64,000 nucleotides of DNA, taken from the NCBI GenBank assembly GCA_015523125.1, contig WAKX01000040.1, forward strand, positions 19,601 through 83,600, written 5' to 3'. Source of the stretch: DHVE2 group archaeon. Its GTDB lineage: Archaea > Thermoplasmatota > Thermoplasmata > Thermoplasmatales > Aciduliprofundaceae. A model generated the notes under the pieces. The model had not been told where the DNA came from, did no database searches, and saw nothing but the letters and a program-made list of their open reading frames with translations. The first letter of the stretch is position 1; every line of letters starts with the position of its first letter. Below, one piece after another: positions 1 through 64,000 of this stretch. Position numbers and translations under genes: made by a program.

Positions 1-2
1 AT

Positions 3-119
3 CAAAACGAGCCCATCGAGCCGGAGTTCAAAGTGGTGTCTAAGGATAAAATCATAATAAAGTGTCGCTATTGCGGCCGCGAGATGGACTCAGAAGACAT
101 AGTGGAAAACATTCTTTAA
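3..119 (+). CDS. 3' end of an unidentified protein-coding gene (partial at the window edge); the tail contains a CxxC zinc-ribbon-like motif
   Basis: Open frame from the window edge to TAA at 117-119. It translates to ...KIIIKCRYCGREMDSEDIVENIL*. No family recognised. Confidence 0.3.
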   Translation, partial: QNEPIEPEFKVVSKDKIIIKCRYCGREMDSEDIVENIL

Positions 120-175
120 TTTTTGATATGGAAAAAGATAAATCTTTGCGGGGAATTAAGGGGCTGGTGTGAAGC

Positions 176-1195
176 ATGGGTGTAGACATAGGGGACATAG
201 TAATCCGAAAGGAGTTGAAATTTTCCGAGTTAAAGGGAAGGGTTATTGCAATTGACGCTTACAACTCTCTCTATCAGTTTCTGAGCATAATCAGACAGCC
301 AGACGGAACTCCTCTTATGGACTCGAAAGGCCGAATAACTTCGCATCTCTCCGGATTGCTTTACAGAACTTCCAATTACATGTCCGAGGGAATCAAGCCC
401 GTTTACGTGTTCGACGGAAGGCCCCCGGAGCTCAAAAGGAAAACAATCGCAGAGAGAATTGAAATCAGAAAAAAAGCGAGAGAGGAATGGGAAAAGGCCG
501 TTGAAGAGGGAAATGAAGAAATTGCGAGAATGAAAGCTCAACAAGCGAGTTTTCTAACTAAGGAAATGGTTGAAGAGGCAAAAAAACTTCTCGATCTCAT
601 GGGCGTGCCGTGGGTTCAGGCGCCAAGCGAGGGAGAGGCCCAGGCCGCTTACATGACAAGAAAAGGCGACGCGTACGCATCCGCTTCTCAGGACTACGAT
701 TCCTTGTTATTCGGAGCGGTGAATTTAGTTAGAAACATGGCAATTACCGGCCGTAGGAAGCTTCCGAGGAAGAGGATTTACGTGGAAGTTAAACCGGAGT
801 TGATAAATTTAGATGAAAATCTCAAGAGAATGGAAATCACAAGGGAGCAGCTCGTGGACATAGGAATTTTGGTGGGAACCGATTTCAATCCCGGGGTGAA
901 GGGCATAGGACCAAAGACCGCGCTGAAACTAATAAAGAAATACGGCAAGATAGAGAATGTTATGGAAGAAAAGAGCATCGATATTCCGCATTACGAAGAA
1001 ATCCGAGAAATTTTTCTGAATCCTCCTACAACCGATGATTACAAGCTGGCATGGAAAGAGGTGAACGAGGAAAAGCTGTTGGATTTCATGTGCGGAGAGC
1101 ACGATTTCTCCCAAGAGAGAGTAAAAAGCGCAATTGAAAGAATTAACGAATTCAAGAAATTCAGAGAGCAGAGAAACTTAGATGCTTGGTTTTAA
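176..1195 (+). CDS. fen: Flap endonuclease 1 (FEN-1)
   Basis: 339 aa. The N-terminus MGVDIGD...IAIDAYNSLYQFL, the XPG-N/XPG-I motifs (VYVFDG, SEGEAQAAY, SQDYDSLLFG), the H3TH motif GTDFNPGVKGIGPKTA and the C-terminal PIP-like tail LDAWF are all present. Confidence 0.97.
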   Translation: MGVDIGDIVIRKELKFSELKGRVIAIDAYNSLYQFLSIIRQPDGTPLMDSKGRITSHLSGLLYRTSNYMSEGIKPVYVFDGRPPELKRKTIAERIEIRKKAREEWEKAVEEGNEEIARMKAQQASFLTKEMVEEAKKLLDLMGVPWVQAPSEGEAQAAYMTRKGDAYASASQDYDSLLFGAVNLVRNMAITGRRKLPRKRIYVEVKPELINLDENLKRMEITREQLVDIGILVGTDFNPGVKGIGPKTALKLIKKYGKIENVMEEKSIDIPHYEEIREIFLNPPTTDDYKLAWKEVNEEKLLDFMCGEHDFSQERVKSAIERINEFKKFREQRNLDAWF

Positions 1196-1213
1196 AAAGT
1201 TAATTTGATGAGT

Positions 1214-1337
1214 GGGTGACAGCGAACCGTGCTTCCCGGGAGCTCTCGCATCCCAGTACGCACACGGTACGCGGGCGGGCTTAACTTCCGGGTTCGGAAT
1301 GGGACCGGGTGTTTCCCCGCCGCTATGACCGTCACCC
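1214..1337 (-). rRNA. rrf: 5S ribosomal RNA (solitary, no 16S/23S in the window)
   Basis: The reverse complement reads GGGTGACGGTCATAGCGGCGGGGAAACACCCGGTCCCATTCCGAACCCGGAAGTTAAGCCCGCC...GCTGTCACCC. It has the canonical CCGAAC / GTTAAGC loop sequences and complementary termini. An AT-rich TATA-like element lies about 25 nt upstream (1350-1360). Confidence 0.93.
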
Positions 1338-1361
1338 GTTCCCTGTATTGAAGTTGCATAT

Positions 1362-1622
1362 TTAATTCTTTCGCTCCGGAGTTTTCACTACTTCTATATC
1401 CTCCTTTCTTGGAAATTCCTTAACGGGAACTACATTTTTACACTCGGCACAAACCATGTACTTCTTAGTACCAAGGGGAATGAGCGGAATAAAAAATATA
1501 CTGAATGCTCTCTTCTGAAGGAACAAATAATGCTTTGTATCTCGGCCGCATTTTTCACAGTATCTACTTGCATAGGCGTTGTAAGTAAAGTTTTTCTTTT
1601 TTACACCGAATAATATAATCAT
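1362..1622 (-). CDS. Small zinc-ribbon protein with a central hydrophobic segment
   Basis: 86 aa. Two CxxC pairs (CEKC...CAEC) flank FSIFFIPLIPL. There is a 4-nt ATGA overlap with the upstream gene. Confidence 0.6.
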   Translation of the reverse strand: MIILFGVKKKNFTYNAYASRYCEKCGRDTKHYLFLQKRAFSIFFIPLIPLGTKKYMVCAECKNVVPVKEFPRKEDIEVVKTPERKN

Positions 1623-2155
1623 TTTTTAAGCACCTCCTCTAATTTCGGTTTTTTGTATAGCCAAGAACCTGTAGCTATAGCCACAATAATCACCGAACCA
1701 CACAAAACATACCCTATGTTATCCACAATATCATCATATATGCCTTTGTTTTCCAGTTTTACCACTATGGTGTAGTTCACTGGACCCTGGCACTTGGCAC
1801 CAGTAGAGGAGTAATTCATATTATCCACCACAAGGTAGTAGTCGCCATTCCCACGCCATTCATAGTCCCTTGCGTTTTCCCTTGCATCTTCGTAGGAGAA
1901 GCTTATACTTGTGACATTGAGAAATTCGTCGTAATACTGCGTCTTTGTAAGAAGATAGAAATCAACGTTTTTATCAGTTGTAATCTTTACATCTAATACT
2001 TTTCCTGATTCTGTCATGTTCAGGTGGAATGTTTCAAACCAATCAGAGCTTATTGTCCCTGTTTCCTTGAAATTTCCGTGTATCTCAGTAGCTGAGGCAA
2101 ATGGCACACTAATGATTGCCAAGATTAACAAATACATATACCAATTACCCTTCAT
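1619..2155 (-). CDS. Secreted, C-terminally membrane-anchored hypothetical protein
   Basis: The start is chosen at MKGNWYMYLLILAIISVPFASA, which is signal-peptide-like. There are several N-x-S/T sequons and a C-terminal TM helix followed by a K-rich tail. The ORF extends to 2206. Confidence 0.6.
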   Translation of the reverse strand: MKGNWYMYLLILAIISVPFASATEIHGNFKETGTISSDWFETFHLNMTESGKVLDVKITTDKNVDFYLLTKTQYYDEFLNVTSISFSYEDARENARDYEWRGNGDYYLVVDNMNYSSTGAKCQGPVNYTIVVKLENKGIYDDIVDNIGYVLCGSVIIVAIATGSWLYKKPKLEEVLKK

Positions 2156-2222
2156 AGATTGGGTGAATAAAATACCTATTAAAAATTTTTCGATTAAGAA
2201 TGGCAAAAAGAAAAATAAGAAT

Positions 2223-2786
2223 TTAAATCAATCCAACGCTTCTCAGGTCCGCTTTGAGCTTCTTTATCGCTTCCACAATCTCCTCTTTCTTCTTAGCGCC
2301 GGTGCAGACCACCTTTCCGGAGCCGAAGAGTAGGAGAACAACCTTAGGTTCTTCTACGCGATAAACTAACCCGGGGAACTGCTCGGGCTCGTACTCAACA
2401 TTCTCTAAGCCAAGAGAAAGCGCAATATTCGTTAAATTCAATTCGGTCTCCAAGTCGTACACGGCCACGATGTTTTGAACCACAATTTTCGGATTATCGT
2501 AGACGTCTATCCCCGCCTGCTTCAGTCTCTCAACCAATGTATCTATTGTTTTCTTAACGCTCTCAATATCCTTGGCTCCTGTGCAATTTACCTTTCCGCT
2601 TCTGAATATCAAAACCGCAGTCTTCGGTTCCTTCAAGCGATAAATCAAACCCGGAAACTGCTCAGGCTCATATTCTGCCCCGTCAAGTGTCAAAGCAATT
2701 TTTCCAAGATCAAGTTTGTCCGCAAGCGCGGTGGATGCCACTATGTTTTCAATATGTACCTTCTCCTCTTCATTCATATACATCAC
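2223..2786 (-). CDS. tbp: TATA-box binding protein
   Basis: 187 aa with the direct-repeat architecture: IENIVAS...YEPEQFPGLIYR...LIFRSGKVNCTGAK, then VQNIVAV...YEPEQFPGLVYR...LLFGSGKVVCTGAK. Confidence 0.97.
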   Translation of the reverse strand: MMYMNEEEKVHIENIVASTALADKLDLGKIALTLDGAEYEPEQFPGLIYRLKEPKTAVLIFRSGKVNCTGAKDIESVKKTIDTLVERLKQAGIDVYDNPKIVVQNIVAVYDLETELNLTNIALSLGLENVEYEPEQFPGLVYRVEEPKVVLLLFGSGKVVCTGAKKKEEIVEAIKKLKADLRSVGLI

Positions 2787-2872
2787 CTTTAAATAGGGTA
2801 AGGGAAAGATATATAAATACTTCTTCGTGAAGCGTGGAAAACTAAAAATACTTCTTCAAATATAACGCGCAT

Positions 2873-3502
2873 GTGTGTATTTCCTCGTGCAATTATGATA
2901 AAATAGGCATTTGTGCAGGGATTATGTTCGAACTGGTCTTCTTCGTGACTCTCCCCATTTCCCTACTTTTAAATCCATGGTTTGATTACAGAATCCACGC
3001 ACTGAGCGATCTTGGAGCAATAGGAGCAAATCAGGCATGGATTTTCAACCTGGGATTGATTCTAACCGGAGTATTCGGAATAATATTTGCCACGAGAATT
3101 CTAATTAAACTCCCAACACCCATGGATACATTCGGCTATGGAATGCTCACTGGGGCGATATTTTACATATTTGTAGGCATATTTCCAGATAACGCAAAAT
3201 TCTACTTAATTCCGAACAAGCTCACATTTCACCTGTTTTTCACTCTTACCGGCTCCCTAATAGTTTCCCTTTTCATACTTCTCTACGCACTATACTGGAC
3301 ATGGAACAAAGAATGGAGGAAAGAGGGTATCACTCTTCTCGTGGTTGGATTCACATCGCCCACCGTAGTTCTTCTATTCGGGCCTCCAAGCCTCACCCCC
3401 ATCGAGCTTGTGTTCAGCGGGATAATTCTTCTTTGGTCTTACCTGTTAATATATCACCTCTGCGGAAGTGGAAAAAATGAAGATAATCTCGGTAATTCCT
3501 GA
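2873..3502 (+). CDS. Polytopic membrane protein (DUF998-like)
   Basis: 209 aa with about 6 hydrophobic helices. The family assignment is from memory only. Confidence 0.5.
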   Translation: MCISSCNYDKIGICAGIMFELVFFVTLPISLLLNPWFDYRIHALSDLGAIGANQAWIFNLGLILTGVFGIIFATRILIKLPTPMDTFGYGMLTGAIFYIFVGIFPDNAKFYLIPNKLTFHLFFTLTGSLIVSLFILLYALYWTWNKEWRKEGITLLVVGFTSPTVVLLFGPPSLTPIELVFSGIILLWSYLLIYHLCGSGKNEDNLGNS

Positions 3503-4157
3503 CGTAGAAGCGGTGTTCATCTCCCGTGAGAACAGATTTTTAGGGAAAGTGAAAATAGGCGATGAAGAGGTGAGAGTACACATACACGATCCCGGTAGGC
3601 TCCAAGAGTTGCTATACGAGGGCAATAAAGTTCTCCTGAAAAAAGCGCACGGAAAAAACAGGAAAACCTCGTGGGACTTGATAGCTGCAAAATACGAAAA
3701 CATGTGGGTTTTCGTGAATTCTTCTTATCACAGGAAGATAGCGGAAATCATTTTGAAGAATTCCCTGAGAGAGTATTCACTCCGAGCGGAAGTGAAAATA
3801 GGAAGAAGTAGAATAGACTTCATCGCCGAGGGAAAGGAAAAAATCGCAATCGAGGTGAAGGGATGCACTCTGGCTCGAGATAGTATAGCCCTCTTTCCCG
3901 ATGCCCCCACCGAGAGGGGCGCGAGGCATCTACAAGAACTAATGGAATTTATCGAGCAGGGAAACCATGCCATGCTCCTCATTCTCGTGTTTCGTGAAGA
4001 TTCTCGCTGCTTTCTCCCAAACACGCAGACCGATGAAAAATTCTCTTCGCTGTTCTGGAAAGCTGTAAAAATGGGAGTAAAAGTAAGGCCCATGCTCTTG
4101 AAATACGACGGAAGGGATATCTCTTATCTCCGAGATTTACCTGTTTGCACCCTTTAA
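3468..4157 (+). CDS. sfsA: SfsA-family nuclease-fold DNA-binding protein (sugar fermentation stimulation protein homolog)
   Basis: 229 aa. The N-terminal OB-like region (FISRENRFLGKV...VHIHDPGRLQELL) and the C-terminal region (RIDF...IEVKGCTL...FPDAPTERGARHL) are typical of SfsA. The alternative start is at 3477. Confidence 0.85.
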   Translation: MEKMKIISVIPDVEAVFISRENRFLGKVKIGDEEVRVHIHDPGRLQELLYEGNKVLLKKAHGKNRKTSWDLIAAKYENMWVFVNSSYHRKIAEIILKNSLREYSLRAEVKIGRSRIDFIAEGKEKIAIEVKGCTLARDSIALFPDAPTERGARHLQELMEFIEQGNHAMLLILVFREDSRCFLPNTQTDEKFSSLFWKAVKMGVKVRPMLLKYDGRDISYLRDLPVCTL

Positions 4158-4751
4158 TTTCTCAATATCTTCGGGCCTAAAAGTGACCTCGCCGGTCTTG
4201 AGATTATTAACCTCTTCCTTTGTTAATTTTCTCTTTTTCACCTTATTCGAGAGAATCGCACTGTTTCCGAATGGGTCATCTAAAATCATGGTGGCTTTCA
4301 TTCTCCCGTGGCGTATATACCCGATTTTTCTGAGAACATCCAATATATCCTCTCTCTTTGAAGGGTAAGTGTGGAGCAGCTGCACAAGGACATCAACAAA
4401 TCGATTCAAAACGCCTTCTACGTTGGTTATGAACGCCTCTGAATAAGGGCCGGGCTCCATCTTCGCCCCTATCTCGGGAATTGTTATGGTTCCCGATGTT
4501 GACCTTATCACCCTAGCGTTCAAATCATCTTCGGATTCCAAATCAATCTGGTATCTCGTGGGTTCGCGGGTCTCGAGCATCATTATGTCGCTGTGCTTGT
4601 AGCCACAGGACTTGCATATTATTGTGCTCTCCAAGCACTTGCCGAAATTAGGGATATCTAACTCCATGGCCCTGTAGACCAGAGTTTTCTTCCCGCAAAC
4701 CGGGCACGGCGTGGGTAGGGGCATCTCAACTTCTTCGTTGTTCATAGCCAA
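4137..4751 (-). CDS. ZPR1-type zinc-finger protein
   Basis: 204 aa. It carries CPVCGKK...ICKSCGYKHSD followed by a ZPR1-like beta domain. It overlaps the IDI2 stop by 10 nt, suggesting an operon. Confidence 0.75.
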   Translation of the reverse strand: MAMNNEEVEMPLPTPCPVCGKKTLVYRAMELDIPNFGKCLESTIICKSCGYKHSDIMMLETREPTRYQIDLESEDDLNARVIRSTSGTITIPEIGAKMEPGPYSEAFITNVEGVLNRFVDVLVQLLHTYPSKREDILDVLRKIGYIRHGRMKATMILDDPFGNSAILSNKVKKRKLTKEEVNNLKTGEVTFRPEDIEKLKGANR

Positions 4752-5746
4752 TACCTCAACTCTCCTTTGATAACGTGATCAACTTTTCTCATCTCTTCCA
4801 CATTCGAAACTCCACTTAGAAACATTGCAACCCTGAGCTCTTGAATTATTTCCTCCATCCTTTCGACCACAGCCACGTGTGATTTTGTTGCAAACCTCAA
4901 AATTTCCTTAGCGATTCCGGCCACATTTGCTCCAAGCGCCAGAGCCTTCGCCACGTCCAACCCATTCCTTATTCCGCCGGAACCCACAAGAGGAATGTTC
5001 AAATCCCTGAGAGTTATGAGAGAATACGGACTTGGTAATCCCCAGTTCCAGAAGAGTTTTCCCATCTTTCCACCACGATAAAATTCCACAGCCGAGAAGC
5101 TCGTGCCGCTCACACCACTCACATCGATTGCTTTAAATCCCATTTCTTTGAGCTTCTCCGCCGAGCTCCTATCGAAGCCGGCGCCAGTTTCCTTTGCAAC
5201 AAGGGTGAATTTCTTCGCAATTTGGCCCAATTTATCCATCAAACCTCCCACAACCCGATCTCCCTCGGGCTGCACCGACTCTTGAAGGTAATTGAAATGA
5301 AGCTCCAAAGCATGGGCGTCAACCATCTCTATGGCCCTTTGAACTTCCTCTTCCCCGTATCCCAATGAGAACTGCGGTGCCCCCAAATTCCCCATGCGAA
5401 GTGGGACTTCGTACTCTCTGATAACCGCATACGTGTCTTCTAAATTCGGATTCTCTATAGCACTCCTCTGGGAGCCGACAGCCATTCCTATCCCGAGTTC
5501 CTCAGCCGCACGCGCGATATTTTCGTTTATCTTCTTGGCCACGGGATGCCCGCCGGTCATGGCGTCGATTATTATCGGAGCCTGAAGTTCCCGGCCTAAA
5601 AATTCCACTCGAAGGTCTATGTCCTCCAAATCAACCTTCGGTATGGTCACATGCTTTAGAATCACATCGTCCCAGTAATTGTGAGATGCGTCAACATCCT
5701 TATCCAGACAGATTTTTATGTGCTCTAACTTGCGGTCTTCTATCAT
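4742..5746 (-). CDS. fni: Isopentenyl-diphosphate delta-isomerase, type 2 (FMN-dependent)
   Basis: 334 aa. MIEDRKLEHIKICL..., the TIM-barrel FMN motifs GSGGIRNG and AKALALGA. Confidence 0.93.
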   Translation of the reverse strand: MIEDRKLEHIKICLDKDVDASHNYWDDVILKHVTIPKVDLEDIDLRVEFLGRELQAPIIIDAMTGGHPVAKKINENIARAAEELGIGMAVGSQRSAIENPNLEDTYAVIREYEVPLRMGNLGAPQFSLGYGEEEVQRAIEMVDAHALELHFNYLQESVQPEGDRVVGGLMDKLGQIAKKFTLVAKETGAGFDRSSAEKLKEMGFKAIDVSGVSGTSFSAVEFYRGGKMGKLFWNWGLPSPYSLITLRDLNIPLVGSGGIRNGLDVAKALALGANVAGIAKEILRFATKSHVAVVERMEEIIQELRVAMFLSGVSNVEEMRKVDHVIKGELRYWL

Positions 5747-6477
5747 TCGACCACCGTCCCAATAAAGTCCCTATCGTTAATCACGTCAACAATTCTCTCG
5801 GGATAAAAGCCGTTCACCACGAAGACCTTGCTGTACTCTGCAATCTTTTTCATCACATCTATCTTCAAGTCCATTCCTCCGGTCACGTCGGTGACGCTTA
5901 TCTCAGTGCGGGCGTTTCTGTTCCTGCTGAATTTTTTTATTACTCTAGCTCCCTTCTCCCCCGGAGGTTTATTGTAGATGCCGTCCACATCCGTCAAAAA
6001 TATAGTTTTCTCCGGCCTGTATCTCTTCGCCAGTTCCAACATCAGAAGGTCGCCGGAGTATATGTTTATTCCCTTATTTTTATCGAAAACAGCGTCCCCG
6101 TAACTCATTGGAACGAACCCATAGTTAATGAGATAATCGAAAACCTCCAGATCCTGCTTTTCGCCCATGATCATGAACGCGTGGGGCGGCACGGATACGA
6201 CGGGAATCTCTTCTTCGACCAATATATTCACGAGAGTCGTGTTCAATTCCAGCATATCGCGCTCTATCTTCGCAAAACCAATCCTCTTCCACTCCTCAAA
6301 GCCACCTGTTATGCGGTACTGCTCCGCTAGAATGTGCCCAAAAGAACCGGCCCCGTGAACTAAAATCAGGTCTTTCTTCGGAAGAACCTTCGCTATTCTC
6401 CTAACCACGTCTTCCCTGAAGCCCTTGTACGTCGTCTTGTCCGATATGACACTGCCGCCGAACTTGATGAGGAGCAT
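5743..6477 (-). CDS. ipk: Isopentenyl phosphate kinase (amino-acid-kinase fold)
   Basis: 244 aa. MLLIKFGGSVISDK...LVHGAGSFGH...GDLLM...TDVDGIY. There is a 4-nt overlap with fni. Confidence 0.9.
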   Translation of the reverse strand: MLLIKFGGSVISDKTTYKGFREDVVRRIAKVLPKKDLILVHGAGSFGHILAEQYRITGGFEEWKRIGFAKIERDMLELNTTLVNILVEEEIPVVSVPPHAFMIMGEKQDLEVFDYLINYGFVPMSYGDAVFDKNKGINIYSGDLLMLELAKRYRPEKTIFLTDVDGIYNKPPGEKGARVIKKFSRNRNARTEISVTDVTGGMDLKIDVMKKIAEYSKVFVVNGFYPERIVDVINDRDFIGTVVE

Positions 6478-6512
6478 TACGAGGAAAAAAGAGCCGTTGT
6501 TAAAATAGTTTT

Positions 6513-7859
6513 CTAAGACCCAGTGGCTATTTTCACGTCCTTGAAAATCCTTATCTTTCTTATTTTATCCGCGTACCTGTAGTGAATCTTCATGCTTCCC
6601 TTGTTGCCATTTATGTTAATCATCCCGATTGCATCCTCGCTTATCCCGATTTTTTCAGCTTCTCTGATTATGTCCCACTCTCCAGCCTTCTTTGCCATGG
6701 TGAAGTGAACGTTGAGCATTCCGTACACGTCCGCGTAATGCCTGTAATCGACGCTTTTCTCCATTACCGAGTTTTCTATCTCCATCCTCTTCATATGCTT
6801 GTGCGTGTATTCTTCTATTCTCAAAAAGAACTCCTCGTCGTCGGGAGTTACGAATGTTATGGATTTTCCATCTTTGTCCAACCTGCCAGTTCTCCCGATG
6901 CGATGCACGTAATCTTTAGGAAACCGCGGAACATCATAATTAACGACGTGAGTTATGCCGCGAACATCTATGCCTCTGGAGGCGACGTCCGTAGCTATAA
7001 GAATCTTCACCTTTCCGCTCTTGTAATCATCCATAACGCGAGTTCTCGAACCTTGCCGCATGTCACCATGAATCTCCCGGGCCGGAAAGCCCATGTCCCT
7101 CAATCTTCTCGCCAAGTTCTGAACCATCAATTTCGTGTTGCAGAAAATTAGGTATTTTCCTTTCTCTTCCCGCAATAATGTCGCTAATTTGCTTATCTTC
7201 TCCTTCGGATTCACTTCGACGTAGTACTGCTTTATCTTCTCCGGGGATATGCTATCCGTTGACAGAATTATCTTCTTGGCCTCTTTCATATATCTCCTCG
7301 CCAGTTTTACCACCTCATCTGGCATGGTGGCCGAGAAGAGAAACATTCTTCTATTTGGGTTCGCTTTGGATATTATCCATCGAATATCGTCTATGAACCC
7401 CATGTCCAGCATGCGATCAGCCTCATCTAACACTAAAAATTTGAGCTTTGACAAATCCAAATACCCGCGGCGCATTAAATCCATCACTCTTCCGGGAGTT
7501 CCCACGATTATGCTGGCAGGAAGATTTCTGAGCTGATTATCCATGCTCACTCCACCGTATATTGCGACGGTTCTAACTCCGTAATTTTTTGCGATGCTCC
7601 TTGCCTCCTTCTCCACTTGCTGAGCTAGCTCGCGAGTCGGTACGAGTATAAGAGCTTCGTTTCCCTTGCCGTTTATCCCTTCAAATATTGGTATGAGAAA
7701 AGCCAGAGTCTTGCCAGAACCAGTCTTGGACTGAACTATGACGTCTCCCTTCATTGCGAAAGGAATGGCCTTCTCCTGCACATCCGTTGCCTCAGAAAAA
7801 CCTCTTATTTTAAGGGCTTTCTTTGTTCTCTTATCTATGTCCATTTCTTCGAAATTCAT
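6513..7859 (-). CDS. DEAD-box ATP-dependent RNA helicase with a C-terminal DbpA-like RNA-binding extension
   Basis: Q-motif (GFSEATDVQ), AKTGSGKT-like SKTGSGKT, PTRELA, DEAD, SAT, HRIGRTGR. The start is set at MNFEEM because an AGGTGAT SD lies just upstream. The ORF extends to 7880. Confidence 0.93.
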   Translation of the reverse strand: MNFEEMDIDKRTKKALKIRGFSEATDVQEKAIPFAMKGDVIVQSKTGSGKTLAFLIPIFEGINGKGNEALILVPTRELAQQVEKEARSIAKNYGVRTVAIYGGVSMDNQLRNLPASIIVGTPGRVMDLMRRGYLDLSKLKFLVLDEADRMLDMGFIDDIRWIISKANPNRRMFLFSATMPDEVVKLARRYMKEAKKIILSTDSISPEKIKQYYVEVNPKEKISKLATLLREEKGKYLIFCNTKLMVQNLARRLRDMGFPAREIHGDMRQGSRTRVMDDYKSGKVKILIATDVASRGIDVRGITHVVNYDVPRFPKDYVHRIGRTGRLDKDGKSITFVTPDDEEFFLRIEEYTHKHMKRMEIENSVMEKSVDYRHYADVYGMLNVHFTMAKKAGEWDIIREAEKIGISEDAIGMININGNKGSMKIHYRYADKIRKIRIFKDVKIATGS

Positions 7860-7973
7860 ACTATCACCTTCTAAACACATGGACAGCTGAACTCACTAGT
7901 AGCCCTAGGAATCATCTGCCCCATGCGATGCCATACGGCGCATGGTATTTAAAACTATGCTCGGAAAATATAA

Positions 7974-9074
7974 ATGCAAAGAATGATATCAATCTTCATG
8001 GAGAATCCCTACGCTAAGATGCTCCGCCTCGTGCTCCTCTCGCCCATGGGTATTTTGGGCGCTGGATTTCTCACTCTCGGCGCGGCGGGCATTTTCCTAT
8101 ACGGCCTCCTCATCGCCTACAAACCATCCCTTGTTTACCAGTGGCAGAGCTGGGTCTATCCCCTCATATTCCTCTCTTTAGCGGCGATTTTCATCTATTT
8201 TTCCCTCTTCTCTCTCCAAAGGAATTCGCTGAAATTCTTGGAAGATGTACAAAGCGAGGAGGAAAAAATAAAGAAAGGAATAACAAAAAGCTTCGATAAT
8301 AGTTCGGAGTTCGGGCCAAACAATAGAGATATGGAAATCTTGAAAATAATAAAAGATTCCGGCGGGTACGTACCTGTTTTAAGGCAGCAGCTCATAGATT
8401 CTCCCTTCTCAATTGGGGACGGGGTAAAGAGCATCGCTAAGCTCTCTTTACTGGGATACCTGCGTATTCCAGAGGAAAAGGGAATGAAGATAACAATCAC
8501 CCCAAAGGGCTTAGATGCCATGGAATTGCCACCCATAACTTTTGCATCGCTGGTGCCCTGGGACATATCCCTGATGCTTATTCGGGCGAATATCCTTTAC
8601 CGCGAAGGAAACTACGAGAAGGCAATACTGGAAATTTACAATCTCTTAGAGAGGGCGTTTAAGGTGCACCTCATCCCAACGATTCCAGATTACCGCGAGA
8701 AGTGGAACGAAAGCATCGCTAAGAAAGTGGGAAACAACGAGAAGGATGTGAAATTATACTCCTGGAACGGCGAGAAGACCATCGCCTCCCTTAACGCTTT
8801 GTGGAATTTCTACAAAAAGAATGCCATGCTGGGCAGGAAATGGAGCGAGTTGGGAGACATGGAAATCAAGCAAATTGAGAAGGAAAAATCTCTCTTGAAT
8901 GAGAAGAAAATGGCAGATAAAATAGTCGATGTCGTCGCAGACACTCGCTCGCGGTACGCGCACAATAAACCCGGTGGGAAATACAAAAAAGATGCTTACA
9001 GAATAATAAAGCTGGCGGAAATTCTGATAGGGGTGCTGTTCGAGGATATGCAGAGAAAAATTATGAGCGAGTAA
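7974..9074 (+). CDS. Membrane-tethered protein: 2 N-terminal TM helices + winged-helix-like domain + C-terminal HEPN/DUF4145-like helical domain
   Basis: 366 aa. The hydrophobic N-terminus spans roughly 8000-8220. The wHTH-like segment MEILKIIKDSGGYVPVLRQ...LSLLGYL starts at 8331. The C-terminal helices carry R-x4-H (RSRYAH, 8946-8963). Confidence 0.55.
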   Translation: MQRMISIFMENPYAKMLRLVLLSPMGILGAGFLTLGAAGIFLYGLLIAYKPSLVYQWQSWVYPLIFLSLAAIFIYFSLFSLQRNSLKFLEDVQSEEEKIKKGITKSFDNSSEFGPNNRDMEILKIIKDSGGYVPVLRQQLIDSPFSIGDGVKSIAKLSLLGYLRIPEEKGMKITITPKGLDAMELPPITFASLVPWDISLMLIRANILYREGNYEKAILEIYNLLERAFKVHLIPTIPDYREKWNESIAKKVGNNEKDVKLYSWNGEKTIASLNALWNFYKKNAMLGRKWSELGDMEIKQIEKEKSLLNEKKMADKIVDVVADTRSRYAHNKPGGKYKKDAYRIIKLAEILIGVLFEDMQRKIMSE

Positions 9075-9080
9075 TTTTTA

Positions 9081-10601
9081 TCACTTCTCGTTTCCCATGG
9101 GCAGGAAGAACGAGACTGCGGCGCCAAGCAGCAGTATGGCCATTAGAAACAGCAAAGTGAGTCGCATGCTGTCAATGATCGCGGTGTTCACCACCCTCAC
9201 GATTATGTCGTGGTACTCCGGAGGAATAATTACCGTGCCCTGCTTCATTTTGAGGAGCCACTCAACCACAGCATCTCTGATCTCCTCCCTGCTCGCCCCC
9301 TCGAAAACGCCGGACGTGAATATCTGGTTCGTTATGCTCTCGATGATACCCGTTATCATAATAGCCCCCATTACTGCGGTTCCCAGGGAGTAACCAAGGT
9401 TGCGAAGGCTGCTGAACATGCCCGAAGCATCTGCCTGCTGCGATCTCTCGGCGGAGGACATGGCCATGTTCGTGAGCTCGGGCGCAACCATGCCAATGCC
9501 CATTCCGTAAATGGCGAGCCCTGGAGCCAGGGCGAGCCCGGTTATTCCCTCCTGAAACTCCGAGTACATGAGGTAAAATCCCGCGAAGGAGAGAATTATT
9601 CCGAGTTGAATGATCCTCTTGGGCGAGAGGTACTTCTCTATGTACCCGGTTGCCATGGAAAATACGAAGAGCATCAGGGACATGGGAAGGAGAACGAGCC
9701 CCGTTGAAATTGCATCGTACATCAGGTAGGTCTGGAGAAAAACGGGGATTATGAAGAGCAATCCTGCTATGCCCATCTGATACGTGAGGCTGATGATGTT
9801 CACTGAGACGAAGGTCTTTGACCTGAAGATGTTGATGTCGAACAGCAAATCCCCACCCCTGCGGGTCAGTCTCATTTCGTATATTGCGAAGAGAATAACG
9901 AAAAGGATGCCCACGAGGAAAAGTGTTATAACGGGTTCATCGCCAAGCGGATCCAATAGAAGTACTGAAAGGGTTATGAGGAATAGCCCGATGCCTATGA
10001 GGACCGAGCCCACCACGTCCAGCTTTATCCTCCGCTCAGGCCTGAAATCGGGCAGAATTTTCATATAGGCGAAAATGCCACCAGCTATGAACGCCTCCAT
10101 GAAAAATCCCAGACGCCACGTTATGTATGTGGTCAGCGCACCCCCGATTATGGGCCCGAGAGATGCGGCTACTCCGTTGATGGCACCCCACGACGAAAAT
10201 GCGTAGGCGCGAGCTTTTCCCTCGTAAGATTTGGTAATGTAGGTCACCGTTACCGGGAGGACCATCGCGCCTCCGATACCCTCCAGCACGGACCACCCGA
10301 GTATGAGCACCCAGAGGTTCGTGGCGAAGGTGGCCATCAACGTGCCCACGGTGTAAATTGCCAGCCCAACAACAAAGACCTTCTTTGTACCCCAAATATC
10401 CGCCAGCTTGGCTCCGGGTATCATGAAGGCGGCCATGACGAGGGAATAGAGGGTTATGGCTCCCTGAAGCCCCTCCACCGTCGTACCCAAATCTCTCACC
10501 AGAGCGCTCAGAGACACGCTCATCATGGTAGTATCGAGGGTTATGATGAATATCGCAGCGTTCATTAGATAAAGAACGCCCCACTTTCCGCCGGAGCCCA
10601 T
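9081..10601 (-). CDS. MFS transporter, 14-TM DHA2 (EmrB/QacA-like) type, paralog 1
   Basis: LADIWGTKKVF, the PIIGG motif, and about 14 hydrophobic helices. The ATG at 10601 is preferred, being preceded by AGGTG and a TATA-like element. The ORF has a GTG at 10652. Confidence 0.85.
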   Translation of the reverse strand: MGSGGKWGVLYLMNAAIFIITLDTTMMSVSLSALVRDLGTTVEGLQGAITLYSLVMAAFMIPGAKLADIWGTKKVFVVGLAIYTVGTLMATFATNLWVLILGWSVLEGIGGAMVLPVTVTYITKSYEGKARAYAFSSWGAINGVAASLGPIIGGALTTYITWRLGFFMEAFIAGGIFAYMKILPDFRPERRIKLDVVGSVLIGIGLFLITLSVLLLDPLGDEPVITLFLVGILFVILFAIYEMRLTRRGGDLLFDINIFRSKTFVSVNIISLTYQMGIAGLLFIIPVFLQTYLMYDAISTGLVLLPMSLMLFVFSMATGYIEKYLSPKRIIQLGIILSFAGFYLMYSEFQEGITGLALAPGLAIYGMGIGMVAPELTNMAMSSAERSQQADASGMFSSLRNLGYSLGTAVMGAIMITGIIESITNQIFTSGVFEGASREEIRDAVVEWLLKMKQGTVIIPPEYHDIIVRVVNTAIIDSMRLTLLFLMAILLLGAAVSFFLPMGNEK

Positions 10602-10656
10602 CTGCACACCTGCCCGGAGTATGCGCAGAATAATATAAATTGTTTTTCCCACATCC

Positions 10657-12192
10657 CTAACTTTCCGGACCGCTGGGAAGCCATATGGAAAGCACGGCGC
10701 CTATCACGAGGGATATCATCATGAAGATCATCGCCGACTGCATCGCATTAGCCAAAGCCACTCGGGTTATTTCCTCAACCTGCGGCAAATAATTGGGGGG
10801 GATTGAAATCTCACCCTGCTTCATGTGGATTAACCAATCAATCACTTTTTGCTTTATCTCCGCTTTGCTCGCATCCGGAAAATAATTGGATTCATATATC
10901 TTTCGGGTGACGTCGTTTATCATTCCAAGCACCAAAACTGCGCCAATGAACGCGGTTCCCAAACTCATGCCAAGCTGCTTCTGGGAGTTGAAGACCCCCG
11001 ATGCTTCCGCCTCCTCATCCGCCGATGCACCGGCCATTGCTAAATTGGTTATCTGCGAGAAAATCAATCCTAGACCCATTCCGTAAATGGCAAGCCCGAG
11101 GGCGAGGTCCCAGCCAGTGGCGGTTGGAGAGAATGCGAAGAATAACAAGAGCAAACCAATGAAGGCAAGTGCAATTCCTATTTGTATCGTTCTCTTAGCG
11201 CTCATGTACTTCAAGAATTTCTGGCCGTATATGGAAAAGAGGAACATCATAATGGATAGGGGAATCAGAGTTAATCCGGTGCTCATGGCATCATATCCAA
11301 CGACGTTCTGCAAGAACACGGGGAGAGTGAACATAAGTCCGGCGAGGGTTATCTGAAAGAATATGCTCACTAAATTTCCGACGACGAATGTTTTGGATTT
11401 GAATAATTTCAAATTGACCAAAGGATCTCTGCCTTTTTGCACCATGCTCCTCTCGTGGTACGCGAAGCCAAAGAGAGCTAGAACGCCCAATATTAATACG
11501 CCGATTACGGGCGCATCTCCTAATGGATCAATCATGAGAACTGAGAGTGTAATGAGGAATAATCCTGTTCCCACAAGCAATGCGCCGAGGACATCCAATT
11601 TTATTTTCTTCTCCGGCTGGTAATCTTTGAGAATGGACATCTTCGCAAACATACCCACTACGATTATCGCTTCCATCCCGAACCCCAGGCGCCATGTGAG
11701 GTACGTTGTGAACGCTCCGCCAATTATCGGCCCGAACGCAGCAGCGGCGCCGGCGATTGCACCCCAGACCGCGAATGCGAACGCTCTATCTTTCCCCTCA
11801 TAATCCTTTGTTATGTAAGTAACCGTTACCGGCATCATCATGGCCCCGCCTATACCCTCCAAAATCGACCAGCCAATTATGAGTATAATCAAATTGGGTG
11901 ATATTGTGGCGAGGGCAGTTCCAACGCCGTAAATGGCCAGCCCAACCATGAAAACCTTCTTGGTGCCCCAGATATCCGCCATCTTAGCCCCTACAATCAT
12001 GAATGCGGCCATCACGAGCGTGTAAAGGGCGATTGCGAGCTGGATTCCGCTCACCGTTGTGCCCAAATCGCGCACCAGTGCGGAGATGGAGACATTCATC
12101 ATGGTCATATCGATTGTCATGATGAACATCGCGAAGCTCATCATGTAGAGGACGCCCCACTTTCCCCTCTCTTCATCAGCCATGGATTTCAT
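10657..12192 (-). CDS. MFS transporter, DHA2 type, paralog 2 (tandem duplicate of the downstream gene)
   Basis: 511 aa. It is collinear with and highly similar to 9081-10601 (GKWGVLY...ALVRDLGTTV...ADIWGTKKVF...LEGIGGAM..PVTVTYITK). Confidence 0.88.
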   Translation of the reverse strand: MKSMADEERGKWGVLYMMSFAMFIMTIDMTMMNVSISALVRDLGTTVSGIQLAIALYTLVMAAFMIVGAKMADIWGTKKVFMVGLAIYGVGTALATISPNLIILIIGWSILEGIGGAMMMPVTVTYITKDYEGKDRAFAFAVWGAIAGAAAAFGPIIGGAFTTYLTWRLGFGMEAIIVVGMFAKMSILKDYQPEKKIKLDVLGALLVGTGLFLITLSVLMIDPLGDAPVIGVLILGVLALFGFAYHERSMVQKGRDPLVNLKLFKSKTFVVGNLVSIFFQITLAGLMFTLPVFLQNVVGYDAMSTGLTLIPLSIMMFLFSIYGQKFLKYMSAKRTIQIGIALAFIGLLLLFFAFSPTATGWDLALGLAIYGMGLGLIFSQITNLAMAGASADEEAEASGVFNSQKQLGMSLGTAFIGAVLVLGMINDVTRKIYESNYFPDASKAEIKQKVIDWLIHMKQGEISIPPNYLPQVEEITRVALANAMQSAMIFMMISLVIGAVLSIWLPSGPES

Positions 12193-12240
12193 AAGAGGGG
12201 CGGGGTATAAATAAATTTCCGGAGTTTTAATCTCGCGTTT

Positions 12241-13404
12241 CTATTTTGAGTGCATCTTCCGGGTAGCCGACCGTAGTATGATAAAAATAATTGCGGCACC
12301 ACAAATATTCAATAAAAATTTTAGGAAAAATGGTAGCTTGCAGGATATTTTAACCAAATATCCGCTCATAAACAAACCCAAAATGCTTACTGCTTTAATC
12401 GTTCCCGAGAAATATCCATACGCCTTTGTTCTACTCTTCTTAGAAAACCAGTCATTAATTAGAACGGGCGCTGCAACGGTATCTACCATATCAATTGTAT
12501 TCCACACAAGATAAGTTAAAAGGAGAATCATTAAGCTATTTGCTTCTGCAAAAACAAAAACCATAGTAGAAAGGGTTATCCACGAGATTATTAGGGCCCT
12601 GTATGGATTGATTTTATCAACTAAATAACCGGAAAAAAGGGAGCCAACTGCTATGGCGATCGTTGCGAGTGAAGAGAATATGCCATAAAATAACACTCCG
12701 AAACCCTTAGTTTCTAAAAATAAAGGAATGTACCAGTTAAATGCCGCTGAAGAAAAGGCATCTAAAGAATAGGCAATAAGCAAAAGTACAAAAGGTAACA
12801 TAAAAATGGAGCGCCCCATATTAAAAAATGTTAGCTGTGCGTTCTTCTTTGAATCTTTTTGAGTGCTCAATTTAAAAACCAATGGGATAACGGATACAAC
12901 GCCAACAAATCCAAAAACTAAGGAGAGATAAAATAAATTGGCATAATACAAATATGCGCCTATGGGTAATGCCGCAGCCGGAAATAGAGATGGTAAAAAC
13001 CTCTGAACAAACATATACGTTAAACCTCTCCTTTTATTTGTTTGTTCAACTACAAACATCGATTTTGCAGGTACAACTAGCCCACTTCCAAATGAACCTA
13101 TAACAAATCCAAACAGATAATAGGGAGTTAAGAACGTGAGTGGAGAAAGGGAAAATATGAGATACCCTATAACCATATCATATTTTTTGCCAACCCACTC
13201 TGAAAGAATTCCTCCAAAATATCTACCTACAGCATTCGCTACCCCTGCAAGTCCGAAAATTATACCAATCGCAATACCAGTTAAATGGGCACTTTTGAAA
13301 AAATAAGGCACATACATAATCCAGAGTGCGTTTGAAGACACGAAGATGGTATTCATCGTCGTAATTATTTTCAGATTTTTGTTTAGTAGCCCCATTTCCT
13401 TCAC
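12241..13404 (-). CDS. MFS transporter, 12-TM type (unrelated subfamily)
   Basis: 387 aa, very AT-rich and hydrophobic throughout, with an MFS-like loop motif GRYFGGILSEWVGKK. Confidence 0.7.
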   Translation of the reverse strand: MKEMGLLNKNLKIITTMNTIFVSSNALWIMYVPYFFKSAHLTGIAIGIIFGLAGVANAVGRYFGGILSEWVGKKYDMVIGYLIFSLSPLTFLTPYYLFGFVIGSFGSGLVVPAKSMFVVEQTNKRRGLTYMFVQRFLPSLFPAAALPIGAYLYYANLFYLSLVFGFVGVVSVIPLVFKLSTQKDSKKNAQLTFFNMGRSIFMLPFVLLLIAYSLDAFSSAAFNWYIPLFLETKGFGVLFYGIFSSLATIAIAVGSLFSGYLVDKINPYRALIISWITLSTMVFVFAEANSLMILLLTYLVWNTIDMVDTVAAPVLINDWFSKKSRTKAYGYFSGTIKAVSILGLFMSGYLVKISCKLPFFLKFLLNICGAAIIFIILRSATRKMHSK

Positions 13405-13506
13405 TAATTTATATTGTCGGCTTAAAATCCATATGTGTGTTGTTCATAAAAACTTTCCCGCGCGGGGCTGGGTAAATTATTTAACATCTTCCCGCCATAC
13501 TCCGCT

Positions 13507-14274
13507 ATGGCCATGAAGTTGATTATCGACATGGACGGCGTGATTTACCGCGGTTCAACCCCGCTGCCACATGCGAAGGAGTTCATCGAATTTTTGCAGG
13601 AGAATGGTGTGGAATTCGTGTTTGCGACGAACAATTCCACCAAAACCCGGGAGATGTTCTCCGAGAAGTTGGCGAGAATGGGAATAATTGTATCTCCCGA
13701 AAGAATAATAAGCTCATCGTACGCCACGGCGGAGTACCTCAAAAAGAGAGAAAAATATGGAAGGGCTATAATAGTGGGAGAGAAAGGAATTGAGGAGGAG
13801 ACAAAAAGAATAGGCTGGGAAGTTCTCTCACTCGATGATTGGAAACGCGCGACGCATGTTTTAGTGGGCATGGATCGCACGCTCACGTACGATAAATTGA
13901 AGGCGGGATGCTTGGCCATAAACAACGGAGCGAAATTCATCGCGACTAACGGAGATGTAAATTACCCATCGGAGGAGGGCTTAATTCCCGGCGCGGGGAG
14001 CATGGTTGCCGCTTTGGAGGCGGCCACGGGGAAAAAAGCGCTGGTGATTGGCAAGCCAAACGAGCCGTACATCGAAATAATAAGGGACAAATTGGGTGAG
14101 GGAGAGTACTGGGTCGTGGGCGATAGAGCGGACACGGATATGATTTTAGGAAAAAAGATAGGCGCGAAGAACGTTCTCTTATTAACTGGCGTGGCGCGGG
14201 AGCCCGCGGGCATGGAAGATTATGTTTTCAAAGATTTAGGTGAGTTCGTAGATTTTCTGAGGGAGCGCGTATGA
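13507..14274 (+). CDS. HAD-superfamily phosphatase, subfamily IIA (NagD-like)
   Basis: 255 aa. Motif I DMDGVIY, the FATNNS motif, and the C-terminal GKPN...GDRADTD. Confidence 0.88.
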   Translation: MAMKLIIDMDGVIYRGSTPLPHAKEFIEFLQENGVEFVFATNNSTKTREMFSEKLARMGIIVSPERIISSSYATAEYLKKREKYGRAIIVGEKGIEEETKRIGWEVLSLDDWKRATHVLVGMDRTLTYDKLKAGCLAINNGAKFIATNGDVNYPSEEGLIPGAGSMVAALEAATGKKALVIGKPNEPYIEIIRDKLGEGEYWVVGDRADTDMILGKKIGAKNVLLLTGVAREPAGMEDYVFKDLGEFVDFLRERV

Positions 14275-14882
14275 TTGAAGAAAAAATAAAAAAATTGGAA
14301 GGGGAAATAGGAGAAATAGTGGGGAAAAGAATCAAAGAATTCGAAGATGTGAGAAAGGAAAAAGAGGAGAGGATATTTCAAGAGCTGGCGTTCTGCATTC
14401 TCACCGCCAACTCCTCCGCGAGGATGGGGCTGAAGGCTCAGAGGGAAATAGGAGAAGGGTTCGTAACCTATCCCGAGGAGAAACTCAGGGAAGAGTTGAA
14501 GAGAATAGGCTATCGATTCTGGCGCGTGCGGGCGGGATACATTGTGGGTGCGAGGTGGCTCATTCCCGAGATAAAGAGGCTTTTCGATATGCCCGAGGAG
14601 GAAGCGAGAGAGTATTTGGTAAAGAACGTAAAAGGTCTCGGAATGAAGGAGGCTTCGCATTTCCTGCGCAACACGGGAGCTAAGAATCTTGCCATCGTGG
14701 ATAGGCACATAATACGCGTCTTAAGAGACGAGGGATTAATAGAAGAGCCAAAGACATTGACAAAAAAGAGATATCTGGAAATCGAAGAAAAAGAGAGAGA
14801 AATCTCTAACCGCATAGGCATGAATTTAGCGGAGCTGGACCTTTACCTGTGGTACATGAAAACGGGGGAAGTGCTGAAATAA
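14271..14882 (+). CDS. ogg: 8-oxoguanine DNA glycosylase/AP lyase, archaeal Ogg2 type (HhH-GPD)
   Basis: 203 aa. FCILTANSSA..., the HhH motif GLGMKEASHFLRNTG, and the catalytic D in AIVDRH. There is an ATGA overlap with the HAD gene. Confidence 0.85.
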   Translation: MIEEKIKKLEGEIGEIVGKRIKEFEDVRKEKEERIFQELAFCILTANSSARMGLKAQREIGEGFVTYPEEKLREELKRIGYRFWRVRAGYIVGARWLIPEIKRLFDMPEEEAREYLVKNVKGLGMKEASHFLRNTGAKNLAIVDRHIIRVLRDEGLIEEPKTLTKKRYLEIEEKEREISNRIGMNLAELDLYLWYMKTGEVLK

Positions 14883-15341
14883 TTAATCCAACAGAATCAA
14901 TCCGTAGAGAACGGGCTCGTGGTAATTCAATTTCACAATGGAGCTAATTTCTATCCCGATGGCATCTATAGATGGCCTAACTTTTGTAGGCATTTTACAC
15001 ACACCTTCGGTTTCGTATGTGCATTCTTCGCAGAGATTGCACACTCCTGGGAAGAGTGATAGCACATAAGGATACTCTCTAAACATTTTCTTTTCTTTTT
15101 CAAGTAAATACAATAAAACCTTCCTCTTTTCTTCCTCAAAGTGCTCCATATCTATTTCAAATTTCAAAAGCAATGCGCGAGTGTAGTTTGATACGAGTTC
15201 TCGAGCTTCCTTCCATGGTGGTACATACGGAGGGCAAGATGGCCTCTTTCCGTAAAACTCGCATGTTCTGCATTTCCACACTGGACGGGGTGTAACTCGA
15301 ATTTCTCTTGTGTCTATTATTTTCTCTTCCAACACCTTCAC
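14883..15341 (-). CDS. Cys-rich predicted metal-binding protein (DUF2284-like)
   Basis: 152 aa with cysteine clusters CRTCEFYGKRPSCPP and CNLCEECTYETEGVC. Confidence 0.65.
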   Translation of the reverse strand: MKVLEEKIIDTREIRVTPRPVWKCRTCEFYGKRPSCPPYVPPWKEARELVSNYTRALLLKFEIDMEHFEEEKRKVLLYLLEKEKKMFREYPYVLSLFPGVCNLCEECTYETEGVCKMPTKVRPSIDAIGIEISSIVKLNYHEPVLYGLILLD

Positions 15342-15433
15342 AATCCTATACTCGAGGGGAAATATTAAAAATTATCGTTCAGGAAAATTTGCGAAAAGAT
15401 GAATATTTTATACTATTATTCCCATGTACACTT

Positions 15434-16195
15434 ATGATTTCCCTCCTGTTCCTCACCATTATTATTCTCGTGGCGTTCATTCCCTCGTTGATATACGTGG
15501 TAATGGTCCGCAACACGGAGAGATATCGAAGGGAACCATGGCGGGCGGTGATGAAATCCTTCTTCTGGGGCGCCACCTTCGCAATTATTATTTCTCTTAT
15601 AATAGAAATAGCCCTCACCTATTTTTACTCCCAATCCATCGATCTTTTAAGGGGATATGAGTTCATAGCGAGGCACAAGGATAGCATAGACGCGATAATT
15701 TTGGCAGGGATCATAGCGCCATTCGTGGAGGAGGGAGCGAAGGCATACGGAGTGATAACATCGAAAAGATACATTGACGAAGTTGAGGATGGTTTCATAT
15801 ACGGTTCCTCCTCGGGCTTCGGATTCGCCGCAACCGAGAATCTTCTCTACGAAATCTCAGCTCTTCTCTCCGGCGGGATAATCGCGTGGGCCATGGTTGC
15901 GTTCATAAGATCAATTGCGTCCGCTTTACTCCATGGAAGCGCAACCGCCATGACGGGCTTCGGCTATTCATACAAGCACATAGCTGGAAAAGGAAGCATG
16001 CTCCATGGATACGGAGTGGCGGTGGCCATGCACTCTTCTTTCAACATAATCGCTTCCATTCCGATAATTCTCGCGGGGGAAAACAACCCATTAATTTATC
16101 TGGTTCCACTGCTAATCGCCGTGGTCTACGGAATTTCGGCGTTCAAATACATCCGCGGGAAAATCAGATACTTCGATAAACGCTCTCGGCCGTGA
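15434..16195 (+). CDS. PrsW-family intramembrane metalloprotease
   Basis: Polytopic. It carries the EEGAK motif and the downstream HGSATAMTG / HSSFN motifs. The ATG at 15434 avoids overlap with the convergently placed 14883-15341 gene. The ORF extends to 15308. Confidence 0.75.
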   Translation: MISLLFLTIIILVAFIPSLIYVVMVRNTERYRREPWRAVMKSFFWGATFAIIISLIIEIALTYFYSQSIDLLRGYEFIARHKDSIDAIILAGIIAPFVEEGAKAYGVITSKRYIDEVEDGFIYGSSSGFGFAATENLLYEISALLSGGIIAWAMVAFIRSIASALLHGSATAMTGFGYSYKHIAGKGSMLHGYGVAVAMHSSFNIIASIPIILAGENNPLIYLVPLLIAVVYGISAFKYIRGKIRYFDKRSRP

Positions 16196-16424
16196 TCACA
16201 CACGATAAGAAATCATCTAAGGTTCTAAGCATTGTGGAGATTTCATCCGCTTTGGAAACGCATATTATTCTTTTTCCCTCCCTTTCACATGTGATGTAGG
16301 AATAGTTATCCACATCTATGGCTCGAAGTATTCTGTCCGCCAGTTCCTCGCTTTCATACTCAAGAATGAGCTTTGAGCTTATCCCAGATAGATTTCCCTT
16401 CCCATTCTCCGCGAGTACATCCAC
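16164..16424 (-). CDS. pcc1: KEOPS complex subunit Pcc1
   Basis: About 80 aa. The pattern LILEYESEELADRILRAIDVD...EGKRIICVSKADEISTMLRTLDDFLSCV parallels archaeal Pcc1. The start is uncertain, since the ATG at 16424 overlaps the upstream gene by 46 nt. Confidence 0.7.
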   Translation of the reverse strand: MDVLAENGKGNLSGISSKLILEYESEELADRILRAIDVDNYSYITCEREGKRIICVSKADEISTMLRTLDDFLSCVITAESVYRSI

Positions 16425-17341
16425 TCTTCATCACCTTCCATCTCAAATTCTTTGAGCGATAGATCCAGCATGTCGGCGTAGAACAAAATATACGCTTCCC
16501 TCGTTCTTATCCTCTGGGGCACGTTGTCCACGATGGGTGAATGATGCGCTATTATCGCATGCAGAAGTTTATCGCGCATATCCGAGGGAAAATCGATTAT
16601 TTCCCTTATTTTCTCCTCAACCATGTTGTAGGAAATAACAGTATGGCCGAGGAGTTTGGCCCGGGGCTTCATCTTAATTGCGGTATCAACTTCGTAAGAA
16701 TCTATTCTGCCAACATCGTGCAGAAGCGCGGCGGTCACCAAGAAATCTCTGTCCAAAGAATAAATATTCGCAAGGGCTTCGCATGCCATCGTTACATTGA
16801 GGGTGTGCTCCGCTAATCCCCCCAAATACCCGTAAGGCCCGGAAATCGCAGCGGGGGAAGTTTTGAATTCTTCCACGAATCTTCCTGAGGAGAAAAAGAG
16901 ATCCAAAAGTTTTGCGAGATGCACCTCTTTCACAGATTCCACGTAGCCCATTATTTTCTTCATTATCTCTTCCAATTTATTACTGGATTCGATGAACCGA
17001 GAGCGGTCGAAATTCTCTATTTTCTTTAGGGAGTCGTACTCTCCGTCCACGGATATGTAAGGAGAGTCATCTTTCTCATAGGTGCCTTCCACTTCTATCA
17101 CGTCTCCCTCGTTCAGCTCTTCGTACAATTTTTCCGTGTTTTCCACATCTCTGCCCCAGTACTTCACAATCACGCTCCCCGTTTTGTCTCCCGCTTCCAA
17201 AACGAAGAATTTTCCGAATTTTTTTCGGTAGTCGCGAATCCCATACTTTCTCCTGATTACAAGCTGAAGGTGCACGTACTCGTTATCTTTCAAATCTTTC
17301 ACGTATTTCTCCCCTTCTTCCATGGGTGAGGATATGCACAC
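16379..17341 (-). CDS. OB-fold + HD-domain phosphohydrolase (YhaM/Cbf1-like putative 3'-5' nuclease)
   Basis: N-terminal OB-like beta region (FVLEAGDKTGSVIVKYWG...GDVIEVEG), and an HD domain (EHTLNV...LLHDVGR...HH). There is a GTG at 17341 and an alternative ATG at 17323. Confidence 0.75.
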   Translation of the reverse strand: MCISSPMEEGEKYVKDLKDNEYVHLQLVIRRKYGIRDYRKKFGKFFVLEAGDKTGSVIVKYWGRDVENTEKLYEELNEGDVIEVEGTYEKDDSPYISVDGEYDSLKKIENFDRSRFIESSNKLEEIMKKIMGYVESVKEVHLAKLLDLFFSSGRFVEEFKTSPAAISGPYGYLGGLAEHTLNVTMACEALANIYSLDRDFLVTAALLHDVGRIDSYEVDTAIKMKPRAKLLGHTVISYNMVEEKIREIIDFPSDMRDKLLHAIIAHHSPIVDNVPQRIRTREAYILFYADMLDLSLKEFEMEGDEEWMYSRRMGREIYLG

Positions 17342-17351
17342 ATGGAATATT

Positions 17352-18017
17352 TCATTTTTGCTTCTCTTCTAATTCCATTTCCCTTATCTCCAGCTCGCCG
17401 CGGATTCCGTTCCATTTCTTGCGCATGTTTTTCACAATCACCCTCTTTTTGAAAAATGGGGCGTCGAGCACAAAGCTCTCATACTCGCCCCCCTCACCCG
17501 CTATATTTATTTTGTACTTTTTCTCCACTTCCTTCAATTTTTCCAATACTTCAAAATCGATTATTTTTCCAAGATACCACTCGTCCAAGCCGTACGCGTA
17601 AACTCCAATTATCATTATTTCGAGCCCGGCGGAGAGCATGTCTCTGAGGAGCATCTCCTGATTTTTACCCCAGAGTGGCGCATAAGAGAGAAGACCCAAG
17701 TCCGTGCAAACTTCTTCGATTTTCGTCTTTTGATAATTTGACGCAATTGCCCCGCTCACTACCGCGTCCACATCGTAATTCTCCAGTATTTTTTTCAGTT
17801 CTTCCATCTCGTCTCCTATACGATACACATCTCTCGGAATTTCCATTGCCTGAGCTTGATATTCGGTTCTCTCAATCTGGGGGATGTGGTACATGTACGA
17901 CTCTTCGTTCTTCGGGTAAATGGTAACGAGGCGAGTTATCTCGAATCCCTGCTGCATGGCGAGATATATTGAATACGTGGAGTCTTTGCCTCCCGAAAAC
18001 AGAGCGATTGCCTCCAT
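17352..18017 (-). CDS. dph6: Diphthine-ammonia ligase-like PP-loop ATPase (Dph6 / MJ0570 family)
   Basis: MEAIALFSGGKDS PP-loop, ...VVSGAIASNYQK..., GEGGEYES. The start is set at 18017 so that a promoter gap to rps12 remains. The ORF extends to 18092. Confidence 0.8.
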   Translation of the reverse strand: MEAIALFSGGKDSTYSIYLAMQQGFEITRLVTIYPKNEESYMYHIPQIERTEYQAQAMEIPRDVYRIGDEMEELKKILENYDVDAVVSGAIASNYQKTKIEEVCTDLGLLSYAPLWGKNQEMLLRDMLSAGLEIMIIGVYAYGLDEWYLGKIIDFEVLEKLKEVEKKYKINIAGEGGEYESFVLDAPFFKKRVIVKNMRKKWNGIRGELEIREMELEEKQK

Positions 18018-18041
18018 AAGAGGATAAGGGAATGAGGTAAT

Positions 18042-18055
18042 AAAATTTTTATATT
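18042..18055. promoter_or_regulatory. AT-rich TATA-like element in the dph6/rps12 divergent spacer (possibly bidirectional)
   Basis: The sequence aaaatttttatatt lies about 32 nt from the dph6 ATG (18017) and about 42 nt from the rps12 ATG (18091). The latter also has a GGTGAT SD at 18081-18086. Confidence 0.4.
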
Positions 18056-18090
18056 GAACCCTCTTCATGTGGCTGAATAAGGTGATTCCC

Positions 18091-18519
18091 ATGGGAAATG
18101 GACTTTATAACGCGAGAAAATTGCAAAACGATCGTAAGGAATTCAGGTGGAGCGACAGATACTATAAGAGAAGAGTGCTCCGTTTGAAAGAGAAGAGCGA
18201 TCCCTTAGAAGGTAGCCCGCAGGCTAGAGGGATCGTTATCGAGAAGGTTGGTATAGAGGCAAAGCAGCCCAACTCCGCCATAAGAAAATGCGTCAAGGTT
18301 CAACTCATAAAGAATGGACGCGTGGTGACAGCTTTCGCCCCCGGAAACGGAGCAATAAATTTCATAGATGAGCACGACGAGGTTGTGATTGAGGGAATAG
18401 GAGGAAGATTGGGAAGGTCGAAGGGAGATATTCCGGGAGTTCGTTACAAGGTAATCAAAGTCAACGGCATTTCCCTTAACGAACTGGTCCGCGGAAGAAA
18501 GGAGAAACCGGTGAGGTGA
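18091..18519 (+). CDS. rps12: 30S ribosomal protein S12 (uS12)
   Basis: ...[26 protein letters not shown]...PGVRYKV. A GGTGAT SD lies 4 nt upstream of the ATG. Confidence 0.97.
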
Positions 18520-18523
18520 TCAA

Positions 18524-19090
18524 ATGGCAGATTTTCAAATATTTGGAAAATACTCCACCGACGATGTGGTTGTTAAAGACCCCGGTCTAGTGAGGTACAT
18601 CAATTTAGATGCACGCATGGTTCTCCACACCCATGGGAGACATGTGAAGAAGCATATGGGTAAAGCGAATGTGAACATAGTTGAGAGGCTGATAAACAAC
18701 ATGATGCGCACCGAGAAATACACGGGAAAGAAGATGAGCGCCTACAACGTGGTTAAAGAGGCTTTCGAAATCATTGAGAAGAGAACCAAGCAGAATCCCC
18801 TTCAGGTATTGGTTAATGCCATAATCAACTCTGCCCCTAGGGAAGAGGTAACGAGGTTGAAGATGGCCGGAATCGCTGTTCCGAAGGCTGTGGACGTGGC
18901 CCCTTCGAGAAGGGTTGATATAGCCCTCAGAAACATAGCGATTGGGGCCGTGAACAGCACGTTCCGCAATACAAAATCCGCAGCCGAATGCTTGGCTGAT
19001 GAGATTATAAAAGCGTCTAAGAACGATGTATCCAGCTACGCAGTTTCCAAGAAGGAAGAAGTGGAGCGCGTGGCTGCATCTGCGAGATAA
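18524..19090 (+). CDS. rps7: 30S ribosomal protein S7 (uS7)
   Basis: 188 aa. Conserved position in the str-operon, with a GAGGTGATC SD upstream. Confidence 0.95.
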
Positions 19091-19100
19091 GGTGATTTAG

Positions 19101-21305
19101 ATGGGAAGGAAAGAAGATAACATTAAAAAAGCCATGAAAATAATGAGCAACATAGAGTACATAAGAAACATAGGTATCGTAGCTCACATAGACCACGGGA
19201 AAACCACCCTGAGCGATAACCTGATCGCCGGCGCGGGAATGATGAGTGAAGAGCTGGCTGGAAAGCAACTGGTTCTTGATTTCGATGAGCAGGAACAGGC
19301 GAGAGGAATCACAATAAACACCGCTTCCGCAAGCATGGTTCACGAGTACGAGGGAAAGGAGTACTTGATCAATCTGCTGGACACTCCGGGTCACGTGGAC
19401 TTCGGAGGCGATGTGACTCGAGCAATGAGGGCCGTGGACGGTGCTGTGGTCGTGGTTTGTGCCGTGGAAGGCATAATGCCCCAAACCGAGACGGTTTTGA
19501 GGCAGGCCCTCAGGGAGAGAGTAAGACCTGTTCTTTTCATCAATAAAGTTGATCGATTGATAAACGAGCTCAAGTTAGATGGGCAGCAGATGATGGCTCG
19601 CTTCGAGAAGATAATAAAAGAAGTAAACAAGCTCATAAGGAGATATGCAGAAGAAGAGTATCGCGATAAATGGATGGTTCGCGTTGAGGACGGAAGCGTG
19701 GCATTCGGAAGCGCATACCACAACTGGGCCATAAGCGTGCCATTCATGAAGAAATCGGGCATATCTTTCAAAGATGTTTTCGAGTATCTCCAGCAGGAGA
19801 AACAGAGAGAGTTGGCAAAGAAAGCGCCCTTGCATCAAGTGGTTTTGGACATGGTGGTTAAGCACCTGCCCAATCCGAAGGTGGCTCAGAAGTATAGAAT
19901 TCCAAAAATATGGCACGGAGATTTAGATAGTCCGATAGGTAAATCCATGCTCTCCTGCGATCCTCATGGCCCTGTGGCAATGATGGTAACCAAGATAGTT
20001 ATGGATCCCCACGCGGGGGAAGTGGCCGTTGGTCGCCTTTTCAGCGGCACACTTCGCAAAGGCCAAGAATTGTACATAGTGGGAATGGGCAACCGCAAGT
20101 ACCGCATCCAGCAACTCTCCATGATGGTTGGTCCTGATAGAATTCCAGTGGATGAGTTGGACGCTGGAAATATCCCTGCGATAATCGGATTGAAAGATGC
20201 CATTGCAGGTTCCACCGTATCCTCCGAGCCGGATATTGAGCCATTCGAGCCCATGAAGCACTACAGCGAGCCTGTGGTTACAGTGGCAATCGAAGCGAAG
20301 CACACCAAAGACCTGCCGAGGTTGATAGAAGTGCTAAGAACCGTTTCCAAGGCGGACCCGAGCTTGAGGGTGGAAATCAATCAGGAAACAGGAGAGCACC
20401 TTTTGAGCGGTATGGGAGAATTGCATTTAGAGGTCACCGTTTACAGAATCGTCAACGAATACAAGGTAGAAGTAATCACATCTAAGCCCATCGTGGTTTA
20501 CCGCGAGACCGTGGACCACAGAGCAGGGCCATTCGAAGGTAAGTCGCCTAACAAGCACAACAAGTTCTACATCGTAGTAGAACCCTTAGAAGAGGGAGTA
20601 ATAGAAGCGATTCAAAGCGGTGACATTCCTGAGATGGACAGAATTAAGGATAAAAAAGCTGTGGCAAAAATACTTGAGGAAGCTGGAATGCCCAGAGATG
20701 AGGCAAAGAAGTTAGAAGCTGTTCGCGGCCCCAACGTTCTCTTGGATATGACATGGGGCGTTCAGTACCTCAACGAGACTATGGAATTGGTAAAGCAGGC
20801 GTTCTTCGAAGCCGTTGAAAAAGGTCCACTGGCCAACGAGAAGCTCTACGGAGTGAAGGTCAAATTGATGGATGCAAAGCTCCACGAAGACTCGATTCAT
20901 CGCGGTCCCGCTCAAATCATACCTGCTGTCCGCAACGCAATTTACGGAGCGATGTGCCAGGCAACCCGTGTGCTTCTCGAACCAATTCAGAAGGTTTACG
21001 TGAACGTGCCCACAGAGTTAGTGGGTGCTGTAACGCGGGAGATACAGCAGAGGCGCGGAGTAATCGTGGATATGGAGCAGGAAGATTACCAGACGATAAT
21101 ACATGCTAAGGCACCCGTTGCGGAGATGTTCGGATTCGCTTCCGCTATAAGAAGTGCAACGGGCGGAAGAGTTCTCTGGAGCACTGAAAACGCAGGGTAC
21201 GAGAGGGTTCCGAGAGAGTTACAACCCCAGATAGTAAGGCAGATACGAGAGAGAAAAGGCTTAAAGCCCGAGCCCTACGACGAGAATTATTACGCAGGGC
21301 TCTGA
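19101..21305 (+). CDS. fusA: Translation elongation factor 2 (aEF-2)
   Basis: 734 aa. G1 [10 protein letters not shown]3 DTPGH and NKVD motifs. The diphthamide His lies in the HRG context at codon 600 (20898-20900). Confidence 0.98.
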
Positions 21306-21336
21306 TTTTTCTTTCTATTTTTAGGATTTTTTCTTT
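21306..21336 (+). terminator. Oligo-T tract cluster downstream of aEF-2 (archaeal intrinsic terminator-like)
   Basis: T5, T5 and T6 runs lie at 21306-21310, 21318-21322 and 21327-21332, directly after the TGA. Confidence 0.5.
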
Positions 21337-21433
21337 ACTTTCGCCATCATCAAAATCAATCCATATTATTTTCGAACCTATGCACAGGAAAACATGATTT
21401 ATCCCCTGTGCTCCGAGGATTGCGAGCAAAAGC

Positions 21434-21442
21434 ATTTATATA
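21434..21442 (+). promoter_or_regulatory. TATA box for the EF-1alpha/S10 transcription unit
   Basis: The sequence atttatata lies about 46-54 nt upstream of the ATG at 21488. An AGGAGGT SD sits at 21474-21480. Confidence 0.55.
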
Positions 21443-21487
21443 CCATGAGTATATGGGGAAAAGAAAACCGAATAGGAGGTATTAAAA

Positions 21488-22759
21488 ATGGCAGAAAAAC
21501 CACACATGAATATCGTGTTCATAGGACATGTGGACCACGGTAAATCGACCACAGTGGGCAGATTGCTCTACGAGCATGGCGAGATAGACCAGAGAATCAT
21601 AGACAACTTCAGGAAGGAAGCAGAGGAGAAGGGAAAAGCCACATTCGAATTTGCCTGGGTTATGGACAAACTCAAGGAGGAGAGAGAGAGGGGAGTTACC
21701 ATCGATGTGGCCCACAGAAAGTTCGTCACCGATAAATATTACTTCACAATAATAGACGCCCCAGGCCACAGGGACTTCGTTAAGAACATGATCACTGGTA
21801 CATCCCAGGCAGACGCCGCAATATTGATAGTGGCTGCTCCAGAGGGTGTGATGGAGCAGACCAAGGAGCACCTCTTCCTGGCAAGAACCCTCGGCGTGCC
21901 CCAGATGATCGTAGCAATAAACAAAATGGACGCTACAAAGCCCCCGTACAGCGAGCAGAGATTCAAGGAAGTGAAAGCAGAGGTCGAGAAGCTCCTCGCA
22001 ATGATCGGTTGGAAGGACGTCCCGATAATACCTATCAGCGGTTACAAGGGAGACAACATAATGAAGAAGAGTGAGAACATGCCCTGGTGGAACGGCCCAA
22101 CTCTGCTGGAGGCTCTCAACAACCTCAAGCTCCCGCCGAAGCCCACAGACAAGCCACTCAGAATACCCGTGCAGGACGTTTACAGCATCACAGGTATAGG
22201 AACTGTGCCCGTGGGTCGCGTTGAAACAGGAGTAGTGAAGGTTGGAGATAAAGTTACATTTATGCCAGCCAATGTGAGTGGCGAAGTTAAGAGCATAGAA
22301 ATGCATCATCAGCCTATGCAAAAGGCTGAGCCCGGCGATAACATAGGGTTCAACGTGAGAGGCGTTGGTAAGAAGGATATAAGAAGAGGAGATGTTGCGG
22401 GCCATACCGACAATCCGCCAACCGTGGCCAAGACATTCACAGCGCAGATTGTCGTGTTGAACCATCCGAGCGTCATTGCACCTGGATACACCCCCGTGTT
22501 CCATGCGCACACGGCTCAGATAGCCTGCACATTCGAAGAAATCATAAAGACTCTCGACCCGAGAACCGGTGCAACCAAGCAGGAGCATCCCGATTTCATC
22601 AAAACCGGCGATATCGCCATAGTGAAGATCAGGCCCACAAGGCCCATGGTGATAGAGCCCGTGAAGGAGATTCCGCAGTTAGGTCGCTTCGCAATACGCG
22701 ATATGGGCCAGACCGTGGCCGCGGGCCAGTGCATTGAGGTCGAGAAGAAACAATTCTAA
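21488..22759 (+). CDS. tuf: Translation elongation factor 1-alpha (aEF-1A / EF-Tu)
   Basis: 423 aa. [14 protein letters not shown] and NKMD motifs. Confidence 0.98.
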
Positions 22760-22786
22760 ACCCCCTTTTTTATTTTGGTGATAAAT

Positions 22787-23101
22787 ATGGCTGTTTACAG
22801 AGCGAGGATAAAACTAAGCGGCACCGACCATAAGAAAGTAGACGAAGTTTGCGGCCAGATTAAGACTATCGCCGATAGAACCGGCGTGGAGATGCATGGT
22901 CCAATTCCACTACCAACTAAAAGGCTCGTAGTGCCAATACGCAAGGCTCCGGACGGTGAGGGAAGCGAGACATGGGAGCGCTGGGAGATGAGAATTCACA
23001 AGAGGCTCATAGATATAGACGCCGACGAACGCGCTCTGAGGCAGCTCATGAGAATACAGATTCCGGACGGAATCCATATAGAAATAGAGCTGAAATCGTA
23101 A
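22787..23101 (+). CDS. rps10: 30S ribosomal protein S10 (uS10)
   Basis: [12 protein letters not shown]...LD, typical S10. A GGTGAT SD at 22777-22782 favours the ATG at 22787 over the TTG at 22775. Confidence 0.93.
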
Positions 23102-23140
23102 AGTTGAAAATTTTTTATACTTTCCCAATATCTTCCAAGT

Positions 23141-23998
23141 ATGGATCAAGAGCTCATCAACGATATTTTGGATTTTCAGAAAAACGAAATCACCGAGCAT
23201 TTTGTGTACAAAAAATTGGCTGAAAAAGACAAGAAGAACGGAGAGGTTCTGAATAGAATTGCAGGAGACGAGTATAAACATTACCTCTTCTGGAAGAACC
23301 TGAGCGGAAAAGATGTAAATCCCGATGAGAGAAAAATAAGAAAATACCTGTTTATCTCGAAAATTTTCGGAATAACCTTCGCAATAAAGATGATGGAAAA
23401 TGGTGAATGGGCAGCTCAAGAGGCATACTCCAAGTTCAAAGGGAAAATAGAGGGAATAGAATCAATAATCGACGATGAGATAAAGCACGAAAAAGCACTC
23501 ATAGAAATGATAAAAGAAGAGAAAATAGAGTACGTTGGCTCAATGGTTTTAGGTTTGAATGATGCTTTGGTTGAACTCACAGGCGCCCTCGCGGGATTGT
23601 CATTTGCGCTTCAAAACACGAGGCTAATAGGGGTAGTTGGGTTAATAACGGGTCTGGCGGCTGCAATGTCCATGGCTTCTTCTGAGTATCTTTCGAAGAA
23701 ATCGGAAAAATTTGACAGGCCGGGAAAGGCCGCCGGTTACACGGGACTCGCGTATCTCCTCACGGTAATACTCCTGATTCTCCCGTATTTCATATTAAAT
23801 ACCTATTATTTCGCCCTCGCTGGAACGCTAATATTCGGCCTGTTCGCCATTCTGCTCTTCACATTTTTCGTCTCCGTTGTGAAGGAAATGTCGTTCAAAA
23901 GACTATTTTTAGAGATGGCGCTTTTGAGCTTTGGGATAGCTGGCATTTCATTCATGATTGGTGTAATTATAAGAACATTCTTCGGGGTGGATATATAA
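23141..23998 (+). CDS. VIT1/CCC1-family Fe/Mn transporter with an N-terminal ferritin-like domain
   Basis: The N-terminal four-helix ferritin-like region contains E..H pairs (EITEH, DEYKH, DEIKHE). The C-terminal VIT1 membrane domain shows GLNDALVELTGALAG. Confidence 0.8.
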   Translation: MDQELINDILDFQKNEITEHFVYKKLAEKDKKNGEVLNRIAGDEYKHYLFWKNLSGKDVNPDERKIRKYLFISKIFGITFAIKMMENGEWAAQEAYSKFKGKIEGIESIIDDEIKHEKALIEMIKEEKIEYVGSMVLGLNDALVELTGALAGLSFALQNTRLIGVVGLITGLAAAMSMASSEYLSKKSEKFDRPGKAAGYTGLAYLLTVILLILPYFILNTYYFALAGTLIFGLFAILLFTFFVSVVKEMSFKRLFLEMALLSFGIAGISFMIGVIIRTFFGVDI

Positions 23999-23999
23999 C

Positions 24000-24323
24000 T
24001 TATTTTTTCACCCCGAAATAGTACTCTCTTCCGTCTTCTACCTTTATTTTCCCGCTCTTAGTTTGGGTAAACACTGACATTATCTTCACGTAGACCCTAT
24101 CCTCGGGGGCAACCCAGACATAGCCACTGTGGTAGCAGTAAACCTTGTTCTTGCTGAAATAGAAATACACATTAATCAGCGGCTTGGTTATGTCATCTAT
24201 CGGATATATATTTCCCCTAAACAGATGCGTGTGTTTCGAAAGGATTTTGTGTATATCTTCTGTGTGGAACTTATTTTTCAACTTCTCTATTTCTTCGTGC
24301 TCCACGTCCTCACTTTCAGGCAT
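24000..24323 (-). CDS. Hypothetical protein
   Basis: 107 aa ORF with no recognisable motif. It lies directly downstream of a tRNA gene on the same strand. Confidence 0.4.
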   Translation of the reverse strand: MPESEDVEHEEIEKLKNKFHTEDIHKILSKHTHLFRGNIYPIDDITKPLINVYFYFSKNKVYCYHSGYVWVAPEDRVYVKIMSVFTQTKSGKIKVEDGREYYFGVKK

Positions 24324-24338
24324 CCATAATCACCCCAG

Positions 24339-24413
24339 CGGGCGCGGCGGGATTCGAACCCGCGACTTGCAGCTTAGGAGGCTGCCGCCATATCCTGGCT
24401 AGGCCACGCGCCC
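24339..24413 (-). tRNA. tRNA-Arg (anticodon CCU)
   Basis: The reverse complement is GGGCGCG-TG-GCCT...GCAGC-CTCCTAA-GCTGC-AAGTC-GCGGG-TTCGAAT-CCCGC-CGCGCCC-G. The cloverleaf is complete, the anticodon loop reads CU-CCU-AA, and no CCA is encoded. Confidence 0.9.
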
Positions 24414-24510
24414 CATTGGAAGGGAAAGTGGGAAACATTTATAAAGAATTCGATTGGAAACCCTTAAATACGATATATGTAATATCGATACATACATAAC
24501 GGTGTTATGT

Positions 24511-24852
24511 ATGGAAAGAGTGAAGGAGAAAATAAATCGGGAGATGCGCTCCGGCATTTACACCCTGATCATTCTGAAAGTAATAGAGGATCTGGGCGAG
24601 ACGTACGGCTATGAGATTCAAAAATACGTTCACGAGAAAACGGGAATCGAGCTGAAAGACGCGACAATTTACCCTGTGTTGAGATATTTAGTTAAGAAAA
24701 AAATTCTGAAAGCGTACTGGACCGAGCCCAGCGCTGGAATGCCCCGAAAGTACTATTCTCTCACCGATGAAGGTAAAAAACTGCTTGAAAAATTGATTGA
24801 TGACTACAAAAAATTGATAAGCGATGTGGACAAAATAATAGGAGGTGCATGA
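24511..24852 (+). CDS. PadR-family transcriptional regulator
   Basis: IILKVIEDLGETYGYEIQKYV...ATIYPVLRYLVKKKIL...RKYYSLTDEG is the classic PadR wHTH. The ORF extends to 24454. Confidence 0.9.
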   Translation: MERVKEKINREMRSGIYTLIILKVIEDLGETYGYEIQKYVHEKTGIELKDATIYPVLRYLVKKKILKAYWTEPSAGMPRKYYSLTDEGKKLLEKLIDDYKKLISDVDKIIGGA

Positions 24853-24853
24853 A

Positions 24854-25663
24854 ATGGTGGATTTGTTAATTCTGTTAATAAACATAATATATCTCCTGAC
24901 AGGAATTTTGGAGTACTTCATCGCTCCGAAAATTGGCCCCAACCCATACTTGGGATTCAAGATAGGATATACGTTTGCAGACAGAGAAGTGTGGAATAAA
25001 GCGAACAGACTCATGGGCAAGTTCATTATTATTCATTCACTCATCCTCTTTCCCACGGCCCTAATTCCCAACTTTTTGCTCTATTACCTAATCCTATTCA
25101 TGGTTCCCCTTATAGCGTTCATCCCCTTCGGGATAAGGTACGCCGCCATACAATTAGAAATGAAGGGGGCAAAATCTGAAAATGTATCCCAGATAAAAAT
25201 GGAGGGAATAACCGTCGGAAAGTTTTGGTCTCTTTCCCCCTTCTTATTATACCTTTTGTTAATTGCATTAGAATTCATCACCTACCCATCTTTACCAGAT
25301 GTGATAGCAGTGCACTTCGATGCCGCGGGCAATCCCAATGGGTGGAGCTCAAAAGGTTCTTTTCTCATATCATATTCTCTCTTCGCCCTCTTCGCTCCCG
25401 CTTTCTCGTATCTGTTCATCTACCTTGGAAAGAAATACCCCATGTACATTCACCCCGGCAAAATGCGCTTTCCCCGAGATGCTTTTCTCAAGATGACCAT
25501 TCTCTCGATGGATATAATGACCATCATCCTCATCTCCGTTTATTATTCCATATACATCTACGCCGTGGAGAAAATCGTGGTGCCGTGGACTTGGTTCTTA
25601 ATAGTTACCATCATTTTAATTCTAGTTCCAATTGGATACTTGGTGTATAAATGGAGGCGATAA
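24854..25663 (+). CDS. Membrane protein with an SdpI-like N-terminal half and a DUF1648-like C-terminal half
   Basis: PNPYLGFKIGYTFADREVWNKANR is SdpI-like. LPDVIAVHFDAAGNPNGWSSK is DUF1648-like. A GGAGGTG SD at 24841-24847 favours the ATG at 24854. Confidence 0.65.
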   Translation: MVDLLILLINIIYLLTGILEYFIAPKIGPNPYLGFKIGYTFADREVWNKANRLMGKFIIIHSLILFPTALIPNFLLYYLILFMVPLIAFIPFGIRYAAIQLEMKGAKSENVSQIKMEGITVGKFWSLSPFLLYLLLIALEFITYPSLPDVIAVHFDAAGNPNGWSSKGSFLISYSLFALFAPAFSYLFIYLGKKYPMYIHPGKMRFPRDAFLKMTILSMDIMTIILISVYYSIYIYAVEKIVVPWTWFLIVTIILILVPIGYLVYKWRR

Positions 25664-25666
25664 AAA

Positions 25667-26581
25667 ATGTATATGGAAGCTGTAAGTCTGACTAAAAAAT
25701 ACGGAAACTTCTACGCACTCAGGGATTTGAACGTGAAATTTGAAGGGGCAAAGTGCATAGGGTACCTCGGCCCCAACGGCGCCGGAAAGACCACGACGCT
25801 GAAGCTTTTCACGAATCTCTTGAATCCAACAAGCGGGGAAGCGATAATAAACGGATACAACGTGAAAAAAGAATTAAAGAAAGCTTTGAAAGATGTGGGT
25901 ACCCTCATAGAAACCCCGGGATTCTACTCATACTTGACTCCCGTTGAACTCCTGAACATGCTCTGCGAAATCAGGATGGCAAATAAATGCGACGTGAAGA
26001 ACGCCCTCGAAGAAGTGGGCATGTACGAATGGAAGGACAAAAAAGTTGGAAAGTTCTCAAAGGGGATGAAGCAGAGAATCGCCATAGCTGCAGCCTTAGT
26101 AACCAACCCTGAAATTCTGATTCTCGACGAGCCAACCACGGGCATGGACCCGCGGGGAATGGCGGAGATAAGGCAGGTGATAAAAAACTTGAAAAAGGAG
26201 AAGAGGATGATTCTGATGTCATCCCATCTTCTACCGGAAGTTACGGAGGTGTGCGATGAAGTGGCTATGATTAACCGCGGGAAACTTCTTCTCTACGAAA
26301 GCATCGACAAGCTCAGCGAGAAATTCAGAGGGAACTCCGTGGTGGTAACTTCAATGAACGAAATAGACGAGCAGAAAATAATGAATCTCGAAGGCGTGAA
26401 ATCCGTTGAAAAGCTTTCGGATACGAAGATAAAAATAGATTTTGAAGACGGCGCGGAGATGCAGTACAGAATTCTCTCGGAACTGATCACCATGGGAATA
26501 AAGGTGGTGGATTACCGCGCATCTGGAATGGCTCTGGAAAAAGCGTACCTGCAGATGATTGGAGGTGAAACCAATGAGTGA
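25667..26581 (+). CDS. ABC transporter ATP-binding protein (ABC-2/CcmA-like)
   Basis: Walker A GPNGAGKTT, signature FSKGMKQR, Walker B ILILDEPT, and H-loop SSH. Confidence 0.93.
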   Translation: MYMEAVSLTKKYGNFYALRDLNVKFEGAKCIGYLGPNGAGKTTTLKLFTNLLNPTSGEAIINGYNVKKELKKALKDVGTLIETPGFYSYLTPVELLNMLCEIRMANKCDVKNALEEVGMYEWKDKKVGKFSKGMKQRIAIAAALVTNPEILILDEPTTGMDPRGMAEIRQVIKNLKKEKRMILMSSHLLPEVTEVCDEVAMINRGKLLLYESIDKLSEKFRGNSVVVTSMNEIDEQKIMNLEGVKSVEKLSDTKIKIDFEDGAEMQYRILSELITMGIKVVDYRASGMALEKAYLQMIGGETNE

Positions 26582-27383
26582 CCTGAAGCAGATGTGGATT
26601 ATGACAAAATACCAGTTCAAAAATTATATGAGAGCGAAGAGGCTCTACATACTCCTCCTAATCACGAGCTTAGTAATCGCATTAATTGTGAGCGTTAATG
26701 TTTATTTCGGAAATCCATCTGAGGAGGATATTAAGAGCACTGCATCGAGCTTTGCGAATTTCTCTGAGATTCTAGTGGTACTCACAGCACTTTTCTTCGG
26801 AGGAGATGCTATCGCGGGGGAGTATCAGAACAAAACCGGCTATTTCCTTTTGCCGAATCCAATTAGGAGGTACGTGATATACTGGGGAAAATATTTGGCT
26901 TCCCTGCTGGCAAGTCTTATTGTCCTCCTATTCTATCTCATTTCAGGCATGCTCTACACCTTCTACTTCCACGGCACAATTCCCTCAGAATATCTTTACT
27001 CCATGCTTTATTCCTTCGTGTTCCTCGTGAGTCTGCTGGCATTCACGTATTTATTCTCCACCTTCTTCAAGAACGGTGCGGTTGCCCTCACCATCGTGGC
27101 AATTCTCTATTTCTTCGTGTTCAACATAATTGACGGAGTATCGCAGATTGCCAGCGTGGAGCCGTGGTTCTCAATAACCTACGCCTCAGGAATAATAACG
27201 TTAGTGTTTCAAGGGAGTTACATGGGAGATTATCCCCATTCTCAAGTGATACACGCAGGGAAAGGATTAACGATAACAGCATACAATCCATACCTGTGGG
27301 AAGGCGTGGCCATAATGCTCGGGTACTTTGTAATATCGGCTATAATAGGCACTTTGATCTTCCAGAGGAAAGAGATGAAGTAA
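26574..27383 (+). CDS. ABC-2 type transporter permease
   Basis: Six hydrophobic helices. The ATG at 26574 follows a GGAGGTGA SD and overlaps the ATPase stop (ATGAGTGA). Confidence 0.8.
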   Translation: MSDLKQMWIMTKYQFKNYMRAKRLYILLLITSLVIALIVSVNVYFGNPSEEDIKSTASSFANFSEILVVLTALFFGGDAIAGEYQNKTGYFLLPNPIRRYVIYWGKYLASLLASLIVLLFYLISGMLYTFYFHGTIPSEYLYSMLYSFVFLVSLLAFTYLFSTFFKNGAVALTIVAILYFFVFNIIDGVSQIASVEPWFSITYASGIITLVFQGSYMGDYPHSQVIHAGKGLTITAYNPYLWEGVAIMLGYFVISAIIGTLIFQRKEMK

Positions 27384-27448
27384 ATCGTTGGAAAAAATTA
27401 AATACAATAAACATCTTAATTATTTTTGTGGGAAACAGCGAGGATAAA

Positions 27449-27832
27449 ATGGTCCGCGTTCCAAAGGACATGTACGATGCAATAGGTGACATTATAAAGA
27501 AATATCCGCAGTATGGATGGAAAGGGCCATCCGAATTCGTCAGGGATGCCATAAGGAGATACGTGGAAGAATTGAAAAGGAGGGAAATCCTATTAGAAAA
27601 AGCCGTTAAAATCATGCCAAATCGCGTTAAAGCGATTCTTTCAAAATTCATGGGCCCCGCCGAGGCCGAAGAGGCGTACGAGAAAATAATTGGCATTCAG
27701 GAGAAAGAACCAGAGGAATACATAAGGAAGGTGGTGAATATACTGAGCGACTACGTGGGAGAAAAATTAGCGGAGCTAATAGCAAGAAGAATTGTGGAGG
27801 AGAGGGAAAATGAGGGTGAGCACAGGTATTAA
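27449..27832 (+). CDS. Ribbon-helix-helix (CopG-like) DNA-binding protein with a helical C-terminal extension
   Basis: MVRVPKDMYDAIGDII...PSEFVRDAIRRYVEEL matches the RHH strand-helix-helix pattern. It overlaps the KaiC-like start by 23 nt. The long ORF from 27164 overlaps the permease and was trimmed. Confidence 0.7.
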   Translation: MVRVPKDMYDAIGDIIKKYPQYGWKGPSEFVRDAIRRYVEELKRREILLEKAVKIMPNRVKAILSKFMGPAEAEEAYEKIIGIQEKEPEEYIRKVVNILSDYVGEKLAELIARRIVEERENEGEHRY

Positions 27833-29216
27833 AAATCTGGACGGGCTAATCGAAGGGGGCTTCATTGAGAAGAGCTTCAATTTAGTTTACGGTGGCGGGG
27901 GCACTGGCAAAACCCTCTTCACGATAAACTATCTTATAAACGGAGCTGAGGAGGGAAAGAATGTCCTTTACATATCACTGGAAGAAACATGGGAAGACAT
28001 AACCAGAAAATTGCCTCAGGGATTGGCGGAGCGGCTCGAGAAAGTTAAAGATAAGTTCAATTATCTGGACTTCGGAAGCTTGAGACCCATTCTCGGTAAG
28101 GAAATACTCAAAGGTGACGTTCTTACCGAAGCGATTACTAGCAGCATAGTGGTGCATAACATAGAACTTGTGGGATTGGATGGAATAGCACCGCTGTCCA
28201 TGTACTACGATGATGAGAAGAGAGTGAGAAGTGCAATATTCGACCTCTCGCAGAATTTAAAAAGTTACGGCGTGACAACGGTATTCACCAGCGAAGAGGT
28301 AAACGGGATGAGCAGGTACGGCTCCGAAGAGTATGTGGCGGATTCAGTAATCAAGCTCACCTTCGACGGAAAAAGGAGAAGGTTGCAGATTTTCAAAACT
28401 CGGGGATCAAGTTTCATAGGTGGAACACATGGCCTCGAAATAAGGAAAGATGGTCTAGAAGTATATCCTCGCGTTCTATTCTCCGAGAAAAAGAACTCGG
28501 GCAAAAACGACATTTTGGGAATTCAAAAACTGGACAACATGCTAGGTGAGACATATACCGGCGATGTGACACTAATCACCGGACCCCCCGGCTCGGGAAA
28601 ACACCTATTCGGATTGAAATTTCTGAAAAGCGGCTGCGCTCAGGGTAAAAAAGGAGTGTATGTGTCCTTCGAGTCCGAGGATAAAAAAATAGTGGAAGGA
28701 CTCAAAGAAATCAAGGATGCTTCCAAATTGTGCAAGATTGTTTACATCGATGCTCTTAACACCGATATCTTCAAAATTCTGTGGAAATTGAGAGCTCTCA
28801 CCCAAAGCGCAAACAGGCTGGTTATTCACAAAATGAACATTTTGGCGGATAATGAGGAATACAGGGAATTTGTTCATTCTTTAATCAAATACGTGCACAA
28901 CATGGGGATAAGCACTATGATCACATATACCACAAGCGATATTATGGCCACAAACGTCCTTGGCGATGAGCATGTGGTAAACTTAGCAGATAATATAATA
29001 AAGTTGTTCTTCGCTGAAATTAACGGGGAGCTAAAGAAAGTGTTGGCTATAATAAAGAGTCACTCGCCCACCCACGAAACTGGCCTGATAGAATACAGGT
29101 TAGGAAAGAGGGGAATAGTCATCGTTGGAAAAGTAGAAGAGATGGAGGGCATAATGAGCGGCACACCAACTAAGCAGCTGGAAATAAAGAGACGCGTTGA
29201 GAAGTTCTTCAAGTAA
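27810..29216 (+). CDS. Double-domain KaiC-like RecA-superfamily ATPase
   Basis: The N-domain has GIKNLDGLIEGG + Walker A GGGGTGKT + LVGLD. The C-domain has GIQKLDNMLGE + GPPGSGKH and a Walker-B position reading LVIHK, which looks degenerate. Confidence 0.85.
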   Translation: MRVSTGIKNLDGLIEGGFIEKSFNLVYGGGGTGKTLFTINYLINGAEEGKNVLYISLEETWEDITRKLPQGLAERLEKVKDKFNYLDFGSLRPILGKEILKGDVLTEAITSSIVVHNIELVGLDGIAPLSMYYDDEKRVRSAIFDLSQNLKSYGVTTVFTSEEVNGMSRYGSEEYVADSVIKLTFDGKRRRLQIFKTRGSSFIGGTHGLEIRKDGLEVYPRVLFSEKKNSGKNDILGIQKLDNMLGETYTGDVTLITGPPGSGKHLFGLKFLKSGCAQGKKGVYVSFESEDKKIVEGLKEIKDASKLCKIVYIDALNTDIFKILWKLRALTQSANRLVIHKMNILADNEEYREFVHSLIKYVHNMGISTMITYTTSDIMATNVLGDEHVVNLADNIIKLFFAEINGELKKVLAIIKSHSPTHETGLIEYRLGKRGIVIVGKVEEMEGIMSGTPTKQLEIKRRVEKFFK

Positions 29217-29248
29217 AACTTTAATATATCCCTCCCTTTTTGGGTGCT

Positions 29249-30532
29249 ATGTTCAGAACTCACACCACCATGGAAGCTTCTAACTTAGACGGAGAGGAAG
29301 TCAAAGTTTGCGGCTGGATCCACGATATCCGAGTTTTGGGAAGAATCTCCTTCATTATTCTCCGGGACCGCTATGGCTTTGCGCAGCTCACATTGATTAA
29401 GAGCATAATAGGCAAGGAGAATTTTAAGAAATACACTAAGCTAACGAGGGAAAGTGTTATTTGCGCTCGTGGAAAAGTGCAGAAAACGGAGCAGGCAAAG
29501 TTGGGTTTTGAAATTCTCCCAGAGGAAATAGAAGTGCTGAATGAATCGGAATCCCCGCTTCCGTTGGGCGTCGCCGATAAGGTTTCTGCGGACATGGAGA
29601 CGAGAATAGAGAACAGATTTTTAGATCTTAGAAAACCGGAAGTTCTCTCGGTGTTCATCGCCAGGAGCAATATCCTTAGAGGAATAAGAGAAATCCTGAC
29701 CGAAGAGAATTTCATAGAGGTTCACACTCCAAAAATAGTGGCCACCGCCACTGAGGGTGGTACCGAATTATTTCCGGTGAAGTACTTTGAGAAGGATGCT
29801 TTTTTGAATCAGAGCCCCCAGCTTTACAAGCAAATTCTAATGGGCTCTGGATTCGACAGGGTATTCGAAATAGCCCCTGCCTTCAGGGCCGAGGAGCACA
29901 ACACAACGAGGCATCTCAATGAATTTATATCAATTGACGCAGAAATGAGCTTTGCAGACGATGAAGATGCCATGCGCGTTTTGGAAAAAGGGATACAAAA
30001 TGCAATAAAGTACGCAGTGGAAGACGAATCCTTCGAAATGCTGAATCAGAATTTGGAGATTCCAAAGATTCCATTCAAGAGGCTCACATACGATGAAGCC
30101 CTCGACATAATAAATTCCCGCGGGTTTGACATGGAATGGGGCGAGGATTTCTCCACGGAGGCGCTTAAAATTTTGGGCGAGGAGATGGATGATTTTTACT
30201 TCATAACCAAATGGCCCCTCGAAATTAAGCCGTTCTACGTTCTTCCACACGAGAAGAAATACTCAAAGGCATTCGACCTCATGTACCGAGACAAAGAACT
30301 GAGCTCGGGAGCGCAGAGAAACCATGTTTACGATTCCTTGATTGAAGTGATGAAGAGCAAAGGACTAAATCCAGAAAGCTTTGAATTCTACCTACGGGCT
30401 TTCAGATATGGCATGCCCCCCCACGCAGGCTGGGGCCTCGGGCTGGAGCGTTTGGTGATGATCATAACTGGCGTGAAAAATATAAGAGAATGCGTGCTCT
30501 TCCCGAGGGACAGGACAAGGCTGATTCCGTAA
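29249..30532 (+). CDS. aspS: Aspartyl-tRNA synthetase (archaeal type)
   Basis: N-terminal OB domain ([21 protein letters not shown]). Class II motifs FRAEE..., SSGAQR and [14 protein letters not shown]-like ttaatatat about 25 nt upstream of the ATG at 29249 suggests a leaderless transcript. Confidence 0.95.
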
Positions 30533-30546
30533 AAATAGAAAAAAAT

Positions 30547-32181
30547 TTATTTTTTCTTTTTCGCAACGAGCAACACGATTAACACTATAACTATCACCAC
30601 CACTGCAATGCCCACGAGGCACATCATGCCCCCGATGTTCACATCGAGCACATTATTCTCGCCAGAGCCACCTTTTGCATCGTTTGTTATCTCACTCGAT
30701 GTGGTGATTTCTTTCTCGAATGTACCGTCTCCATTGGCATCGATGCTCAATTTTACCGCGTCCGCGGCATTAGAGGCAACTTTCTGCCAGTCAACAACGT
30801 ACTGATCTATTTCGCCTTTCGCGATGGAAATCCCCTTCGCGTTAACTACCAACTCGGATAGGGACGCCCTCGTGGCAGAGCCAATTTTCTTTATCTGTAA
30901 ATCGTAACTTCCGTCATGCATCCCAATAACCTGATACTTAAATGAAATCCCCGCACCCGTGGGAATTCTGTAAGTAATGGGATTTGCAACGTTTATCTCG
31001 ATTACTCCGCTGATCTCTTTATATTCTTTCATATCCCTGTCGTAGCCGTATTTTCTTCCCTGCGAGTCTATGATTAAAAGCGAGTCGTATGTCTCACCCT
31101 GCTGAGTGGATTTATCTTTGAGAGTTATTTCCACATAGGTGCCAACATCGGGGGCATCCGCAACTCGAAGGTTGTGGCCGTAATAATCGCTCCAAGCTAT
31201 TTTTCCCCCTCCAATTGCAATGTGCCATATGTCTCCTGCGTAGTTGTTAATTTTGTAAAGCTTATGTGAGAGAACATTGTATATGTACCCATTGTAGTCA
31301 TAGCTAAAGGCCACAAGATAATTATCGAAGGATAGAGAATCGAAGAAATCATAACTTGTGTCAAAAGAGGCAATTCTTTTGTACTCTCCACTCATTATGT
31401 TAATTGCATCTATGAATATACTTTTGCCAAAGTTCCATCTTCCAGCAGTGATTACCCAATCCCCATATATTGCCATTATATTACCATTAGAAACGGCTTT
31501 CCAGAACGTCCCATTGGCGAACGAGTAAATGTATTGTCCTGAAGCGAGGTATTTGTCAGAAATCACAGGAATGCTGAGTTCACCTGAACTTGGGAAATCT
31601 ACTTTTTTAATGTTTCCAGGGGGATTATCGAGGGTTGTGTACCCTATCCATTCATCCTGATTCCCTCCATCTTTGTCGTTTTTGTAATATTCAAACGCCA
31701 GTTTATTTCCCCACACCGAAGGATTCTTGTAGACATTCAAATTATCTCCGGATAGAATATCTCCAGAACTGCTAATTATACTCCCGTTCTGCTCCCATAT
31801 TACTCTATATCCTCCGTTTGTCAAAGATATTTTAGGGCTCATATCTAGCTCCTCCGTTTTACCGTAGTGCTTCACGCTTCCATCAGGATATGAATAGGTG
31901 AAGACATCATAATCCCAACTTGTTTCACTCATCTTAATACTTTCATCCCATGCCACCATGTAATCATTCGTTGATTTTCCAGCCATGGATAGATCCACTA
32001 TAGTGTTATTTGTAGAATACGCAACATGTGCATCTAAATCGACGGAAATAGTGCCCGCATATCTTGTCGCATGGTATTCTTTCACCTGTTCCTCATGCTG
32101 CATCGCAATTCCTTGCAGAGAAAGCACAATCAGCAAAACTACCGATAAAAACAAAATAATTTTTTTCGTCACATCTATCAA
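30547..32181 (-). CDS. Secreted, C-terminally anchored protein with a beta-propeller-like repeat region and a DxNxDG Ca-binding-like motif
   Basis: N-terminal signal/TM segment (ILFLSVVLLIVLSLQG). Recurrent aromatic/W-containing blades (RVIWEQNG, KIAWSDYYG). DANGDG near the C-terminus. The final TM helix is followed by KKKK. Confidence 0.6.
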   Translation of the reverse strand: MIDVTKKIILFLSVVLLIVLSLQGIAMQHEEQVKEYHATRYAGTISVDLDAHVAYSTNNTIVDLSMAGKSTNDYMVAWDESIKMSETSWDYDVFTYSYPDGSVKHYGKTEELDMSPKISLTNGGYRVIWEQNGSIISSSGDILSGDNLNVYKNPSVWGNKLAFEYYKNDKDGGNQDEWIGYTTLDNPPGNIKKVDFPSSGELSIPVISDKYLASGQYIYSFANGTFWKAVSNGNIMAIYGDWVITAGRWNFGKSIFIDAINIMSGEYKRIASFDTSYDFFDSLSFDNYLVAFSYDYNGYIYNVLSHKLYKINNYAGDIWHIAIGGGKIAWSDYYGHNLRVADAPDVGTYVEITLKDKSTQQGETYDSLLIIDSQGRKYGYDRDMKEYKEISGVIEINVANPITYRIPTGAGISFKYQVIGMHDGSYDLQIKKIGSATRASLSELVVNAKGISIAKGEIDQYVVDWQKVASNAADAVKLSIDANGDGTFEKEITTSSEITNDAKGGSGENNVLDVNIGGMMCLVGIAVVVIVIVLIVLLVAKKKK

Positions 32182-32275
32182 CTCCTATGCTTTTATAAGC
32201 ATACTGAACCCATGTATTTTTTCATATTTAAAAGTTGCATTTGAACAAAAAATATAAAAATAAAAAATACAACAT

Positions 32276-33226
32276 TTATTTTAACATCAAATCTTCGTAA
32301 GCTGCTAGTGCGGCCATAGCCCCCTGGCCCGCGGCAATTATGATTTGCCCTGCAATTCCCGTCACATCCCCCGCGGCGTAAACCATTGGAACGTTGGTCC
32401 GCATCTTAGAAGACACCTTGATATATCCCCGATTATCCGTCTCCACGCCTATTTTCTTCGCCAGCTCACTTATTGGAATGAGGCCAACGTAGATGAACAC
32501 CCCATCAACTTTCTCCTCTTTTATTTCTCCGCTCGTTCTATCTTTGTACACCACCTTCTCCACTTTATTCTCGCCGGCGATTTCCGTGACCATGGCATTG
32601 GTAATGTACCTTATCCCTTTCTCGTTGATTATGTCCTGATACGCCTTCTCGCACATGTAAGTGGGCATGTACTCTAAAACCACGGGCTCCACACCTATAT
32701 CTTTCAGATATATCGCCGCAATTGCTCCGGAGTTGCCACCACCTATCACTGCAACTCTTTTTCCTCGATAGAAATAGCCGTCGCATGTGACACAATAAGA
32801 AACACCTCTGCCGAACAATTCCTTCTCACCCGGCACTCCAATAGTCTTGTGCGTGGTTCCAGTGGCAAAGATTATTGCTTTCGCGGTGTATTCTCCCTTC
32901 TCCGCTTTAAGAACGAATTTTCCGTTTTCCATGATTATATCTCGCACTTCATTTCTCTCGGAAATCTCTACGTACTTCATCGCATGCTCCTTGAAAAGCT
33001 TCGCGAGCTTCTCCCCCTCTATTCCCTCGAATCCAAGGTAATTCTCCACGAAGGGCGCTTCTTCCGCGAGACCTCCAGCATTGCCCTTGTCGATTATTAT
33101 GGCGCTCATTCCCGCGCGTATTGCGTATATTCCCGCACTTAACCCCGCGGGGCCCGCACCGATTATGGCTACGTCCACTTCCTTGTTCTCCTTCGATGCT
33201 GAAGGAAGAACAAAACCGATGCTCAT
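32276..33226 (-). CDS. trxB: Thioredoxin reductase (low-Mr, FAD/NAD(P)-dependent)
   Basis: GAGPAGLSAG FAD motif, redox CVTCDG (CxxC), GGGNSG, and AAGDV. Confidence 0.93.
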   Translation of the reverse strand: MSIGFVLPSASKENKEVDVAIIGAGPAGLSAGIYAIRAGMSAIIIDKGNAGGLAEEAPFVENYLGFEGIEGEKLAKLFKEHAMKYVEISERNEVRDIIMENGKFVLKAEKGEYTAKAIIFATGTTHKTIGVPGEKELFGRGVSYCVTCDGYFYRGKRVAVIGGGNSGAIAAIYLKDIGVEPVVLEYMPTYMCEKAYQDIINEKGIRYITNAMVTEIAGENKVEKVVYKDRTSGEIKEEKVDGVFIYVGLIPISELAKKIGVETDNRGYIKVSSKMRTNVPMVYAAGDVTGIAGQIIIAAGQGAMAALAAYEDLMLK

Positions 33227-33235
33227 GAAATCACC

Positions 33236-33886
33236 TCACTTCATCTTCTTCCAGGCTTCCACCACGTACTTTATGTACTGCTCATCGGGATATGCCCCTA
33301 TGAACTGCACATCCTCGTTTATCAATATGTGTGGCACGCTCATCACATTCCACTTGTTTGCCCACTCCGGAAACTCCATTGCTTCCACCATCTCGCCGGT
33401 TATATTCTCGTTGAGTATGGCAAAGCGGTGCGCTGTCCTCACGGCCCTAGGGCAATAGGGACAAGTTGGAGTTACGAACACCTGAATCCTGACGGGCTTA
33501 TCAATCATCTGAAGCTGCATCTTCACCTCGTCGCTCACTTCAGCATCCCTTCTCGAGACATCGATTATATCTTCGATCATGGAAGAGAACTCGTAGCCGG
33601 AGGGAAGACCAACGTACCTTATCCTTCCTCCGTATTTGTCACCGTCTGTTATCACCACGGTGGGAGCGTGCTCCACGCCATACTTCTTCGCTTCCTCGCC
33701 GTTCACCGGGTACTCGTGAAATTCTATTGCGTCGTGTAGCTCCGCGACCTCTTGACCAAGCGCGGTGGCCACATTGCAGTACTGGCAGTTGTCGCCAGTG
33801 AACACGAGAATCTTCACGTTCTCCTTGAGGTACTTGTCAAATTCTCCCTTCAAATATTCCTTATCTTTATCGCCTATGTATCCCAT
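33236..33886 (-). CDS. Protein disulfide oxidoreductase (two-thioredoxin-fold glutaredoxin-like PDO)
   Basis: 216 aa with two CxxC sites (CQYC, CPYC). It is adjacent to trxB, as in other archaea. Confidence 0.88.
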   Translation of the reverse strand: MGYIGDKDKEYLKGEFDKYLKENVKILVFTGDNCQYCNVATALGQEVAELHDAIEFHEYPVNGEEAKKYGVEHAPTVVITDGDKYGGRIRYVGLPSGYEFSSMIEDIIDVSRRDAEVSDEVKMQLQMIDKPVRIQVFVTPTCPYCPRAVRTAHRFAILNENITGEMVEAMEFPEWANKWNVMSVPHILINEDVQFIGAYPDEQYIKYVVEAWKKMK

Positions 33887-33950
33887 TTAAATCACCTTTC
33901 GTTGGGATAATTGTCTCGTATTAAAACCTTTGTGGCACACTTGTGAGTAA

Positions 33951-34301
33951 TTAAATTCCCAAAAGCCCACGCCAGCCCATGCCCATGAGATAGAGCGCGA
34001 GGAGGAATAGGAGAAATCCTGAACCGCTGAGTATTATCCCCTCATAGAAGCTCCTGTCGAAAACAGCTTTTTCCTCGAGGGTCTTTTTCTCACGCGGTAA
34101 ATTTTTCCACAGGCTTTCGATTACCGTGCCCAAATCGTACATGGCGGATACTCCTGCGAGCATTAGAATTATGCCTAAAAGCAGAATAATGAAAGGAGTT
34201 AAAACACCCAAAATGAGCATGACGACAACGAAGATTATGAAATTCCTCATGCTCTTTTTCTTCCTCTCCCTCATAAGATTTTCTACGTCGTCATCTCCCA
34301 T
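33951..34301 (-). CDS. Small membrane protein (hypothetical)
   Basis: 116 aa with three hydrophobic helices. Confidence 0.5.
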   Translation of the reverse strand: MGDDDVENLMRERKKKSMRNFIIFVVVMLILGVLTPFIILLLGIILMLAGVSAMYDLGTVIESLWKNLPREKKTLEEKAVFDRSFYEGIILSGSGFLLFLLALYLMGMGWRGLLGI

Positions 34302-34388
34302 ACCTCGAAAATCGGGCCATAGTATTTAAAAAATTGCAATGCAAAGATGGAAAAATTTATAACATACCATGAAATACCAAGCGCAGGG

Positions 34389-35123
34389 ATGGCCATGAGA
34401 GTGAAAATTGATGTGAAAGACCTCAAGGAGATTACGAATCTTCTGCTGACTTTGGTGAGCGAAGCAAAATTCGAGCTCAACTCCGAGAAGATGGAAGTTA
34501 AGGCTGTGGATGCGGCTCATATTGCAATGATAGTGCTTGAAGTTTCCAAGGATGGCTTCATCGAGTTCGAAGCGGAAGATGAAGAGCTCGGAGTTGATTT
34601 GGATAAAGTGAAGGACATACTCAAGCTTACCTCCTCCAACGACGTTGTGGAAATCACTAAAGAGGGAAACAAGCTAACGTTTTTGATAGGAAATTTATCG
34701 AGAAGCATGCCACTCATAGACGCAAGCGCATTATCAGTTCCAAAAGTTCCCAACATAGGATTGCCGGCCAAGGTTGTAATTTCCAAGAGCGATTTCGTAA
34801 ATGGGATAAAGGCAGCTGAATCGATATCGGATAGCATAACCCTTCAGGTCACCCCCACAGAATTCGAGATGTTCGCCAGCGGGGACGAAGATTCATCGAG
34901 ATTAAATCTCCAGAAAGACATGGTGAAAGAAATAGACTGCGACGAGCCCGTGAAGAGCACCTATCCAGTGGATTATCTTCTCAAGCTTGCGAAGGCCATG
35001 GATTCAACGGAGTACATCACAATACACCTTGGCAAAGATTACCCTGTGAAAATAGTGTTCGACATAGTGAAGGGAAAAGGAAAGGTAACTTATCTCCTAG
35101 CACCCAGAATAGAAGGAGAGTAA
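34389..35123 (+). CDS. pcn: DNA polymerase sliding clamp PCNA
   Basis: MAMRVKIDVKDLKEITNLLLTLVSEAKFE...AVDAAHIAMIVLE.. is the PCNA fold pattern. The start is uncertain, and the ORF opens at 34347. Confidence 0.9.
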   Translation: MAMRVKIDVKDLKEITNLLLTLVSEAKFELNSEKMEVKAVDAAHIAMIVLEVSKDGFIEFEAEDEELGVDLDKVKDILKLTSSNDVVEITKEGNKLTFLIGNLSRSMPLIDASALSVPKVPNIGLPAKVVISKSDFVNGIKAAESISDSITLQVTPTEFEMFASGDEDSSRLNLQKDMVKEIDCDEPVKSTYPVDYLLKLAKAMDSTEYITIHLGKDYPVKIVFDIVKGKGKVTYLLAPRIEGE

Positions 35124-35792
35124 TCAAACCTTCCCCAACTTCTTTTTGAAAAGGTAAATCAGATTTTTCAGCCCGTCTTCCCATGTGTTCAATTTCACCT
35201 CTCCTTTTCTTTCGCGATACTCAATTGGAATTTCTGCGCACTTGAATTTTCTCCATGCCTCCACCTTGATTTCCTCGCTGAAGGGCATCCCATCGGATTT
35301 CACATCCAAATCATTGAGTATGGTGCGTTTGAATATCCACATTCCACTCTGAGAATCTTTTATCTTTACTCCAAAAAGCAAGCGGGTTACAAAGGTAAGA
35401 ATCATGTTCCCTACTTTGTGAGTTATCCCCATTGCCCCTTCCTTCATCTTTGAAAATCTCTCGCAGGATATGAAATCGTAATCATTCTCTAGCAAATAAT
35501 CCACCAGTTCGGGTATTTTTTCCGCGGGATAGGTGTCATCTCCGTCCAATGTGACAATGATATCGCCTGTGGCGTGCTGAAATCCCGTTTTATACGCTCT
35601 TCCGTACCCTTTCCTCTTTTCAACTATGACCTTCGCGCCTTTCTCCTCCGCAATTTCTCGAGTTCTGTCCTTGGAATCCCCGTCAACCACTATTATTTCC
35701 CAATTGTACTTATCGGTGCGTGGAATCTTATCAAGTACGTGTCCTATGGAATCTTCCTCGTTTAAAGTCGGAATCACAATGCTAACTTTCAT
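35124..35792 (-). CDS. Family 2 glycosyltransferase (dolichyl-phosphate sugar synthase-like)
   Basis: VSIVIPTLNEE...VVDGDSKD...LDGDD (DxD). There is a 4-nt overlap with the upstream GT2 gene. Confidence 0.88.
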   Translation of the reverse strand: MKVSIVIPTLNEEDSIGHVLDKIPRTDKYNWEIIVVDGDSKDRTREIAEEKGAKVIVEKRKGYGRAYKTGFQHATGDIIVTLDGDDTYPAEKIPELVDYLLENDYDFISCERFSKMKEGAMGITHKVGNMILTFVTRLLFGVKIKDSQSGMWIFKRTILNDLDVKSDGMPFSEEIKVEAWRKFKCAEIPIEYRERKGEVKLNTWEDGLKNLIYLFKKKLGKV

Positions 35793-36571
35793 AGTCTCTC
35801 ACCGTAGAGCTTACAAGCCATGTAACCCATGAACGCGAATCCGAGGCGTATGGTACCCCAGAATGACATCTGGGATGGGTTAAACATGTTTTGGGGCTTG
35901 TACTTCCCCCATAGTTTTCCGTGTTTTAAAGTTAACTGTTTCCTCCCGTACCCGTTCCAGAACGCTTGCTTTGCAAAAGAGAAGAAAGAGTCGCGGGTGC
36001 GGTGATAAACAATTGCATCGGGATTGTACTCAATACAGGCCCCGTGCGATACGGCCCTTATGTTCAAATCAATGTCCTCGGCAGTCATGAACCATGTGTC
36101 GAACCCGCCAATCTCCTCAAAAAGTGATTTGCGATAAGCTAAATTGCAACTGGGAAATGTAACGTCGAAGCCCTTGTAAAACAATTCCACGCGCTCCAAT
36201 TTTTCCCAGGGTCCGTAGCCTATGTAAAGAGTTCTACCGGCAACCACATCGGCGCCTTTCTCAAAAGATTTCCTTATAGCCTTCAGCCAGAATGGATTGA
36301 CAAGGTCATCTCCGTCGGTGAAAGCAACATAATCAGCGGTCGCCTTGCTAACGCCGTAATTTCTTCCCGCGCCTCTGGATCCTCCCTTCACGTAGAGATG
36401 AATGAACTCGTATCTATCCTGATACTCCTTAACAATATCCCGCGTCCTATCTGTGCTGTGAGCATCCACTATTATAATCTCGAAGGGCTGCTCCTGTATG
36501 ACGAGAGAATCTAAGAGATACGAGATGTACTTCTCCTCGTTTCTAACCGTTATCACAACGCTTATTTTCAC
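35789..36571 (-). CDS. Family 2 glycosyltransferase
   Basis: ISVVITVRNEE...IVDAHSTDRT...FTDGDD, and an AEDIDL motif. Confidence 0.88.
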   Translation of the reverse strand: MKISVVITVRNEEKYISYLLDSLVIQEQPFEIIIVDAHSTDRTRDIVKEYQDRYEFIHLYVKGGSRGAGRNYGVSKATADYVAFTDGDDLVNPFWLKAIRKSFEKGADVVAGRTLYIGYGPWEKLERVELFYKGFDVTFPSCNLAYRKSLFEEIGGFDTWFMTAEDIDLNIRAVSHGACIEYNPDAIVYHRTRDSFFSFAKQAFWNGYGRKQLTLKHGKLWGKYKPQNMFNPSQMSFWGTIRLGFAFMGYMACKLYGERL

Positions 36572-36656
36572 GTTGGAAAATGTAATTCATACATAATATT
36601 TTTTTCTCTTTCATCTGTAGAAAAATAGAAATACCATTTGAACATTAGCATTATAG

Positions 36657-37406
36657 ATGGCAGATAGCGGACGGGATAGATGTAAAACAGGCATTGCGGG
36701 CCTGGATAGCATACTCAACGGCGGCATTCCCCGGGGGAATACCATTCTGATCACCGGTTCATGCGGTACCGGCAAAACTACATTAAGTCTCGAATTTTTG
36801 GTTCACGGAGCCCTCATGGGCGAGAGGTCCATGTACATCTCCGTCACGGAAGCTCCGGAAAAATTAGTGGATAACATGATTACCTACGATTTCTTCGATA
36901 AAAAATTGATAAACGAGAAAAAGTTGATACTTGTGGATTTGCAAGAAATATACGTGAAATTAGGCTTGGAGAAACTGGAATTCACGCTGGAAGATGTGAA
37001 TATATTGGTGAGTCAAATTGTGAAAATCGTTAAAGAGTTAGGAATAAAAAGGCTGGTGATAGATTCAATAACTTCAATTTGCTATCGTCTGACTTCTAAA
37101 GAAGAAATAAGGGAATTCATTCTACATCTTGGAAAAGAGCTATCCGATTTGGGATGCACCACAATCCTCATCTCCGAGCTTTTGCACTCTTCCGAAGGCT
37201 ATTCTCAATACGGGGTGGAAGAGGCAATAGCTGATGGGATCATATTCATGGGGAACTTGGAGCGCAGGGGGGATCTGCTGAGAACGATACAAGTGATAAA
37301 AATGAGAGGAACCACGCATTCCAGAGCAAAGTATGTTCTTGATTTAACACCCATAGGAGTTCTATTGGCTCCTTTGCTCAAGGGCGGTAGCTCGGAGGTG
37401 ACATGA
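36657..37406 (+). CDS. Single-domain KaiC-like RecA-superfamily ATPase (intact P-loop)
   Basis: GIAGLDSILNGGIP + Walker A GSCGTGKT (36756-36779) + Walker B LVIDSITS + IKMRGTTH. Confidence 0.88.
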   Translation: MADSGRDRCKTGIAGLDSILNGGIPRGNTILITGSCGTGKTTLSLEFLVHGALMGERSMYISVTEAPEKLVDNMITYDFFDKKLINEKKLILVDLQEIYVKLGLEKLEFTLEDVNILVSQIVKIVKELGIKRLVIDSITSICYRLTSKEEIREFILHLGKELSDLGCTTILISELLHSSEGYSQYGVEEAIADGIIFMGNLERRGDLLRTIQVIKMRGTTHSRAKYVLDLTPIGVLLAPLLKGGSSEVT

Positions 37407-37407
37407 G

Positions 37408-37980
37408 ATGGGAGTTACAGCCAATGTTGTTGGAAAATTGGAGGAATTACCCTCCGCTTCATCCATAGCAATAAAAACGGGGGTGAATTCGTACTTCGAC
37501 GTTCTTAGAGCAATAGTGGATGTTTTTCCAGCGAGGCACGATTTATACGTGTTCTACGTATCTTCCACAATTCCTTCGAAAAATATAGAGAACCTATTCA
37601 ATCTTCTGGGAATCGAATCCAATCGTGTGTTTTTCGTGGACACAATATCCCACCTCATGAAGGAAAGCACCGAATTTTCCGATAGATTCCTCTACATCGA
37701 GAGTCCCACGATGCTAGAGTACATAATGCTAAAAATAGAGTACCTCGTGAGAAAATATACGGACAAAAAGGCAGTAGTCATTCTCGATTCCGTGAACTCC
37801 ATGTCCATATACAATGGTTCAAAAATCATGTCCGAATTTCTCCACATTCTCGTGACCTCCCTTAGAAGCTGGGACGCTTACATGATCATCCTCTCGATGA
37901 AAGAACAGAACACAAGCGAAATAGATGCGATGCTGAACATGGTATGCGACGACATATACGATGTGGAGGAGGTGGAGTAA
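37408..37980 (+). CDS. Uncharacterised protein, probable P-loop-less (inactivated) RecA/KaiC-fold domain
   Basis: 190 aa with no GxxGxGK[ST]. It retains strand-like segments in KaiC order (LYVFYVSS, VFFVD, AVVILDSVNSM, AYMIILSM). It starts 1 nt after the previous stop and ends immediately before the next ATG. Confidence 0.5.
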   Translation: MGVTANVVGKLEELPSASSIAIKTGVNSYFDVLRAIVDVFPARHDLYVFYVSSTIPSKNIENLFNLLGIESNRVFFVDTISHLMKESTEFSDRFLYIESPTMLEYIMLKIEYLVRKYTDKKAVVILDSVNSMSIYNGSKIMSEFLHILVTSLRSWDAYMIILSMKEQNTSEIDAMLNMVCDDIYDVEEVE

Positions 37981-38721
37981 ATGGCGTTCAAAACCGTATC
38001 AATTGGATTACCCCTATTAGATAAGGCGCTAATGGACGGAGTTCCCGAGGGTTACACCATTCTTCTCTCAGGCTCGCCGGGCTCCGGCACCGAGCTTTTT
38101 GCAAAGCAATTCGCGGCAGCGGGTTCAAAAGAGGAGAACGTGATGTATATCACCACAACGGAGAGGGATGAGGATATCATAACGACCATGAAGAACTTTG
38201 GCTGGGAGCCGAATATTCAGATAGTGAACGTCGGAGCCGAATATTACCACAAGGTTCTCGAGAAGGAATTGATAATAAGCAAGTACAGGGAAGAAGGAAT
38301 ACCGGTAAACGAGATATTCGCTCCGGCACGCAAGAAAAAGGAGAAGGAAATAAACTTTCTAACCATGATCACCTACGAGATTTCGAAGCTCAAACCTCCG
38401 TTCAGGATAATCATCGACTCCCTCGATTTCTTCCTAAACAATTACGACGGCCCGAAGGTGATTTCCGCCCTGAGAACCATAAAAGCTCATGCGCAGTACT
38501 ACGGCGGTGTCGTCCTCGTTACTATGATGAAAGATGTGTATGATACTCACACCCAGAGCGGCGTGGAGCAGCTGGCGGATATAATTTTAGAGATGGATAT
38601 GCTTCGAACTCCCAAAGGATTCGTGAACCACATAATAATCAAGAAGGTCAGAAATCATCCAGAGAAAGCGGGAATATTCAAGTACCAGATTTACGAAAAA
38701 GGTTTGAAAATCGTGGGGTAA
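37981..38721 (+). CDS. KaiC-like RecA-superfamily protein with a degenerate Walker A (no lysine)
   Basis: GLPLLDKALMDGVPEG + GSPGSGTE (38071-38094), where K-T/S is replaced by T-E. The Walker-B-like segment is IIIDSLDF, and the C-terminus reads IKKVRNH. Confidence 0.8.
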   Translation: MAFKTVSIGLPLLDKALMDGVPEGYTILLSGSPGSGTELFAKQFAAAGSKEENVMYITTTERDEDIITTMKNFGWEPNIQIVNVGAEYYHKVLEKELIISKYREEGIPVNEIFAPARKKKEKEINFLTMITYEISKLKPPFRIIIDSLDFFLNNYDGPKVISALRTIKAHAQYYGGVVLVTMMKDVYDTHTQSGVEQLADIILEMDMLRTPKGFVNHIIIKKVRNHPEKAGIFKYQIYEKGLKIVG

Positions 38722-38722
38722 G

Positions 38723-39808
38723 ATGGAGAGATACGGAGTTGCAAACCTTCCGCTGCATCCGGGTCATGCACCCAGATGGTTGTTCGATAGAATGGTTAAG
38801 CTCTCGGGAGAGATTGTGAAGGTAATCGCTTTAGAATTCGGACCTGACGAAGTATTGAGAAGATTCGCAGACCCTTTCTGGTTTCAGGCGTTCTCATGCG
38901 TAATCGGGTTTGACTGGCATTCCTCAGGAACGACAACGGTGACCCTCGGCTCACTCAAACAAAGCTTAGGGGAAGAACACGGAATCCTGCTGGCCGGAGG
39001 CAAGGGAAAAGCATCTAAAAAAACGCCGGAGGAAATTGAAAAAATCGGCGATGCTTTCAACCTTTCTTCTTCCAAGGTAGAGAGATTAAAGTACACGAGC
39101 AAAATCACGGCCAAGGTGGACAACACTGTTCTCCAAGATGGCTATAACCTCTATCATCATGTGATTATGGTCTCCGAGTCCGGAAATTGGGTGGTGATTC
39201 AGCAGGGGATGAATCCCCAGAAGAAATATGCTCGAAGGTACCACTGGATTTACGGAATAAATAGCTATGTGAATGAGCCCCATTCGGGAATAATAGGGGA
39301 CAGAAAAGAGAAAAGGGTTCTGGACCTCACTTCCGAAAAAAGCCGCGATGCAAGGAAAATATCTGTAGATCTGGCGAAGGAAAATCCAAAGAAAATAAGA
39401 AATATGGTTGTGAACATCAAAGACAGGAAGCAGATGAGCTTAGATGATTTTTCCGGATACAAGGTGCTCCACATGCCATGGAACATAAACTGGAACGCGT
39501 TGTTCGAAGCTTATGAAATACAGCCGAGAGATTACGAAGAGCTCATCTCGATTAGGGGAATAGGGCCATCAACGGTGCGAGCTTTAGCTTACATCTCCGA
39601 GGTCATATACGGAACGGAGATATCGTGGAAAGACCCTGTAAAATATTCGTTTGCGCTCGGCGGGAAGGACGGCGTGCCCAAGCCCGTCGATCGTGAGGCT
39701 TACGACAAAAGCATAGAAATATTGCAGCTGAGCATAGAAGAGGCAAAATTGGGAAATAAGGAGAAAATCGAGATGCTGAAAAGATTGAGAAGGTACGTGC
39801 CCGACTAA
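38723..39808 (+). CDS. DUF763-family protein with a C-terminal helix-hairpin-helix motif
   Basis: 361 aa. The N-terminus LPLHPGHAPRWLF...FDWHSSGTTTV is recognised as DUF763 from memory. The HhH-like segment IRGIGPSTVRALA is at 39551-39589. Confidence 0.7.
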   Translation: MERYGVANLPLHPGHAPRWLFDRMVKLSGEIVKVIALEFGPDEVLRRFADPFWFQAFSCVIGFDWHSSGTTTVTLGSLKQSLGEEHGILLAGGKGKASKKTPEEIEKIGDAFNLSSSKVERLKYTSKITAKVDNTVLQDGYNLYHHVIMVSESGNWVVIQQGMNPQKKYARRYHWIYGINSYVNEPHSGIIGDRKEKRVLDLTSEKSRDARKISVDLAKENPKKIRNMVVNIKDRKQMSLDDFSGYKVLHMPWNINWNALFEAYEIQPRDYEELISIRGIGPSTVRALAYISEVIYGTEISWKDPVKYSFALGGKDGVPKPVDREAYDKSIEILQLSIEEAKLGNKEKIEMLKRLRRYVPD

Positions 39809-42800
39809 TCCCCAAGTACCTCTTCTAAATTAACTACCTTAGCATTCTTCTCTCGACCCAAAATATGCACCACGTGGCTTTTAGTCAGGCTTCTAAAGAT
39901 TATAATCGTCGAAATGAATGTGAATATCAACCCGATGGCAACTACCTCTAATATATCAGAGATTGTAGGAGTTATAATTAGCCGATGCCCGAAAGCCGTG
40001 AGGAGATTCAAGTCATCGATGAAGAGTACCAAAAAATACCCTCCAATTATTCCCAACACAACAGGGACTACTACGTACAAAGATGCTTCTTTCATGTACA
40101 TTGAGAATATCTGCCTGTTGCTGGCGCCTATTGCCCTGAGAATTCCCACGTTGGACATCTTCATGGATTTTATTGTGGTGGAGTAAATTCCGAAGAACAG
40201 GAGGATAAAGGTGACTGCAATGAGTGCAGCGATAACCAAAATGAAATTTCCCTCTGATATCTGGAATCCCTTGTAAATCACTCCCTTGCTCTCGGTGAAC
40301 TTCAAATCCTTTGAATATTTGAGAACCAAATCCGTTGGAAGCTTTTCTACTATGCTCTTCTCCACATCTAAATTAAGAGTTTGATTCTCCACGGTTACAT
40401 GGTGTACACCTTCGTCCAGATATGGGAGATAAATGTATATGCTTTTTCTCTCGTAGGGTTTGAGGAAGATCTGGGAAGAATAATAAATACTTCCGTCCAA
40501 CTTAAGCGTTAAATTGTAATAACCTTCGACGTTGCTGTTCACCATATCCACCACCACTATGCCCCGCTCCCTTGTGGTTATTGTAGAATTAAGCAGGGAT
40601 GCTTTCACTTCAACCTTCCTCACGCTCTCCACAAAGACCAATGCATTGATAGAAGCGTTGTTATTGTTCACATCCTCTGCCCAAACCGTTATATTCTGCC
40701 ACCCACTCGGCAGCATGGGTTGTGTAATTTGAATATGAGAAGCATTCTCGGATAACACCACCGTGTCGTTGCAGGTCACCCACATCTTCTTTACGGCCAC
40801 ATTATCAAAGCCAGAGTATGTGAGGCTCGTGGTGAGATTGATTGCCCCGTAGGAAGGACCTTTTATAACAGGTGGAACTCTTTCTCCCTTGTTGTCGATT
40901 ATTAGCGTAAACGTTTGATTGTTCTCGTTGCCGGAGGAATCTCGAATAAGCAAATTTATAGGATATATACCATCTTGAAGATACCAAACCCTCGTAGCGT
41001 TCTCAAATTCGGTATTTATTAAGAGCGTAGAGTTTGTGGAGTTGTAATAGTGACCCATGAAAAATGCGCTCATAAAAGAAACCCTAACATTATCCCAAGC
41101 AGTTATTTTTGTTGTGTTACCTCCCCACTCCGTGGCCTCTTTCACCAAAAGCTCCGGTTTAATATCATCTAAGATTAGCAGCTTCACCGTTTCATTTTTC
41201 ACATTTCCATTCACATCTCGAGCGTAAATACTCACTGATGAATAACCACATGGAAGAAGGGAAGCGGGGAAAGTGAGATTATCTCCGGTGGAATTGTATA
41301 TTAGCTTCCCATCGTAAAGAACCCACATATCGCGGATTCCAACGTTGTCGAATGCCCTCACACTTATATTCCCGGAAGCATTGTATCCCCCCGTGACCCA
41401 TGGCAAAAATTCGGGGGGATTTTTCTCACCGGTGTTATTTATATTCAAAATAAACACTGACGAATTTGAATTCCCGTTTATATCCCAAGCTGTAACTTCC
41501 ATAGTATAGTTCCCCGGCGGTTCGAAATAAATACCGTTATCATTGGAGAATTGGGTCTTAACCACAACCCGCTTAGAGCCGTTGAAATATTTTCCGAACA
41601 CATGTACCGATACTTTCTGAACCTTCACATCGTCCGTGGCGCTGACAACCGTTGAATTCCCACCCCATATCTCCAAGGAGCTCACCGAGATACTAGGTGG
41701 AGTTGTGTCCGTGTAATTTTTCACAATTACCGTGGAAAAATAGCCGTAATTGAAGTTCAAATCAACCGCTTCTATTTCCAACTTATGCGTTCCATTTGCT
41801 AAATCTCCGCTTGTTAGATTCAAAATACTCCCTGTAGACTCTTTTATCAGATTCGGCCCTTCGTAACATGATATCTTCCAAAGTCCAACGTTGTCGAATG
41901 CTTTGAATTCCACATAACCAAAGGTTAAATTGTAGTAACTCGGGCCAACGATAACCGGAGGATTCCTCTCGTTGTTGTTATTTATGGTTATCGTGAAATT
42001 TGTCTCGTTCTTATTTCCAGATGTGTCATATGCAACCACATGAACCTCATAAGAACCCTGAGGAACGTATTCAACCTCACCGCCGATTCTGAACATAGTG
42101 CTTATGTAAACAGAATCACCCGTTGCGTTAAAATAATGCCCGTAAAAATAGGCAGATATGTTTGCAACTTCCACATTATCCGTAGCTCTCACCAAAGTTC
42201 TGTTTCCGCCCCATATAGTAATATTGCTCACAACTATCTCCGGTTTGATTATGTCTTCTCGGAGAATAACATGGCATGTGATGTTCAAATGTGCGCTCCT
42301 GTTCCAGTAATCCTGGAAAGATAGTTGTAACTCGAATCGAACGCTGTTGACTCCTATGGTCAAATTGTATGTATAATTATCCACGCTCGGATCAAAACTT
42401 TGGTTTGGAAAAACGATGAAATTATGAGAATTCACCTCGTATTCTATTTCCCGTATTGGCACAGGGTCCCGGAGCTCAAAGCTCAGGTTCTCCCCGTAAA
42501 CCACCGACGAGCCATTAGTAACGGGAGAAATTATTAGTGGAGTGTAGTTTTGAACCACGTGAATCGTGAATTTTCCCTCGCCCATGTAATTACCCTTCAG
42601 AACTCTAACCGCCAGAATATGATTTCCTTCCATCTCATCAGGAAGTTGCAGATACGATTTTTCAACGTAGCTCCCGTTGTCGAGGGCCACATAAGGGGTT
42701 CCAGAGGTTAAAATCCGTATATCTCCGCCCTTCTCAACGTATATGGTTCCGTTTAAAGGCTCGGGATATATGGGGGCTATGCTATCCAGCTCCACCCTGC

Positions 42801-43938
42801 CGTAAACGCTCACGTTGAACCTTTTCTCCAAATAACCAAATCCTCTGAAATCAAGAGTATAATTCCCTGTGATGGGAAACACAACGCTCACGTTTCCCCT
42901 CACCTGATAGCTTTTATAATAATTGTTGGGCCCGCTCACGTTGAGGATTCCAGAATCAATAGTTTCATTGTTCACGCTGGTGAATATGTACTCCGTGGGT
43001 GTATTTACGTATGCGAAGCTGGATCCCTGCACGAACACGGGCTTGTCCATCACAGCCACCTGAGTGTAGCAGGTGTAATAGAAAATATCATTCTTGACGA
43101 TGACAGTGAGATTATATTTCCCGCTTTTCTCCGCTAAAAATGACATGTTGATTTTTCTTTCATTCTCGACGTAAATTGTGCTGTTCTTGTATTTGCCCTG
43201 AAAAGACACGCTTACCTCGGCGCTGCCCCCCTTCGAGCCCATGTTTTTGATTGTCACCGTGAAGTTCAGCCTATCGCCAACGTATATTTGTGAAGTTGCG
43301 TTCAGCTCCGCGGTGAATTTTGGATACTCCTCGCTCATGAGCTGATTCACTTTCTCCACATCATCTGTTTTAACCCTTATTATCGATACCTGCCCACTCT
43401 TTATGCCTGCGAGTCTTCTTGCAGTTGGAAGTGAGACCATTATCTCATCATCCGCAGGATCGCCCGTTCTATATATTCCCGTTACATTCACAACCGCAAT
43501 GCTTGAGGTGAATGAGCCGTAAAGGGTTAGCTTGTCTCCAACTTTGATACCTAAAACCTTCGCAACGTCGGCGCCGGCCATGGCCCCGTCCGTCGTGGTT
43601 GGCATTTCTCCAGCGAGCATTGTTCCATTCTCCAACTTAAAAAATTTTTCGAATATGACCCCGCGAATCGTAACCGGCCTGTCTTTCAAAACGGTGAACA
43701 CGAAAATCTCCGGGCTAACAGCTTGAATATAACTCATGTTTTCTAGCCCGTAAGCGATTCCTATGTTCAAATTACTCCTTATGGGATTTTTGTCCGTTGA
43801 AGACGTGAGCACATATACCCCGTTACCGCCCATCATCTTCTCGGGCATGTTGTAAATTGAAATTAGGGAGATATACATCGATGCGAACAGCAGGAAAAGG
43901 ATGAATATGGGAATGATTATTTTCTTGCCGAGAATCAC
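39805..43938 (-). CDS. FtsX/MacB-type ABC permease with a giant (~1200 aa) extracytoplasmic domain of CARDB/Ig-like modules
   Basis: 1377 aa. TM1 is at residues ~6-28. The MacB-PCD-like start is VAKVLGIKVGDKLTL. A long sequon-rich ectodomain follows, then 3 C-terminal TM helices with the FtsX motif ILRAIGASNRQIF. The GTG start overlaps the upstream stop (GTGA). Confidence 0.85.
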   Translation of the reverse strand: MILGKKIIIPIFILFLLFASMYISLISIYNMPEKMMGGNGVYVLTSSTDKNPIRSNLNIGIAYGLENMSYIQAVSPEIFVFTVLKDRPVTIRGVIFEKFFKLENGTMLAGEMPTTTDGAMAGADVAKVLGIKVGDKLTLYGSFTSSIAVVNVTGIYRTGDPADDEIMVSLPTARRLAGIKSGQVSIIRVKTDDVEKVNQLMSEEYPKFTAELNATSQIYVGDRLNFTVTIKNMGSKGGSAEVSVSFQGKYKNSTIYVENERKINMSFLAEKSGKYNLTVIVKNDIFYYTCYTQVAVMDKPVFVQGSSFAYVNTPTEYIFTSVNNETIDSGILNVSGPNNYYKSYQVRGNVSVVFPITGNYTLDFRGFGYLEKRFNVSVYGRVELDSIAPIYPEPLNGTIYVEKGGDIRILTSGTPYVALDNGSYVEKSYLQLPDEMEGNHILAVRVLKGNYMGEGKFTIHVVQNYTPLIISPVTNGSSVVYGENLSFELRDPVPIREIEYEVNSHNFIVFPNQSFDPSVDNYTYNLTIGVNSVRFELQLSFQDYWNRSAHLNITCHVILREDIIKPEIVVSNITIWGGNRTLVRATDNVEVANISAYFYGHYFNATGDSVYISTMFRIGGEVEYVPQGSYEVHVVAYDTSGNKNETNFTITINNNNERNPPVIVGPSYYNLTFGYVEFKAFDNVGLWKISCYEGPNLIKESTGSILNLTSGDLANGTHKLEIEAVDLNFNYGYFSTVIVKNYTDTTPPSISVSSLEIWGGNSTVVSATDDVKVQKVSVHVFGKYFNGSKRVVVKTQFSNDNGIYFEPPGNYTMEVTAWDINGNSNSSVFILNINNTGEKNPPEFLPWVTGGYNASGNISVRAFDNVGIRDMWVLYDGKLIYNSTGDNLTFPASLLPCGYSSVSIYARDVNGNVKNETVKLLILDDIKPELLVKEATEWGGNTTKITAWDNVRVSFMSAFFMGHYYNSTNSTLLINTEFENATRVWYLQDGIYPINLLIRDSSGNENNQTFTLIIDNKGERVPPVIKGPSYGAINLTTSLTYSGFDNVAVKKMWVTCNDTVVLSENASHIQITQPMLPSGWQNITVWAEDVNNNNASINALVFVESVRKVEVKASLLNSTITTRERGIVVVDMVNSNVEGYYNLTLKLDGSIYYSSQIFLKPYERKSIYIYLPYLDEGVHHVTVENQTLNLDVEKSIVEKLPTDLVLKYSKDLKFTESKGVIYKGFQISEGNFILVIAALIAVTFILLFFGIYSTTIKSMKMSNVGILRAIGASNRQIFSMYMKEASLYVVVPVVLGIIGGYFLVLFIDDLNLLTAFGHRLIITPTISDILEVVAIGLIFTFISTIIIFRSLTKSHVVHILGREKNAKVVNLEEVLGD
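40630..42255 (-). repeat. Three tandem, divergent ~180-aa coding repeats inside the giant permease ectodomain
   Basis: The units start at DIIKPEIVVSNITIWGGNRTLVRATDNVEV (42255), DTTPPSISVSSLEIWGGNSTVVSATDDVKV (41709) and DDIKPELLVKEATEWGGNTTKITAWDNVRV (41169). Each continues with ...ERNPPVIVGPSY / EKNPPEF / ERVPPVIKGPSY and ..AFDNVG... Confidence 0.85.
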
Positions 43939-44933
43939 GAGAGCACCCCCTTCATTCCGCGGATTATGTTGATTTTTAGAGTGGAATAAATAGGGGATAT
44001 GGCGGCTATTAAGCTTCCCACCACTGCAATAATCAGATCCGCGATGAACACCACATGCGGAATATATATGTTGAAGTAAGTGAGCATCCCGAATAGGGGA
44101 ATTATCGCAGCCAGAAGATAAGCAAGAGCGACCCCTACGGAGAAGCCCAGCACGGTGCCCGCAGAGCCAATGTATAGGGAGCGGAGAAGGTAAAGGGCAG
44201 CTATGTTCTTTTTCGTTGAGCCTATTGCACGCATTATTGCGATTTTTTTCACATTCTCCTTTATCTCTATCGTGAGAAGAGCGTTGATGAACAGGTATAT
44301 TACTATCATTGAAATCAAATCCAAAAGAAACAGGTCGAAGCTTATCTCCTCCGCCGTCTTTTCATAAAAAGAGGAAAGCGCAGTGAGGATTTTCGTCTGA
44401 TATCCTTTCACTTCCACATACTTGTCCACGATAACGAAATTCGCCTGACGTCCGGAGAGAAGTGTGTAATTCACCACTGCCCAGTAATTGGGGAAGAAGG
44501 AAAAGCTCATTCTCCTGTCCAGTGTTAGATTCATGTCCTCGTGGTCGAATTCCACGTGCACATCCTTTCCAACCTTCAAATCGGAGCCAACTATGATTCG
44601 ATCCAAATCGCAGGAGTAATAGCCTCCCAGAATGTTGTGCGGGTCATATATACCCACTATGTACGTGGACACATTATTCACTTTGGCCGGTTCAACCCAG
44701 AAATAAGCTGCATTTTCCATGTGCAAATTCACGCGGCTGTCGAGCAAATTGTCCGATGAGGAGATGAGATAATAATTTGACTCAAATTTCTCAATCAGGG
44801 CCTTATTGCTAAGCTCGAAGCTGTACACTATAATCAGGGTGGAAGTGACAAACATAACCACTATAGCGATGGTTATAACAGTGAGCTTTGAACGCTTTGT
44901 AAGCGAGACAACGTACCTGAGAGGTGAAATCAT
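43935..44933 (-). CDS. FtsX/MacB-type ABC permease (short partner, ~170-aa ectodomain)
   Basis: 332 aa. TM1, then the loop, then IAIMRAIGSTKKNIAALY followed by 3 TM helices. Confidence 0.85.
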   Translation of the reverse strand: MISPLRYVVSLTKRSKLTVITIAIVVMFVTSTLIIVYSFELSNKALIEKFESNYYLISSSDNLLDSRVNLHMENAAYFWVEPAKVNNVSTYIVGIYDPHNILGGYYSCDLDRIIVGSDLKVGKDVHVEFDHEDMNLTLDRRMSFSFFPNYWAVVNYTLLSGRQANFVIVDKYVEVKGYQTKILTALSSFYEKTAEEISFDLFLLDLISMIVIYLFINALLTIEIKENVKKIAIMRAIGSTKKNIAALYLLRSLYIGSAGTVLGFSVGVALAYLLAAIIPLFGMLTYFNIYIPHVVFIADLIIAVVGSLIAAISPIYSTLKINIIRGMKGVLS

Positions 44934-44943
44934 TTAGGCTCGC

Positions 44944-44957
44944 AAAAGATATATACC
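44944..44957. promoter_or_regulatory. Single near-palindromic TATA element in the 44-bp divergent spacer between the permease and ATPase genes
   Basis: The sequence aaaagatatatacc has its centre about 27 nt from the GTG at 44978 (consistent with a leaderless ATPase mRNA) and about 18 nt from the ATG at 44933. Confidence 0.4.
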
Positions 44958-44977
44958 CTTATTAACTTTATGTCGTT

Positions 44978-45631
44978 GTGAGCCAAATCGAAGTTAAGAA
45001 CGTTTCCAAGAGCTACGGAAAGAAAAAAGTCCTAGATTCTGTGAGTTTCAACGTTGATAAGGGAGAAATTTTGCTCATCGAAGGGCGTTCGGGAATTGGA
45101 AAGACAACCCTTCTAAACATTATGGCCGGAATAGATCATCCAGATGAAGGAACCGTAATAATAGAAGGGGAAGATATATTCAAGATGAGCGAGGACAAAA
45201 GGGCGAAATTCAGGCTCGAAAAGATAGGCATAATTTTCCAGCAGATGAATCTTATAGAGGATTTGAACGTTATGGAGAACATAGCCCTTCCCTTGAAACT
45301 CGCCGGCAAGAAGTGGAAAGAAAGGGTTGATGAGCTCTTGAAATACATGAAGATTGAGAATCTGAAGTACGAGATGCCAACCTCGCTGAGCGGCGGAGAG
45401 ATGCAACGCTGCGCGATAGCGAGGGCCATAGCAAACGAACCGGAAATTCTGATTGCGGACGAGCCCACATCCAATTTGGACGATGAGAACACGAAGAACA
45501 TAAGCGAATTGTTCACGAGGATAAACAAAGAGATGGGTACGACGATAATCATCGCCACCCACGACCCGAGAATAAATCATATCGCTTCTGAAATAATAAA
45601 CCTTGCGCGGGAGGAGAAAAATGAGGGATAA
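44978..45631 (+). CDS. ABC transporter ATP-binding protein, MacB/LolD type
   Basis: Walker A GRSGIGKTT, Q-loop IFQQ, signature LSGGEMQR, Walker B ILIADEPT, H-loop ATH. GTG start. Confidence 0.92.
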   Translation: MSQIEVKNVSKSYGKKKVLDSVSFNVDKGEILLIEGRSGIGKTTLLNIMAGIDHPDEGTVIIEGEDIFKMSEDKRAKFRLEKIGIIFQQMNLIEDLNVMENIALPLKLAGKKWKERVDELLKYMKIENLKYEMPTSLSGGEMQRCAIARAIANEPEILIADEPTSNLDDENTKNISELFTRINKEMGTTIIIATHDPRINHIASEIINLAREEKNEG

Positions 45632-46343
45632 AGACCTCGTTGCCCTGCTGACCTTAGTCGGATTCATCCTGTATTTCTACCCGTATCCCATCGTTAAATT
45701 CATCGGAACTTCAATCCTTTTATTCTTCTCCTCTGGATTCTTCCTTCTCAAAATATTCTACAGAGATATGAAATTGGAAGAGCTCATTTTGCTATCCTTT
45801 GGCGTATCCGTAGCGATTTCCGGGGCCCTTGCACTCATTTTAGCAGTATTTTCTCTCCTGACCCCGTTTGCCATGTTCATCGGAATCGCGGCGATTTCCA
45901 TCCTCGGATATTTCTTATCCTCTTCGCTGGAGATTAAAAAGCCGAAGATTGAGAAGCCCGATAAGTTCACCGCGGTGATGCTGGCCCTGATGCTAATCGT
46001 AATAGGTGTGTGGGTGAGCGTGGAATCACAGACTTCTTACTACAAAGAGATAGACATAGCCATAAATCACTGGCCCAAAAATGCAACGGTCAATTCCTCT
46101 CTCGGATTCGAGATATACGTGAAAAACCAGAATTACGGAAATGCGGATTGCAGGGTCGTTTTCACCTTAAATAAAAAGCAGATGGAGACGAGAAATTTCA
46201 CCCTGAACAGCGGAGATGAAAAAATTTTGATGTTCCAAGCGAGGAGCAATCTCACGGGCAAAAATCTCGCCTCATTCGATCTCTATGTGAATGGAAATTT
46301 TTACACCAACGTGCACGTTTATTTCGATTTGCGGAGCTCGTGA
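45621..46343 (+). CDS. Membrane protein, DUF1616-like N-terminal TM region + CARDB-like extracellular domain
   Basis: 4 TM helices (FLLKIFYRDMKLEELILLSFGVSVAISG resembles DUF1616), then the beta-rich segment FEIYVKNQNYGNADCRVVFTLN. The ORF opens at 45603, overlapping the ATPase. Confidence 0.55.
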   Translation: MRDKDLVALLTLVGFILYFYPYPIVKFIGTSILLFFSSGFFLLKIFYRDMKLEELILLSFGVSVAISGALALILAVFSLLTPFAMFIGIAAISILGYFLSSSLEIKKPKIEKPDKFTAVMLALMLIVIGVWVSVESQTSYYKEIDIAINHWPKNATVNSSLGFEIYVKNQNYGNADCRVVFTLNKKQMETRNFTLNSGDEKILMFQARSNLTGKNLASFDLYVNGNFYTNVHVYFDLRSS

Positions 46344-46440
46344 TTTCGCCGGTTCAATTTTCGCCCAGATATTTTCGCAAAGATGATAACCGAGTTGTTA
46401 ATCAAAAGTTTAAAATCTCATGCCTTATTGCTATCCACCA

Positions 46441-49400
46441 ATGGTGGAAATGAGCGAGGAGATGCGGAAATATTTTGAATCTCTGGAATCCGAAGCCGAG
46501 AGGATTTATCAGATTGCGGAGGAAGCCAGAAGCATGGGGTACGACCCCGAGACCCATGTGGAAATCCCCCGCGCAAAGGACTTGGCGGTTCGCGTGGAAG
46601 AGCTGACGGGAGTGAGAGGAATCGCAAAGAGAATCAGGGAATTGACGGAAAAATACGGGGACAGGGGAATGGTTTCAATCCTAATTGCGAAGGAAATCTC
46701 CAAGAAATACGATAAAGTCGAGGAAGCTTTGGATAAGGCGGTCCGCGTCGGCCTCGCCGTTCTCACCGAGGGAATTTTGGTTGCCCCATTAGAAGGCATT
46801 GCGAGCATAAAACTCAAAGATGATGGAGATGGAGGAAAATACGTCTCAATTTATTACGCAGGCCCAATTCGCGGGGCAGGAGGCACGGCGCAGGCGCTGA
46901 GCGTGCTTATTGCGGATGCAGTTCGAAGGGAGTTAGGAATAGAGAGGTACGTGCCCACGGAGCAAGAAATCGAAAGATACAAGGAGGAAATTCAACTCTA
47001 CGACAGGCGCAAGCACCTGCAGTACAGGCCCAGCGATAAAGAGATAGAGACGGTGGTGAAGAACTCGCCCATCTGCATAGACGGCGAAGGAACGGAAGAT
47101 TTCGAGGTAAGCGGCTATCGCGACCTTCCGAGAATCGAAGGGAATAAAGTTCGAGGAGGTATGTGCCTCGTAATCGCTGAGGGCGTGATTCAAAAAGCGA
47201 AGAAGATAAAGGGCTACGTGGAAAAACTGAAAATCGACGGCTGGGAATGGATTTCCGAATTAATTCCCGAGGAAAAGAAGGACAGCAAGGAGAGCAAGGC
47301 GGAGAAGTACATCGAAGATATCGTGGCTGGCAGGCCCATTTTCTCTTATCCATCGAGACCCGGGGGGTTCCGGCTGCGCTACGGTCGGTGTCGAGCCGGA
47401 GGACTAGCGACGATAAGCGTGAATCCCGCAACAATGCAAATTCTAAACCGATTCATTGCGATAGGAACCCAATTGAAGACGGAAAAGCCCGGAAAAGCGG
47501 GGGGAATGACCTCATGCGACAGCATCGAGGGCCCAATCGTGCTACTAAACAACGGGGATCTGGTGCAAGTTAACAGCATGGAGGAGGCAAAGAAGATTTT
47601 CGATCCAGAGAGAAAAATAGACGAAGTGAAGAAGATAATCGACATCGGAGAGATTCTGATTCCCTACGGCGAGTTCAACGAAAACAACTATCCACTTCTT
47701 CCCGCATCGTTCACCGTGGAATGGTGGATTCAGGAAGCGGAGAAAGCTGGATTCAAAGGAGAGATTAAGGACGCATTCGAAGCCTTCGAGATATCGAAAA
47801 AATACGGAATTCCCCTTCACCCGTCGTATAATCTCTTCTGGCACGATTTTTCAGTGAATGAGCTGAAAAAATTATCCGAATACATAGAGAAAAATTCCAA
47901 ATGGGAAGATAGAAAGCTCCACGTAGAGAAAAACTCGGAGATAAAAGAAATCATAAACAATTTAGGTGCACTGCACAGGGAGAGAGATTCGTACATAATC
48001 GACGAAAGATATTCCTATCCCCTGCTCCGCTGCCTCGGATTAGAGTTAGAAGGGGAAAAAATAATCAGAAAGAAAAAAATCGAAGAGTATAAAGGAGACG
48101 ACCCGTTAGAATTCGTATCGACGATGAGCGGAGTTAAGATAATGGCCCGGGCTCCAACGCGGGTGGGGGCGAGGATGGGGAGACCCGAGAAGGCGGCAGA
48201 GAGAAGAATGAAGAAGCAAACAATCAATATTTTATTCCCGGTGGGAGAAGCCGTAGGAAACAGAAGATTGCTAACCGATGCGCTCAAGATGGACACAATA
48301 ACGGTGGAAGTTGGCGAGCGAAAATGCGAGAAATGCGGAACTCTCACTCATCTTCCATATTGCCCCAAATGCGGCTCTCGAACGATTTACACGGGAAGAG
48401 TGGTGCAGAAGAAGATAAGCATGAAAGAAGAACTCAAGAAAGCGGAGGAAAATTTGGGAGTTCGTGTTTCTTGGGACATAAAGGGCGTCAAGAAGATGAT
48501 GTCCGCCGAGTTCATCCCGGAGCCTCTGGAAAAGGGAATTTTGCGGGCAAAGAACAATGTCTATGTGTTTAAAGATGGAACAATAAGGTTCGACATGAGC
48601 GATATAGCAATCACGCACTTCAGGCCGAGGGAAGTTGGGTTGAGCGTGGAAAAAGCGAAGGAATTAGGGTACACGCACGATTATTTGGGCAACGAGTTGA
48701 AAAGTGAAGAGCAGGTTTTGGAGCTAAAAGTTCAGGATATAATTCTTCCGAAAAAAGCGGGGGAGTACCTTTTCCGCGTGGCAAATTACGTGGACGACCT
48801 ATTGGAGAAATTCTACAAAATTCCGCGGTTCTACAATCTAAAGAGCATGGAAGATTTGATTGGTCATTTGGTAATGGGCCTCGCGCCCCACACCTCTGCA
48901 GGAGTTTTGGGTAGAGTGGTGGGTTTCTCCGATGCAAACGTGGGATTCGCGCACCCGTTTTTCCACGCGGCAAAGCGGAGAAACTGCGACGGCGATGAAG
49001 ACTCCGTAATGCTCCTGCTAAACGCGCTTTTGGACTTCTCCCGCAAATACCTACCGACCACAAGAGGCGGTTTGATGGATGCACCGCTGGTTCTCACGAC
49101 CCGCATAGACCCCAGCGAAATAGATAAAGAAGCTCTCAACGTGGACGTGGGCTCGTATTATCCTTTGGATTTTTACTACGCAACCCTGCGCAAGGCGAAG
49201 CCCAAGGAAGTGGAGGACATGATCGACTACGTGAAAAAAAGGCTCGGGACGGAAAAGCAGTACGAGGGATTTTCGTTCACGCATGACACGAGGGACATCA
49301 ACGTGGGAGTTCTAACCTCCGCGTACAAAACGCTGGGAAGCATGGAGAAAAAAATCGAAAGTCAGGTAAACTTAGCGAGGAAAATTAGAGCGGTGGATGA

Positions 49401-49755
49401 AAGAGATATGGCTTCTCGCATCATCTCGCACCACTTCATACCGGACATAATGGGTAATTTGAAAAAATACGGCACGCAGAAGTTCAGATGCTCTTCCTGT
49501 AACACGAAATTCAGAAGAATGCCCCTGGGCGGTAAATGCCCAAAATGCGGAGGCAAGATTATCCTCACAGTGTATCCGAATAGCGTAAAAAAATATCTGG
49601 ACAAGGCGCTCAGAATGGCCTACGAGTTCGATGTGGACCCTTATTTGAAGCAGAGAATAGAAATCCTGAGAGATTCGATAGATTCCATAATGCAGGTTGA
49701 AGAGGAAGAAGAAGAGGAAAAAGATAAAATAACCCTTGACAATTTCTTCTCATGA
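46441..49755 (+). CDS. polC: DNA polymerase II (PolD) large subunit DP2
   Basis: About 1100 aa. YF..LE.EAERIY.IAEEARS.GYDP, Zn fingers CEKCG...CPKCG and CSSCN...CPKCGG, and an acidic tail. The TATA-like aagtttaaaa at ~46405 favours the ATG at 46441. The ORF opens at 46420. Confidence 0.95.
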   Translation: MVEMSEEMRKYFESLESEAERIYQIAEEARSMGYDPETHVEIPRAKDLAVRVEELTGVRGIAKRIRELTEKYGDRGMVSILIAKEISKKYDKVEEALDKAVRVGLAVLTEGILVAPLEGIASIKLKDDGDGGKYVSIYYAGPIRGAGGTAQALSVLIADAVRRELGIERYVPTEQEIERYKEEIQLYDRRKHLQYRPSDKEIETVVKNSPICIDGEGTEDFEVSGYRDLPRIEGNKVRGGMCLVIAEGVIQKAKKIKGYVEKLKIDGWEWISELIPEEKKDSKESKAEKYIEDIVAGRPIFSYPSRPGGFRLRYGRCRAGGLATISVNPATMQILNRFIAIGTQLKTEKPGKAGGMTSCDSIEGPIVLLNNGDLVQVNSMEEAKKIFDPERKIDEVKKIIDIGEILIPYGEFNENNYPLLPASFTVEWWIQEAEKAGFKGEIKDAFEAFEISKKYGIPLHPSYNLFWHDFSVNELKKLSEYIEKNSKWEDRKLHVEKNSEIKEIINNLGALHRERDSYIIDERYSYPLLRCLGLELEGEKIIRKKKIEEYKGDDPLEFVSTMSGVKIMARAPTRVGARMGRPEKAAERRMKKQTINILFPVGEAVGNRRLLTDALKMDTITVEVGERKCEKCGTLTHLPYCPKCGSRTIYTGRVVQKKISMKEELKKAEENLGVRVSWDIKGVKKMMSAEFIPEPLEKGILRAKNNVYVFKDGTIRFDMSDIAITHFRPREVGLSVEKAKELGYTHDYLGNELKSEEQVLELKVQDIILPKKAGEYLFRVANYVDDLLEKFYKIPRFYNLKSMEDLIGHLVMGLAPHTSAGVLGRVVGFSDANVGFAHPFFHAAKRRNCDGDEDSVMLLLNALLDFSRKYLPTTRGGLMDAPLVLTTRIDPSEIDKEALNVDVGSYYPLDFYYATLRKAKPKEVEDMIDYVKKRLGTEKQYEGFSFTHDTRDINVGVLTSAYKTLGSMEKKIESQVNLARKIRAVDERDMASRIISHHFIPDIMGNLKKYGTQKFRCSSCNTKFRRMPLGGKCPKCGGKIILTVYPNSVKKYLDKALRMAYEFDVDPYLKQRIEILRDSIDSIMQVEEEEEEEKDKITLDNFFS

Positions 49756-50519
49756 TTGCCAATCTGTTCGTAGTTGGACCGGCGGGGAGCGGAAAGAGCA
49801 CCTTCACCGCTGCTTTTAGAGAGTGGATGCTTAAGAACGAATACGATACCATCGTTGTTAATTTGGACCCCGGAGCTGACGCGCTTCCGTACAATCCAGA
49901 TATCGACGTTCGGGATATCGTGGATTTAGGGGACATTATGGCAGAGTACGGCTTGGGGCCAAATGGAGCGCAAATCGTGGCCGCTGATCTCATGGCCAAT
50001 TATGTGGAAGACATAAAGAGAGATGTGGATTCGTATGATTCCGACTATGTGATTTACGACACCGCCGGACAATTGGAACTCTTCGCTTTTCGAGCTTCCA
50101 GCGAGTTCATTGTGGATTTCTTGGGCGAAGATAGGAGCATGCTGGCGTTCATGTTCGACCCGTCGTTGGCGAAGACACCCACTGGCTTCGTTTCCCTTCT
50201 TCTTCTATCGGCCACCGTGCATTTCCGATTCTACAAGCCGTACATAAACGTATTGACAAAGGTGGACATAATCGAAGACGAGGACCTTCAAAATATAGCG
50301 AACTGGAGCGAGAATTGGGATATGCTCTACAATTCACTCATCAAAGACAAAGCGGGAATGCATAAGGAGCTGAATATCGAGTTGTTCAAAGCGATGGAGA
50401 AGATGGACGTTTTCAGAAAATTAATTCCCACATCGTCGAGAATGATCTACGGCTACGAAGATATCTACTCGATCCTGCAAATGCAGTTCGCTGGCGGCGA
50501 GGATTTGGAAAAAAGGTAA
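49752..50519 (+). CDS. GPN-loop GTPase (PAB0955 family)
   Basis: Walker A GPAGSGKST, the GPN motif (GLGPNGA), and DTAGQ. There is an ATGA overlap with polD. Confidence 0.9.
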   Translation: MIANLFVVGPAGSGKSTFTAAFREWMLKNEYDTIVVNLDPGADALPYNPDIDVRDIVDLGDIMAEYGLGPNGAQIVAADLMANYVEDIKRDVDSYDSDYVIYDTAGQLELFAFRASSEFIVDFLGEDRSMLAFMFDPSLAKTPTGFVSLLLLSATVHFRFYKPYINVLTKVDIIEDEDLQNIANWSENWDMLYNSLIKDKAGMHKELNIELFKAMEKMDVFRKLIPTSSRMIYGYEDIYSILQMQFAGGEDLEKR

Positions 50520-51038
50520 TTAAAACAATTCATGCGCTTTCACGAGAGATATCAATTCCACGCCCTCTTTTTCCAAGTTTTCCTTTCCTCCTTCCTCGCG
50601 GTCTACCACGCATATAACTCGATTTACCTTCAACCCCGCATCTCTGAGAAGCCGGATCGCGCGGAGCACCGAGCCGCCGGTGGTGACGACGTCCTCTATT
50701 ATATCCACCTCTTTTCCCGCTTCGTATTCCCCTTCTATGAGTTTCGAAGTCCCGTAGCCCTTTTTCTCCTTCCTTATTATGAGATAGTCTCTCTTGGATT
50801 TCACGGCGGTGATTGCCACAAGGGGAACTGCCCCTAACTCCACCCCTGCCAGAAGTTCGCCTTTCACATGATTTGCAAGCATCTCGCCCATCATCTCTAA
50901 AATTTCGTATTTCGTGCTAGCCTTTTTTATGTCCACGTAGTATTTGCTCTTCTTTCCAGAGGCCAGCGTGAAATCGCCGAATTTTATCGCTCCCGATTCG
51001 ACCAATTTCTCTTTGAGCATAAGGGGATATCGAGCCAT
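50520..51038 (-). CDS. pyrE: Orotate phosphoribosyltransferase
   Basis: 172 aa. GDFTLASGKKSKYYVD, and the PRPP loop IIEDVVTTGGS. Confidence 0.92.
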   Translation of the reverse strand: MARYPLMLKEKLVESGAIKFGDFTLASGKKSKYYVDIKKASTKYEILEMMGEMLANHVKGELLAGVELGAVPLVAITAVKSKRDYLIIRKEKKGYGTSKLIEGEYEAGKEVDIIEDVVTTGGSVLRAIRLLRDAGLKVNRVICVVDREEGGKENLEKEGVELISLVKAHELF

Positions 51039-51116
51039 GGGTAAAAATCATTTCCCACGAGAAAAATCAAATGGGGCATAGGAAAATTTATAAAGTCCAT
51101 GAACTTTCGCCTCTCC

Positions 51117-51755
51117 ATGTATTTGATTGTTGAACGGGAAGATGTAATAAGAATTCCACCCCCAATGTTAGGCGAGGATATAGACGAGATAGTGGACAAT
51201 CTCGCAAGGGAGAAAATTGAGGGTGCCGTTTACTCTTTCTCCCGCACAGAAGTTAAGGACGAAGCGGAGAGAAAATACGTAATCATTCTTCTTTTGGAAC
51301 TGTCGAGGGTCGATGACGGCATAATCGTACCGGGCGACGGAGCAGTTTATCAGAAGGTGAAATTCAAAGCTCTCGCTTATCACCCCGAGATTCAGGAGCC
51401 AGTGCTGGGTTACGTTGTAGATGTCCTTAAATTCGGAGCATTCGTGCGCATAGGCCCATTGGATGGTTTGCTCCACATAAGCCAGCTCATGGACGATGTA
51501 ATCGACGTGGATGTGGAGAACAAGAGACTGATGGGCAAAGAGAGCAAGAGGACTATAAAGGTGGGCGATAATCTAATCTCGAGAATAGTGGCACTAAGCA
51601 TAAACGACGCAGAGCCTAGACACAGCAAAATTGGTTTGACCATGAGGCAGCCCGGGCTGGGAAAATTGGAATGGATAGAGGAATTAGTTAAGGGAACGAG
51701 TGAGAAGAAGGAAGAGAAAAAAGAGAGTAAAAAGAAGAAGGGGGGTAAGAAATGA
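51117..51755 (+). CDS. rpo7: DNA-directed RNA polymerase subunit Rpo7 (E') with an S1 domain and a K/E-rich tail
   Basis: MYLIVEREDVIRIPP..., and the S1 domain GYVVDVLKFGAFVRIGPLDGLLHISQ. The ORF opens at 51099. Confidence 0.9.
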   Translation: MYLIVEREDVIRIPPPMLGEDIDEIVDNLAREKIEGAVYSFSRTEVKDEAERKYVIILLLELSRVDDGIIVPGDGAVYQKVKFKALAYHPEIQEPVLGYVVDVLKFGAFVRIGPLDGLLHISQLMDDVIDVDVENKRLMGKESKRTIKVGDNLISRIVALSINDAEPRHSKIGLTMRQPGLGKLEWIEELVKGTSEKKEEKKESKKKKGGKK

Positions 51756-51934
51756 ACGAGCTCAGAGCATGCAAAAGGTGCAAAAGGATAACCACCGAAG
51801 ACGTGTGCCCATACTGCGGCGGGGAAACCACCACGGAGTGGCACGGATACGTGTTCATACTCAACAGCAAATTATCGAGAATTGCCAAGGAGATGAACGC
51901 TCAGGATGGAGAGTATGCCCTTAGAGTTAGATAA
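51752..51934 (+). CDS. spt4: Transcription elongation factor Spt4 (RpoE'')
   Basis: 60 aa. Zn ribbon CKRC...CPYCGG, then W.G. There is an ATGA overlap with rpo7. Confidence 0.88.
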   Translation: MNELRACKRCKRITTEDVCPYCGGETTTEWHGYVFILNSKLSRIAKEMNAQDGEYALRVR

Positions 51935-52424
51935 ACCCCTCATTCTTCCCGATGAACTCCGCGGGGAACTTCAGAAGGTTCACGGGGAAATTGTAAGCGA
52001 TGGAGAAGTAGAAAAACATGTGCGAGGGAAATTTGTGATTACCGTGGGGGATGTGGTCACCTACACACTTCTCAAATTGGGTCTGAATATCAACGTGGCG
52101 GTTGTAGATTACAAGACAAAGAGAAGCGAGGTGATTTTCGAGGACATAAAAAAATTCGGAGACATCGTTTTTAAAGTGAAAAACCCCGCAGGCACGATTA
52201 CCCCCGAGCTCTGGAGGGCGGTCAGGGATGCAATAGAAAGTAAGAAAAAAACTAGGATAGATGTGGAAGGGGAAGAGGATCTCGCTGTGCTTCCGGCGGT
52301 GCTGTTCGCACCCCAAGGCGCTATGGTTATATATGGGATGCCCAATACGGGTCTGGTCATACTAAAAGTCAAAGATGAAGATAAAAAAAGTGCAATGGAG
52401 ATAATAAAGAGAATGGAGGTATGA
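51906..52424 (+). CDS. DUF359 protein / GTP-dependent dephospho-CoA kinase (archaeal type)
   Basis: ITVGDVVTYTLL..., VAVVDYKTKR, and its conserved position after spt4. Confidence 0.75.
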   Translation: MESMPLELDKPLILPDELRGELQKVHGEIVSDGEVEKHVRGKFVITVGDVVTYTLLKLGLNINVAVVDYKTKRSEVIFEDIKKFGDIVFKVKNPAGTITPELWRAVRDAIESKKKTRIDVEGEEDLAVLPAVLFAPQGAMVIYGMPNTGLVILKVKDEDKKSAMEIIKRMEV

Positions 52425-52427
52425 GCT

Positions 52428-52727
52428 ATGGAGATAAAGATATTAGAGAAAAAGGAAAATCCGCTGCTTCATCGTGTAGAGGTGAAATTCGTCGTTAGTC
52501 ACCCTAAGGATAAAACCCCATCAAGAGAAGACGTCAGGAGTCTGATTTCTGCAAATCTGAATGCGGAGAAAAACAGAGTTATTTTGGATTACATGCACAC
52601 CCCATTCGGCTCAAACGAAACAAACGGATACGCCAAAATTTACGACTCGGTTGAGAGCGCAAAGAAAATTGAGCCAGATTACATTTTGCTTAGAAACAAG
52701 CTCATCGAGAAGAAAGAGGAGGCATGA
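52428..52727 (+). CDS. rps24e: 30S ribosomal protein S24e
   Basis: 99 aa. [16 protein letters not shown]...TPSREDV. Confidence 0.92.
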
Positions 52728-52729
52728 AT

Positions 52730-52882
52730 ATGGAAAAGAGAGAACTTTATGAGATAAAGAACAACAAGTTAGTCAGGAAGAGAAGATTTTGCCCCAAGTG
52801 CGGCCCCGGCGTGTTCATGGCCGATCACGGAGACAGGTACTCCTGCGGCAAATGCGGATACACCGAATTCAAGAAGAAATAA
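52730..52882 (+). CDS. rps27ae: 30S ribosomal protein S27ae (zinc ribbon), absent from the supplied ORF track (<60 aa)
   Basis: My own translation is [50 protein letters not shown]. It sits in the canonical position after S24e. Confidence 0.88.
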
Positions 52883-52883
52883 G

Positions 52884-52957
52884 GGGCCCGTGGGGTAGTC
52901 TGGATATCCTCGGGGCCTCCGGAGCCTCTGACCCGGGTTCGAATCCCGGCGGGCCCG
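52884..52957 (+). tRNA. tRNA-Arg (anticodon CCG)
   Basis: GGGCCCG-TG-GGGT-AGTCTGGATA-TCCT-C-GGGGC-CTCCGGA-GCCTC-TGAC-CCGGG-TTCGAAT-CCCGG-CGGGCCC-G. It has a 4-nt variable loop and starts 2 nt after the S27ae stop. Confidence 0.8.
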
Positions 52958-53153
52958 CTGGGGAGACACCTGCGGTTTCTCCCTTTACCCACTTCCCTTA
53001 AGGTACAATACTATGGCTCTACTTCGCAGGGTGTGTTCGCATCTCCCGATGCTCTTTTACCCCCAAAGAAATTTTTGGATGCTGGAGGGTATGGGAACCC
53101 GCCGGAGGTTCCCAGAAGGAAAGGTATTTTTACCCCCTTGTAATCCGACATCC

Positions 53154-54809
53154 ATGTTCATTATGGAGAGATTCAGGGAAAAGGCCAACGAACTCCTGAA
53201 GGAAATGGGAGTGGAAGCGAAAGTAGAAGAAGCGAAAGAGGGCTTTGGCGATTTCACGCTTCCGTGCTTCCAATTCGCAAGGCTCATGAAAAAATCTCCC
53301 GCGGCCATAGCGAAAGATTTCGAAGAGAAAATAAAAAAATCCGAGTATTTTGAGAAAATAGAAGCAGTTGGCCCGTACCTGAATTTTCACATCTCACCAG
53401 AAAAACTAGCGGAGATGACGCTCTCAGAAATTATAGATGGAAGAATATTCCAGTTCGAAAAAAAGGAGAAGATAGTTTTGGAGCACACCAGCGCTAACCC
53501 CACGGGGCCCCTGCACGTGGGCCGGGCTAGAAATCCAATTATTGGAGACACAATGGCTCGCATATTGAGAGAATATGGTCACGAGGTGGAAGTCCATTAT
53601 TTTGTGAACGACGCGGGCATGCAGGTGGCCACACTACTCTGGGGAATAATAAATATACCTACAATTCAGAAACACGGCAAGTGCGATCACGTTTACGTGA
53701 GAAATTATCAGGAAGCTTCCAAGCTCGCGGGCGAGAAAAAGGAGATCGAAGGAGAAATAAGGGAGTTGATGAAAAGATACGAATCTGGCGATGAAGAACT
53801 GAGGAAATTCGCAAGGGAGAAAATAGGCTGCATGCTTGAAGGAATCAGGGAAACCTTGGAAAAAATAAACGTGCACATAGACCGCTTCGTCTGGGAATCA
53901 TCCCTTATCAGAGAAGCGAAGAGAATAGCTGAAGCATTGAAAGATTACACCGGTGAGGAGAACGGAGCATACTACGTGGATATGAAAAAAATGGGCATAG
54001 AATTGCAAAAGAACAAATTCTACCTTTACCGCAACGACGGAACCACGCTCTATTTTCTGAGGGATATCGCGTACCATCTCCTCAAGGGAAAAATCGCCAG
54101 GACCCTCGTGGACGTGTTGGGTGAGGATCACAAGCTGCATTTCTACGCCATAAAAAGCATAGTTGAAAAATTGAATCCGGAATTGAACGTTAAACCACTA
54201 TTTTACTCGTTTGTGAGATTGCCAGAAGGGAAGATGAGCACCCGCAAGGGCACGGTGGTGTACCTCGATGACCTCATCGAAGAGGGATATAAAATGGCCA
54301 TGGATATCCTGAAAGATAGAAACTACGGAGACGAGGCAGAAAAGGTAGCGGAGAGCATAGCATACTCATCCATAAGATACTCCATCCTGAACGTTCAAGA
54401 AGAAAAGCCCATAGTTTTCAGGTGGGATAAAGCGCTGAGCTTCGAAGGAGAGAGCGCGCCATTTATAATATACACCTATGCGCGTGCAAGCAGCATACTG
54501 AAAAAAGGAGATTGGAAAAAAGAGTACGACGTGAAACTCTTGAAGCACGAGCAGGAAATCAAATTAATAAAATTGATGGCAAAGTACCCTGAAATTATCA
54601 AAAACTCGTCCGAGTCTCTCAGTCCATACATAGTAGCGAGATACGCCTACGAATTAGCCATGCAGTTCAACCAATTCTACAGAGATTGCCCCGTGCTTTC
54701 TTCTTCATTGGAGCTTAGAGAAACACGCCTCGCGCTGGTTCACTCTTTCAAAATCATTCTTGGAAAAACCCTAAAAGTTCTTGGACTTGCAGCACTGGAA
54801 AAAATGTAA
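53154..54809 (+). CDS. argS: Arginyl-tRNA synthetase
   Basis: HTSANPTGPLHVGRARN (HIGH-type), the MSTRKG (KMSK-type) motif, and a DALR anticodon-binding C-terminus. The start is at MFIMERF (53154) or MERF (53163). The upstream ORF extension to 53013 was rejected. Confidence 0.93.
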   Translation: MFIMERFREKANELLKEMGVEAKVEEAKEGFGDFTLPCFQFARLMKKSPAAIAKDFEEKIKKSEYFEKIEAVGPYLNFHISPEKLAEMTLSEIIDGRIFQFEKKEKIVLEHTSANPTGPLHVGRARNPIIGDTMARILREYGHEVEVHYFVNDAGMQVATLLWGIINIPTIQKHGKCDHVYVRNYQEASKLAGEKKEIEGEIRELMKRYESGDEELRKFAREKIGCMLEGIRETLEKINVHIDRFVWESSLIREAKRIAEALKDYTGEENGAYYVDMKKMGIELQKNKFYLYRNDGTTLYFLRDIAYHLLKGKIARTLVDVLGEDHKLHFYAIKSIVEKLNPELNVKPLFYSFVRLPEGKMSTRKGTVVYLDDLIEEGYKMAMDILKDRNYGDEAEKVAESIAYSSIRYSILNVQEEKPIVFRWDKALSFEGESAPFIIYTYARASSILKKGDWKKEYDVKLLKHEQEIKLIKLMAKYPEIIKNSSESLSPYIVARYAYELAMQFNQFYRDCPVLSSSLELRETRLALVHSFKIILGKTLKVLGLAALEKM

Positions 54810-54824
54810 ATAAAAAAAGAGGTT

Positions 54825-57800
54825 TTATTTCTTTTCCTTTTTCTCTCCCTTGGATTTCTTCTTGAATTTCTTCTTCTCGCCCTTCTTCTGCATGTATCTC
54901 CAGCCAATGTATCCGCCTATTGCAATTATGGCAATTGAACCGCCGATTATGGCCGGCATCTTCCAGGGCGCCTGTTCAACTTTCACTGTCATTGTCTTGG
55001 AGTTGTCGCTTGTGTAGCTCGGAGGCTCGGTTGCGCATCCAACTTTCACTTTTATTGTGTAGTTCCCGGGTGCAGGTGGGGTCCAATACATGGTCTGCAC
55101 TGCATAAGTTCCATTCTTGAGGTTGTGGAAAGTCTGATTAGCAGCAACCTTGCCATTCACATATATTGCTATCCAATAAGTGGTTGCTACGGTATCGCCG
55201 TTGTTGGAAACATTCACTACGAAGCTCAGCTTATTTCCCTCAACTCTATCTCCCTTTATATCCACGCTGTTCAGGGTTAGATCCGGTCTTACGGGTGTAA
55301 CCCTGAGGGTCTTGTTAACCACATTGTAATTTCCTGCTCCATCTGTAACATTGAGTATTATGTAGTATGTGCCGTACTTGTGGAATTTAAGTGTTACATT
55401 TCCAGAGGCAAAGCTGCCATTCACAATATCGTATATCCCATCGGTGACATTGATTACCTTGTAATTTTCGTCCTTGATCGTCCAGTTATAGCTGGCAATC
55501 GTTCCATTCTCGGGATCATAGCTACCGGTTGCATCCAAAGTCACGTTCTCCTCTTCTTTCACTTCGTTCACATTCTTGCCGTTTACGGTGAAATTCAACT
55601 TAACTACCGGCTTTGTGATATCTTTAACTTCAACGGGCAAGGAGATTATAATAGTGTTATTCACAGAATCTGTGAGAGTCACATTCACGTAATAATTGCC
55701 TTTTCTGGAAGGTACGTCGAACGCGTAGCTTCTGTTGTCACCGGTGCTCTTATTTCCGTTGAAGTTCCACTCCACAATCACAGGCAGATTTGTCTTGTTC
55801 ACCGTATCATAGGTATCGTACGAAGAGGAGGCATCATATACTATCTCCTGCGATTCATTAATAACCAGCTTTGGTCCAATCTTTACCAGATAGGTTGTGC
55901 CGTTGCGCCACGCGTGGCCCGTGGTTCCGGTTACATTGTAATCAATACGTGCAATAGAAGAGTTGTCAGTCCAGAGCTTAGCCAGAACCTTGCCAGAGGG
56001 GTCTGTGATTGTTATGTTCACAGTTGGCCAAATATTGTCCGCAAGAAGCGTCACATTGGTTTCATTTGTGTTTCCACCAACATCTGCAACTTTGATTGTG
56101 AGGATGTGCTTCCCTCTTGCGAGGCTTCTGGTTATGTTGTAATGAGCAACACCGCTGCTCACCTGCGAGCCATCGACCAACCAGGTATAAGTAGTATTAT
56201 CCGCATCCATTTTATCACGAACAACGTCATACACCATCTTGGAAGCGTTGAACCACACGGCCTTGTATGCGGGAATCACAACGGTATAGTTATCTGCGGA
56301 CTGATTCACAATGTGATTCACGTTGGTCATATTGGCCCAGCCTATTACAAAGTGCTCGTTATCCAGAGTTATCGCCGGGCTCTTTCTCTCCTTAAGGTCT
56401 ATCTGAACCACGTTCGTCTTTATTTCACTCACAGATATTTGATTCACATAGCCAGAAACAGTGGCTCCCTGAACATCGTTGCTCCTCTCCAAGTAGGAGG
56501 GAATGTTCAACTTATAAGCATACACAATAGACGCACCTTCGATGTGATCCATTTTTCCGTAGAGAGCAACATTCACCACACCATCTTCGAGCATTTTGCT
56601 CTTCTTTACATCCCCGTTATGATAATAAGCGTTTATCTGCAAGGTGTATCTCTCATTTGCAGAATCAACTGGAGTTACCTGGGAGTTCACATGATCAAGA
56701 GAGTATATCTCATTATCCAGAGTGATTATGTCCGTGGTGTAATCATAGTATTTGTTCTTTAGATAATTTACCAAATCAGTATTTGACCATCCCAACAGCT
56801 TCATCTGATAGTAAAGTATGCCTGTATCGCTATACGGAAGCCCGTAAATCACGGATTTGTTAGATATGTCGATTGTGTATGAGACATTCACCCATGTCAA
56901 ATCAGATGAAAGAGAAATGTCAGCATTCACGTTGTTTGTGACCTTTGTCACGGCTGCGCTGATCTCGCTTGTAGTTGCGTCCTGCTCCACTATGCTGTAT
57001 CCATCCGCAGTAATAACGAGCTTGTAATTCAGAGAGGGCAGGTAGAAGCTGAAAGCTCCGCCGTTGAATGTGAGCACGTTCCAAACATCACCGGTTGTTT
57101 TATTTAATACCACTATGTGTGTAGTAGTATTCACTATCTTGCTGGAATCGCGGACAGTGCCGAGAATCCTGTAGTAGTTATCTAAGTCGATTGAAACATT
57201 CTTGTGGGTATCACTGGCTGCAATCTCCACATCCTTGTAGTAATCCTTCTCAACACCGCCTTCGTTGTATGCAACCTTCACCGTAACTGTTCCCTGAGTC
57301 ACATTGAAGGTCTGATTTCCAAATACGTTCATCTCGGCGAACTGACAGCCGTCGAAGTACATGCTTACATCGGCAACTATGGGCAAACCGCCCTTCGTTA
57401 TGGTCAAATTAAGCACGTGAGATAGAGGATATCTCTCCACGGTTAAGCTGGTGAACGCACTTCCATCAATCTTTTTAAGCCCGCTCTGGTCCAAGCGAAT
57501 CACAGCGGAAGCGGACTTGTAAACGTACATTCCCTTGCTAACCGCATTTACCTTCACAACATAATTCCCATAAACCACGTTTGTGAATTCAACTATTCCA
57601 TTAGATGTTGAATTGCTCACATCTATAAAGTGTCCATCCATATCATACAGATATGCGGAAACATCGCTAAGATAATAGCTATCTCCACTCTCAACATCAT
57701 CATACAGGAGTACGAAATCGATTGTCCCTTTCTGCGGCTCCAATGCGTGAACGGTCCCTGCAACCACGATAGCGCTAAATAGCACTATCAGAATCGCTGC

Positions 57801-57836
57801 CAACACTTCCGCCTTTTTACTTATTTTTGCGCTCAT
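54825..57836 (-). CDS. Large secreted, N-glycosylation-sequon-rich, C-terminally anchored surface protein with PKD/Ig-like and CARDB domains (S-layer-type candidate)
   Basis: Signal peptide MSAKISKKAEVLAAILIVLFSAIVVAGTVHA. By my count there are roughly forty N-x-S/T sequons. The CARDB-like segment DLTLNSVDIKGD...VVNVSNNGDT...PGNYTIKVKV lies at ~55040-55290. A TM helix and a K-rich tail follow. A GGAGGG SD (57845-57850) and a TATA-like tatttaaac (~57882-57890) lie upstream. The ORF extends to 57911. Confidence 0.8.
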   Translation of the reverse strand: MSAKISKKAEVLAAILIVLFSAIVVAGTVHALEPQKGTIDFVLLYDDVESGDSYYLSDVSAYLYDMDGHFIDVSNSTSNGIVEFTNVVYGNYVVKVNAVSKGMYVYKSASAVIRLDQSGLKKIDGSAFTSLTVERYPLSHVLNLTITKGGLPIVADVSMYFDGCQFAEMNVFGNQTFNVTQGTVTVKVAYNEGGVEKDYYKDVEIAASDTHKNVSIDLDNYYRILGTVRDSSKIVNTTTHIVVLNKTTGDVWNVLTFNGGAFSFYLPSLNYKLVITADGYSIVEQDATTSEISAAVTKVTNNVNADISLSSDLTWVNVSYTIDISNKSVIYGLPYSDTGILYYQMKLLGWSNTDLVNYLKNKYYDYTTDIITLDNEIYSLDHVNSQVTPVDSANERYTLQINAYYHNGDVKKSKMLEDGVVNVALYGKMDHIEGASIVYAYKLNIPSYLERSNDVQGATVSGYVNQISVSEIKTNVVQIDLKERKSPAITLDNEHFVIGWANMTNVNHIVNQSADNYTVVIPAYKAVWFNASKMVYDVVRDKMDADNTTYTWLVDGSQVSSGVAHYNITRSLARGKHILTIKVADVGGNTNETNVTLLADNIWPTVNITITDPSGKVLAKLWTDNSSIARIDYNVTGTTGHAWRNGTTYLVKIGPKLVINESQEIVYDASSSYDTYDTVNKTNLPVIVEWNFNGNKSTGDNRSYAFDVPSRKGNYYVNVTLTDSVNNTIIISLPVEVKDITKPVVKLNFTVNGKNVNEVKEEENVTLDATGSYDPENGTIASYNWTIKDENYKVINVTDGIYDIVNGSFASGNVTLKFHKYGTYYIILNVTDGAGNYNVVNKTLRVTPVRPDLTLNSVDIKGDRVEGNKLSFVVNVSNNGDTVATTYWIAIYVNGKVAANQTFHNLKNGTYAVQTMYWTPPAPGNYTIKVKVGCATEPPSYTSDNSKTMTVKVEQAPWKMPAIIGGSIAIIAIGGYIGWRYMQKKGEKKKFKKKSKGEKKEKK

Positions 57837-57897
57837 GGTATATTCCCTCCATATTGTGCTGGTGAGGGAAAACACTTTCCGTTTAAATACTTTTCTT

Positions 57898-58566
57898 TTA
57901 CTGCGATTCATAAATTTTGCCGTCTTCTATCTTCAGAACGCGGGTTGCATAATCTAAGAGACGCAAATCATGGGTGGCGATAATCACCGTCTTTCCCTCG
58001 TCGTTCAGCTTTTTGAACAATTTAATTATGCTCAATCCGGTTTCCGTATCCAATTCACCCGTGGGTTCGTCCGCGAGGATGATTGGAGGATCTAATGCAA
58101 GAGCAACAGCAATTGCGACCCTCTGCTGCTCGCCACCGCTCATCTCATCGGGATAATGCTTCTCCCTGTGCTCCATACCCACCAACTTTAAAAGTTCTTT
58201 GGCCCTTTCCTTTTTATTTTCCACCTTCCCGGAGAATTGCATTGGGAGCATGACATTTTCCAACGCATTAAGAGTAGGAACCAAATTGAAAAACTGGAAA
58301 ACAACCCCAACCCTGTTTCTCCTGTAATCCGTTAATTCCTTATCGTTGAAAAGCGATATATTTTCCCCGTTAACAACTATTTTTCCGGCCGTTGGCCTAT
58401 CGATGCCCCCCAATAGATGCAGGAAGGTGGTTTTCCCCGAGCCGCTGGGCCCCACCAACATTACCATTTCCCCGTCTTCAATCTTGAGCGATACGTCCCT
58501 TATAGCTATTACCTCTATTTTTCCTCTTCTGTAGACTTTTATCAGGTGCTCGATTTCTATCATCAC
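57898..58566 (-). CDS. ABC transporter ATP-binding protein, MacB/LolD type
   Basis: GPSGSGKTT, VFQFFNL, MSGGEQQR, ILADEPT and ATHD. There is an ATGA overlap with the upstream permease. Confidence 0.93.
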   Translation of the reverse strand: MMIEIEHLIKVYRRGKIEVIAIRDVSLKIEDGEMVMLVGPSGSGKTTFLHLLGGIDRPTAGKIVVNGENISLFNDKELTDYRRNRVGVVFQFFNLVPTLNALENVMLPMQFSGKVENKKERAKELLKLVGMEHREKHYPDEMSGGEQQRVAIAVALALDPPIILADEPTGELDTETGLSIIKLFKKLNDEGKTVIIATHDLRLLDYATRVLKIEDGKIYESQ

Positions 58567-61073
58567 ATCTCACCTCCGAGTGAGCGAAGAACCTCGCTCT
58601 CTTTAACCCTAGAGAACATAAAAGAAATTATGTACTGGGAGAGCAGGAACATGAGTATCATAACAGAGGTAACCACCGCGAAATTGTAGCCGAAGGTGAA
58701 AAATGGGGGCATGCGCATCATGGTCTCTTCCATGGTAACCCACGTGTACGATAGGGCGAGGCCCACCGATAAACCGATTATAGAGGAGAGAATAATAATG
58801 GTCACTCCTTCAACCATTAAAATCGCCGTTACCTGTTTTCTTCTAGCCCCACGCACTTTGTAAAGAGAAATTTCCCCGCGCCTGTTGAAATAGAGGGAGT
58901 ATTGGATTATGAATATGGTTGCACTTCCTAAAAGAATCATGAAAGCTTCAGCCGTGAGTATGAAATAATGTGCGTAATTCTCCCCACCGCTCTTCCTTTC
59001 CTCATATCGAACGTTCTTCTCATTCAACTCTTTCTTCAGAGCCTCATAATTTTTCGCCTTCAGAATTAGAGATGTGGCATTTTTCACATTTACATTTTTA
59101 TTAATTAATATGGTGTCATCATCCGGAAGTCCGGGGATGGAATACATCACCGCACCCACTATGTATTTTTTAGTTGAGGTGTGGCTCATTCCGCTATAGT
59201 TGTGGGTGGTTATTGTTACATAAATCGGATCTCCAGGTTTGAGGGAATACCGGTTCGCCAAGTACTCCGTTATGGCAACCCTGTCATTTCTCAACGAGCC
59301 CTTCTCGATGAAATAATCCAAATGGTAAACGCTCTTCGTGTAGTTCTCAAAATTCACATAAATCACTTCGGAAGCTTCATTGAATAGCAACGAATCATAA
59401 TTTACGGAGAGCCAGCAGTGCGCACTCTGATTCTTCGAATTAGAGATTTCTTTGATGACCTCGAGGTTTACCGGGTCGTTTCCCTGCTCTAAATCCACGC
59501 GGAAATCTCCGCCTACAAACATCACATGCTGAATATCGTTCATCATGCCCTGATTGTCGTTCATAGACGACATGAATGAAGAATACGTGAGAATGAATGC
59601 CAAAATGAACGCTATATATGCTATATTCTTCGGGTTTCTACTCATACCCTTCTTCGCAAGTGCACCAGAAGTTCCAGTGAGTTTAGATATACCATTAGCC
59701 ATTATTTGATAAAATTTCTGAGTGCCTAAAGTCAGGAGCCGGGCCATGGAGAGGGGCAACACGATCAAAATAACGGGGAACAGGAATCCGAAAATCCCAA
59801 TTCCAATTATGGCAAGTATCATAATTAAATTGAAGCCTTGCTGGTAAGAGAAACTGTGGGCAAGGTAAAGCACGATGATAATGTATCCCCAGAAGATACT
59901 GGATAATACCATGTCCCTAGTGGCCGAGTACTCCACCTCCTTAAATCTCTGAGAATAATGGGTTATCAGCTCTAAAATCGGGGTGGTGTTTATCTTCTTC
60001 CATGGCTTGTAAAGCGCCATAAAAAACAGGAAAAACGAGGTAATTATCGAAGCAATAACATAACTCCAGCCCCAGTCCAATGTAAAGAATGGAATTTGGA
60101 ATATGGAAATATTCATAGCGTAGGCGACAAATTCCCCCAATAGATAGCCAACAACTCCGCCTATCAATGAATAAATCACCGATTCGTAAAACAGGAGCTT
60201 AAACCTCTGAAAACCCGTGGCGCCCCTTATTTTAAGCACCCCGAACTCCCTTCTCCTCTCCGTGAGCTCGATTTCGATGGCAACCTTGGAGAGATAAGAG
60301 CCCATCACAATTATGGGCAGTGATATTACCAGGGCACCAATCATACTCATCATATCCGCGCTATACTGAAAATTTGTATTTACGTTCGAGGAGCTGCTGT
60401 ACTGGGAGACCACGTAATATATTTCATTCTGAATTTCGCTTAACTTTTTGTTAATCTCGCTCACACTTGAAGACTCTAAAAGATATTCCGCATCGATTTT
60501 CACCCAGAAAAATGCCATGGTGGATGGAAAAACTTTTTTCATGGTGGATAAAGTAGTATAGGAATCGACGTAATAATCCCTATTAAAAGAGGTGAACATG
60601 CCAACGATCCTGAAACTTACATTCTTCACTCCACTGCCCCCTGGCGCGGTGCAGTTCACCACCGAGCCAACTGAGAGATTTTCCCCCATTGCAAAACCAT
60701 AATCCACGGCTATTTCATAATCGCTCTTGGGCAATCTACCTTCTTTCAGAACCAAAGTGTTGTTTGCGTTGGGCCAGTACCCAATCACCATTTGCCCCGT
60801 ATAATTTTCCGTGTTTGCCTCCACTATAGTGGATATATACCCAGTAACCCCCTCCACGTGTTTCACATTCTTTATCGAATCGAGTAATTTCTCGTAGTTA
60901 GAAGGATTTATATTTGCGGTGACGGCGATTTGGTACGGACTCTCTTCGAGGCTCTCATAAAGGGATAATCGGCTGAAATTGTTGCCGAGGGTGAACATGG
61001 AAAATATTATCGCCACAGCTAAAATCACACCCATGGTGGTGGTTGCCATCCTCCTCTTCGAGATTACGCGCAT
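58563..61073 (-). CDS. Double-module FtsX-family ABC permease (YbbP-like, ~10 TM)
   Basis: 836 aa with two FtsX modules (VLKIRGATGFQRFKL..., LYKVRGARRKQVTAIL...), each preceded by an extracytoplasmic MacB-PCD-like loop. Confidence 0.88.
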   Translation of the reverse strand: MRVISKRRMATTTMGVILAVAIIFSMFTLGNNFSRLSLYESLEESPYQIAVTANINPSNYEKLLDSIKNVKHVEGVTGYISTIVEANTENYTGQMVIGYWPNANNTLVLKEGRLPKSDYEIAVDYGFAMGENLSVGSVVNCTAPGGSGVKNVSFRIVGMFTSFNRDYYVDSYTTLSTMKKVFPSTMAFFWVKIDAEYLLESSSVSEINKKLSEIQNEIYYVVSQYSSSSNVNTNFQYSADMMSMIGALVISLPIIVMGSYLSKVAIEIELTERRREFGVLKIRGATGFQRFKLLFYESVIYSLIGGVVGYLLGEFVAYAMNISIFQIPFFTLDWGWSYVIASIITSFFLFFMALYKPWKKINTTPILELITHYSQRFKEVEYSATRDMVLSSIFWGYIIIVLYLAHSFSYQQGFNLIMILAIIGIGIFGFLFPVILIVLPLSMARLLTLGTQKFYQIMANGISKLTGTSGALAKKGMSRNPKNIAYIAFILAFILTYSSFMSSMNDNQGMMNDIQHVMFVGGDFRVDLEQGNDPVNLEVIKEISNSKNQSAHCWLSVNYDSLLFNEASEVIYVNFENYTKSVYHLDYFIEKGSLRNDRVAITEYLANRYSLKPGDPIYVTITTHNYSGMSHTSTKKYIVGAVMYSIPGLPDDDTILINKNVNVKNATSLILKAKNYEALKKELNEKNVRYEERKSGGENYAHYFILTAEAFMILLGSATIFIIQYSLYFNRRGEISLYKVRGARRKQVTAILMVEGVTIIILSSIIGLSVGLALSYTWVTMEETMMRMPPFFTFGYNFAVVTSVMILMFLLSQYIISFMFSRVKESEVLRSLGGEM

Positions 61074-61224
61074 AGGAGGTTATATGAGATCATTTTAAAA
61101 ATTTTTTTATGATCCAATTTGAGTTTTTAAAAATAATATTAACGCAAAATAAAAATTAAGTGGTTATATGTACTGAGTGTGAGCCAAAGCACCCTCTACT
61201 AGAAAAATTTTAAATATTTGACAC

Positions 61225-62388
61225 ATGTTTTCTATGGGTGATTCAGAAATGTGGATCCCGTATGTGTTCTGGCCAACATTCGTGGCTTCGGTTATAAGTA
61301 TATTTTTAGTTGTATACGTGCTGAAAGCTGATATAAGAAAGGCCGGGAACATGGCCGCATTTTTTATGTTTCTATCAGTTCTAATATGGAGCATCGGTGA
61401 GCTTATAGAGCGTATTGCAGGACCACCAAATAATGATATTTATTTAGCATACTTTGGTGCGAGATTTCTATTTTTTGGTATCGCTATCCTCTCTGCTGCA
61501 TTTATCCACTTTGCCATAGATTACCCTTACAGGATAAAAATAAGCAAATCTTTAAGAAAAATCATTATTTATGCTGTTTACGGATTTTCAGCAATGGGCA
61601 TACTTTTGGATATCTTAGATAATTTTTTGGGAAAGTTGGTAATTGCGAGTGAATCCCCGTATTCGGCCTTCGGCCAAACTGTATGGGGACTTGATCCCGG
61701 ATTAATTTACAAAATATATATAACGTGGCTGTTCTTAGCAGGACTCATTCTTTTGGCTGCACTCCTGTGGAAGCTAAGAAACGTGAAAATGAAAATTGTG
61801 AGGATGCAGATATGGCTTACATTCACCGGCCTTATTATAGCATACGTGCTCATAACTTTAACAGGTTTGGTGCCTGTTCTTCTCGGGATACAGATGTACC
61901 CTCTTACAACGGTATCATTCTCGATATTTGGATTATTTACAATATACACAATCTATCGCTACAGACTGTTCATTGTGGTTCCAGCTACCGAGGAAATCGA
62001 ACTCCATGAGGAGATGCCGGAATCTGGTGTTTACAAATTGCCTAAAGATACAGCATTTCAGAGGTTTGCTAATTTAGCAAGATCGGGTTATAAAGCAATT
62101 GGATTTATAAGCCAAAACATAGCGGAATTCAAAGGAAAATATGGATTGAAGGCTACACCAATCTTCGAGATATCTGAGAATCCTGGAAAGGACCGTTTGA
62201 ATCCTGTGATTAAGGAGCAGAGGGAGATGATTCCCTTCATAATATCTACATTCATAGATGAAGTGGAAAATCCTGTTATTTTGATTGATTTTAGTGCAAA
62301 ACATATAGACGAGAATCTGAGAAAAAAAATAATGGAGGAAATAGAATCCATTGTGCAAGAAAATTGTGTGTTAATTGTTGCAGAGTAA
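61225..62388 (+). CDS. 7-TM sensor-like membrane domain fused to a DUF835-like (KaiC/RecA-derived, P-loop-less) cytoplasmic domain
   Basis: About 7 hydrophobic helices over the first ~250 aa. The C-terminal segment GYKAIGFISQN...ATPIFEISE...PVILIDFSAKHI resembles DUF835, from memory. No Walker A is present. Confidence 0.55.
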   Translation: MFSMGDSEMWIPYVFWPTFVASVISIFLVVYVLKADIRKAGNMAAFFMFLSVLIWSIGELIERIAGPPNNDIYLAYFGARFLFFGIAILSAAFIHFAIDYPYRIKISKSLRKIIIYAVYGFSAMGILLDILDNFLGKLVIASESPYSAFGQTVWGLDPGLIYKIYITWLFLAGLILLAALLWKLRNVKMKIVRMQIWLTFTGLIIAYVLITLTGLVPVLLGIQMYPLTTVSFSIFGLFTIYTIYRYRLFIVVPATEEIELHEEMPESGVYKLPKDTAFQRFANLARSGYKAIGFISQNIAEFKGKYGLKATPIFEISENPGKDRLNPVIKEQREMIPFIISTFIDEVENPVILIDFSAKHIDENLRKKIMEEIESIVQENCVLIVAE

Positions 62389-62448
62389 AGTTAAACTCAG
62401 TATATTTCACAGCGAAAAGTTTAATGATATAATAGTGAATTTCGCAGC

Positions 62449-62922
62449 ATGAACGAAATTGGTAGAATTCTCGTGGAGAGTGGATTAAAACTTGCCACTG
62501 CGGAATCCTGCACCGGCGGACTGCTGGGGGATGAGATAACAAACGTCTCGGGAGCTTCCAAGTATTATTTAGGCGGAGTTATAGCGTACAGCAACGATAT
62601 AAAGATGAAAGTTCTGAATGTGAAAAAAGAGACCCTCGAGAATCACGGCGCTGTGAGCAGAGAGTGCGCCGAGGAGATGGCGAGAGGTGTGGCTGAGTTA
62701 TTCAACTCGGACATAGCAATTGCAACCACGGGAATCGCCGGCCCGCGAGGAGGGAGCAAGGAGAAGCCCGTTGGATTGGTTTACATTGCATACTACATTT
62801 TCGGCAGTGTCGACGTGGAAGCCCGAAAATTCAAAGGTTCGAGAAGAGAAATAAAGAGAAAGATAGTGGAGCACGCTCTGGAAGTGATGGAGAGGAAAAT
62901 AGTTTATACGTTGAAATTATGA
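62449..62922 (+). CDS. pncC: CinA C-terminal domain protein / nicotinamide-nucleotide amidohydrolase PncC
   Basis: [13 protein letters not shown]...[19 protein letters not shown]...L.V...L...GAVS...A..MA.G, and TGIAGP.GG..EKPVG. Confidence 0.9.
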
Positions 62923-62931
62923 GGGTAGTAC

Positions 62932-64000
62932 ATGAAGTACATTATTGTGACAGGAGGCGTAATTTCAGGGCTCGGGAAGGGCATAACAACAAGCTCCATC
63001 GCGAAAATTCTCAAAACGCGAGGAATGAAGGTAACGGCCATAAAAATCGACCCCTACTTGAACTACGACGCAGGTACAATGAACCCTTACCAGCACGGTG
63101 AGGTTTTCGTGTTAGACGATGGGGGAGAAGTGGACTTGGATCTGGGAAACTACGAAAGGTTCCTGGATGAGAATTTGACGTTTGACCACAACATAACAAC
63201 CGGCAAGATTTACAAAACGGTCATCGAAAGGGAGAGGAAAGGTGAATATTTGGGCAAGACCGTTCAAATAATACCGCACATAACTGAAGAGATAAAGAGG
63301 AGAATAAAAAAAATAGGAATTGAGAGCGGCGCCGATGTGACCATCATCGAAATAGGAGGTACGGTTGGAGATATCGAGAGCATGCCATTCTTAGAAGCGG
63401 CGCGCCAGCTCTGGATAGAAGAAGGATTTAGGAACGTGCTTTTCGTTCACACAACCTTGGTGCCGATAATCGATGTGGTTGGAGAGCAGAAAACAAAACC
63501 CACGCAGCACAGCGTTAAAGAACTTCGTTCTCTGGGAATTCAACCGGACATAATAATTGGAAGGGCCAAGGAGAAACTCACCACGGAAACTCGAAGAAAG
63601 ATTTCCCTTTTCTGCAACGTGCCCTACGAGGCGGTGATAAGCGCGCCTGATGCAAAGTCAATATACGAAGTTCCCCTGATTTTCGAGGAGCAAGGACTAG
63701 GGGAATACATAATGGGCAAGCTCCAGCTCTGGGGCGAGAATCCAGAGTGGAAGGAGTGGAACAGATTCTTGAAGAACCTGAAAAATCCAAAAGATGAAGT
63801 GACCATAGCAATCGTGGGAAAGTACGTTCACCTGAAAGATTCTTACATAAGTCACAGGGAAGCTCTCGCCCATGTGGCGTCCAAACTGAAAACGAAGGTG
63901 AATATGAAGTGGATAGACAGCGAGAAAATAGAAGAGGATGGCCCTGAGATTCTTAAAGGCGCGCATGGAATTCTGATTCCCGGTGGATTCGGCTCCCGCG
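62932..64000 (+). CDS. pyrG: CTP synthase (5' part, runs off the window)
   Basis: My own translation is [66 protein letters not shown]...[15 protein letters not shown]. There is no stop before 64000. Confidence 0.95.

Follow-up and report, generated by a model that had tools for sequence, protein, structure and literature searches.

A KaiC-like gene cassette with two conserved pseudo-ATPases in Thermoplasmatota: probable association with pilin genes and a lineage-specific DUF763 neighbour

Our results suggest that the locus is a pilin- or surface-associated KaiC-like cassette, hetero-oligomeric by inference, together with a separate and lineage-specific DUF763 passenger, a reading to which we give a probability of about 0.6. 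The cassette is widespread in Thermoplasmatota, and would combine one ATP-hydrolysing KaiC-like subunit with two RecA-fold paralogues that lost their activity long ago. Archaea encode many KaiC-like ATPases, for which a role as signalling hubs has been proposed, and to our knowledge almost none of them has a defined partner or architecture. With its fixed composition, a family of 839 protein clusters and a recurrent pilin neighbour, the cassette offers a concrete, testable case for how KaiC-like hubs are built. It also lends itself to asking whether asymmetric, hetero-oligomeric rings of the RecA type exist in prokaryotes.

The features of the locus within the window, that is, the whole 64,000-nt stretch of DNA that was analysed, are listed in Table 1. 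All four ORFs start with ATG and are separated by spacers of 1, 0, and 1 nt. SD-like sequences precede ORF2 (GGAGGTGA) and ORF3 (GGAGGAGGTGGAG), and an A/T-rich box lies about 25 nt 5' of the ORF1 start codon, in the intergenic region that is presumed from its sequence to hold the cassette promoter. A scan for sigma-70 promoters and terminators, which is inapplicable to archaea, gave nothing above shuffled background. The four ORFs, their coordinates, and their spacing as described in an earlier note on this DNA agree exactly with the ORF list, and its domain calls were right, by Pfam for ORF1, ORF3, and ORF4 and by the predicted structure for the fold of ORF2. The flanking genes that it named, two divergent GT2 genes and a convergent giant FtsX gene (1377 aa), are also present. 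However, its placing of the operon in an envelope-related block was not supported, as two relatives, one of them Aciduliprofundum MAR08-339, have wholly different flanks. Genes for PCNA and PolD also lie near the cassette in the window, and these neighbours are not kept in the same two relatives.

Table 1. Coordinates of the cassette, its presumed promoter region, and the adjoining DUF763 gene in the window
Feature	Position	Strand	Basis
Presumed cassette promoter region	36572..36656		85-nt AT-rich gap between the divergent GT2 gene and ORF1; read from sequence
ORF1, single-domain KaiC-like ATPase, 249 aa	36657..37406	+	Pfam KaiC PF06745, 2e-58
ORF2, RecA/KaiC-fold protein without P-loop, 190 aa	37408..37980	+	AlphaFold model and Foldseek
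ORF3, KaiC-like pseudo-ATPase, 246 aa	37981..38721	+	Pfam KaiC, 3e-26; hhalign to ORF1 family
ORF4, DUF763 protein with HhH motif, 361 aa	38723..39808	+	Pfam DUF763 PF05559, 2e-132

ORF1 has the features of an active KaiC-like ATPase. It scored 197.9 bits against PF06745, above the gathering threshold of 26.6 bits, and it carries an intact Walker A motif (GSCGTGKT, with lysine K40), a Walker B motif (RLVIDS), a single catalytic Glu in a 'VTE' motif, and a KMRGTTH finger region. Walker A was intact in all 70 of the 70 ORF1 orthologues. The closest solved relatives by sequence are KaiC CI, PH0186, and PH0284 (E 1e-37 to 1e-56). ORF1 fell far below the NCBIfam cut-offs for circadian KaiC (NF006799 / TIGR02655; 155 bits vs. 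408 and 120 bits vs. 546) and below the equivalog cut-off for ArlH/FlaH (NF052589; 41.2 bits vs. 215).

ORF3 also belongs to the KaiC family, with 92.5 bits against PF06745 (threshold 26.6 bits) and an hhalign probability of 97.7% to the ORF1 family; its closest solved relatives by sequence are PH0284, PH0186, and KaiC CI. Its P-loop reads GSPGSGTE, in which T37 replaces the lysine, while the TERDE motif, a Walker-B-like IIIDSLDF, and a finger-like KVRNHP motif are kept. As with ORF1, the ArlH/FlaH family (NF052589) was not matched (50.7 bits vs. the cut-off of 215). The P-loop lysine was missing in 62/62 ORF3 orthologues, which argues for fixed pseudo-ATPases and against decay.

The affiliation of ORF2 is less apparent at the sequence level. 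It scored 20.3 bits against PF06745 (E 4e-4), which is sub-threshold, although many of its orthologues have a precomputed PF06745 match. Its score against DUF7090 (PF23365) was 26.6 bits with a cut-off of 27, and the precomputed PF23365 matches of close orthologues are marked weak. The hhalign comparisons with ORF1 and ORF3 were likewise weak (E about 1e-3), so the RecA-fold assignment rests on structure prediction. The AlphaFold (AF2) model has a pLDDT of 90.3, and Foldseek matched it to the PH0284 KaiC-like ATPase (E 4e-8, TM 0.72) and also to KaiC CI, FlaH, and RecA, with 397 matches at E<=1e-3. On this predicted structure, the assignment of a RecA/KaiC fold to ORF2, already made in the earlier note, holds, and a non-RecA fold is not what the model shows. 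ORF2 has neither a P-loop nor the C-terminal K-x-R finger segment, but it retains a Walker-B-like LDSVNS and the family motifs ESPTMLE and SEFLH. The P-loop is absent from its orthologues too. All named members of the ORF2 family, in which the 839 clusters were counted, are from Thermoplasmata or Thermoplasmatota.

About 70 further metagenome loci carry the three RecA/KaiC-fold genes in this order, and neither order nor strand changes across L081-L083 and L087-L166. The genes lie about -23 to +11 nt apart: ORF1 and ORF2 are separated by -8 to +11 nt in 68/69 loci, and ORF2 and ORF3 by -23 to +10 nt in 64/64. These data support the view that the three genes are a genuine co-inherited unit, and a fixed trio of one active and two inactive proteins, as had been claimed for this locus, is thus kept in 64-69 loci in order, strand, and tight spacing. 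ORF1 is 58-72% identical across Thermoplasmatota, and the identities in the wider family are 43-51% for ORF2 and 43-57% for ORF3, indicating that all three are under constraint. The description of the paralogues as decayed was misleading, since ORF3 has lost the lysine and ORF2 the entire P-loop, and both losses are fixed in all orthologues examined. Judged from these alignments, the inactivation of ORF2 and ORF3 is ancient, and both are fixed pseudo-ATPases, with no sign of decaying genes. A unit that pairs an active-looking ATPase with two pseudo-ATPases, all three conserved, makes a hetero-oligomer a reasonable inference.

A strong association of KaiC-family ATPases with the type IV pilus loci of archaea has been described (PMC4858521), and the neighbours of the cassette point in the same direction. 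Outside the Aciduliprofundum clade, Pilin_N genes stood directly 3' of the cassette in 38/39 loci, counting only those with at least 2 kb of downstream sequence. There are one or two type IV pilin genes at each, after a gap of about 80-260 nt, and they may have their own promoters. The census combined HMM searches, phmmer searches, and independent gene calls, and high-GC loci are prone to antisense artefacts; the pilin after the cassette was also found by independent gene calls in two loci (L169, L170). A pilin gene is present even beside a distant ORF2 homologue with 32% identity (L086), and it is retained in L157, L158, L129, and L086 despite the loss of other synteny. Most Thermoplasmatota loci share a larger block, in which a divergent OMP-decarboxylase/RraA gene precedes the cassette and RDD, Tsr3, and MCM genes follow it. 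Because this block is syntenic, part of the pilin adjacency could reflect inherited gene order and not function. In the Aciduliprofundum clade, a pilin was found in 0/8 loci and in none of the ORFs of the window (HMM, and for the window also a regular expression for class-III signal peptides). The window and its close relatives thus have no pilin within reach, which suggests that the cassette of this clade functions with no pilin gene next to it.

The syntenic block could also be taken to mean that the three KaiC-like proteins are independent, homo-oligomeric 'signalling hub' regulators which are merely clustered, with neighbours that are inherited synteny and with no specific tie to pilins or DUF763. 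This would fit the several loci that have only ORF1, ORF2, and the pilin and lack ORF3 (L131, L133, L137, L157, L158, L169), and several KaiC paralogues are reportedly common in archaeal genomes. We consider it unlikely, however. ORF2 and ORF3 would be inert as stand-alone ATPases, yet they are conserved at 43-57% identity; the junctions overlap or measure 0-1 nt in more than 60 loci, as is typical of subunits that are made together; and the adjacency of the pilin outlasts the loss of other synteny.

The fourth gene of the window behaves differently from the other three. ORF4 covered the entire PF05559 profile (positions 1-319 of 319) with a score of 441.7 bits (gathering threshold 35.5) and has, besides DUF763, a weak HhH Pfam match. 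Its identity to homologues from many archaeal phyla exceeds 50%, and it retains every residue that is invariant in a 22-sequence archaeal alignment spanning lineages without the cassette. The AlphaFold model made from that alignment was mediocre (pLDDT 67), and Foldseek against the PDB gave nothing below E 0.39 with it; by sequence or profile, the PDB yielded only insignificant matches to S13 and to the HhH of ComEA. A literature search for DUF763, COG1415, and PF05559 found only a 2005 domain-census paper. DUF763 is a separate and very strongly conserved pan-archaeal protein with an HhH motif and an enzyme-like pattern of conservation. It is among the most conserved uncharacterised archaeal proteins and merits study on its own.

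The earlier note had proposed DUF763 as an effector hard-wired to the KaiC-like trio, and the neighbourhood census does not bear this out. The 80 DUF763 loci surveyed in other archaeal lineages amount to 939 kb, with at least 800 nt of upstream sequence in 74 and at least 2.3 kb in 62. The cassette was found in none of them, and any KaiC-like ORF in one, where it was not adjacent; the neighbourhoods in these lineages were varied. A recurrent link of DUF763 is that to a cytidylyltransferase-like gene of roughly 160 aa. Conversely, DUF763 is missing from some 70 loci that carry the cassette outside the Aciduliprofundum clade, where a pilin stands instead (38/39 of those with enough downstream sequence). 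Only the Aciduliprofundum (DHVE2) clade has DUF763 behind the cassette, and the DUF763 of these relatives shares 68% identity or more with that of the window; a homologue at 64% identity has no cassette beside it. DUF763 is thus a lineage-specific downstream neighbour of the cassette, probably outside the conserved module, and a misleading lead is removed, as it is no general KaiC effector.

Within that clade the linkage is tight. DUF763 lies directly after ORF3, with a gap of -1 to +7 nt, in 11/11 loci with enough sequence, leaving no space for a separate intergenic promoter, and the junction outlasted the rearrangement of both flanks between the window, Aciduliprofundum MAR08-339, and L083. 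Persistence of this kind is also what a real functional link would look like, and it could mean that, in Aciduliprofundales only, a ring of the three paralogues was recruited to gate, load, or regulate DUF763 as a four-component system. Such recruitment seems unlikely to us, because 79 of the 80 other archaeal DUF763 loci, including those from other Thermoplasmata, are unlinked to KaiC-like genes, the cassettes elsewhere do without DUF763, and the DUF763 of the window keeps all the invariant residues and so looks like an ordinary orthologue and not a specialised client. Moreover, the clade is narrow, with the linkage ending between 64% and 68% DUF763 identity, so that common descent can account for the adjacency.

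The HhH motif of DUF763, along with the nearby PCNA and PolD genes, might instead mean that the three proteins form a RecA-paralogue complex of the Rad51-paralogue or Elp456 kind, which would handle nucleic acids and act with DUF763 on DNA or RNA. Weak Pfam similarities to PAXNEB/Elp4 (ORF1, E 7.5e-4; ORF3, E 2.2e-3) and to Elp5/Iki1 (ORF2, E 0.015) and weak RadA/RadB NCBIfam matches agree with this idea. However, the Elp and Rad matches are far under the cut-offs of their families, and any KaiC-like sequence would be expected to give them. KaiC, PH0186, and PH0284 match best, and not RadA; the wider family is linked to pilins and not to replication or repair genes, and relatives do not share the PCNA and PolD neighbours. 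We regard a role of this kind as highly improbable. Membership in a defence system was also considered and was rejected, the only match being a weak, generic P-loop match to mad8.

Returning to the pilin- or surface-associated cassette as the best explanation, ORF1, ORF2, and ORF3 would be translationally coupled, and their products may assemble into a hetero-oligomeric RecA-type ring or stack. ATP would be bound and turned over at the ORF1 sites only. The K-x-R finger of ORF3 could complete the ORF1 site, and ORF2, having neither P-loop nor finger, might serve only as a structural or adaptor subunit. If ArlH and CirA are a guide, the cassette would most likely switch or regulate pilin, type IV pilus, or cell-surface functions in a nucleotide-dependent way. 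In the Aciduliprofundum/DHVE2 clade, DUF763 fills the slot held by a pilin in other lineages; there it is probably co-transcribed with the cassette and would not be its dedicated effector. It is very unlikely, in our opinion, that all of a more specific scenario applies, namely an asymmetric ring of ORF1, ORF2, and ORF3 that is an archaeal counterpart of eukaryotic RecA-paralogue rings such as Elp456, couples ATP turnover to pilin or surface control, and was rewired to DUF763 in the Aciduliprofundum clade.

Several known systems resemble parts of this arrangement. PH0284 (2dr3), PH0186 (2zts), and cyanobacterial KaiC CI are the closest solved relatives, of ORF1 and ORF3 by sequence and of ORF2 by fold, and ORF1 shares with them the Walker A, Walker B, and K-x-R-G-x-x-H regions; these three proteins are, however, homo-hexamers. 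True KaiC has two tandem domains and the partners KaiA and KaiB, whereas ORF1 and ORF3 are single-domain proteins of 246-249 aa, and ORF1 has T-E where KaiC CI has the E77-E78 pair. The cluster contains no gene for a KaiB-like or thioredoxin-fold partner, and its neighbours are GT2, GT2, and FtsX. The nearest architectural analogy to one active and two inactive subunits is provided by the eukaryotic Elp4-Elp5-Elp6 ring and the Rad51-paralogue complexes, in which three different RecA-fold paralogues, most of them without catalytic motifs, are combined. The sequence similarity to these complexes is sub-threshold and generic (PAXNEB, Iki1), and assembly of the cassette products is suggested by the coupled gene arrangement only.

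The functional parallels are found among archaeal filament systems. ArlH/FlaH is a KaiC-like, nucleotide-dependent switch that acts on ArlI, and it resembles the cassette proteins in its single-domain KaiC/RecA fold and in the position of its gene beside type IV filament genes (PMC12448462); FlaH structures were also among the fold matches of ORF2. ArlH differs in being one protein that binds the ArlI hexamer and is encoded in the arl operon, whereas the window has three paralogues, two of them pseudo-ATPases, and no arl genes (no ArlI or ArlJ) within +/-8 kb of the cassette. The cassette orthologues also resemble the type IV pilus-associated KaiC ATPases (arCOG01171/01174/01175; Makarova, Koonin and Albers 2016), whose genes stand beside those for pilins or type IV pili that they are proposed or shown to regulate, and CirA of Haloferax volcanii, a KaiC-like protein involved in regulating pilin-mediated motility (PMC10983859), as the pilin lies immediately downstream of the cassette. 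The window departs from this pattern in that DUF763 stands where the pilin would be. In the literature on pilus-associated KaiC ATPases and CirA, we found no description of one active and two inactive paralogues in a fixed arrangement. On the reading favoured here, the cassette is a new form of the known association between KaiC-like proteins and type IV pili.

The earlier note on this DNA had described four packed genes, and the ORF listing recovered all of them exactly as claimed, with spacers of 1, 0 and 1 nt between successive ORFs. SD-like sequences lie immediately 5' of ORF2 (GGAGGTGA) and ORF3 (GGAGGAGGTGGAG), and an 85-nt AT-rich intergenic region precedes ORF1, a layout that would be the usual one for an archaeal operon. 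A sigma-70 scan was uninformative; sigma-70 does not apply to archaea. ORF1 matched Pfam KaiC (PF06745) at 2e-58 and carries an intact Walker A, GSCGTGKT (K40), while ORF3 matched KaiC at 3e-26 and has the P-loop GSPGSGTE, with the lysine replaced by T37. The Pfam matches of ORF2 were all sub-threshold (DUF7090, 26.6 vs 27 bits; KaiC, 4e-4), and none of ORF1-3 reached the cut-off of the NCBIfam KaiC, ArlH or RadA/B models. ORF4 gave a full-length DUF763 match at 2e-132 plus a weak HhH motif. It is 72% identical to AciM339_0352, and the source of the window is a relative of Aciduliprofundum (DHVE2).

Genes of the KaiC-like/DUF763 cluster in the window
Feature	Position	Strand	Product
ORF1, KaiC-like	36657-37406	+	249 aa, ATG start
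ORF2	37408-37980	+	190 aa, ATG start
ORF3, KaiC-like	37981-38721	+	246 aa, ATG start
ORF4, DUF763	38723-39808	+	361 aa, ATG start

Sequence profiles related ORF1 and ORF3 clearly (97.7% probability) and ORF2 to either of them marginally, with E about 1e-3 over the Walker-B segment. An AlphaFold model of ORF2, built with 14 family members as input, was confident (pLDDT 90.3, pTM 0.88) and gave 397 Foldseek matches in the PDB at E<=1e-3. Top matches were the single-domain KaiC-like hexamer PH0284 (E 4e-8, TM 0.72-0.74), KaiC CI, FlaH/ArlH and RecA. ORF2 is thus predicted to be a RecA/KaiC-fold protein, as had been proposed, and not to have the non-RecA fold that the earlier note had named as counter-evidence.

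Scanning metagenomes with the ORF2 family gave 184 relatives, and 80 of the loci were retained. In essentially all of those that were long enough for judging, ORF1-like, ORF2-like and ORF3-like genes follow one another in this order on the same strand, with gaps of -8 to +11 nt between the first two (68/69 loci) and -23 to +10 nt between the last two (64/64), supporting the view of the trio as a unit. A profile search placed 839 protein clusters in the ORF2 family, and the organism names among the named matches were all Thermoplasmata, Thermoplasmatota or the older 'Methanobacteriota' label. Loci L131, L133, L137, L157, L158 and L169 have no ORF3-type pseudo-ATPase and show the order KaiC, ORF2-like, pilin. 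Since some cassettes are without this gene, the minimal conserved pair is ORF1 and ORF2.

G-x-x-G-T-G-K-T-[ST] is present in all 70 ORF1 orthologues, and SVTE, RLVxDSxTS and KMRGTxH are kept as well. Aligned to KaiC CI, ORF1 has T-E at the catalytic E77-E78 pair and retains the K-x-R-G-x-x-H region. The P-loop lysine is absent from all 62 ORF3 orthologues (G-x-P-G-x-G-[TLV]-E), which retain TERDE, DSLDFF and KVRNxP. In the motif census the P-loop was also absent from the ORF2 orthologues, in which LDSxNS, ESPTMLEN and SEFLHI are retained. Outside the Aciduliprofundum clade, identity to the window proteins is 58-72% for ORF1, 43-51% for ORF2 and 43-57% for ORF3. Because the motif losses are common to all orthologues examined and identity is conserved outside the clade, ORF2 and ORF3 are ancient, selectively maintained pseudo-ATPases. 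The two paralogues had been called decayed; key motifs are indeed lost, but the losses are fixed and the genes are maintained rather than decaying.

Among the cassette loci, those with DUF763 behind ORF3 are L081-L083 and L087-L095 alone; their ORF2 shares at least 65% identity with that of the window, which corresponds to the Aciduliprofundum clade. The ORF3-DUF763 gap was -1 to +7 nt in 11/11 loci of this clade. In other lineages an archaeal type IV pilin gene comes next after the cassette, recognised by its Pilin_N domain (PF07790, E 2e-12). By an HMM census, 38 of the 39 non-clade loci that extend at least 2 kb past the cassette carry one or two Pilin_N genes immediately behind it, whereas no such gene was detected in the window or in 8 Aciduliprofundum-clade loci. 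Gene calls made independently, with their precomputed Pfam assignments, gave KaiC, ORF2-like, KaiC* (the ORF3-type gene), Pilin_N and Pilin_N in L170, a Thermoplasmatota MAG, and KaiC, ORF2-like and Pilin_N in L169. The distant ORF2 homologue of L086 (32% identity) likewise lies downstream of a KaiC gene and upstream of a gene for a canonical class-III-signal pilin. In the sole exception, L143, the slot after ORF3 is taken by a 547-aa HExxH protein. This gene (L143:6389-8032), in a low-GC locus, overlaps the ORF3 stop and codes for the motif HEEYGH with a faint DUF885 match, a third alternative fourth gene behind the cassette.

The wider block in many Thermoplasmatota loci (L096-L170) contains an upstream, divergent, fused OMP-decarboxylase/RraA-like gene and, downstream, genes for an RDD membrane protein, Tsr3 (Ribo_biogen_C) and MCM. 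Because this larger block is also syntenic in most Thermoplasmatota loci, the pilin linkage may in part be inherited gene order. The pilin is kept without the wider block in L157, L158, L129 and L086.

The surroundings in the window had been read as an envelope-related block. The divergent pair of GT2 genes and the giant, convergent FtsX gene are there, but the flanks are not conserved in relatives, so there is no basis for this label. The cluster is flanked by an MFS transporter gene upstream and transketolase genes downstream in Aciduliprofundum MAR08-339, and by radical-SAM and MFS genes upstream and a nitroreductase gene downstream in L083. The FtsX-family permease of the window (39805-43938, - strand; 1377 aa) has a very long ectodomain rich in N-glycosylation sequons, with Ig/PKD-like repeats; its stop overlaps the convergent DUF763 stop by 4 nt, and beyond it come another FtsX gene (43935-44933) and a gene for an ABC ATPase. 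PCNA (34347-35123) is encoded 1.5 kb upstream of the four genes, and a PolD DP2 large-subunit gene is found a few kb past the FtsX/ABC genes (beyond 44.9 kb); neither neighbour was conserved in the relatives compared.

DUF763 was also examined in 80 loci (939 kb in total) from Thermoplasmata, Bathyarchaeia, Methanomethylicia, Methanobacteria, DPANN, Hadarchaeales, Asgard and other lineages. The cassette was found in 0/80 of these non-clade loci, with at least 800 nt upstream of DUF763 in 74 and at least 2.3 kb in 62, and a KaiC-like ORF of any kind in one, L051. There, an 824-aa KaiC-like protein (L051:9651-12122; ORF1-family match E 4e-77) is encoded about 1.9 kb downstream of DUF763. Within Thermoplasmata, one DUF763 gene sits between DUF498 and GNAT genes, another adjoins a dCTP-deaminase-like gene, and a homologue at 64% identity stands alone opposite DUF1015. 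The earlier note had hard-wired DUF763 to the trio, and had itself named a lack of enrichment for adjacent KaiC genes as evidence against this; outside one narrow clade such a lack is what was found, and the claim therefore fails there. DUF763 is not the general partner of the cassette, nor its hard-wired effector.

DUF763 proteins from many archaeal lineages (Thermoplasmata, Bathyarchaeia, Methanobacteria, DPANN, an Asgard MAG) share more than 50% identity and many invariant motifs: LPLH, DWHSSG, GGKG, AKVD, YHH, QQG, ARRYHW, an HhH motif and GGKDGVP. One match is labelled Chloroflexota bacterium (L062). Sequence/profile and fold searches detected no solved-structure or fold relative, and essentially no literature on DUF763 was found. 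It is an unusually conserved orphan protein. Its commonest neighbour in the 80 loci is a cytidylyltransferase-like protein of about 160 aa (PF01467; 13 loci, e.g., L036:7422-7955), at <=300 bp in 9/13 and on the same strand in 11/13; a PLP-dependent decarboxylase, NadA, a GHMP kinase, DUF998 and an ECF-riboflavin S component also recur. These recurrent neighbours hint at a tie to nucleotide-cofactor metabolism. In the Aciduliprofundum clade, DUF763 is probably co-transcribed with the cassette. That the cassette has functionally recruited it there is quite improbable: the junction survived rearrangement on both sides, but the clade is narrow and its DUF763 protein is without sign of specialisation.

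The cassette comprises genes for three RecA-fold proteins, one with complete nucleotide-binding motifs and two permanently inactivated; the coupling of the genes is conserved, and a pilin gene is a recurrent neighbour. ORF1, ORF2 and ORF3 would be made together, and their products may assemble into a hetero-oligomeric RecA-type ring, since PH0284, PH0186 and KaiC, their homologues of solved structure, are hexameric. ORF1 would supply the sole functional ATP sites, ORF3, with its K-V-R finger-like motif, may complete the ORF1 site in trans, and the shorter ORF2, without P-loop and finger segment, might be an adaptor. Archaeal type IV pilus loci are strongly associated with KaiC-family ATPases (PMC4858521), the archaellum protein ArlH is a switch acting on ArlI (PMC12448462), and pilin-mediated motility regulation involves the Haloferax volcanii KaiC-like protein CirA (PMC10983859). 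Given these reports, the most likely role of the cassette is nucleotide-dependent regulation of functions of pilins, type IV pili or the cell surface. It is a variant of the association already known between KaiC-like proteins and type IV pili. Its value is that it offers a widespread and well-defined KaiC-like module, with one active subunit and two inactive ones, that is testable as a hetero-oligomer.

Follow-up and report, generated by a model that had tools for sequence, protein, structure and literature searches.

The locus analyzed here raises the question of what an archaeal FtsX-family permease might do with an extracytoplasmic loop of ~1205 amino acids. The gene lies in a 64,000-nucleotide stretch of a contig from a deep-sea-vent archaeon of the DHVE2 group (hereafter, the window). 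How a cytoplasmic ATPase can work mechanically outside the membrane is best understood for Type VII ABC systems, of which, to our knowledge, all characterized examples are bacterial and have separate partners. In the literature searched, we found nothing on archaeal Type VII members, which appear essentially unstudied, no description of a Type VII permease with a giant Ig-domain loop, and no characterized homologue; giant-loop homologues already known as ordinary transporters would have been a precedent that the original prediction, which proposed an ATP-driven surface machine, had considered damaging.

Table 1 Features of the giant FtsX locus and of the second FtsX operon (positions in the window)
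Feature	Position	Strand	Basis or content
Giant FtsX-family permease, 1377 aa	39805..43938	-	ORF and translation; Pfam FtsX, partial TIGR02212 lolCE match
TM1, residues 7-25, N-terminus inside (K5, K6)	43864..43920	-	hydropathy; AF2 helix 5-36
LolC-like extracytoplasmic core (Porter/Sabre-type), residues 29-208	43315..43854	-	TIGR02212, insert-deleted profile
Insert, 987 aa, residues 209-1195, 11 beta-sandwich (Ig-like) domains	40354..43314	-	AF2, short-form alignment
Three tandem ~181-aa repeats, residues 562-742, 744-922, 924-1104	40627..42255	-	BLASTP self-comparison, hhalign
Post-insert segment and stalk, residues 1196-1232	40243..40353	-	alignment to LolF/LolC before TM2
TM2-TM4, residues 1233-1338, FtsX domain with cytoplasmic coupling-helix region ILRAIGASNRQIF	39925..40242	-	PF02687, hydropathy
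Small FtsX-family permease, 332 aa	43935..44933	-	Pfam FtsX 7.8e-13, 49 bits
Putative divergent promoter spacer, 44 nt, two back-to-back BRE/TATA-like boxes, TAAAGTTAATA and GTATATATCTTTT	44934..44977	.	sequence
ABC ATPase, 217 aa, FtsE/LolD/MacB-NBD clade	44978..45631	+	Pfam ABC_tran 4e-35
Accessory membrane protein, 240 aa, five TM and extracellular beta-sandwich domain	45621..46343	+	translation, hydropathy
Second FtsX operon	61073-54825	-	two-FtsX-domain permease, ATPase, surface glycoprotein

The giant FtsX gene is an uninterrupted open reading frame that starts with GTG and terminates at 39805-39807; the ORF is identical in two independent assemblies, one from ENA and one from Logan, and an orthologue with 94% identity has zero indels and a dN/dS of 0.08. 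Pfam FtsX (PF02687) matches residues 1235-1354 (48 bits against a cut-off of 25.5; 1.6e-12), and hydropathy delineates TM helices at residues 7-25, 1233-1251, 1289-1307 and 1320-1338, that is, TM1 followed by the extracytoplasmic loop (residues ~29-1232, nt 43854-40243) and then by three TM helices. The MacB/LolC topology proposed in the original prediction is thereby borne out, with loop limits (43850-40250) close to those measured, as is the FtsX signature ILRAIGASNRQIF, which is present in the translation of the C-terminal TM region. The TM2-TM4 region also yields weak matches to LolC, LolF, YtrF and MacB. Lys and Arg cluster in three places, the N-terminus, the TM2-TM3 loop and the C-terminal tail; together with the hydropathy profile and the distribution of N-glycosylation sequons (N-x-S/T), these clusters conform to the 4-TM Type VII topology, with cytoplasmic termini and a large extracytoplasmic domain between TM1 and TM2, and the AF2 secondary structure of a 677-aa relative has a matching 4-TM layout. 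In its FtsX domain and topology, the protein fits a Type VII ABC permease of the FtsX/MacB family.

The predicted richness in sequons was confirmed: there are 56 in the ectodomain, compared with 16.4 +/- 3.7 in shuffled sequences, and zero in the TM and cytoplasmic part, and the number ranges from 41 to 61 across the homologues. Combined with hydropathy, this distribution indicates that the giant loop faces outside; a cytoplasmic placement of the large domain, which had been foreseen as a possible objection, was not seen.

The loop had been described as inflated, which holds for its size but not for a uniform expansion: it consists of an ordinary ~180-aa LolC-like core that is interrupted at a single point by a separate block of 987 aa and 11 domains, the boundaries of which were set by alignment to a natural 434-aa short form. 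Residues 87-208 match TIGR02212 at profile positions 108-243, and a family profile from which the insert was deleted produces one continuous alignment to LolF 85-393 (E 3e-6), along with matches to LolC (1e-6) and MacB (4e-5). In MacB, the Porter subdomain comprises two beta-alpha-beta motifs that flank the Sabre subdomain and is joined to both stalk helices (PMC5985334). The AF2 model of the 677-aa relative predicts the core well, with a secondary-structure order that fits beta-alpha-beta ... beta-alpha-[insert], so that the insertion point appears to fall in the Porter, in the second beta-alpha-beta motif and behind its helix; given that the post-insert segment is modeled as a low-confidence helix, the exact element interrupted is uncertain. 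Alignment suggests that this segment, which corresponds to residues 246-280 of the short form, is equivalent to the last Porter strand of LolC and to the region where its TM2 stalk helix begins. Across 20 homologues, it is, together with the stalk, the most conserved part of the protein (79% mean identity to the window protein, against 62% for the core). Foldseek searches with both models retrieve generic Ig arrays only, and the assignment of the MacB fold comes from sequence profiles and secondary structure.

The insert is all-beta in the AF2 model (pLDDT 81.5 overall and ~80-90 in the insert). Each of the three tandem repeats consists of two PKD/cadherin-like Ig domains with conserved DNV and DxxGN motifs, with invariant D/N columns; the repeats are 29-39% identical to one another in the BLASTP self-comparison, and hhalign gives 100% probability for repeat against repeat and 94-97% for the a against the b domain type. 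In PDB profile comparisons, the repeats match the PKD domains of KIAA0319L (E 3e-4) as well as SraP (E 9e-3). At the level of the whole protein, four Pfam families score above their cut-offs, namely, Big_13 (31.5 vs 27), Big_3_3 (29.6 vs 27), PKD_4 (29.2 vs 27) and He_PIG (29 vs 24). Thus, of the module types originally suggested, the Ig-like ones stand but the CARDB-like ones do not: CARDB (PF07705) remains below its threshold (15.2 vs 22.7 bits), and the term therefore denotes only a resemblance, seen in D1 and D11, two domains with mutual homology (hhalign 86%). We also considered and rejected an alpha-2-macroglobulin/complement MG-domain identity, to which Foldseek matches had pointed: the TM-scores are only 0.09-0.16, and no A2M, thioester or bait-region Pfam family matches the giant FtsX. 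The dN/dS ratio of 0.089 (0.01 for the last domain), against 0.054-0.065 for the core, indicates that the insert is under purifying selection; over long distances, it diverges faster than the core (35-53% vs 53-79% identity).

We identified 20 full-length homologues, 1364-1409 aa long and 38-57% identical to the giant FtsX, all in DHVE2/Thermoplasmata genomes assembled from metagenomes; the number of domains and the length are constant throughout the giant clade. Beyond this clade, the 434-aa form aligns to giant residues 1-198 and 1198-1326 and replaces the insert by a Gly-rich linker of ~30 aa, and intermediates of 677, 1020 and 1036 aa have the N-terminal core in common with the giant protein. 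By alignment, these relatives form a graded series with smaller or no inserts at one Porter site, which would carry 0, about 3, about 7 or 11 Ig domains on a common core and amounts to a natural experiment. Presumably, both the short form and the intermediates function with less of the loop or with none, so the core function may not need it.

The other genes of the locus identify the giant FtsX as part of a conserved module. As predicted, it is translationally coupled, via a GTGA overlap, to a normal-sized FtsX partner, which adjoins it in every locus that reaches far enough upstream and matches YtrF (2.9e-8) as well as LolF and LolC. The two permeases are distant paralogues (29% identity over 94 aa, in an alignment confined to TM2-TM3), and from the coupling of their genes, we presume that they form a heterodimer. 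The predicted MacB/LolD-type ATPase across a 44-bp spacer was likewise recovered, with all motifs intact (Walker A GRSGIGKTT, signature LSGGE, Walker B ILIADEPT, H-loop ATHD); its top NCBIfam matches are FtsE (208.5 bits), L_ocin_972_ABC (TIGR03608, 199.6 bits) and LolD, followed by DarD (darobactin export), DevA and the MacB NBD. L_ocin_972_ABC is a lactococcin-972-type putative bacteriocin-export ABC ATPase. The centers of the BRE/TATA-like boxes lie ~26 nt (ATPase) and ~29 nt (small FtsX) upstream of the respective starts, distances that, if these are promoters, imply leaderless mRNAs; the motifs and a spacing of 41-49 nt are retained in 14 related loci in which the proteins are down to 38% identical. 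The original list of partners was correct as far as it went but incomplete: it omitted a 518-aa protein found in deeper lineages, discussed below, and the conserved accessory protein, the gene of which overlaps the ATPase gene by 11 nt. The accessory protein is present in 13 of the 13 loci that extend far enough, belongs to a narrow family (27 proteins of 238-246 aa, one labeled DUF1616), and has a C-terminal domain with four sequons and a weak profile similarity to insert domain D1 (hhalign 55%, E 1e-4). The order and overlaps of the four genes are kept in 13 loci, and the neighborhood of the module contains no conserved kinase or regulator.

We suspect, with about an even chance of being right, that the giant FtsX is a subunit of a lineage-specific DHVE2 complex of the Type VII (MacB/LolCDE/FtsEX) class in which the Ig loop acts as a built-in partner. 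From the gene content, the complex would comprise two copies of the ATPase, one small and one giant FtsX, and the accessory protein. With both of its ends fixed to the Porter, the inserted chain would have to close into a loop that is anchored on the moving element; as a hairpin of 11 domains, it could reach roughly 20 nm, on the order of the archaeal pseudo-periplasm. Binding and hydrolysis of ATP would move or re-orient this scaffold, which would then act on a component of the cell envelope, with no solute pumped across the membrane. The loop would be the counterpart, by analogy, of the separate partners EnvC, MacA, LolA and TesA. That Ig arrays can be partners of FtsX modules is supported by the second FtsX operon of the window, described below. 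The originally proposed ATP-driven surface machine, as opposed to a solute pump, is plausible and agrees with the biology of the Type VII class, in which ATP-dependent movement of the stalk helices underlies mechanotransmission (PMC5985334), with the purifying selection on the insert and with the constant number of domains. We infer the transmission of force to the loop and its envelope target, and nothing ties it specifically to the S-layer.

Alternatively, the core could be an ordinary extractor or efflux pump of the MacB/Lol/YbbP type, with the Ig loop serving as a passive glycosylated spacer, shield or anchor outside the ATP cycle. The 434-, 677- and ~1030-aa relatives imply that the common core works with little or no insert, and the faster long-range divergence of the insert and the purely generic Foldseek matches point the same way, but the insert is located within the Porter, where it adjoins the most conserved segment, and not at a free terminus, the number of domains is constant across the giant clade, and selection on the insert is strong, especially in its last domain, so that we consider a passive loop possible but somewhat unlikely. 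Such a core would clear the outer leaflet of molecules that are hydrophobic, lipid-anchored or antimicrobial, and the loop would hold the complex in position within or beneath the surface layer.

The preferred reading, a built-in partner, also has a more ambitious form, which we regard as doubtful: hydrolysis, transmitted via the stalk helices and the Porter, would swing or tension a 20-40-nm glycosylated loop, making the complex an ATP-actuated surface appendage, and the insert would be the fused equivalent of the Ig-array partner in the second FtsX operon of the window. This operon likewise links an FtsX-type permease and an ATPase to a long CARDB/PKD Ig-like surface protein, the genes being joined by 4-nt and 14-nt overlaps; it differs in that its permease is a fused chain with two FtsX domains and its Ig array is a separate 1028-aa, sequon-rich glycoprotein with a C-terminal membrane anchor. 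Homology between the two Ig arrays is undetectable by sequence. If the appendage existed, it would represent a new archaeal way of performing mechanical work on the envelope, for example, in surface-layer remodeling at growth or division sites, vesicle release or control of attachment, and 'FtsX plus Ig-array' machines would form a broader class in archaea.

It is improbable that the module is an adhesin or receptor in which the Ig array binds an external ligand and the ABC components sense or reset binding, through BceAB-like signaling or ATP-driven release. The repeats do resemble the PKD and cadherin-like adhesin modules of KIAA0319L and SraP, and the conserved D/N motifs seem typical of Ca-stabilized adhesin rods; however, no kinase or regulator is conserved beside the module, the number of repeats is invariant, unlike in typical adhesins, and a chain tethered at both ends has limited reach. 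Possible ligands would include a mineral surface, a polysaccharide, another cell or a virus.

Even less credible, in our estimate, is an envelope machine in which the ABC core works together with the 518-aa protein to extract a lipid-linked glycan or glycolipid, or to process it, and the Ig loop plays the part of a guide. The gene for this polytopic membrane protein (518-563 aa) overlaps the 3' end of the long-FtsX gene in five deeper lineages, including that of the short form, and a copy is present in the metagenome of the window, but on another scaffold, and within the clade of the window, no linkage of the gene is seen. The family has no match in Pfam or among PDB sequences, and its likeness to GT-C glycosyltransferases is no more than an impression. 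Finally, a misassembled or frameshift-fused surface protein and FtsX gene, a danger of which the original prediction had warned, is practically excluded by the identical ORF in two independent assemblies, the 20 homologues, the indel-free orthologue and the flanks of the insert, which are the N- and C-terminal halves of a single LolC-like fold.

If the built-in loop is actuated, the system would show how a long extracellular scaffold can be driven by mechanotransmission and would hint at an envelope process not yet recognized in vent Thermoplasmatota. If it is passive, the family would still illustrate, clearly and in a datable manner, how domains accrete within a loop of a membrane protein and would provide what is likely an abundant N-glycoprotein marker for DHVE2 cell surfaces.

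Great length as such is known among FtsX proteins, for example, in the ABC permeases of Mollicutes. The database FtsX proteins of 1400-2800 aa that we examined contain 3-6 FtsX stretches, that is, they are long because they combine several permease modules and not because of one giant loop. The best sequence and profile matches of the giant core and of its partner are LolCDE, which extracts lipoproteins in E. coli, and its homodimeric variant LolF; LolCDE similarly combines two 4-TM permeases (paralogous, although only distantly so here) with one ATPase gene and has, as the giant FtsX appears to have, a Porter/Sabre-type extracytoplasmic domain between TM1 and TM2. Unlike LolCDE, one subunit here carries the Ig-domain insert and there is an additional 5-TM accessory protein, the scores are below the equivalog level (TIGR02212, 43.5 vs 362.45 bits; LolC NF008076, 21.3 vs 473), and archaea of the DHVE2 group lack the outer membrane of LolCDE hosts, to which lipoproteins are moved with the help of LolA/LolB. 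MacB, the holotype of Type VII ABC transporters, resembles the giant FtsX in the four TM helices, the apparent Porter on both stalk helices, the proposed mechanotransmission (PMC5985334) and the profile match, but its NBD is fused at the N-terminus and it acts as a homodimer together with a MacA hexamer and TolC, whereas here the NBD is separate, the dimer is presumably heteromeric, and there is no adaptor or duct. Assignment to FtsEX proper is not warranted either, with the ATPase below the FtsE cut-off of 264.85 bits and FtsX_Gneg (TIGR00439) matching the partner at E 0.076 and the giant FtsX not at all. In FtsEX- and YbbAP-type systems, the Type VII ATPase is reported to change the conformation of an extracytoplasmic protein partner, without solute transport. 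That partner is a separate protein, EnvC, PcsB or RipC in the case of FtsEX and TesA in the case of YbbAP; here, no hydrolase is encoded nearby, and the candidate partner is covalently contained within the permease itself.

The predicted architecture of the giant, a 1377-aa FtsX-family permease, holds in its main lines. Hydropathy places one TM helix at the N-terminus (residues 7–25) and three at the C-terminus (1233–1251, 1289–1307 and 1320–1338), in agreement with the Pfam FtsX match to residues 1235–1354 (48 bits, cut-off 25.5) and with the topology and FtsX signature region of the original prediction. The region between TM1 and TM2, ~1205 aa long, is indeed packed with N-x-S/T sequons (56 vs 16.4 ± 3.7 expected from composition-preserving shuffles), none of which occur in the TM/cytoplasmic part, and Lys/Arg clusters, as read from the translation, lie at the N-terminus, in the TM2-TM3 loop and in the C-terminal tail. 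The sequon excess together with the Lys/Arg distribution puts the large loop outside the cell, as proposed, rather than in the cytoplasm. Two assemblies made independently, one from ENA (138-kb scaffold) and one from Logan for a sequencing run, contain the identical ORF; with full-length homologues and no indels relative to a 94%-identical orthologue, this rules out the fusion or assembly artefact that had been considered as an explanation of the size.

The loop had been described as inflated; the size stands, but the expansion is not uniform, a normal core being followed by a discrete insert. By profile alignment, residues 29–208 form an ordinary extracytoplasmic core of the LolC type: TIGR02212 (lolCE) aligns residues 87–208 to profile positions 108–243, and a naturally short relative of 434 aa (locus L018, from a Thermoplasmatota MAG) can be aligned with residues 1–198 and 1198–1326 of the giant, with a Gly-rich linker of ~30 aa where the giant bears the insert. 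A profile from which residues 210–1193 were cut in 16 family members, and to which the 434-aa short form was added, matched LolF residues 85–393 in one continuous stretch (E 3e-6), as well as LolC (1e-6) and MacB (4e-5), whereas the uncut whole-family profile matched only PKD and SraP-like repeats among the PDB sequences, so that the core became visible after removal of the insert. In the insert-deleted alignment, the insertion point lies behind the helix DDVEKVNQLMSEEY-PKF and ahead of EKLPTDLVLKY, which provisionally corresponds to the connection between the helix and the last strand in the second beta-alpha-beta motif of Porter, the extracytoplasmic subdomain with such motifs defined for MacB (PMC5985334). 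The secondary structure in the AF2 model of a natural 677-aa relative fits this placement. Its elements run from beta-alpha-beta through a Sabre-like part of mixed alpha/beta structure to beta-alpha and the Ig domains; behind these come a short helix and a strand, then the long helix of stalk and TM2, the coupling helix, TM3 and TM4. Confidence in the post-insert element is low, which leaves the exact strand assignment provisional.

The insert (residues 209–1195) comprises 11 beta-sandwich domains in the AF2 model of residues 1–1200 (overall pLDDT 81.5). Three tandem repeats of ~181 aa (562–742, 744–922 and 924–1104; 29–39% identity) contribute six of the 11, each repeat consisting of two related domain types (hhalign 94–97% between types, 100% between repeats). 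In profile searches, the repeats show similarity to PKD domains and to the cadherin-like SraP modules, and their invariant Asp/Asn motifs (DNV, DxxGN and NNxGEKxPP linkers) suggest Ca-stabilised junctions. The insert begins and ends with domains that are mutual homologues (hhalign 86%, E 5e-6). Foldseek comparison of both AF2 models with the PDB retrieved only generic multi-Ig arrays (GhpA neck, DSCAM, alpha-2-macroglobulin/C3 and mastigoneme) at TM-scores of 0.1–0.2, and no match to the MacB fold; an alpha-2-macroglobulin identity was dropped because neither a thioester nor a bait region is present. Several giants (P0001, P0003, P0017 and P0021) carry a faint precomputed match to PF27332 (TP_0781).

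The giants form a small, coherent family. A search of 5.8 billion proteins yielded 20 full-length homologues (38–57% identity, all 1364–1409 aa), named in databases only as 'ABC transporter permease', and when the C-terminal 188 aa were run exhaustively with HMMER against 1.84 billion representatives, no more than 16 proteins scored below 1e-10. Scanning a single genome for each prokaryotic species identified 16 loci hosted by the DHVE2 group, Aciduliprofundum sp. or Thermoplasmata, all of them, as all carriers found, in MAGs. This distribution assigns the window to an archaeon of the DHVE2 group, and the archaeal PolD gene next to the module agrees with that. Forms sharing the N-terminal core and the insertion site make up a graded series, from 434 aa (no inserted domains) through 677 aa (~3) and 1020 and 1036 aa (~7) to 1364–1409 aa (11, a number invariant within the giant clade). 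In the other single-FtsX proteins among the best 150 matches of the exhaustive search, the FtsX domain starts near residue 200–250, or near residue 470–510 in proteins of 660–675 aa, which by their length would be MacB-type permeases with a fused NBD. Proteins of >1400 aa outside the giant family contain 3–6 FtsX stretches in this search, so their length has a different cause. Between the giant and its 94%-identical orthologue, overall dN/dS is 0.079 (insert, 0.089; core, 0.054–0.065; last insert domain, 0.01); at such short range, purifying selection acts on the insert as strongly as on the core. Mean identity is highest in the post-insert segment (1196–1232; 79%), followed by the core (62%) and the insert domains (35–53%).

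The GTGA overlap of the giant gene with its small FtsX paralogue and the 44-nt spacer to the ABC ATPase gene are both real, but the functional unit exceeds this set: it is a conserved four-gene unit that includes a 240-aa protein. All 13 loci that reach far enough have the arrangement 240-aa protein ← ATPase ← / → small FtsX → giant, with identities to the window of 44–93%, 60–96%, 47–96% and 38–94%, respectively. The gene for the 240-aa protein shares 11 nt with the ATPase gene. The protein itself has five TM helices; its beta-sandwich domain is extracellular, bears sequons and is weakly similar to the first insert domain. Its family is as narrow as that of the giant (27 proteins, one labelled DUF1616), and the literature searched mentions DUF1616 only for a Haloferax membrane protein that is N-glycosylated. 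An archaeal PolD gene adjoins the module in the window, but the flanking genes (GT2 glycosyltransferases, KaiC-like ATPases, DUF763 and PolD) were not counted as module parts because they no longer accompany it, PolD and DUF763 among them, in the more distant loci. On the DUF763 side (36657–38721, plus strand), a DUF7090 gene (190 aa) stands between two genes for KaiC-like ATPases of 249 and 246 aa, followed by the DUF763 gene (361 aa), the stop of which overlaps that of the giant convergently (39805–39808); this block adjoins the giant only in closer relatives.

The divergent spacer is 41–49 nt long in 14 related loci (L003 and L005–L017), all of which retain the motifs TAAAGTTAATA and GTATATAT(C/T)TTTT, even where the flanking proteins are down to 38–60% identity. 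These motifs read as putative back-to-back BRE/TATA promoter boxes, centred ~26 nt upstream of the ATPase start and ~29 nt upstream of the small FtsX start, which they would respectively serve; at such distances, leaderless, co-regulated transcripts would follow.

Coordinates of the giant module, the second FtsX operon and the associated membrane protein genes
Feature	Coordinates	Strand	Remarks
Giant FtsX permease gene, 1377 aa	39805..43938	minus	GTG start, intact; ORF and translation
Small FtsX paralogue, 332 aa	43935..44933		4-nt GTGA overlap with giant
Divergent intergenic spacer, 44 nt	44934-44977		between small FtsX and ATPase genes
ABC ATPase, 217 aa	44978..45631		44 nt from small FtsX
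836-aa permease	61073-58563	minus	two FtsX domains and MacB_PCD
222-aa ABC ATPase	58566-57898	minus	
1028-aa surface glycoprotein	57911-54825	minus	CARDB/PKD/CarboxypepD_reg
518-563-aa protein genes	L012:12224-13780, L011:~12137-13687, L018:4869-6560, L019:3362-4972, L020:2339-2836		
518-aa orthologue	L021:8001-9557		window's metagenome, another scaffold

In five deeper lineages, the long FtsX gene overlaps at its 3' end with the gene for a polytopic membrane protein of 518–563 aa; among these lineages are the forms of 434, 677 and 1036 aa as well as two loci of the giant form. Members of this family have ~12 TM helices, invariant PYNxD (first loop) and HH motifs, and a C-terminal outer domain of ~115 aa; no Pfam match was found in 16 members and no match among PDB sequences. 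Assignment as a GT-C glycosyltransferase, guessed from the PYNxDA first-loop motif and the ~12 TM helices, was dropped as unsupported. Within the clade of the window the gene is unlinked, its neighbours being a protein with a lamin-tail domain and a conserved unknown of 415 aa. An 828-aa ORF in L012 is MutS and irrelevant to the module.

The window contains a second Type VII ABC operon, three genes chained by 4-nt and 14-nt overlaps (54825–61073). At its N-terminus the glycoprotein has a TM/signal segment and at its C-terminus a TM anchor; it also has CarboxypepD_reg, PKD and CARDB (2e-11) domains, a Lys-rich tail and 41 sequons. By analogy of layout, this operon is a 'split' counterpart of the giant, with the FtsX module and an Ig-array glycoprotein encoded as coupled separate genes; homology between the two Ig arrays is undetectable, and no relatives of the operon were found in the metagenome scan or within the fetched loci. 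Divergent from it lies a gene for a 387-aa protein (61225–62388, plus strand) with a match to the histidine-kinase 7TM N-terminal region (HisKA_7TM, 2.9e-18) and no kinase domain among its Pfam matches. Elsewhere in the window, two MFS transporter genes (523 and 511 aa) are adjacent on the minus strand (9081–12192).

The giant's unit thus combines a LolC-like Type VII core and an ATPase with intact motifs with an outside-facing, sequon-rich, constrained chain of 11 Ig domains in the predicted Porter. The two permeases would pair as a LolC/LolE-like heterodimer with two copies of the ATPase. In MacB, Porter is joined directly to both stalk helices and is counted in the mechanotransmission apparatus (PMC5985334). 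With both its ends clamped to Porter, the Ig chain would have to be a closed loop on a moving element. From the general size of Ig domains, such a hairpin would be ~20 nm long. By analogy with the separate extracytoplasmic partners described for bacterial Type VII systems, such as EnvC, MacA, LolA and TesA, the loop may be a built-in equivalent by which the ATPase would act on the envelope instead of pumping a solute, the reading that we favour, with about an even chance. In the main rival reading, which the existence of short forms would suit, the core is engaged in ordinary extraction or efflux, with the Ig loop as a passive spacer, shield or anchor; a passive loop is hard to square with where the insert sits, with the unvarying number of domains and with the low dN/dS, and we consider it rather unlikely. 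An adhesin or receptor role of the Ig array is a minor alternative, as is a role with glycan- or lipid-linked substrates, tied to the 518-aa protein. That the giant is the S-layer protein itself was not adopted, given that its gene lies within an ABC operon, as for a stoichiometric subunit.

In the literature searched, we found no FtsX permease with a giant loop or with Ig domains, whether archaeal or not, and nothing on CARDB-FtsX fusions or an Aciduliprofundum surface-layer protein. The giant belongs to the FtsX family at the Pfam level, and scores below the equivalog cut-offs for LolC/LolE and FtsE/FtsX; as its archaeal host, to our knowledge, also has no outer membrane, it is not to be filed as Lol or FtsEX. 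It has a robust and unusual architecture, graded in evolution, which, with a putative function, suggests a testable extension of mechanotransmission. The likeness to LolCDE/LolF, MacB and YtrF is one of sequence relation and, putatively, of similar working.
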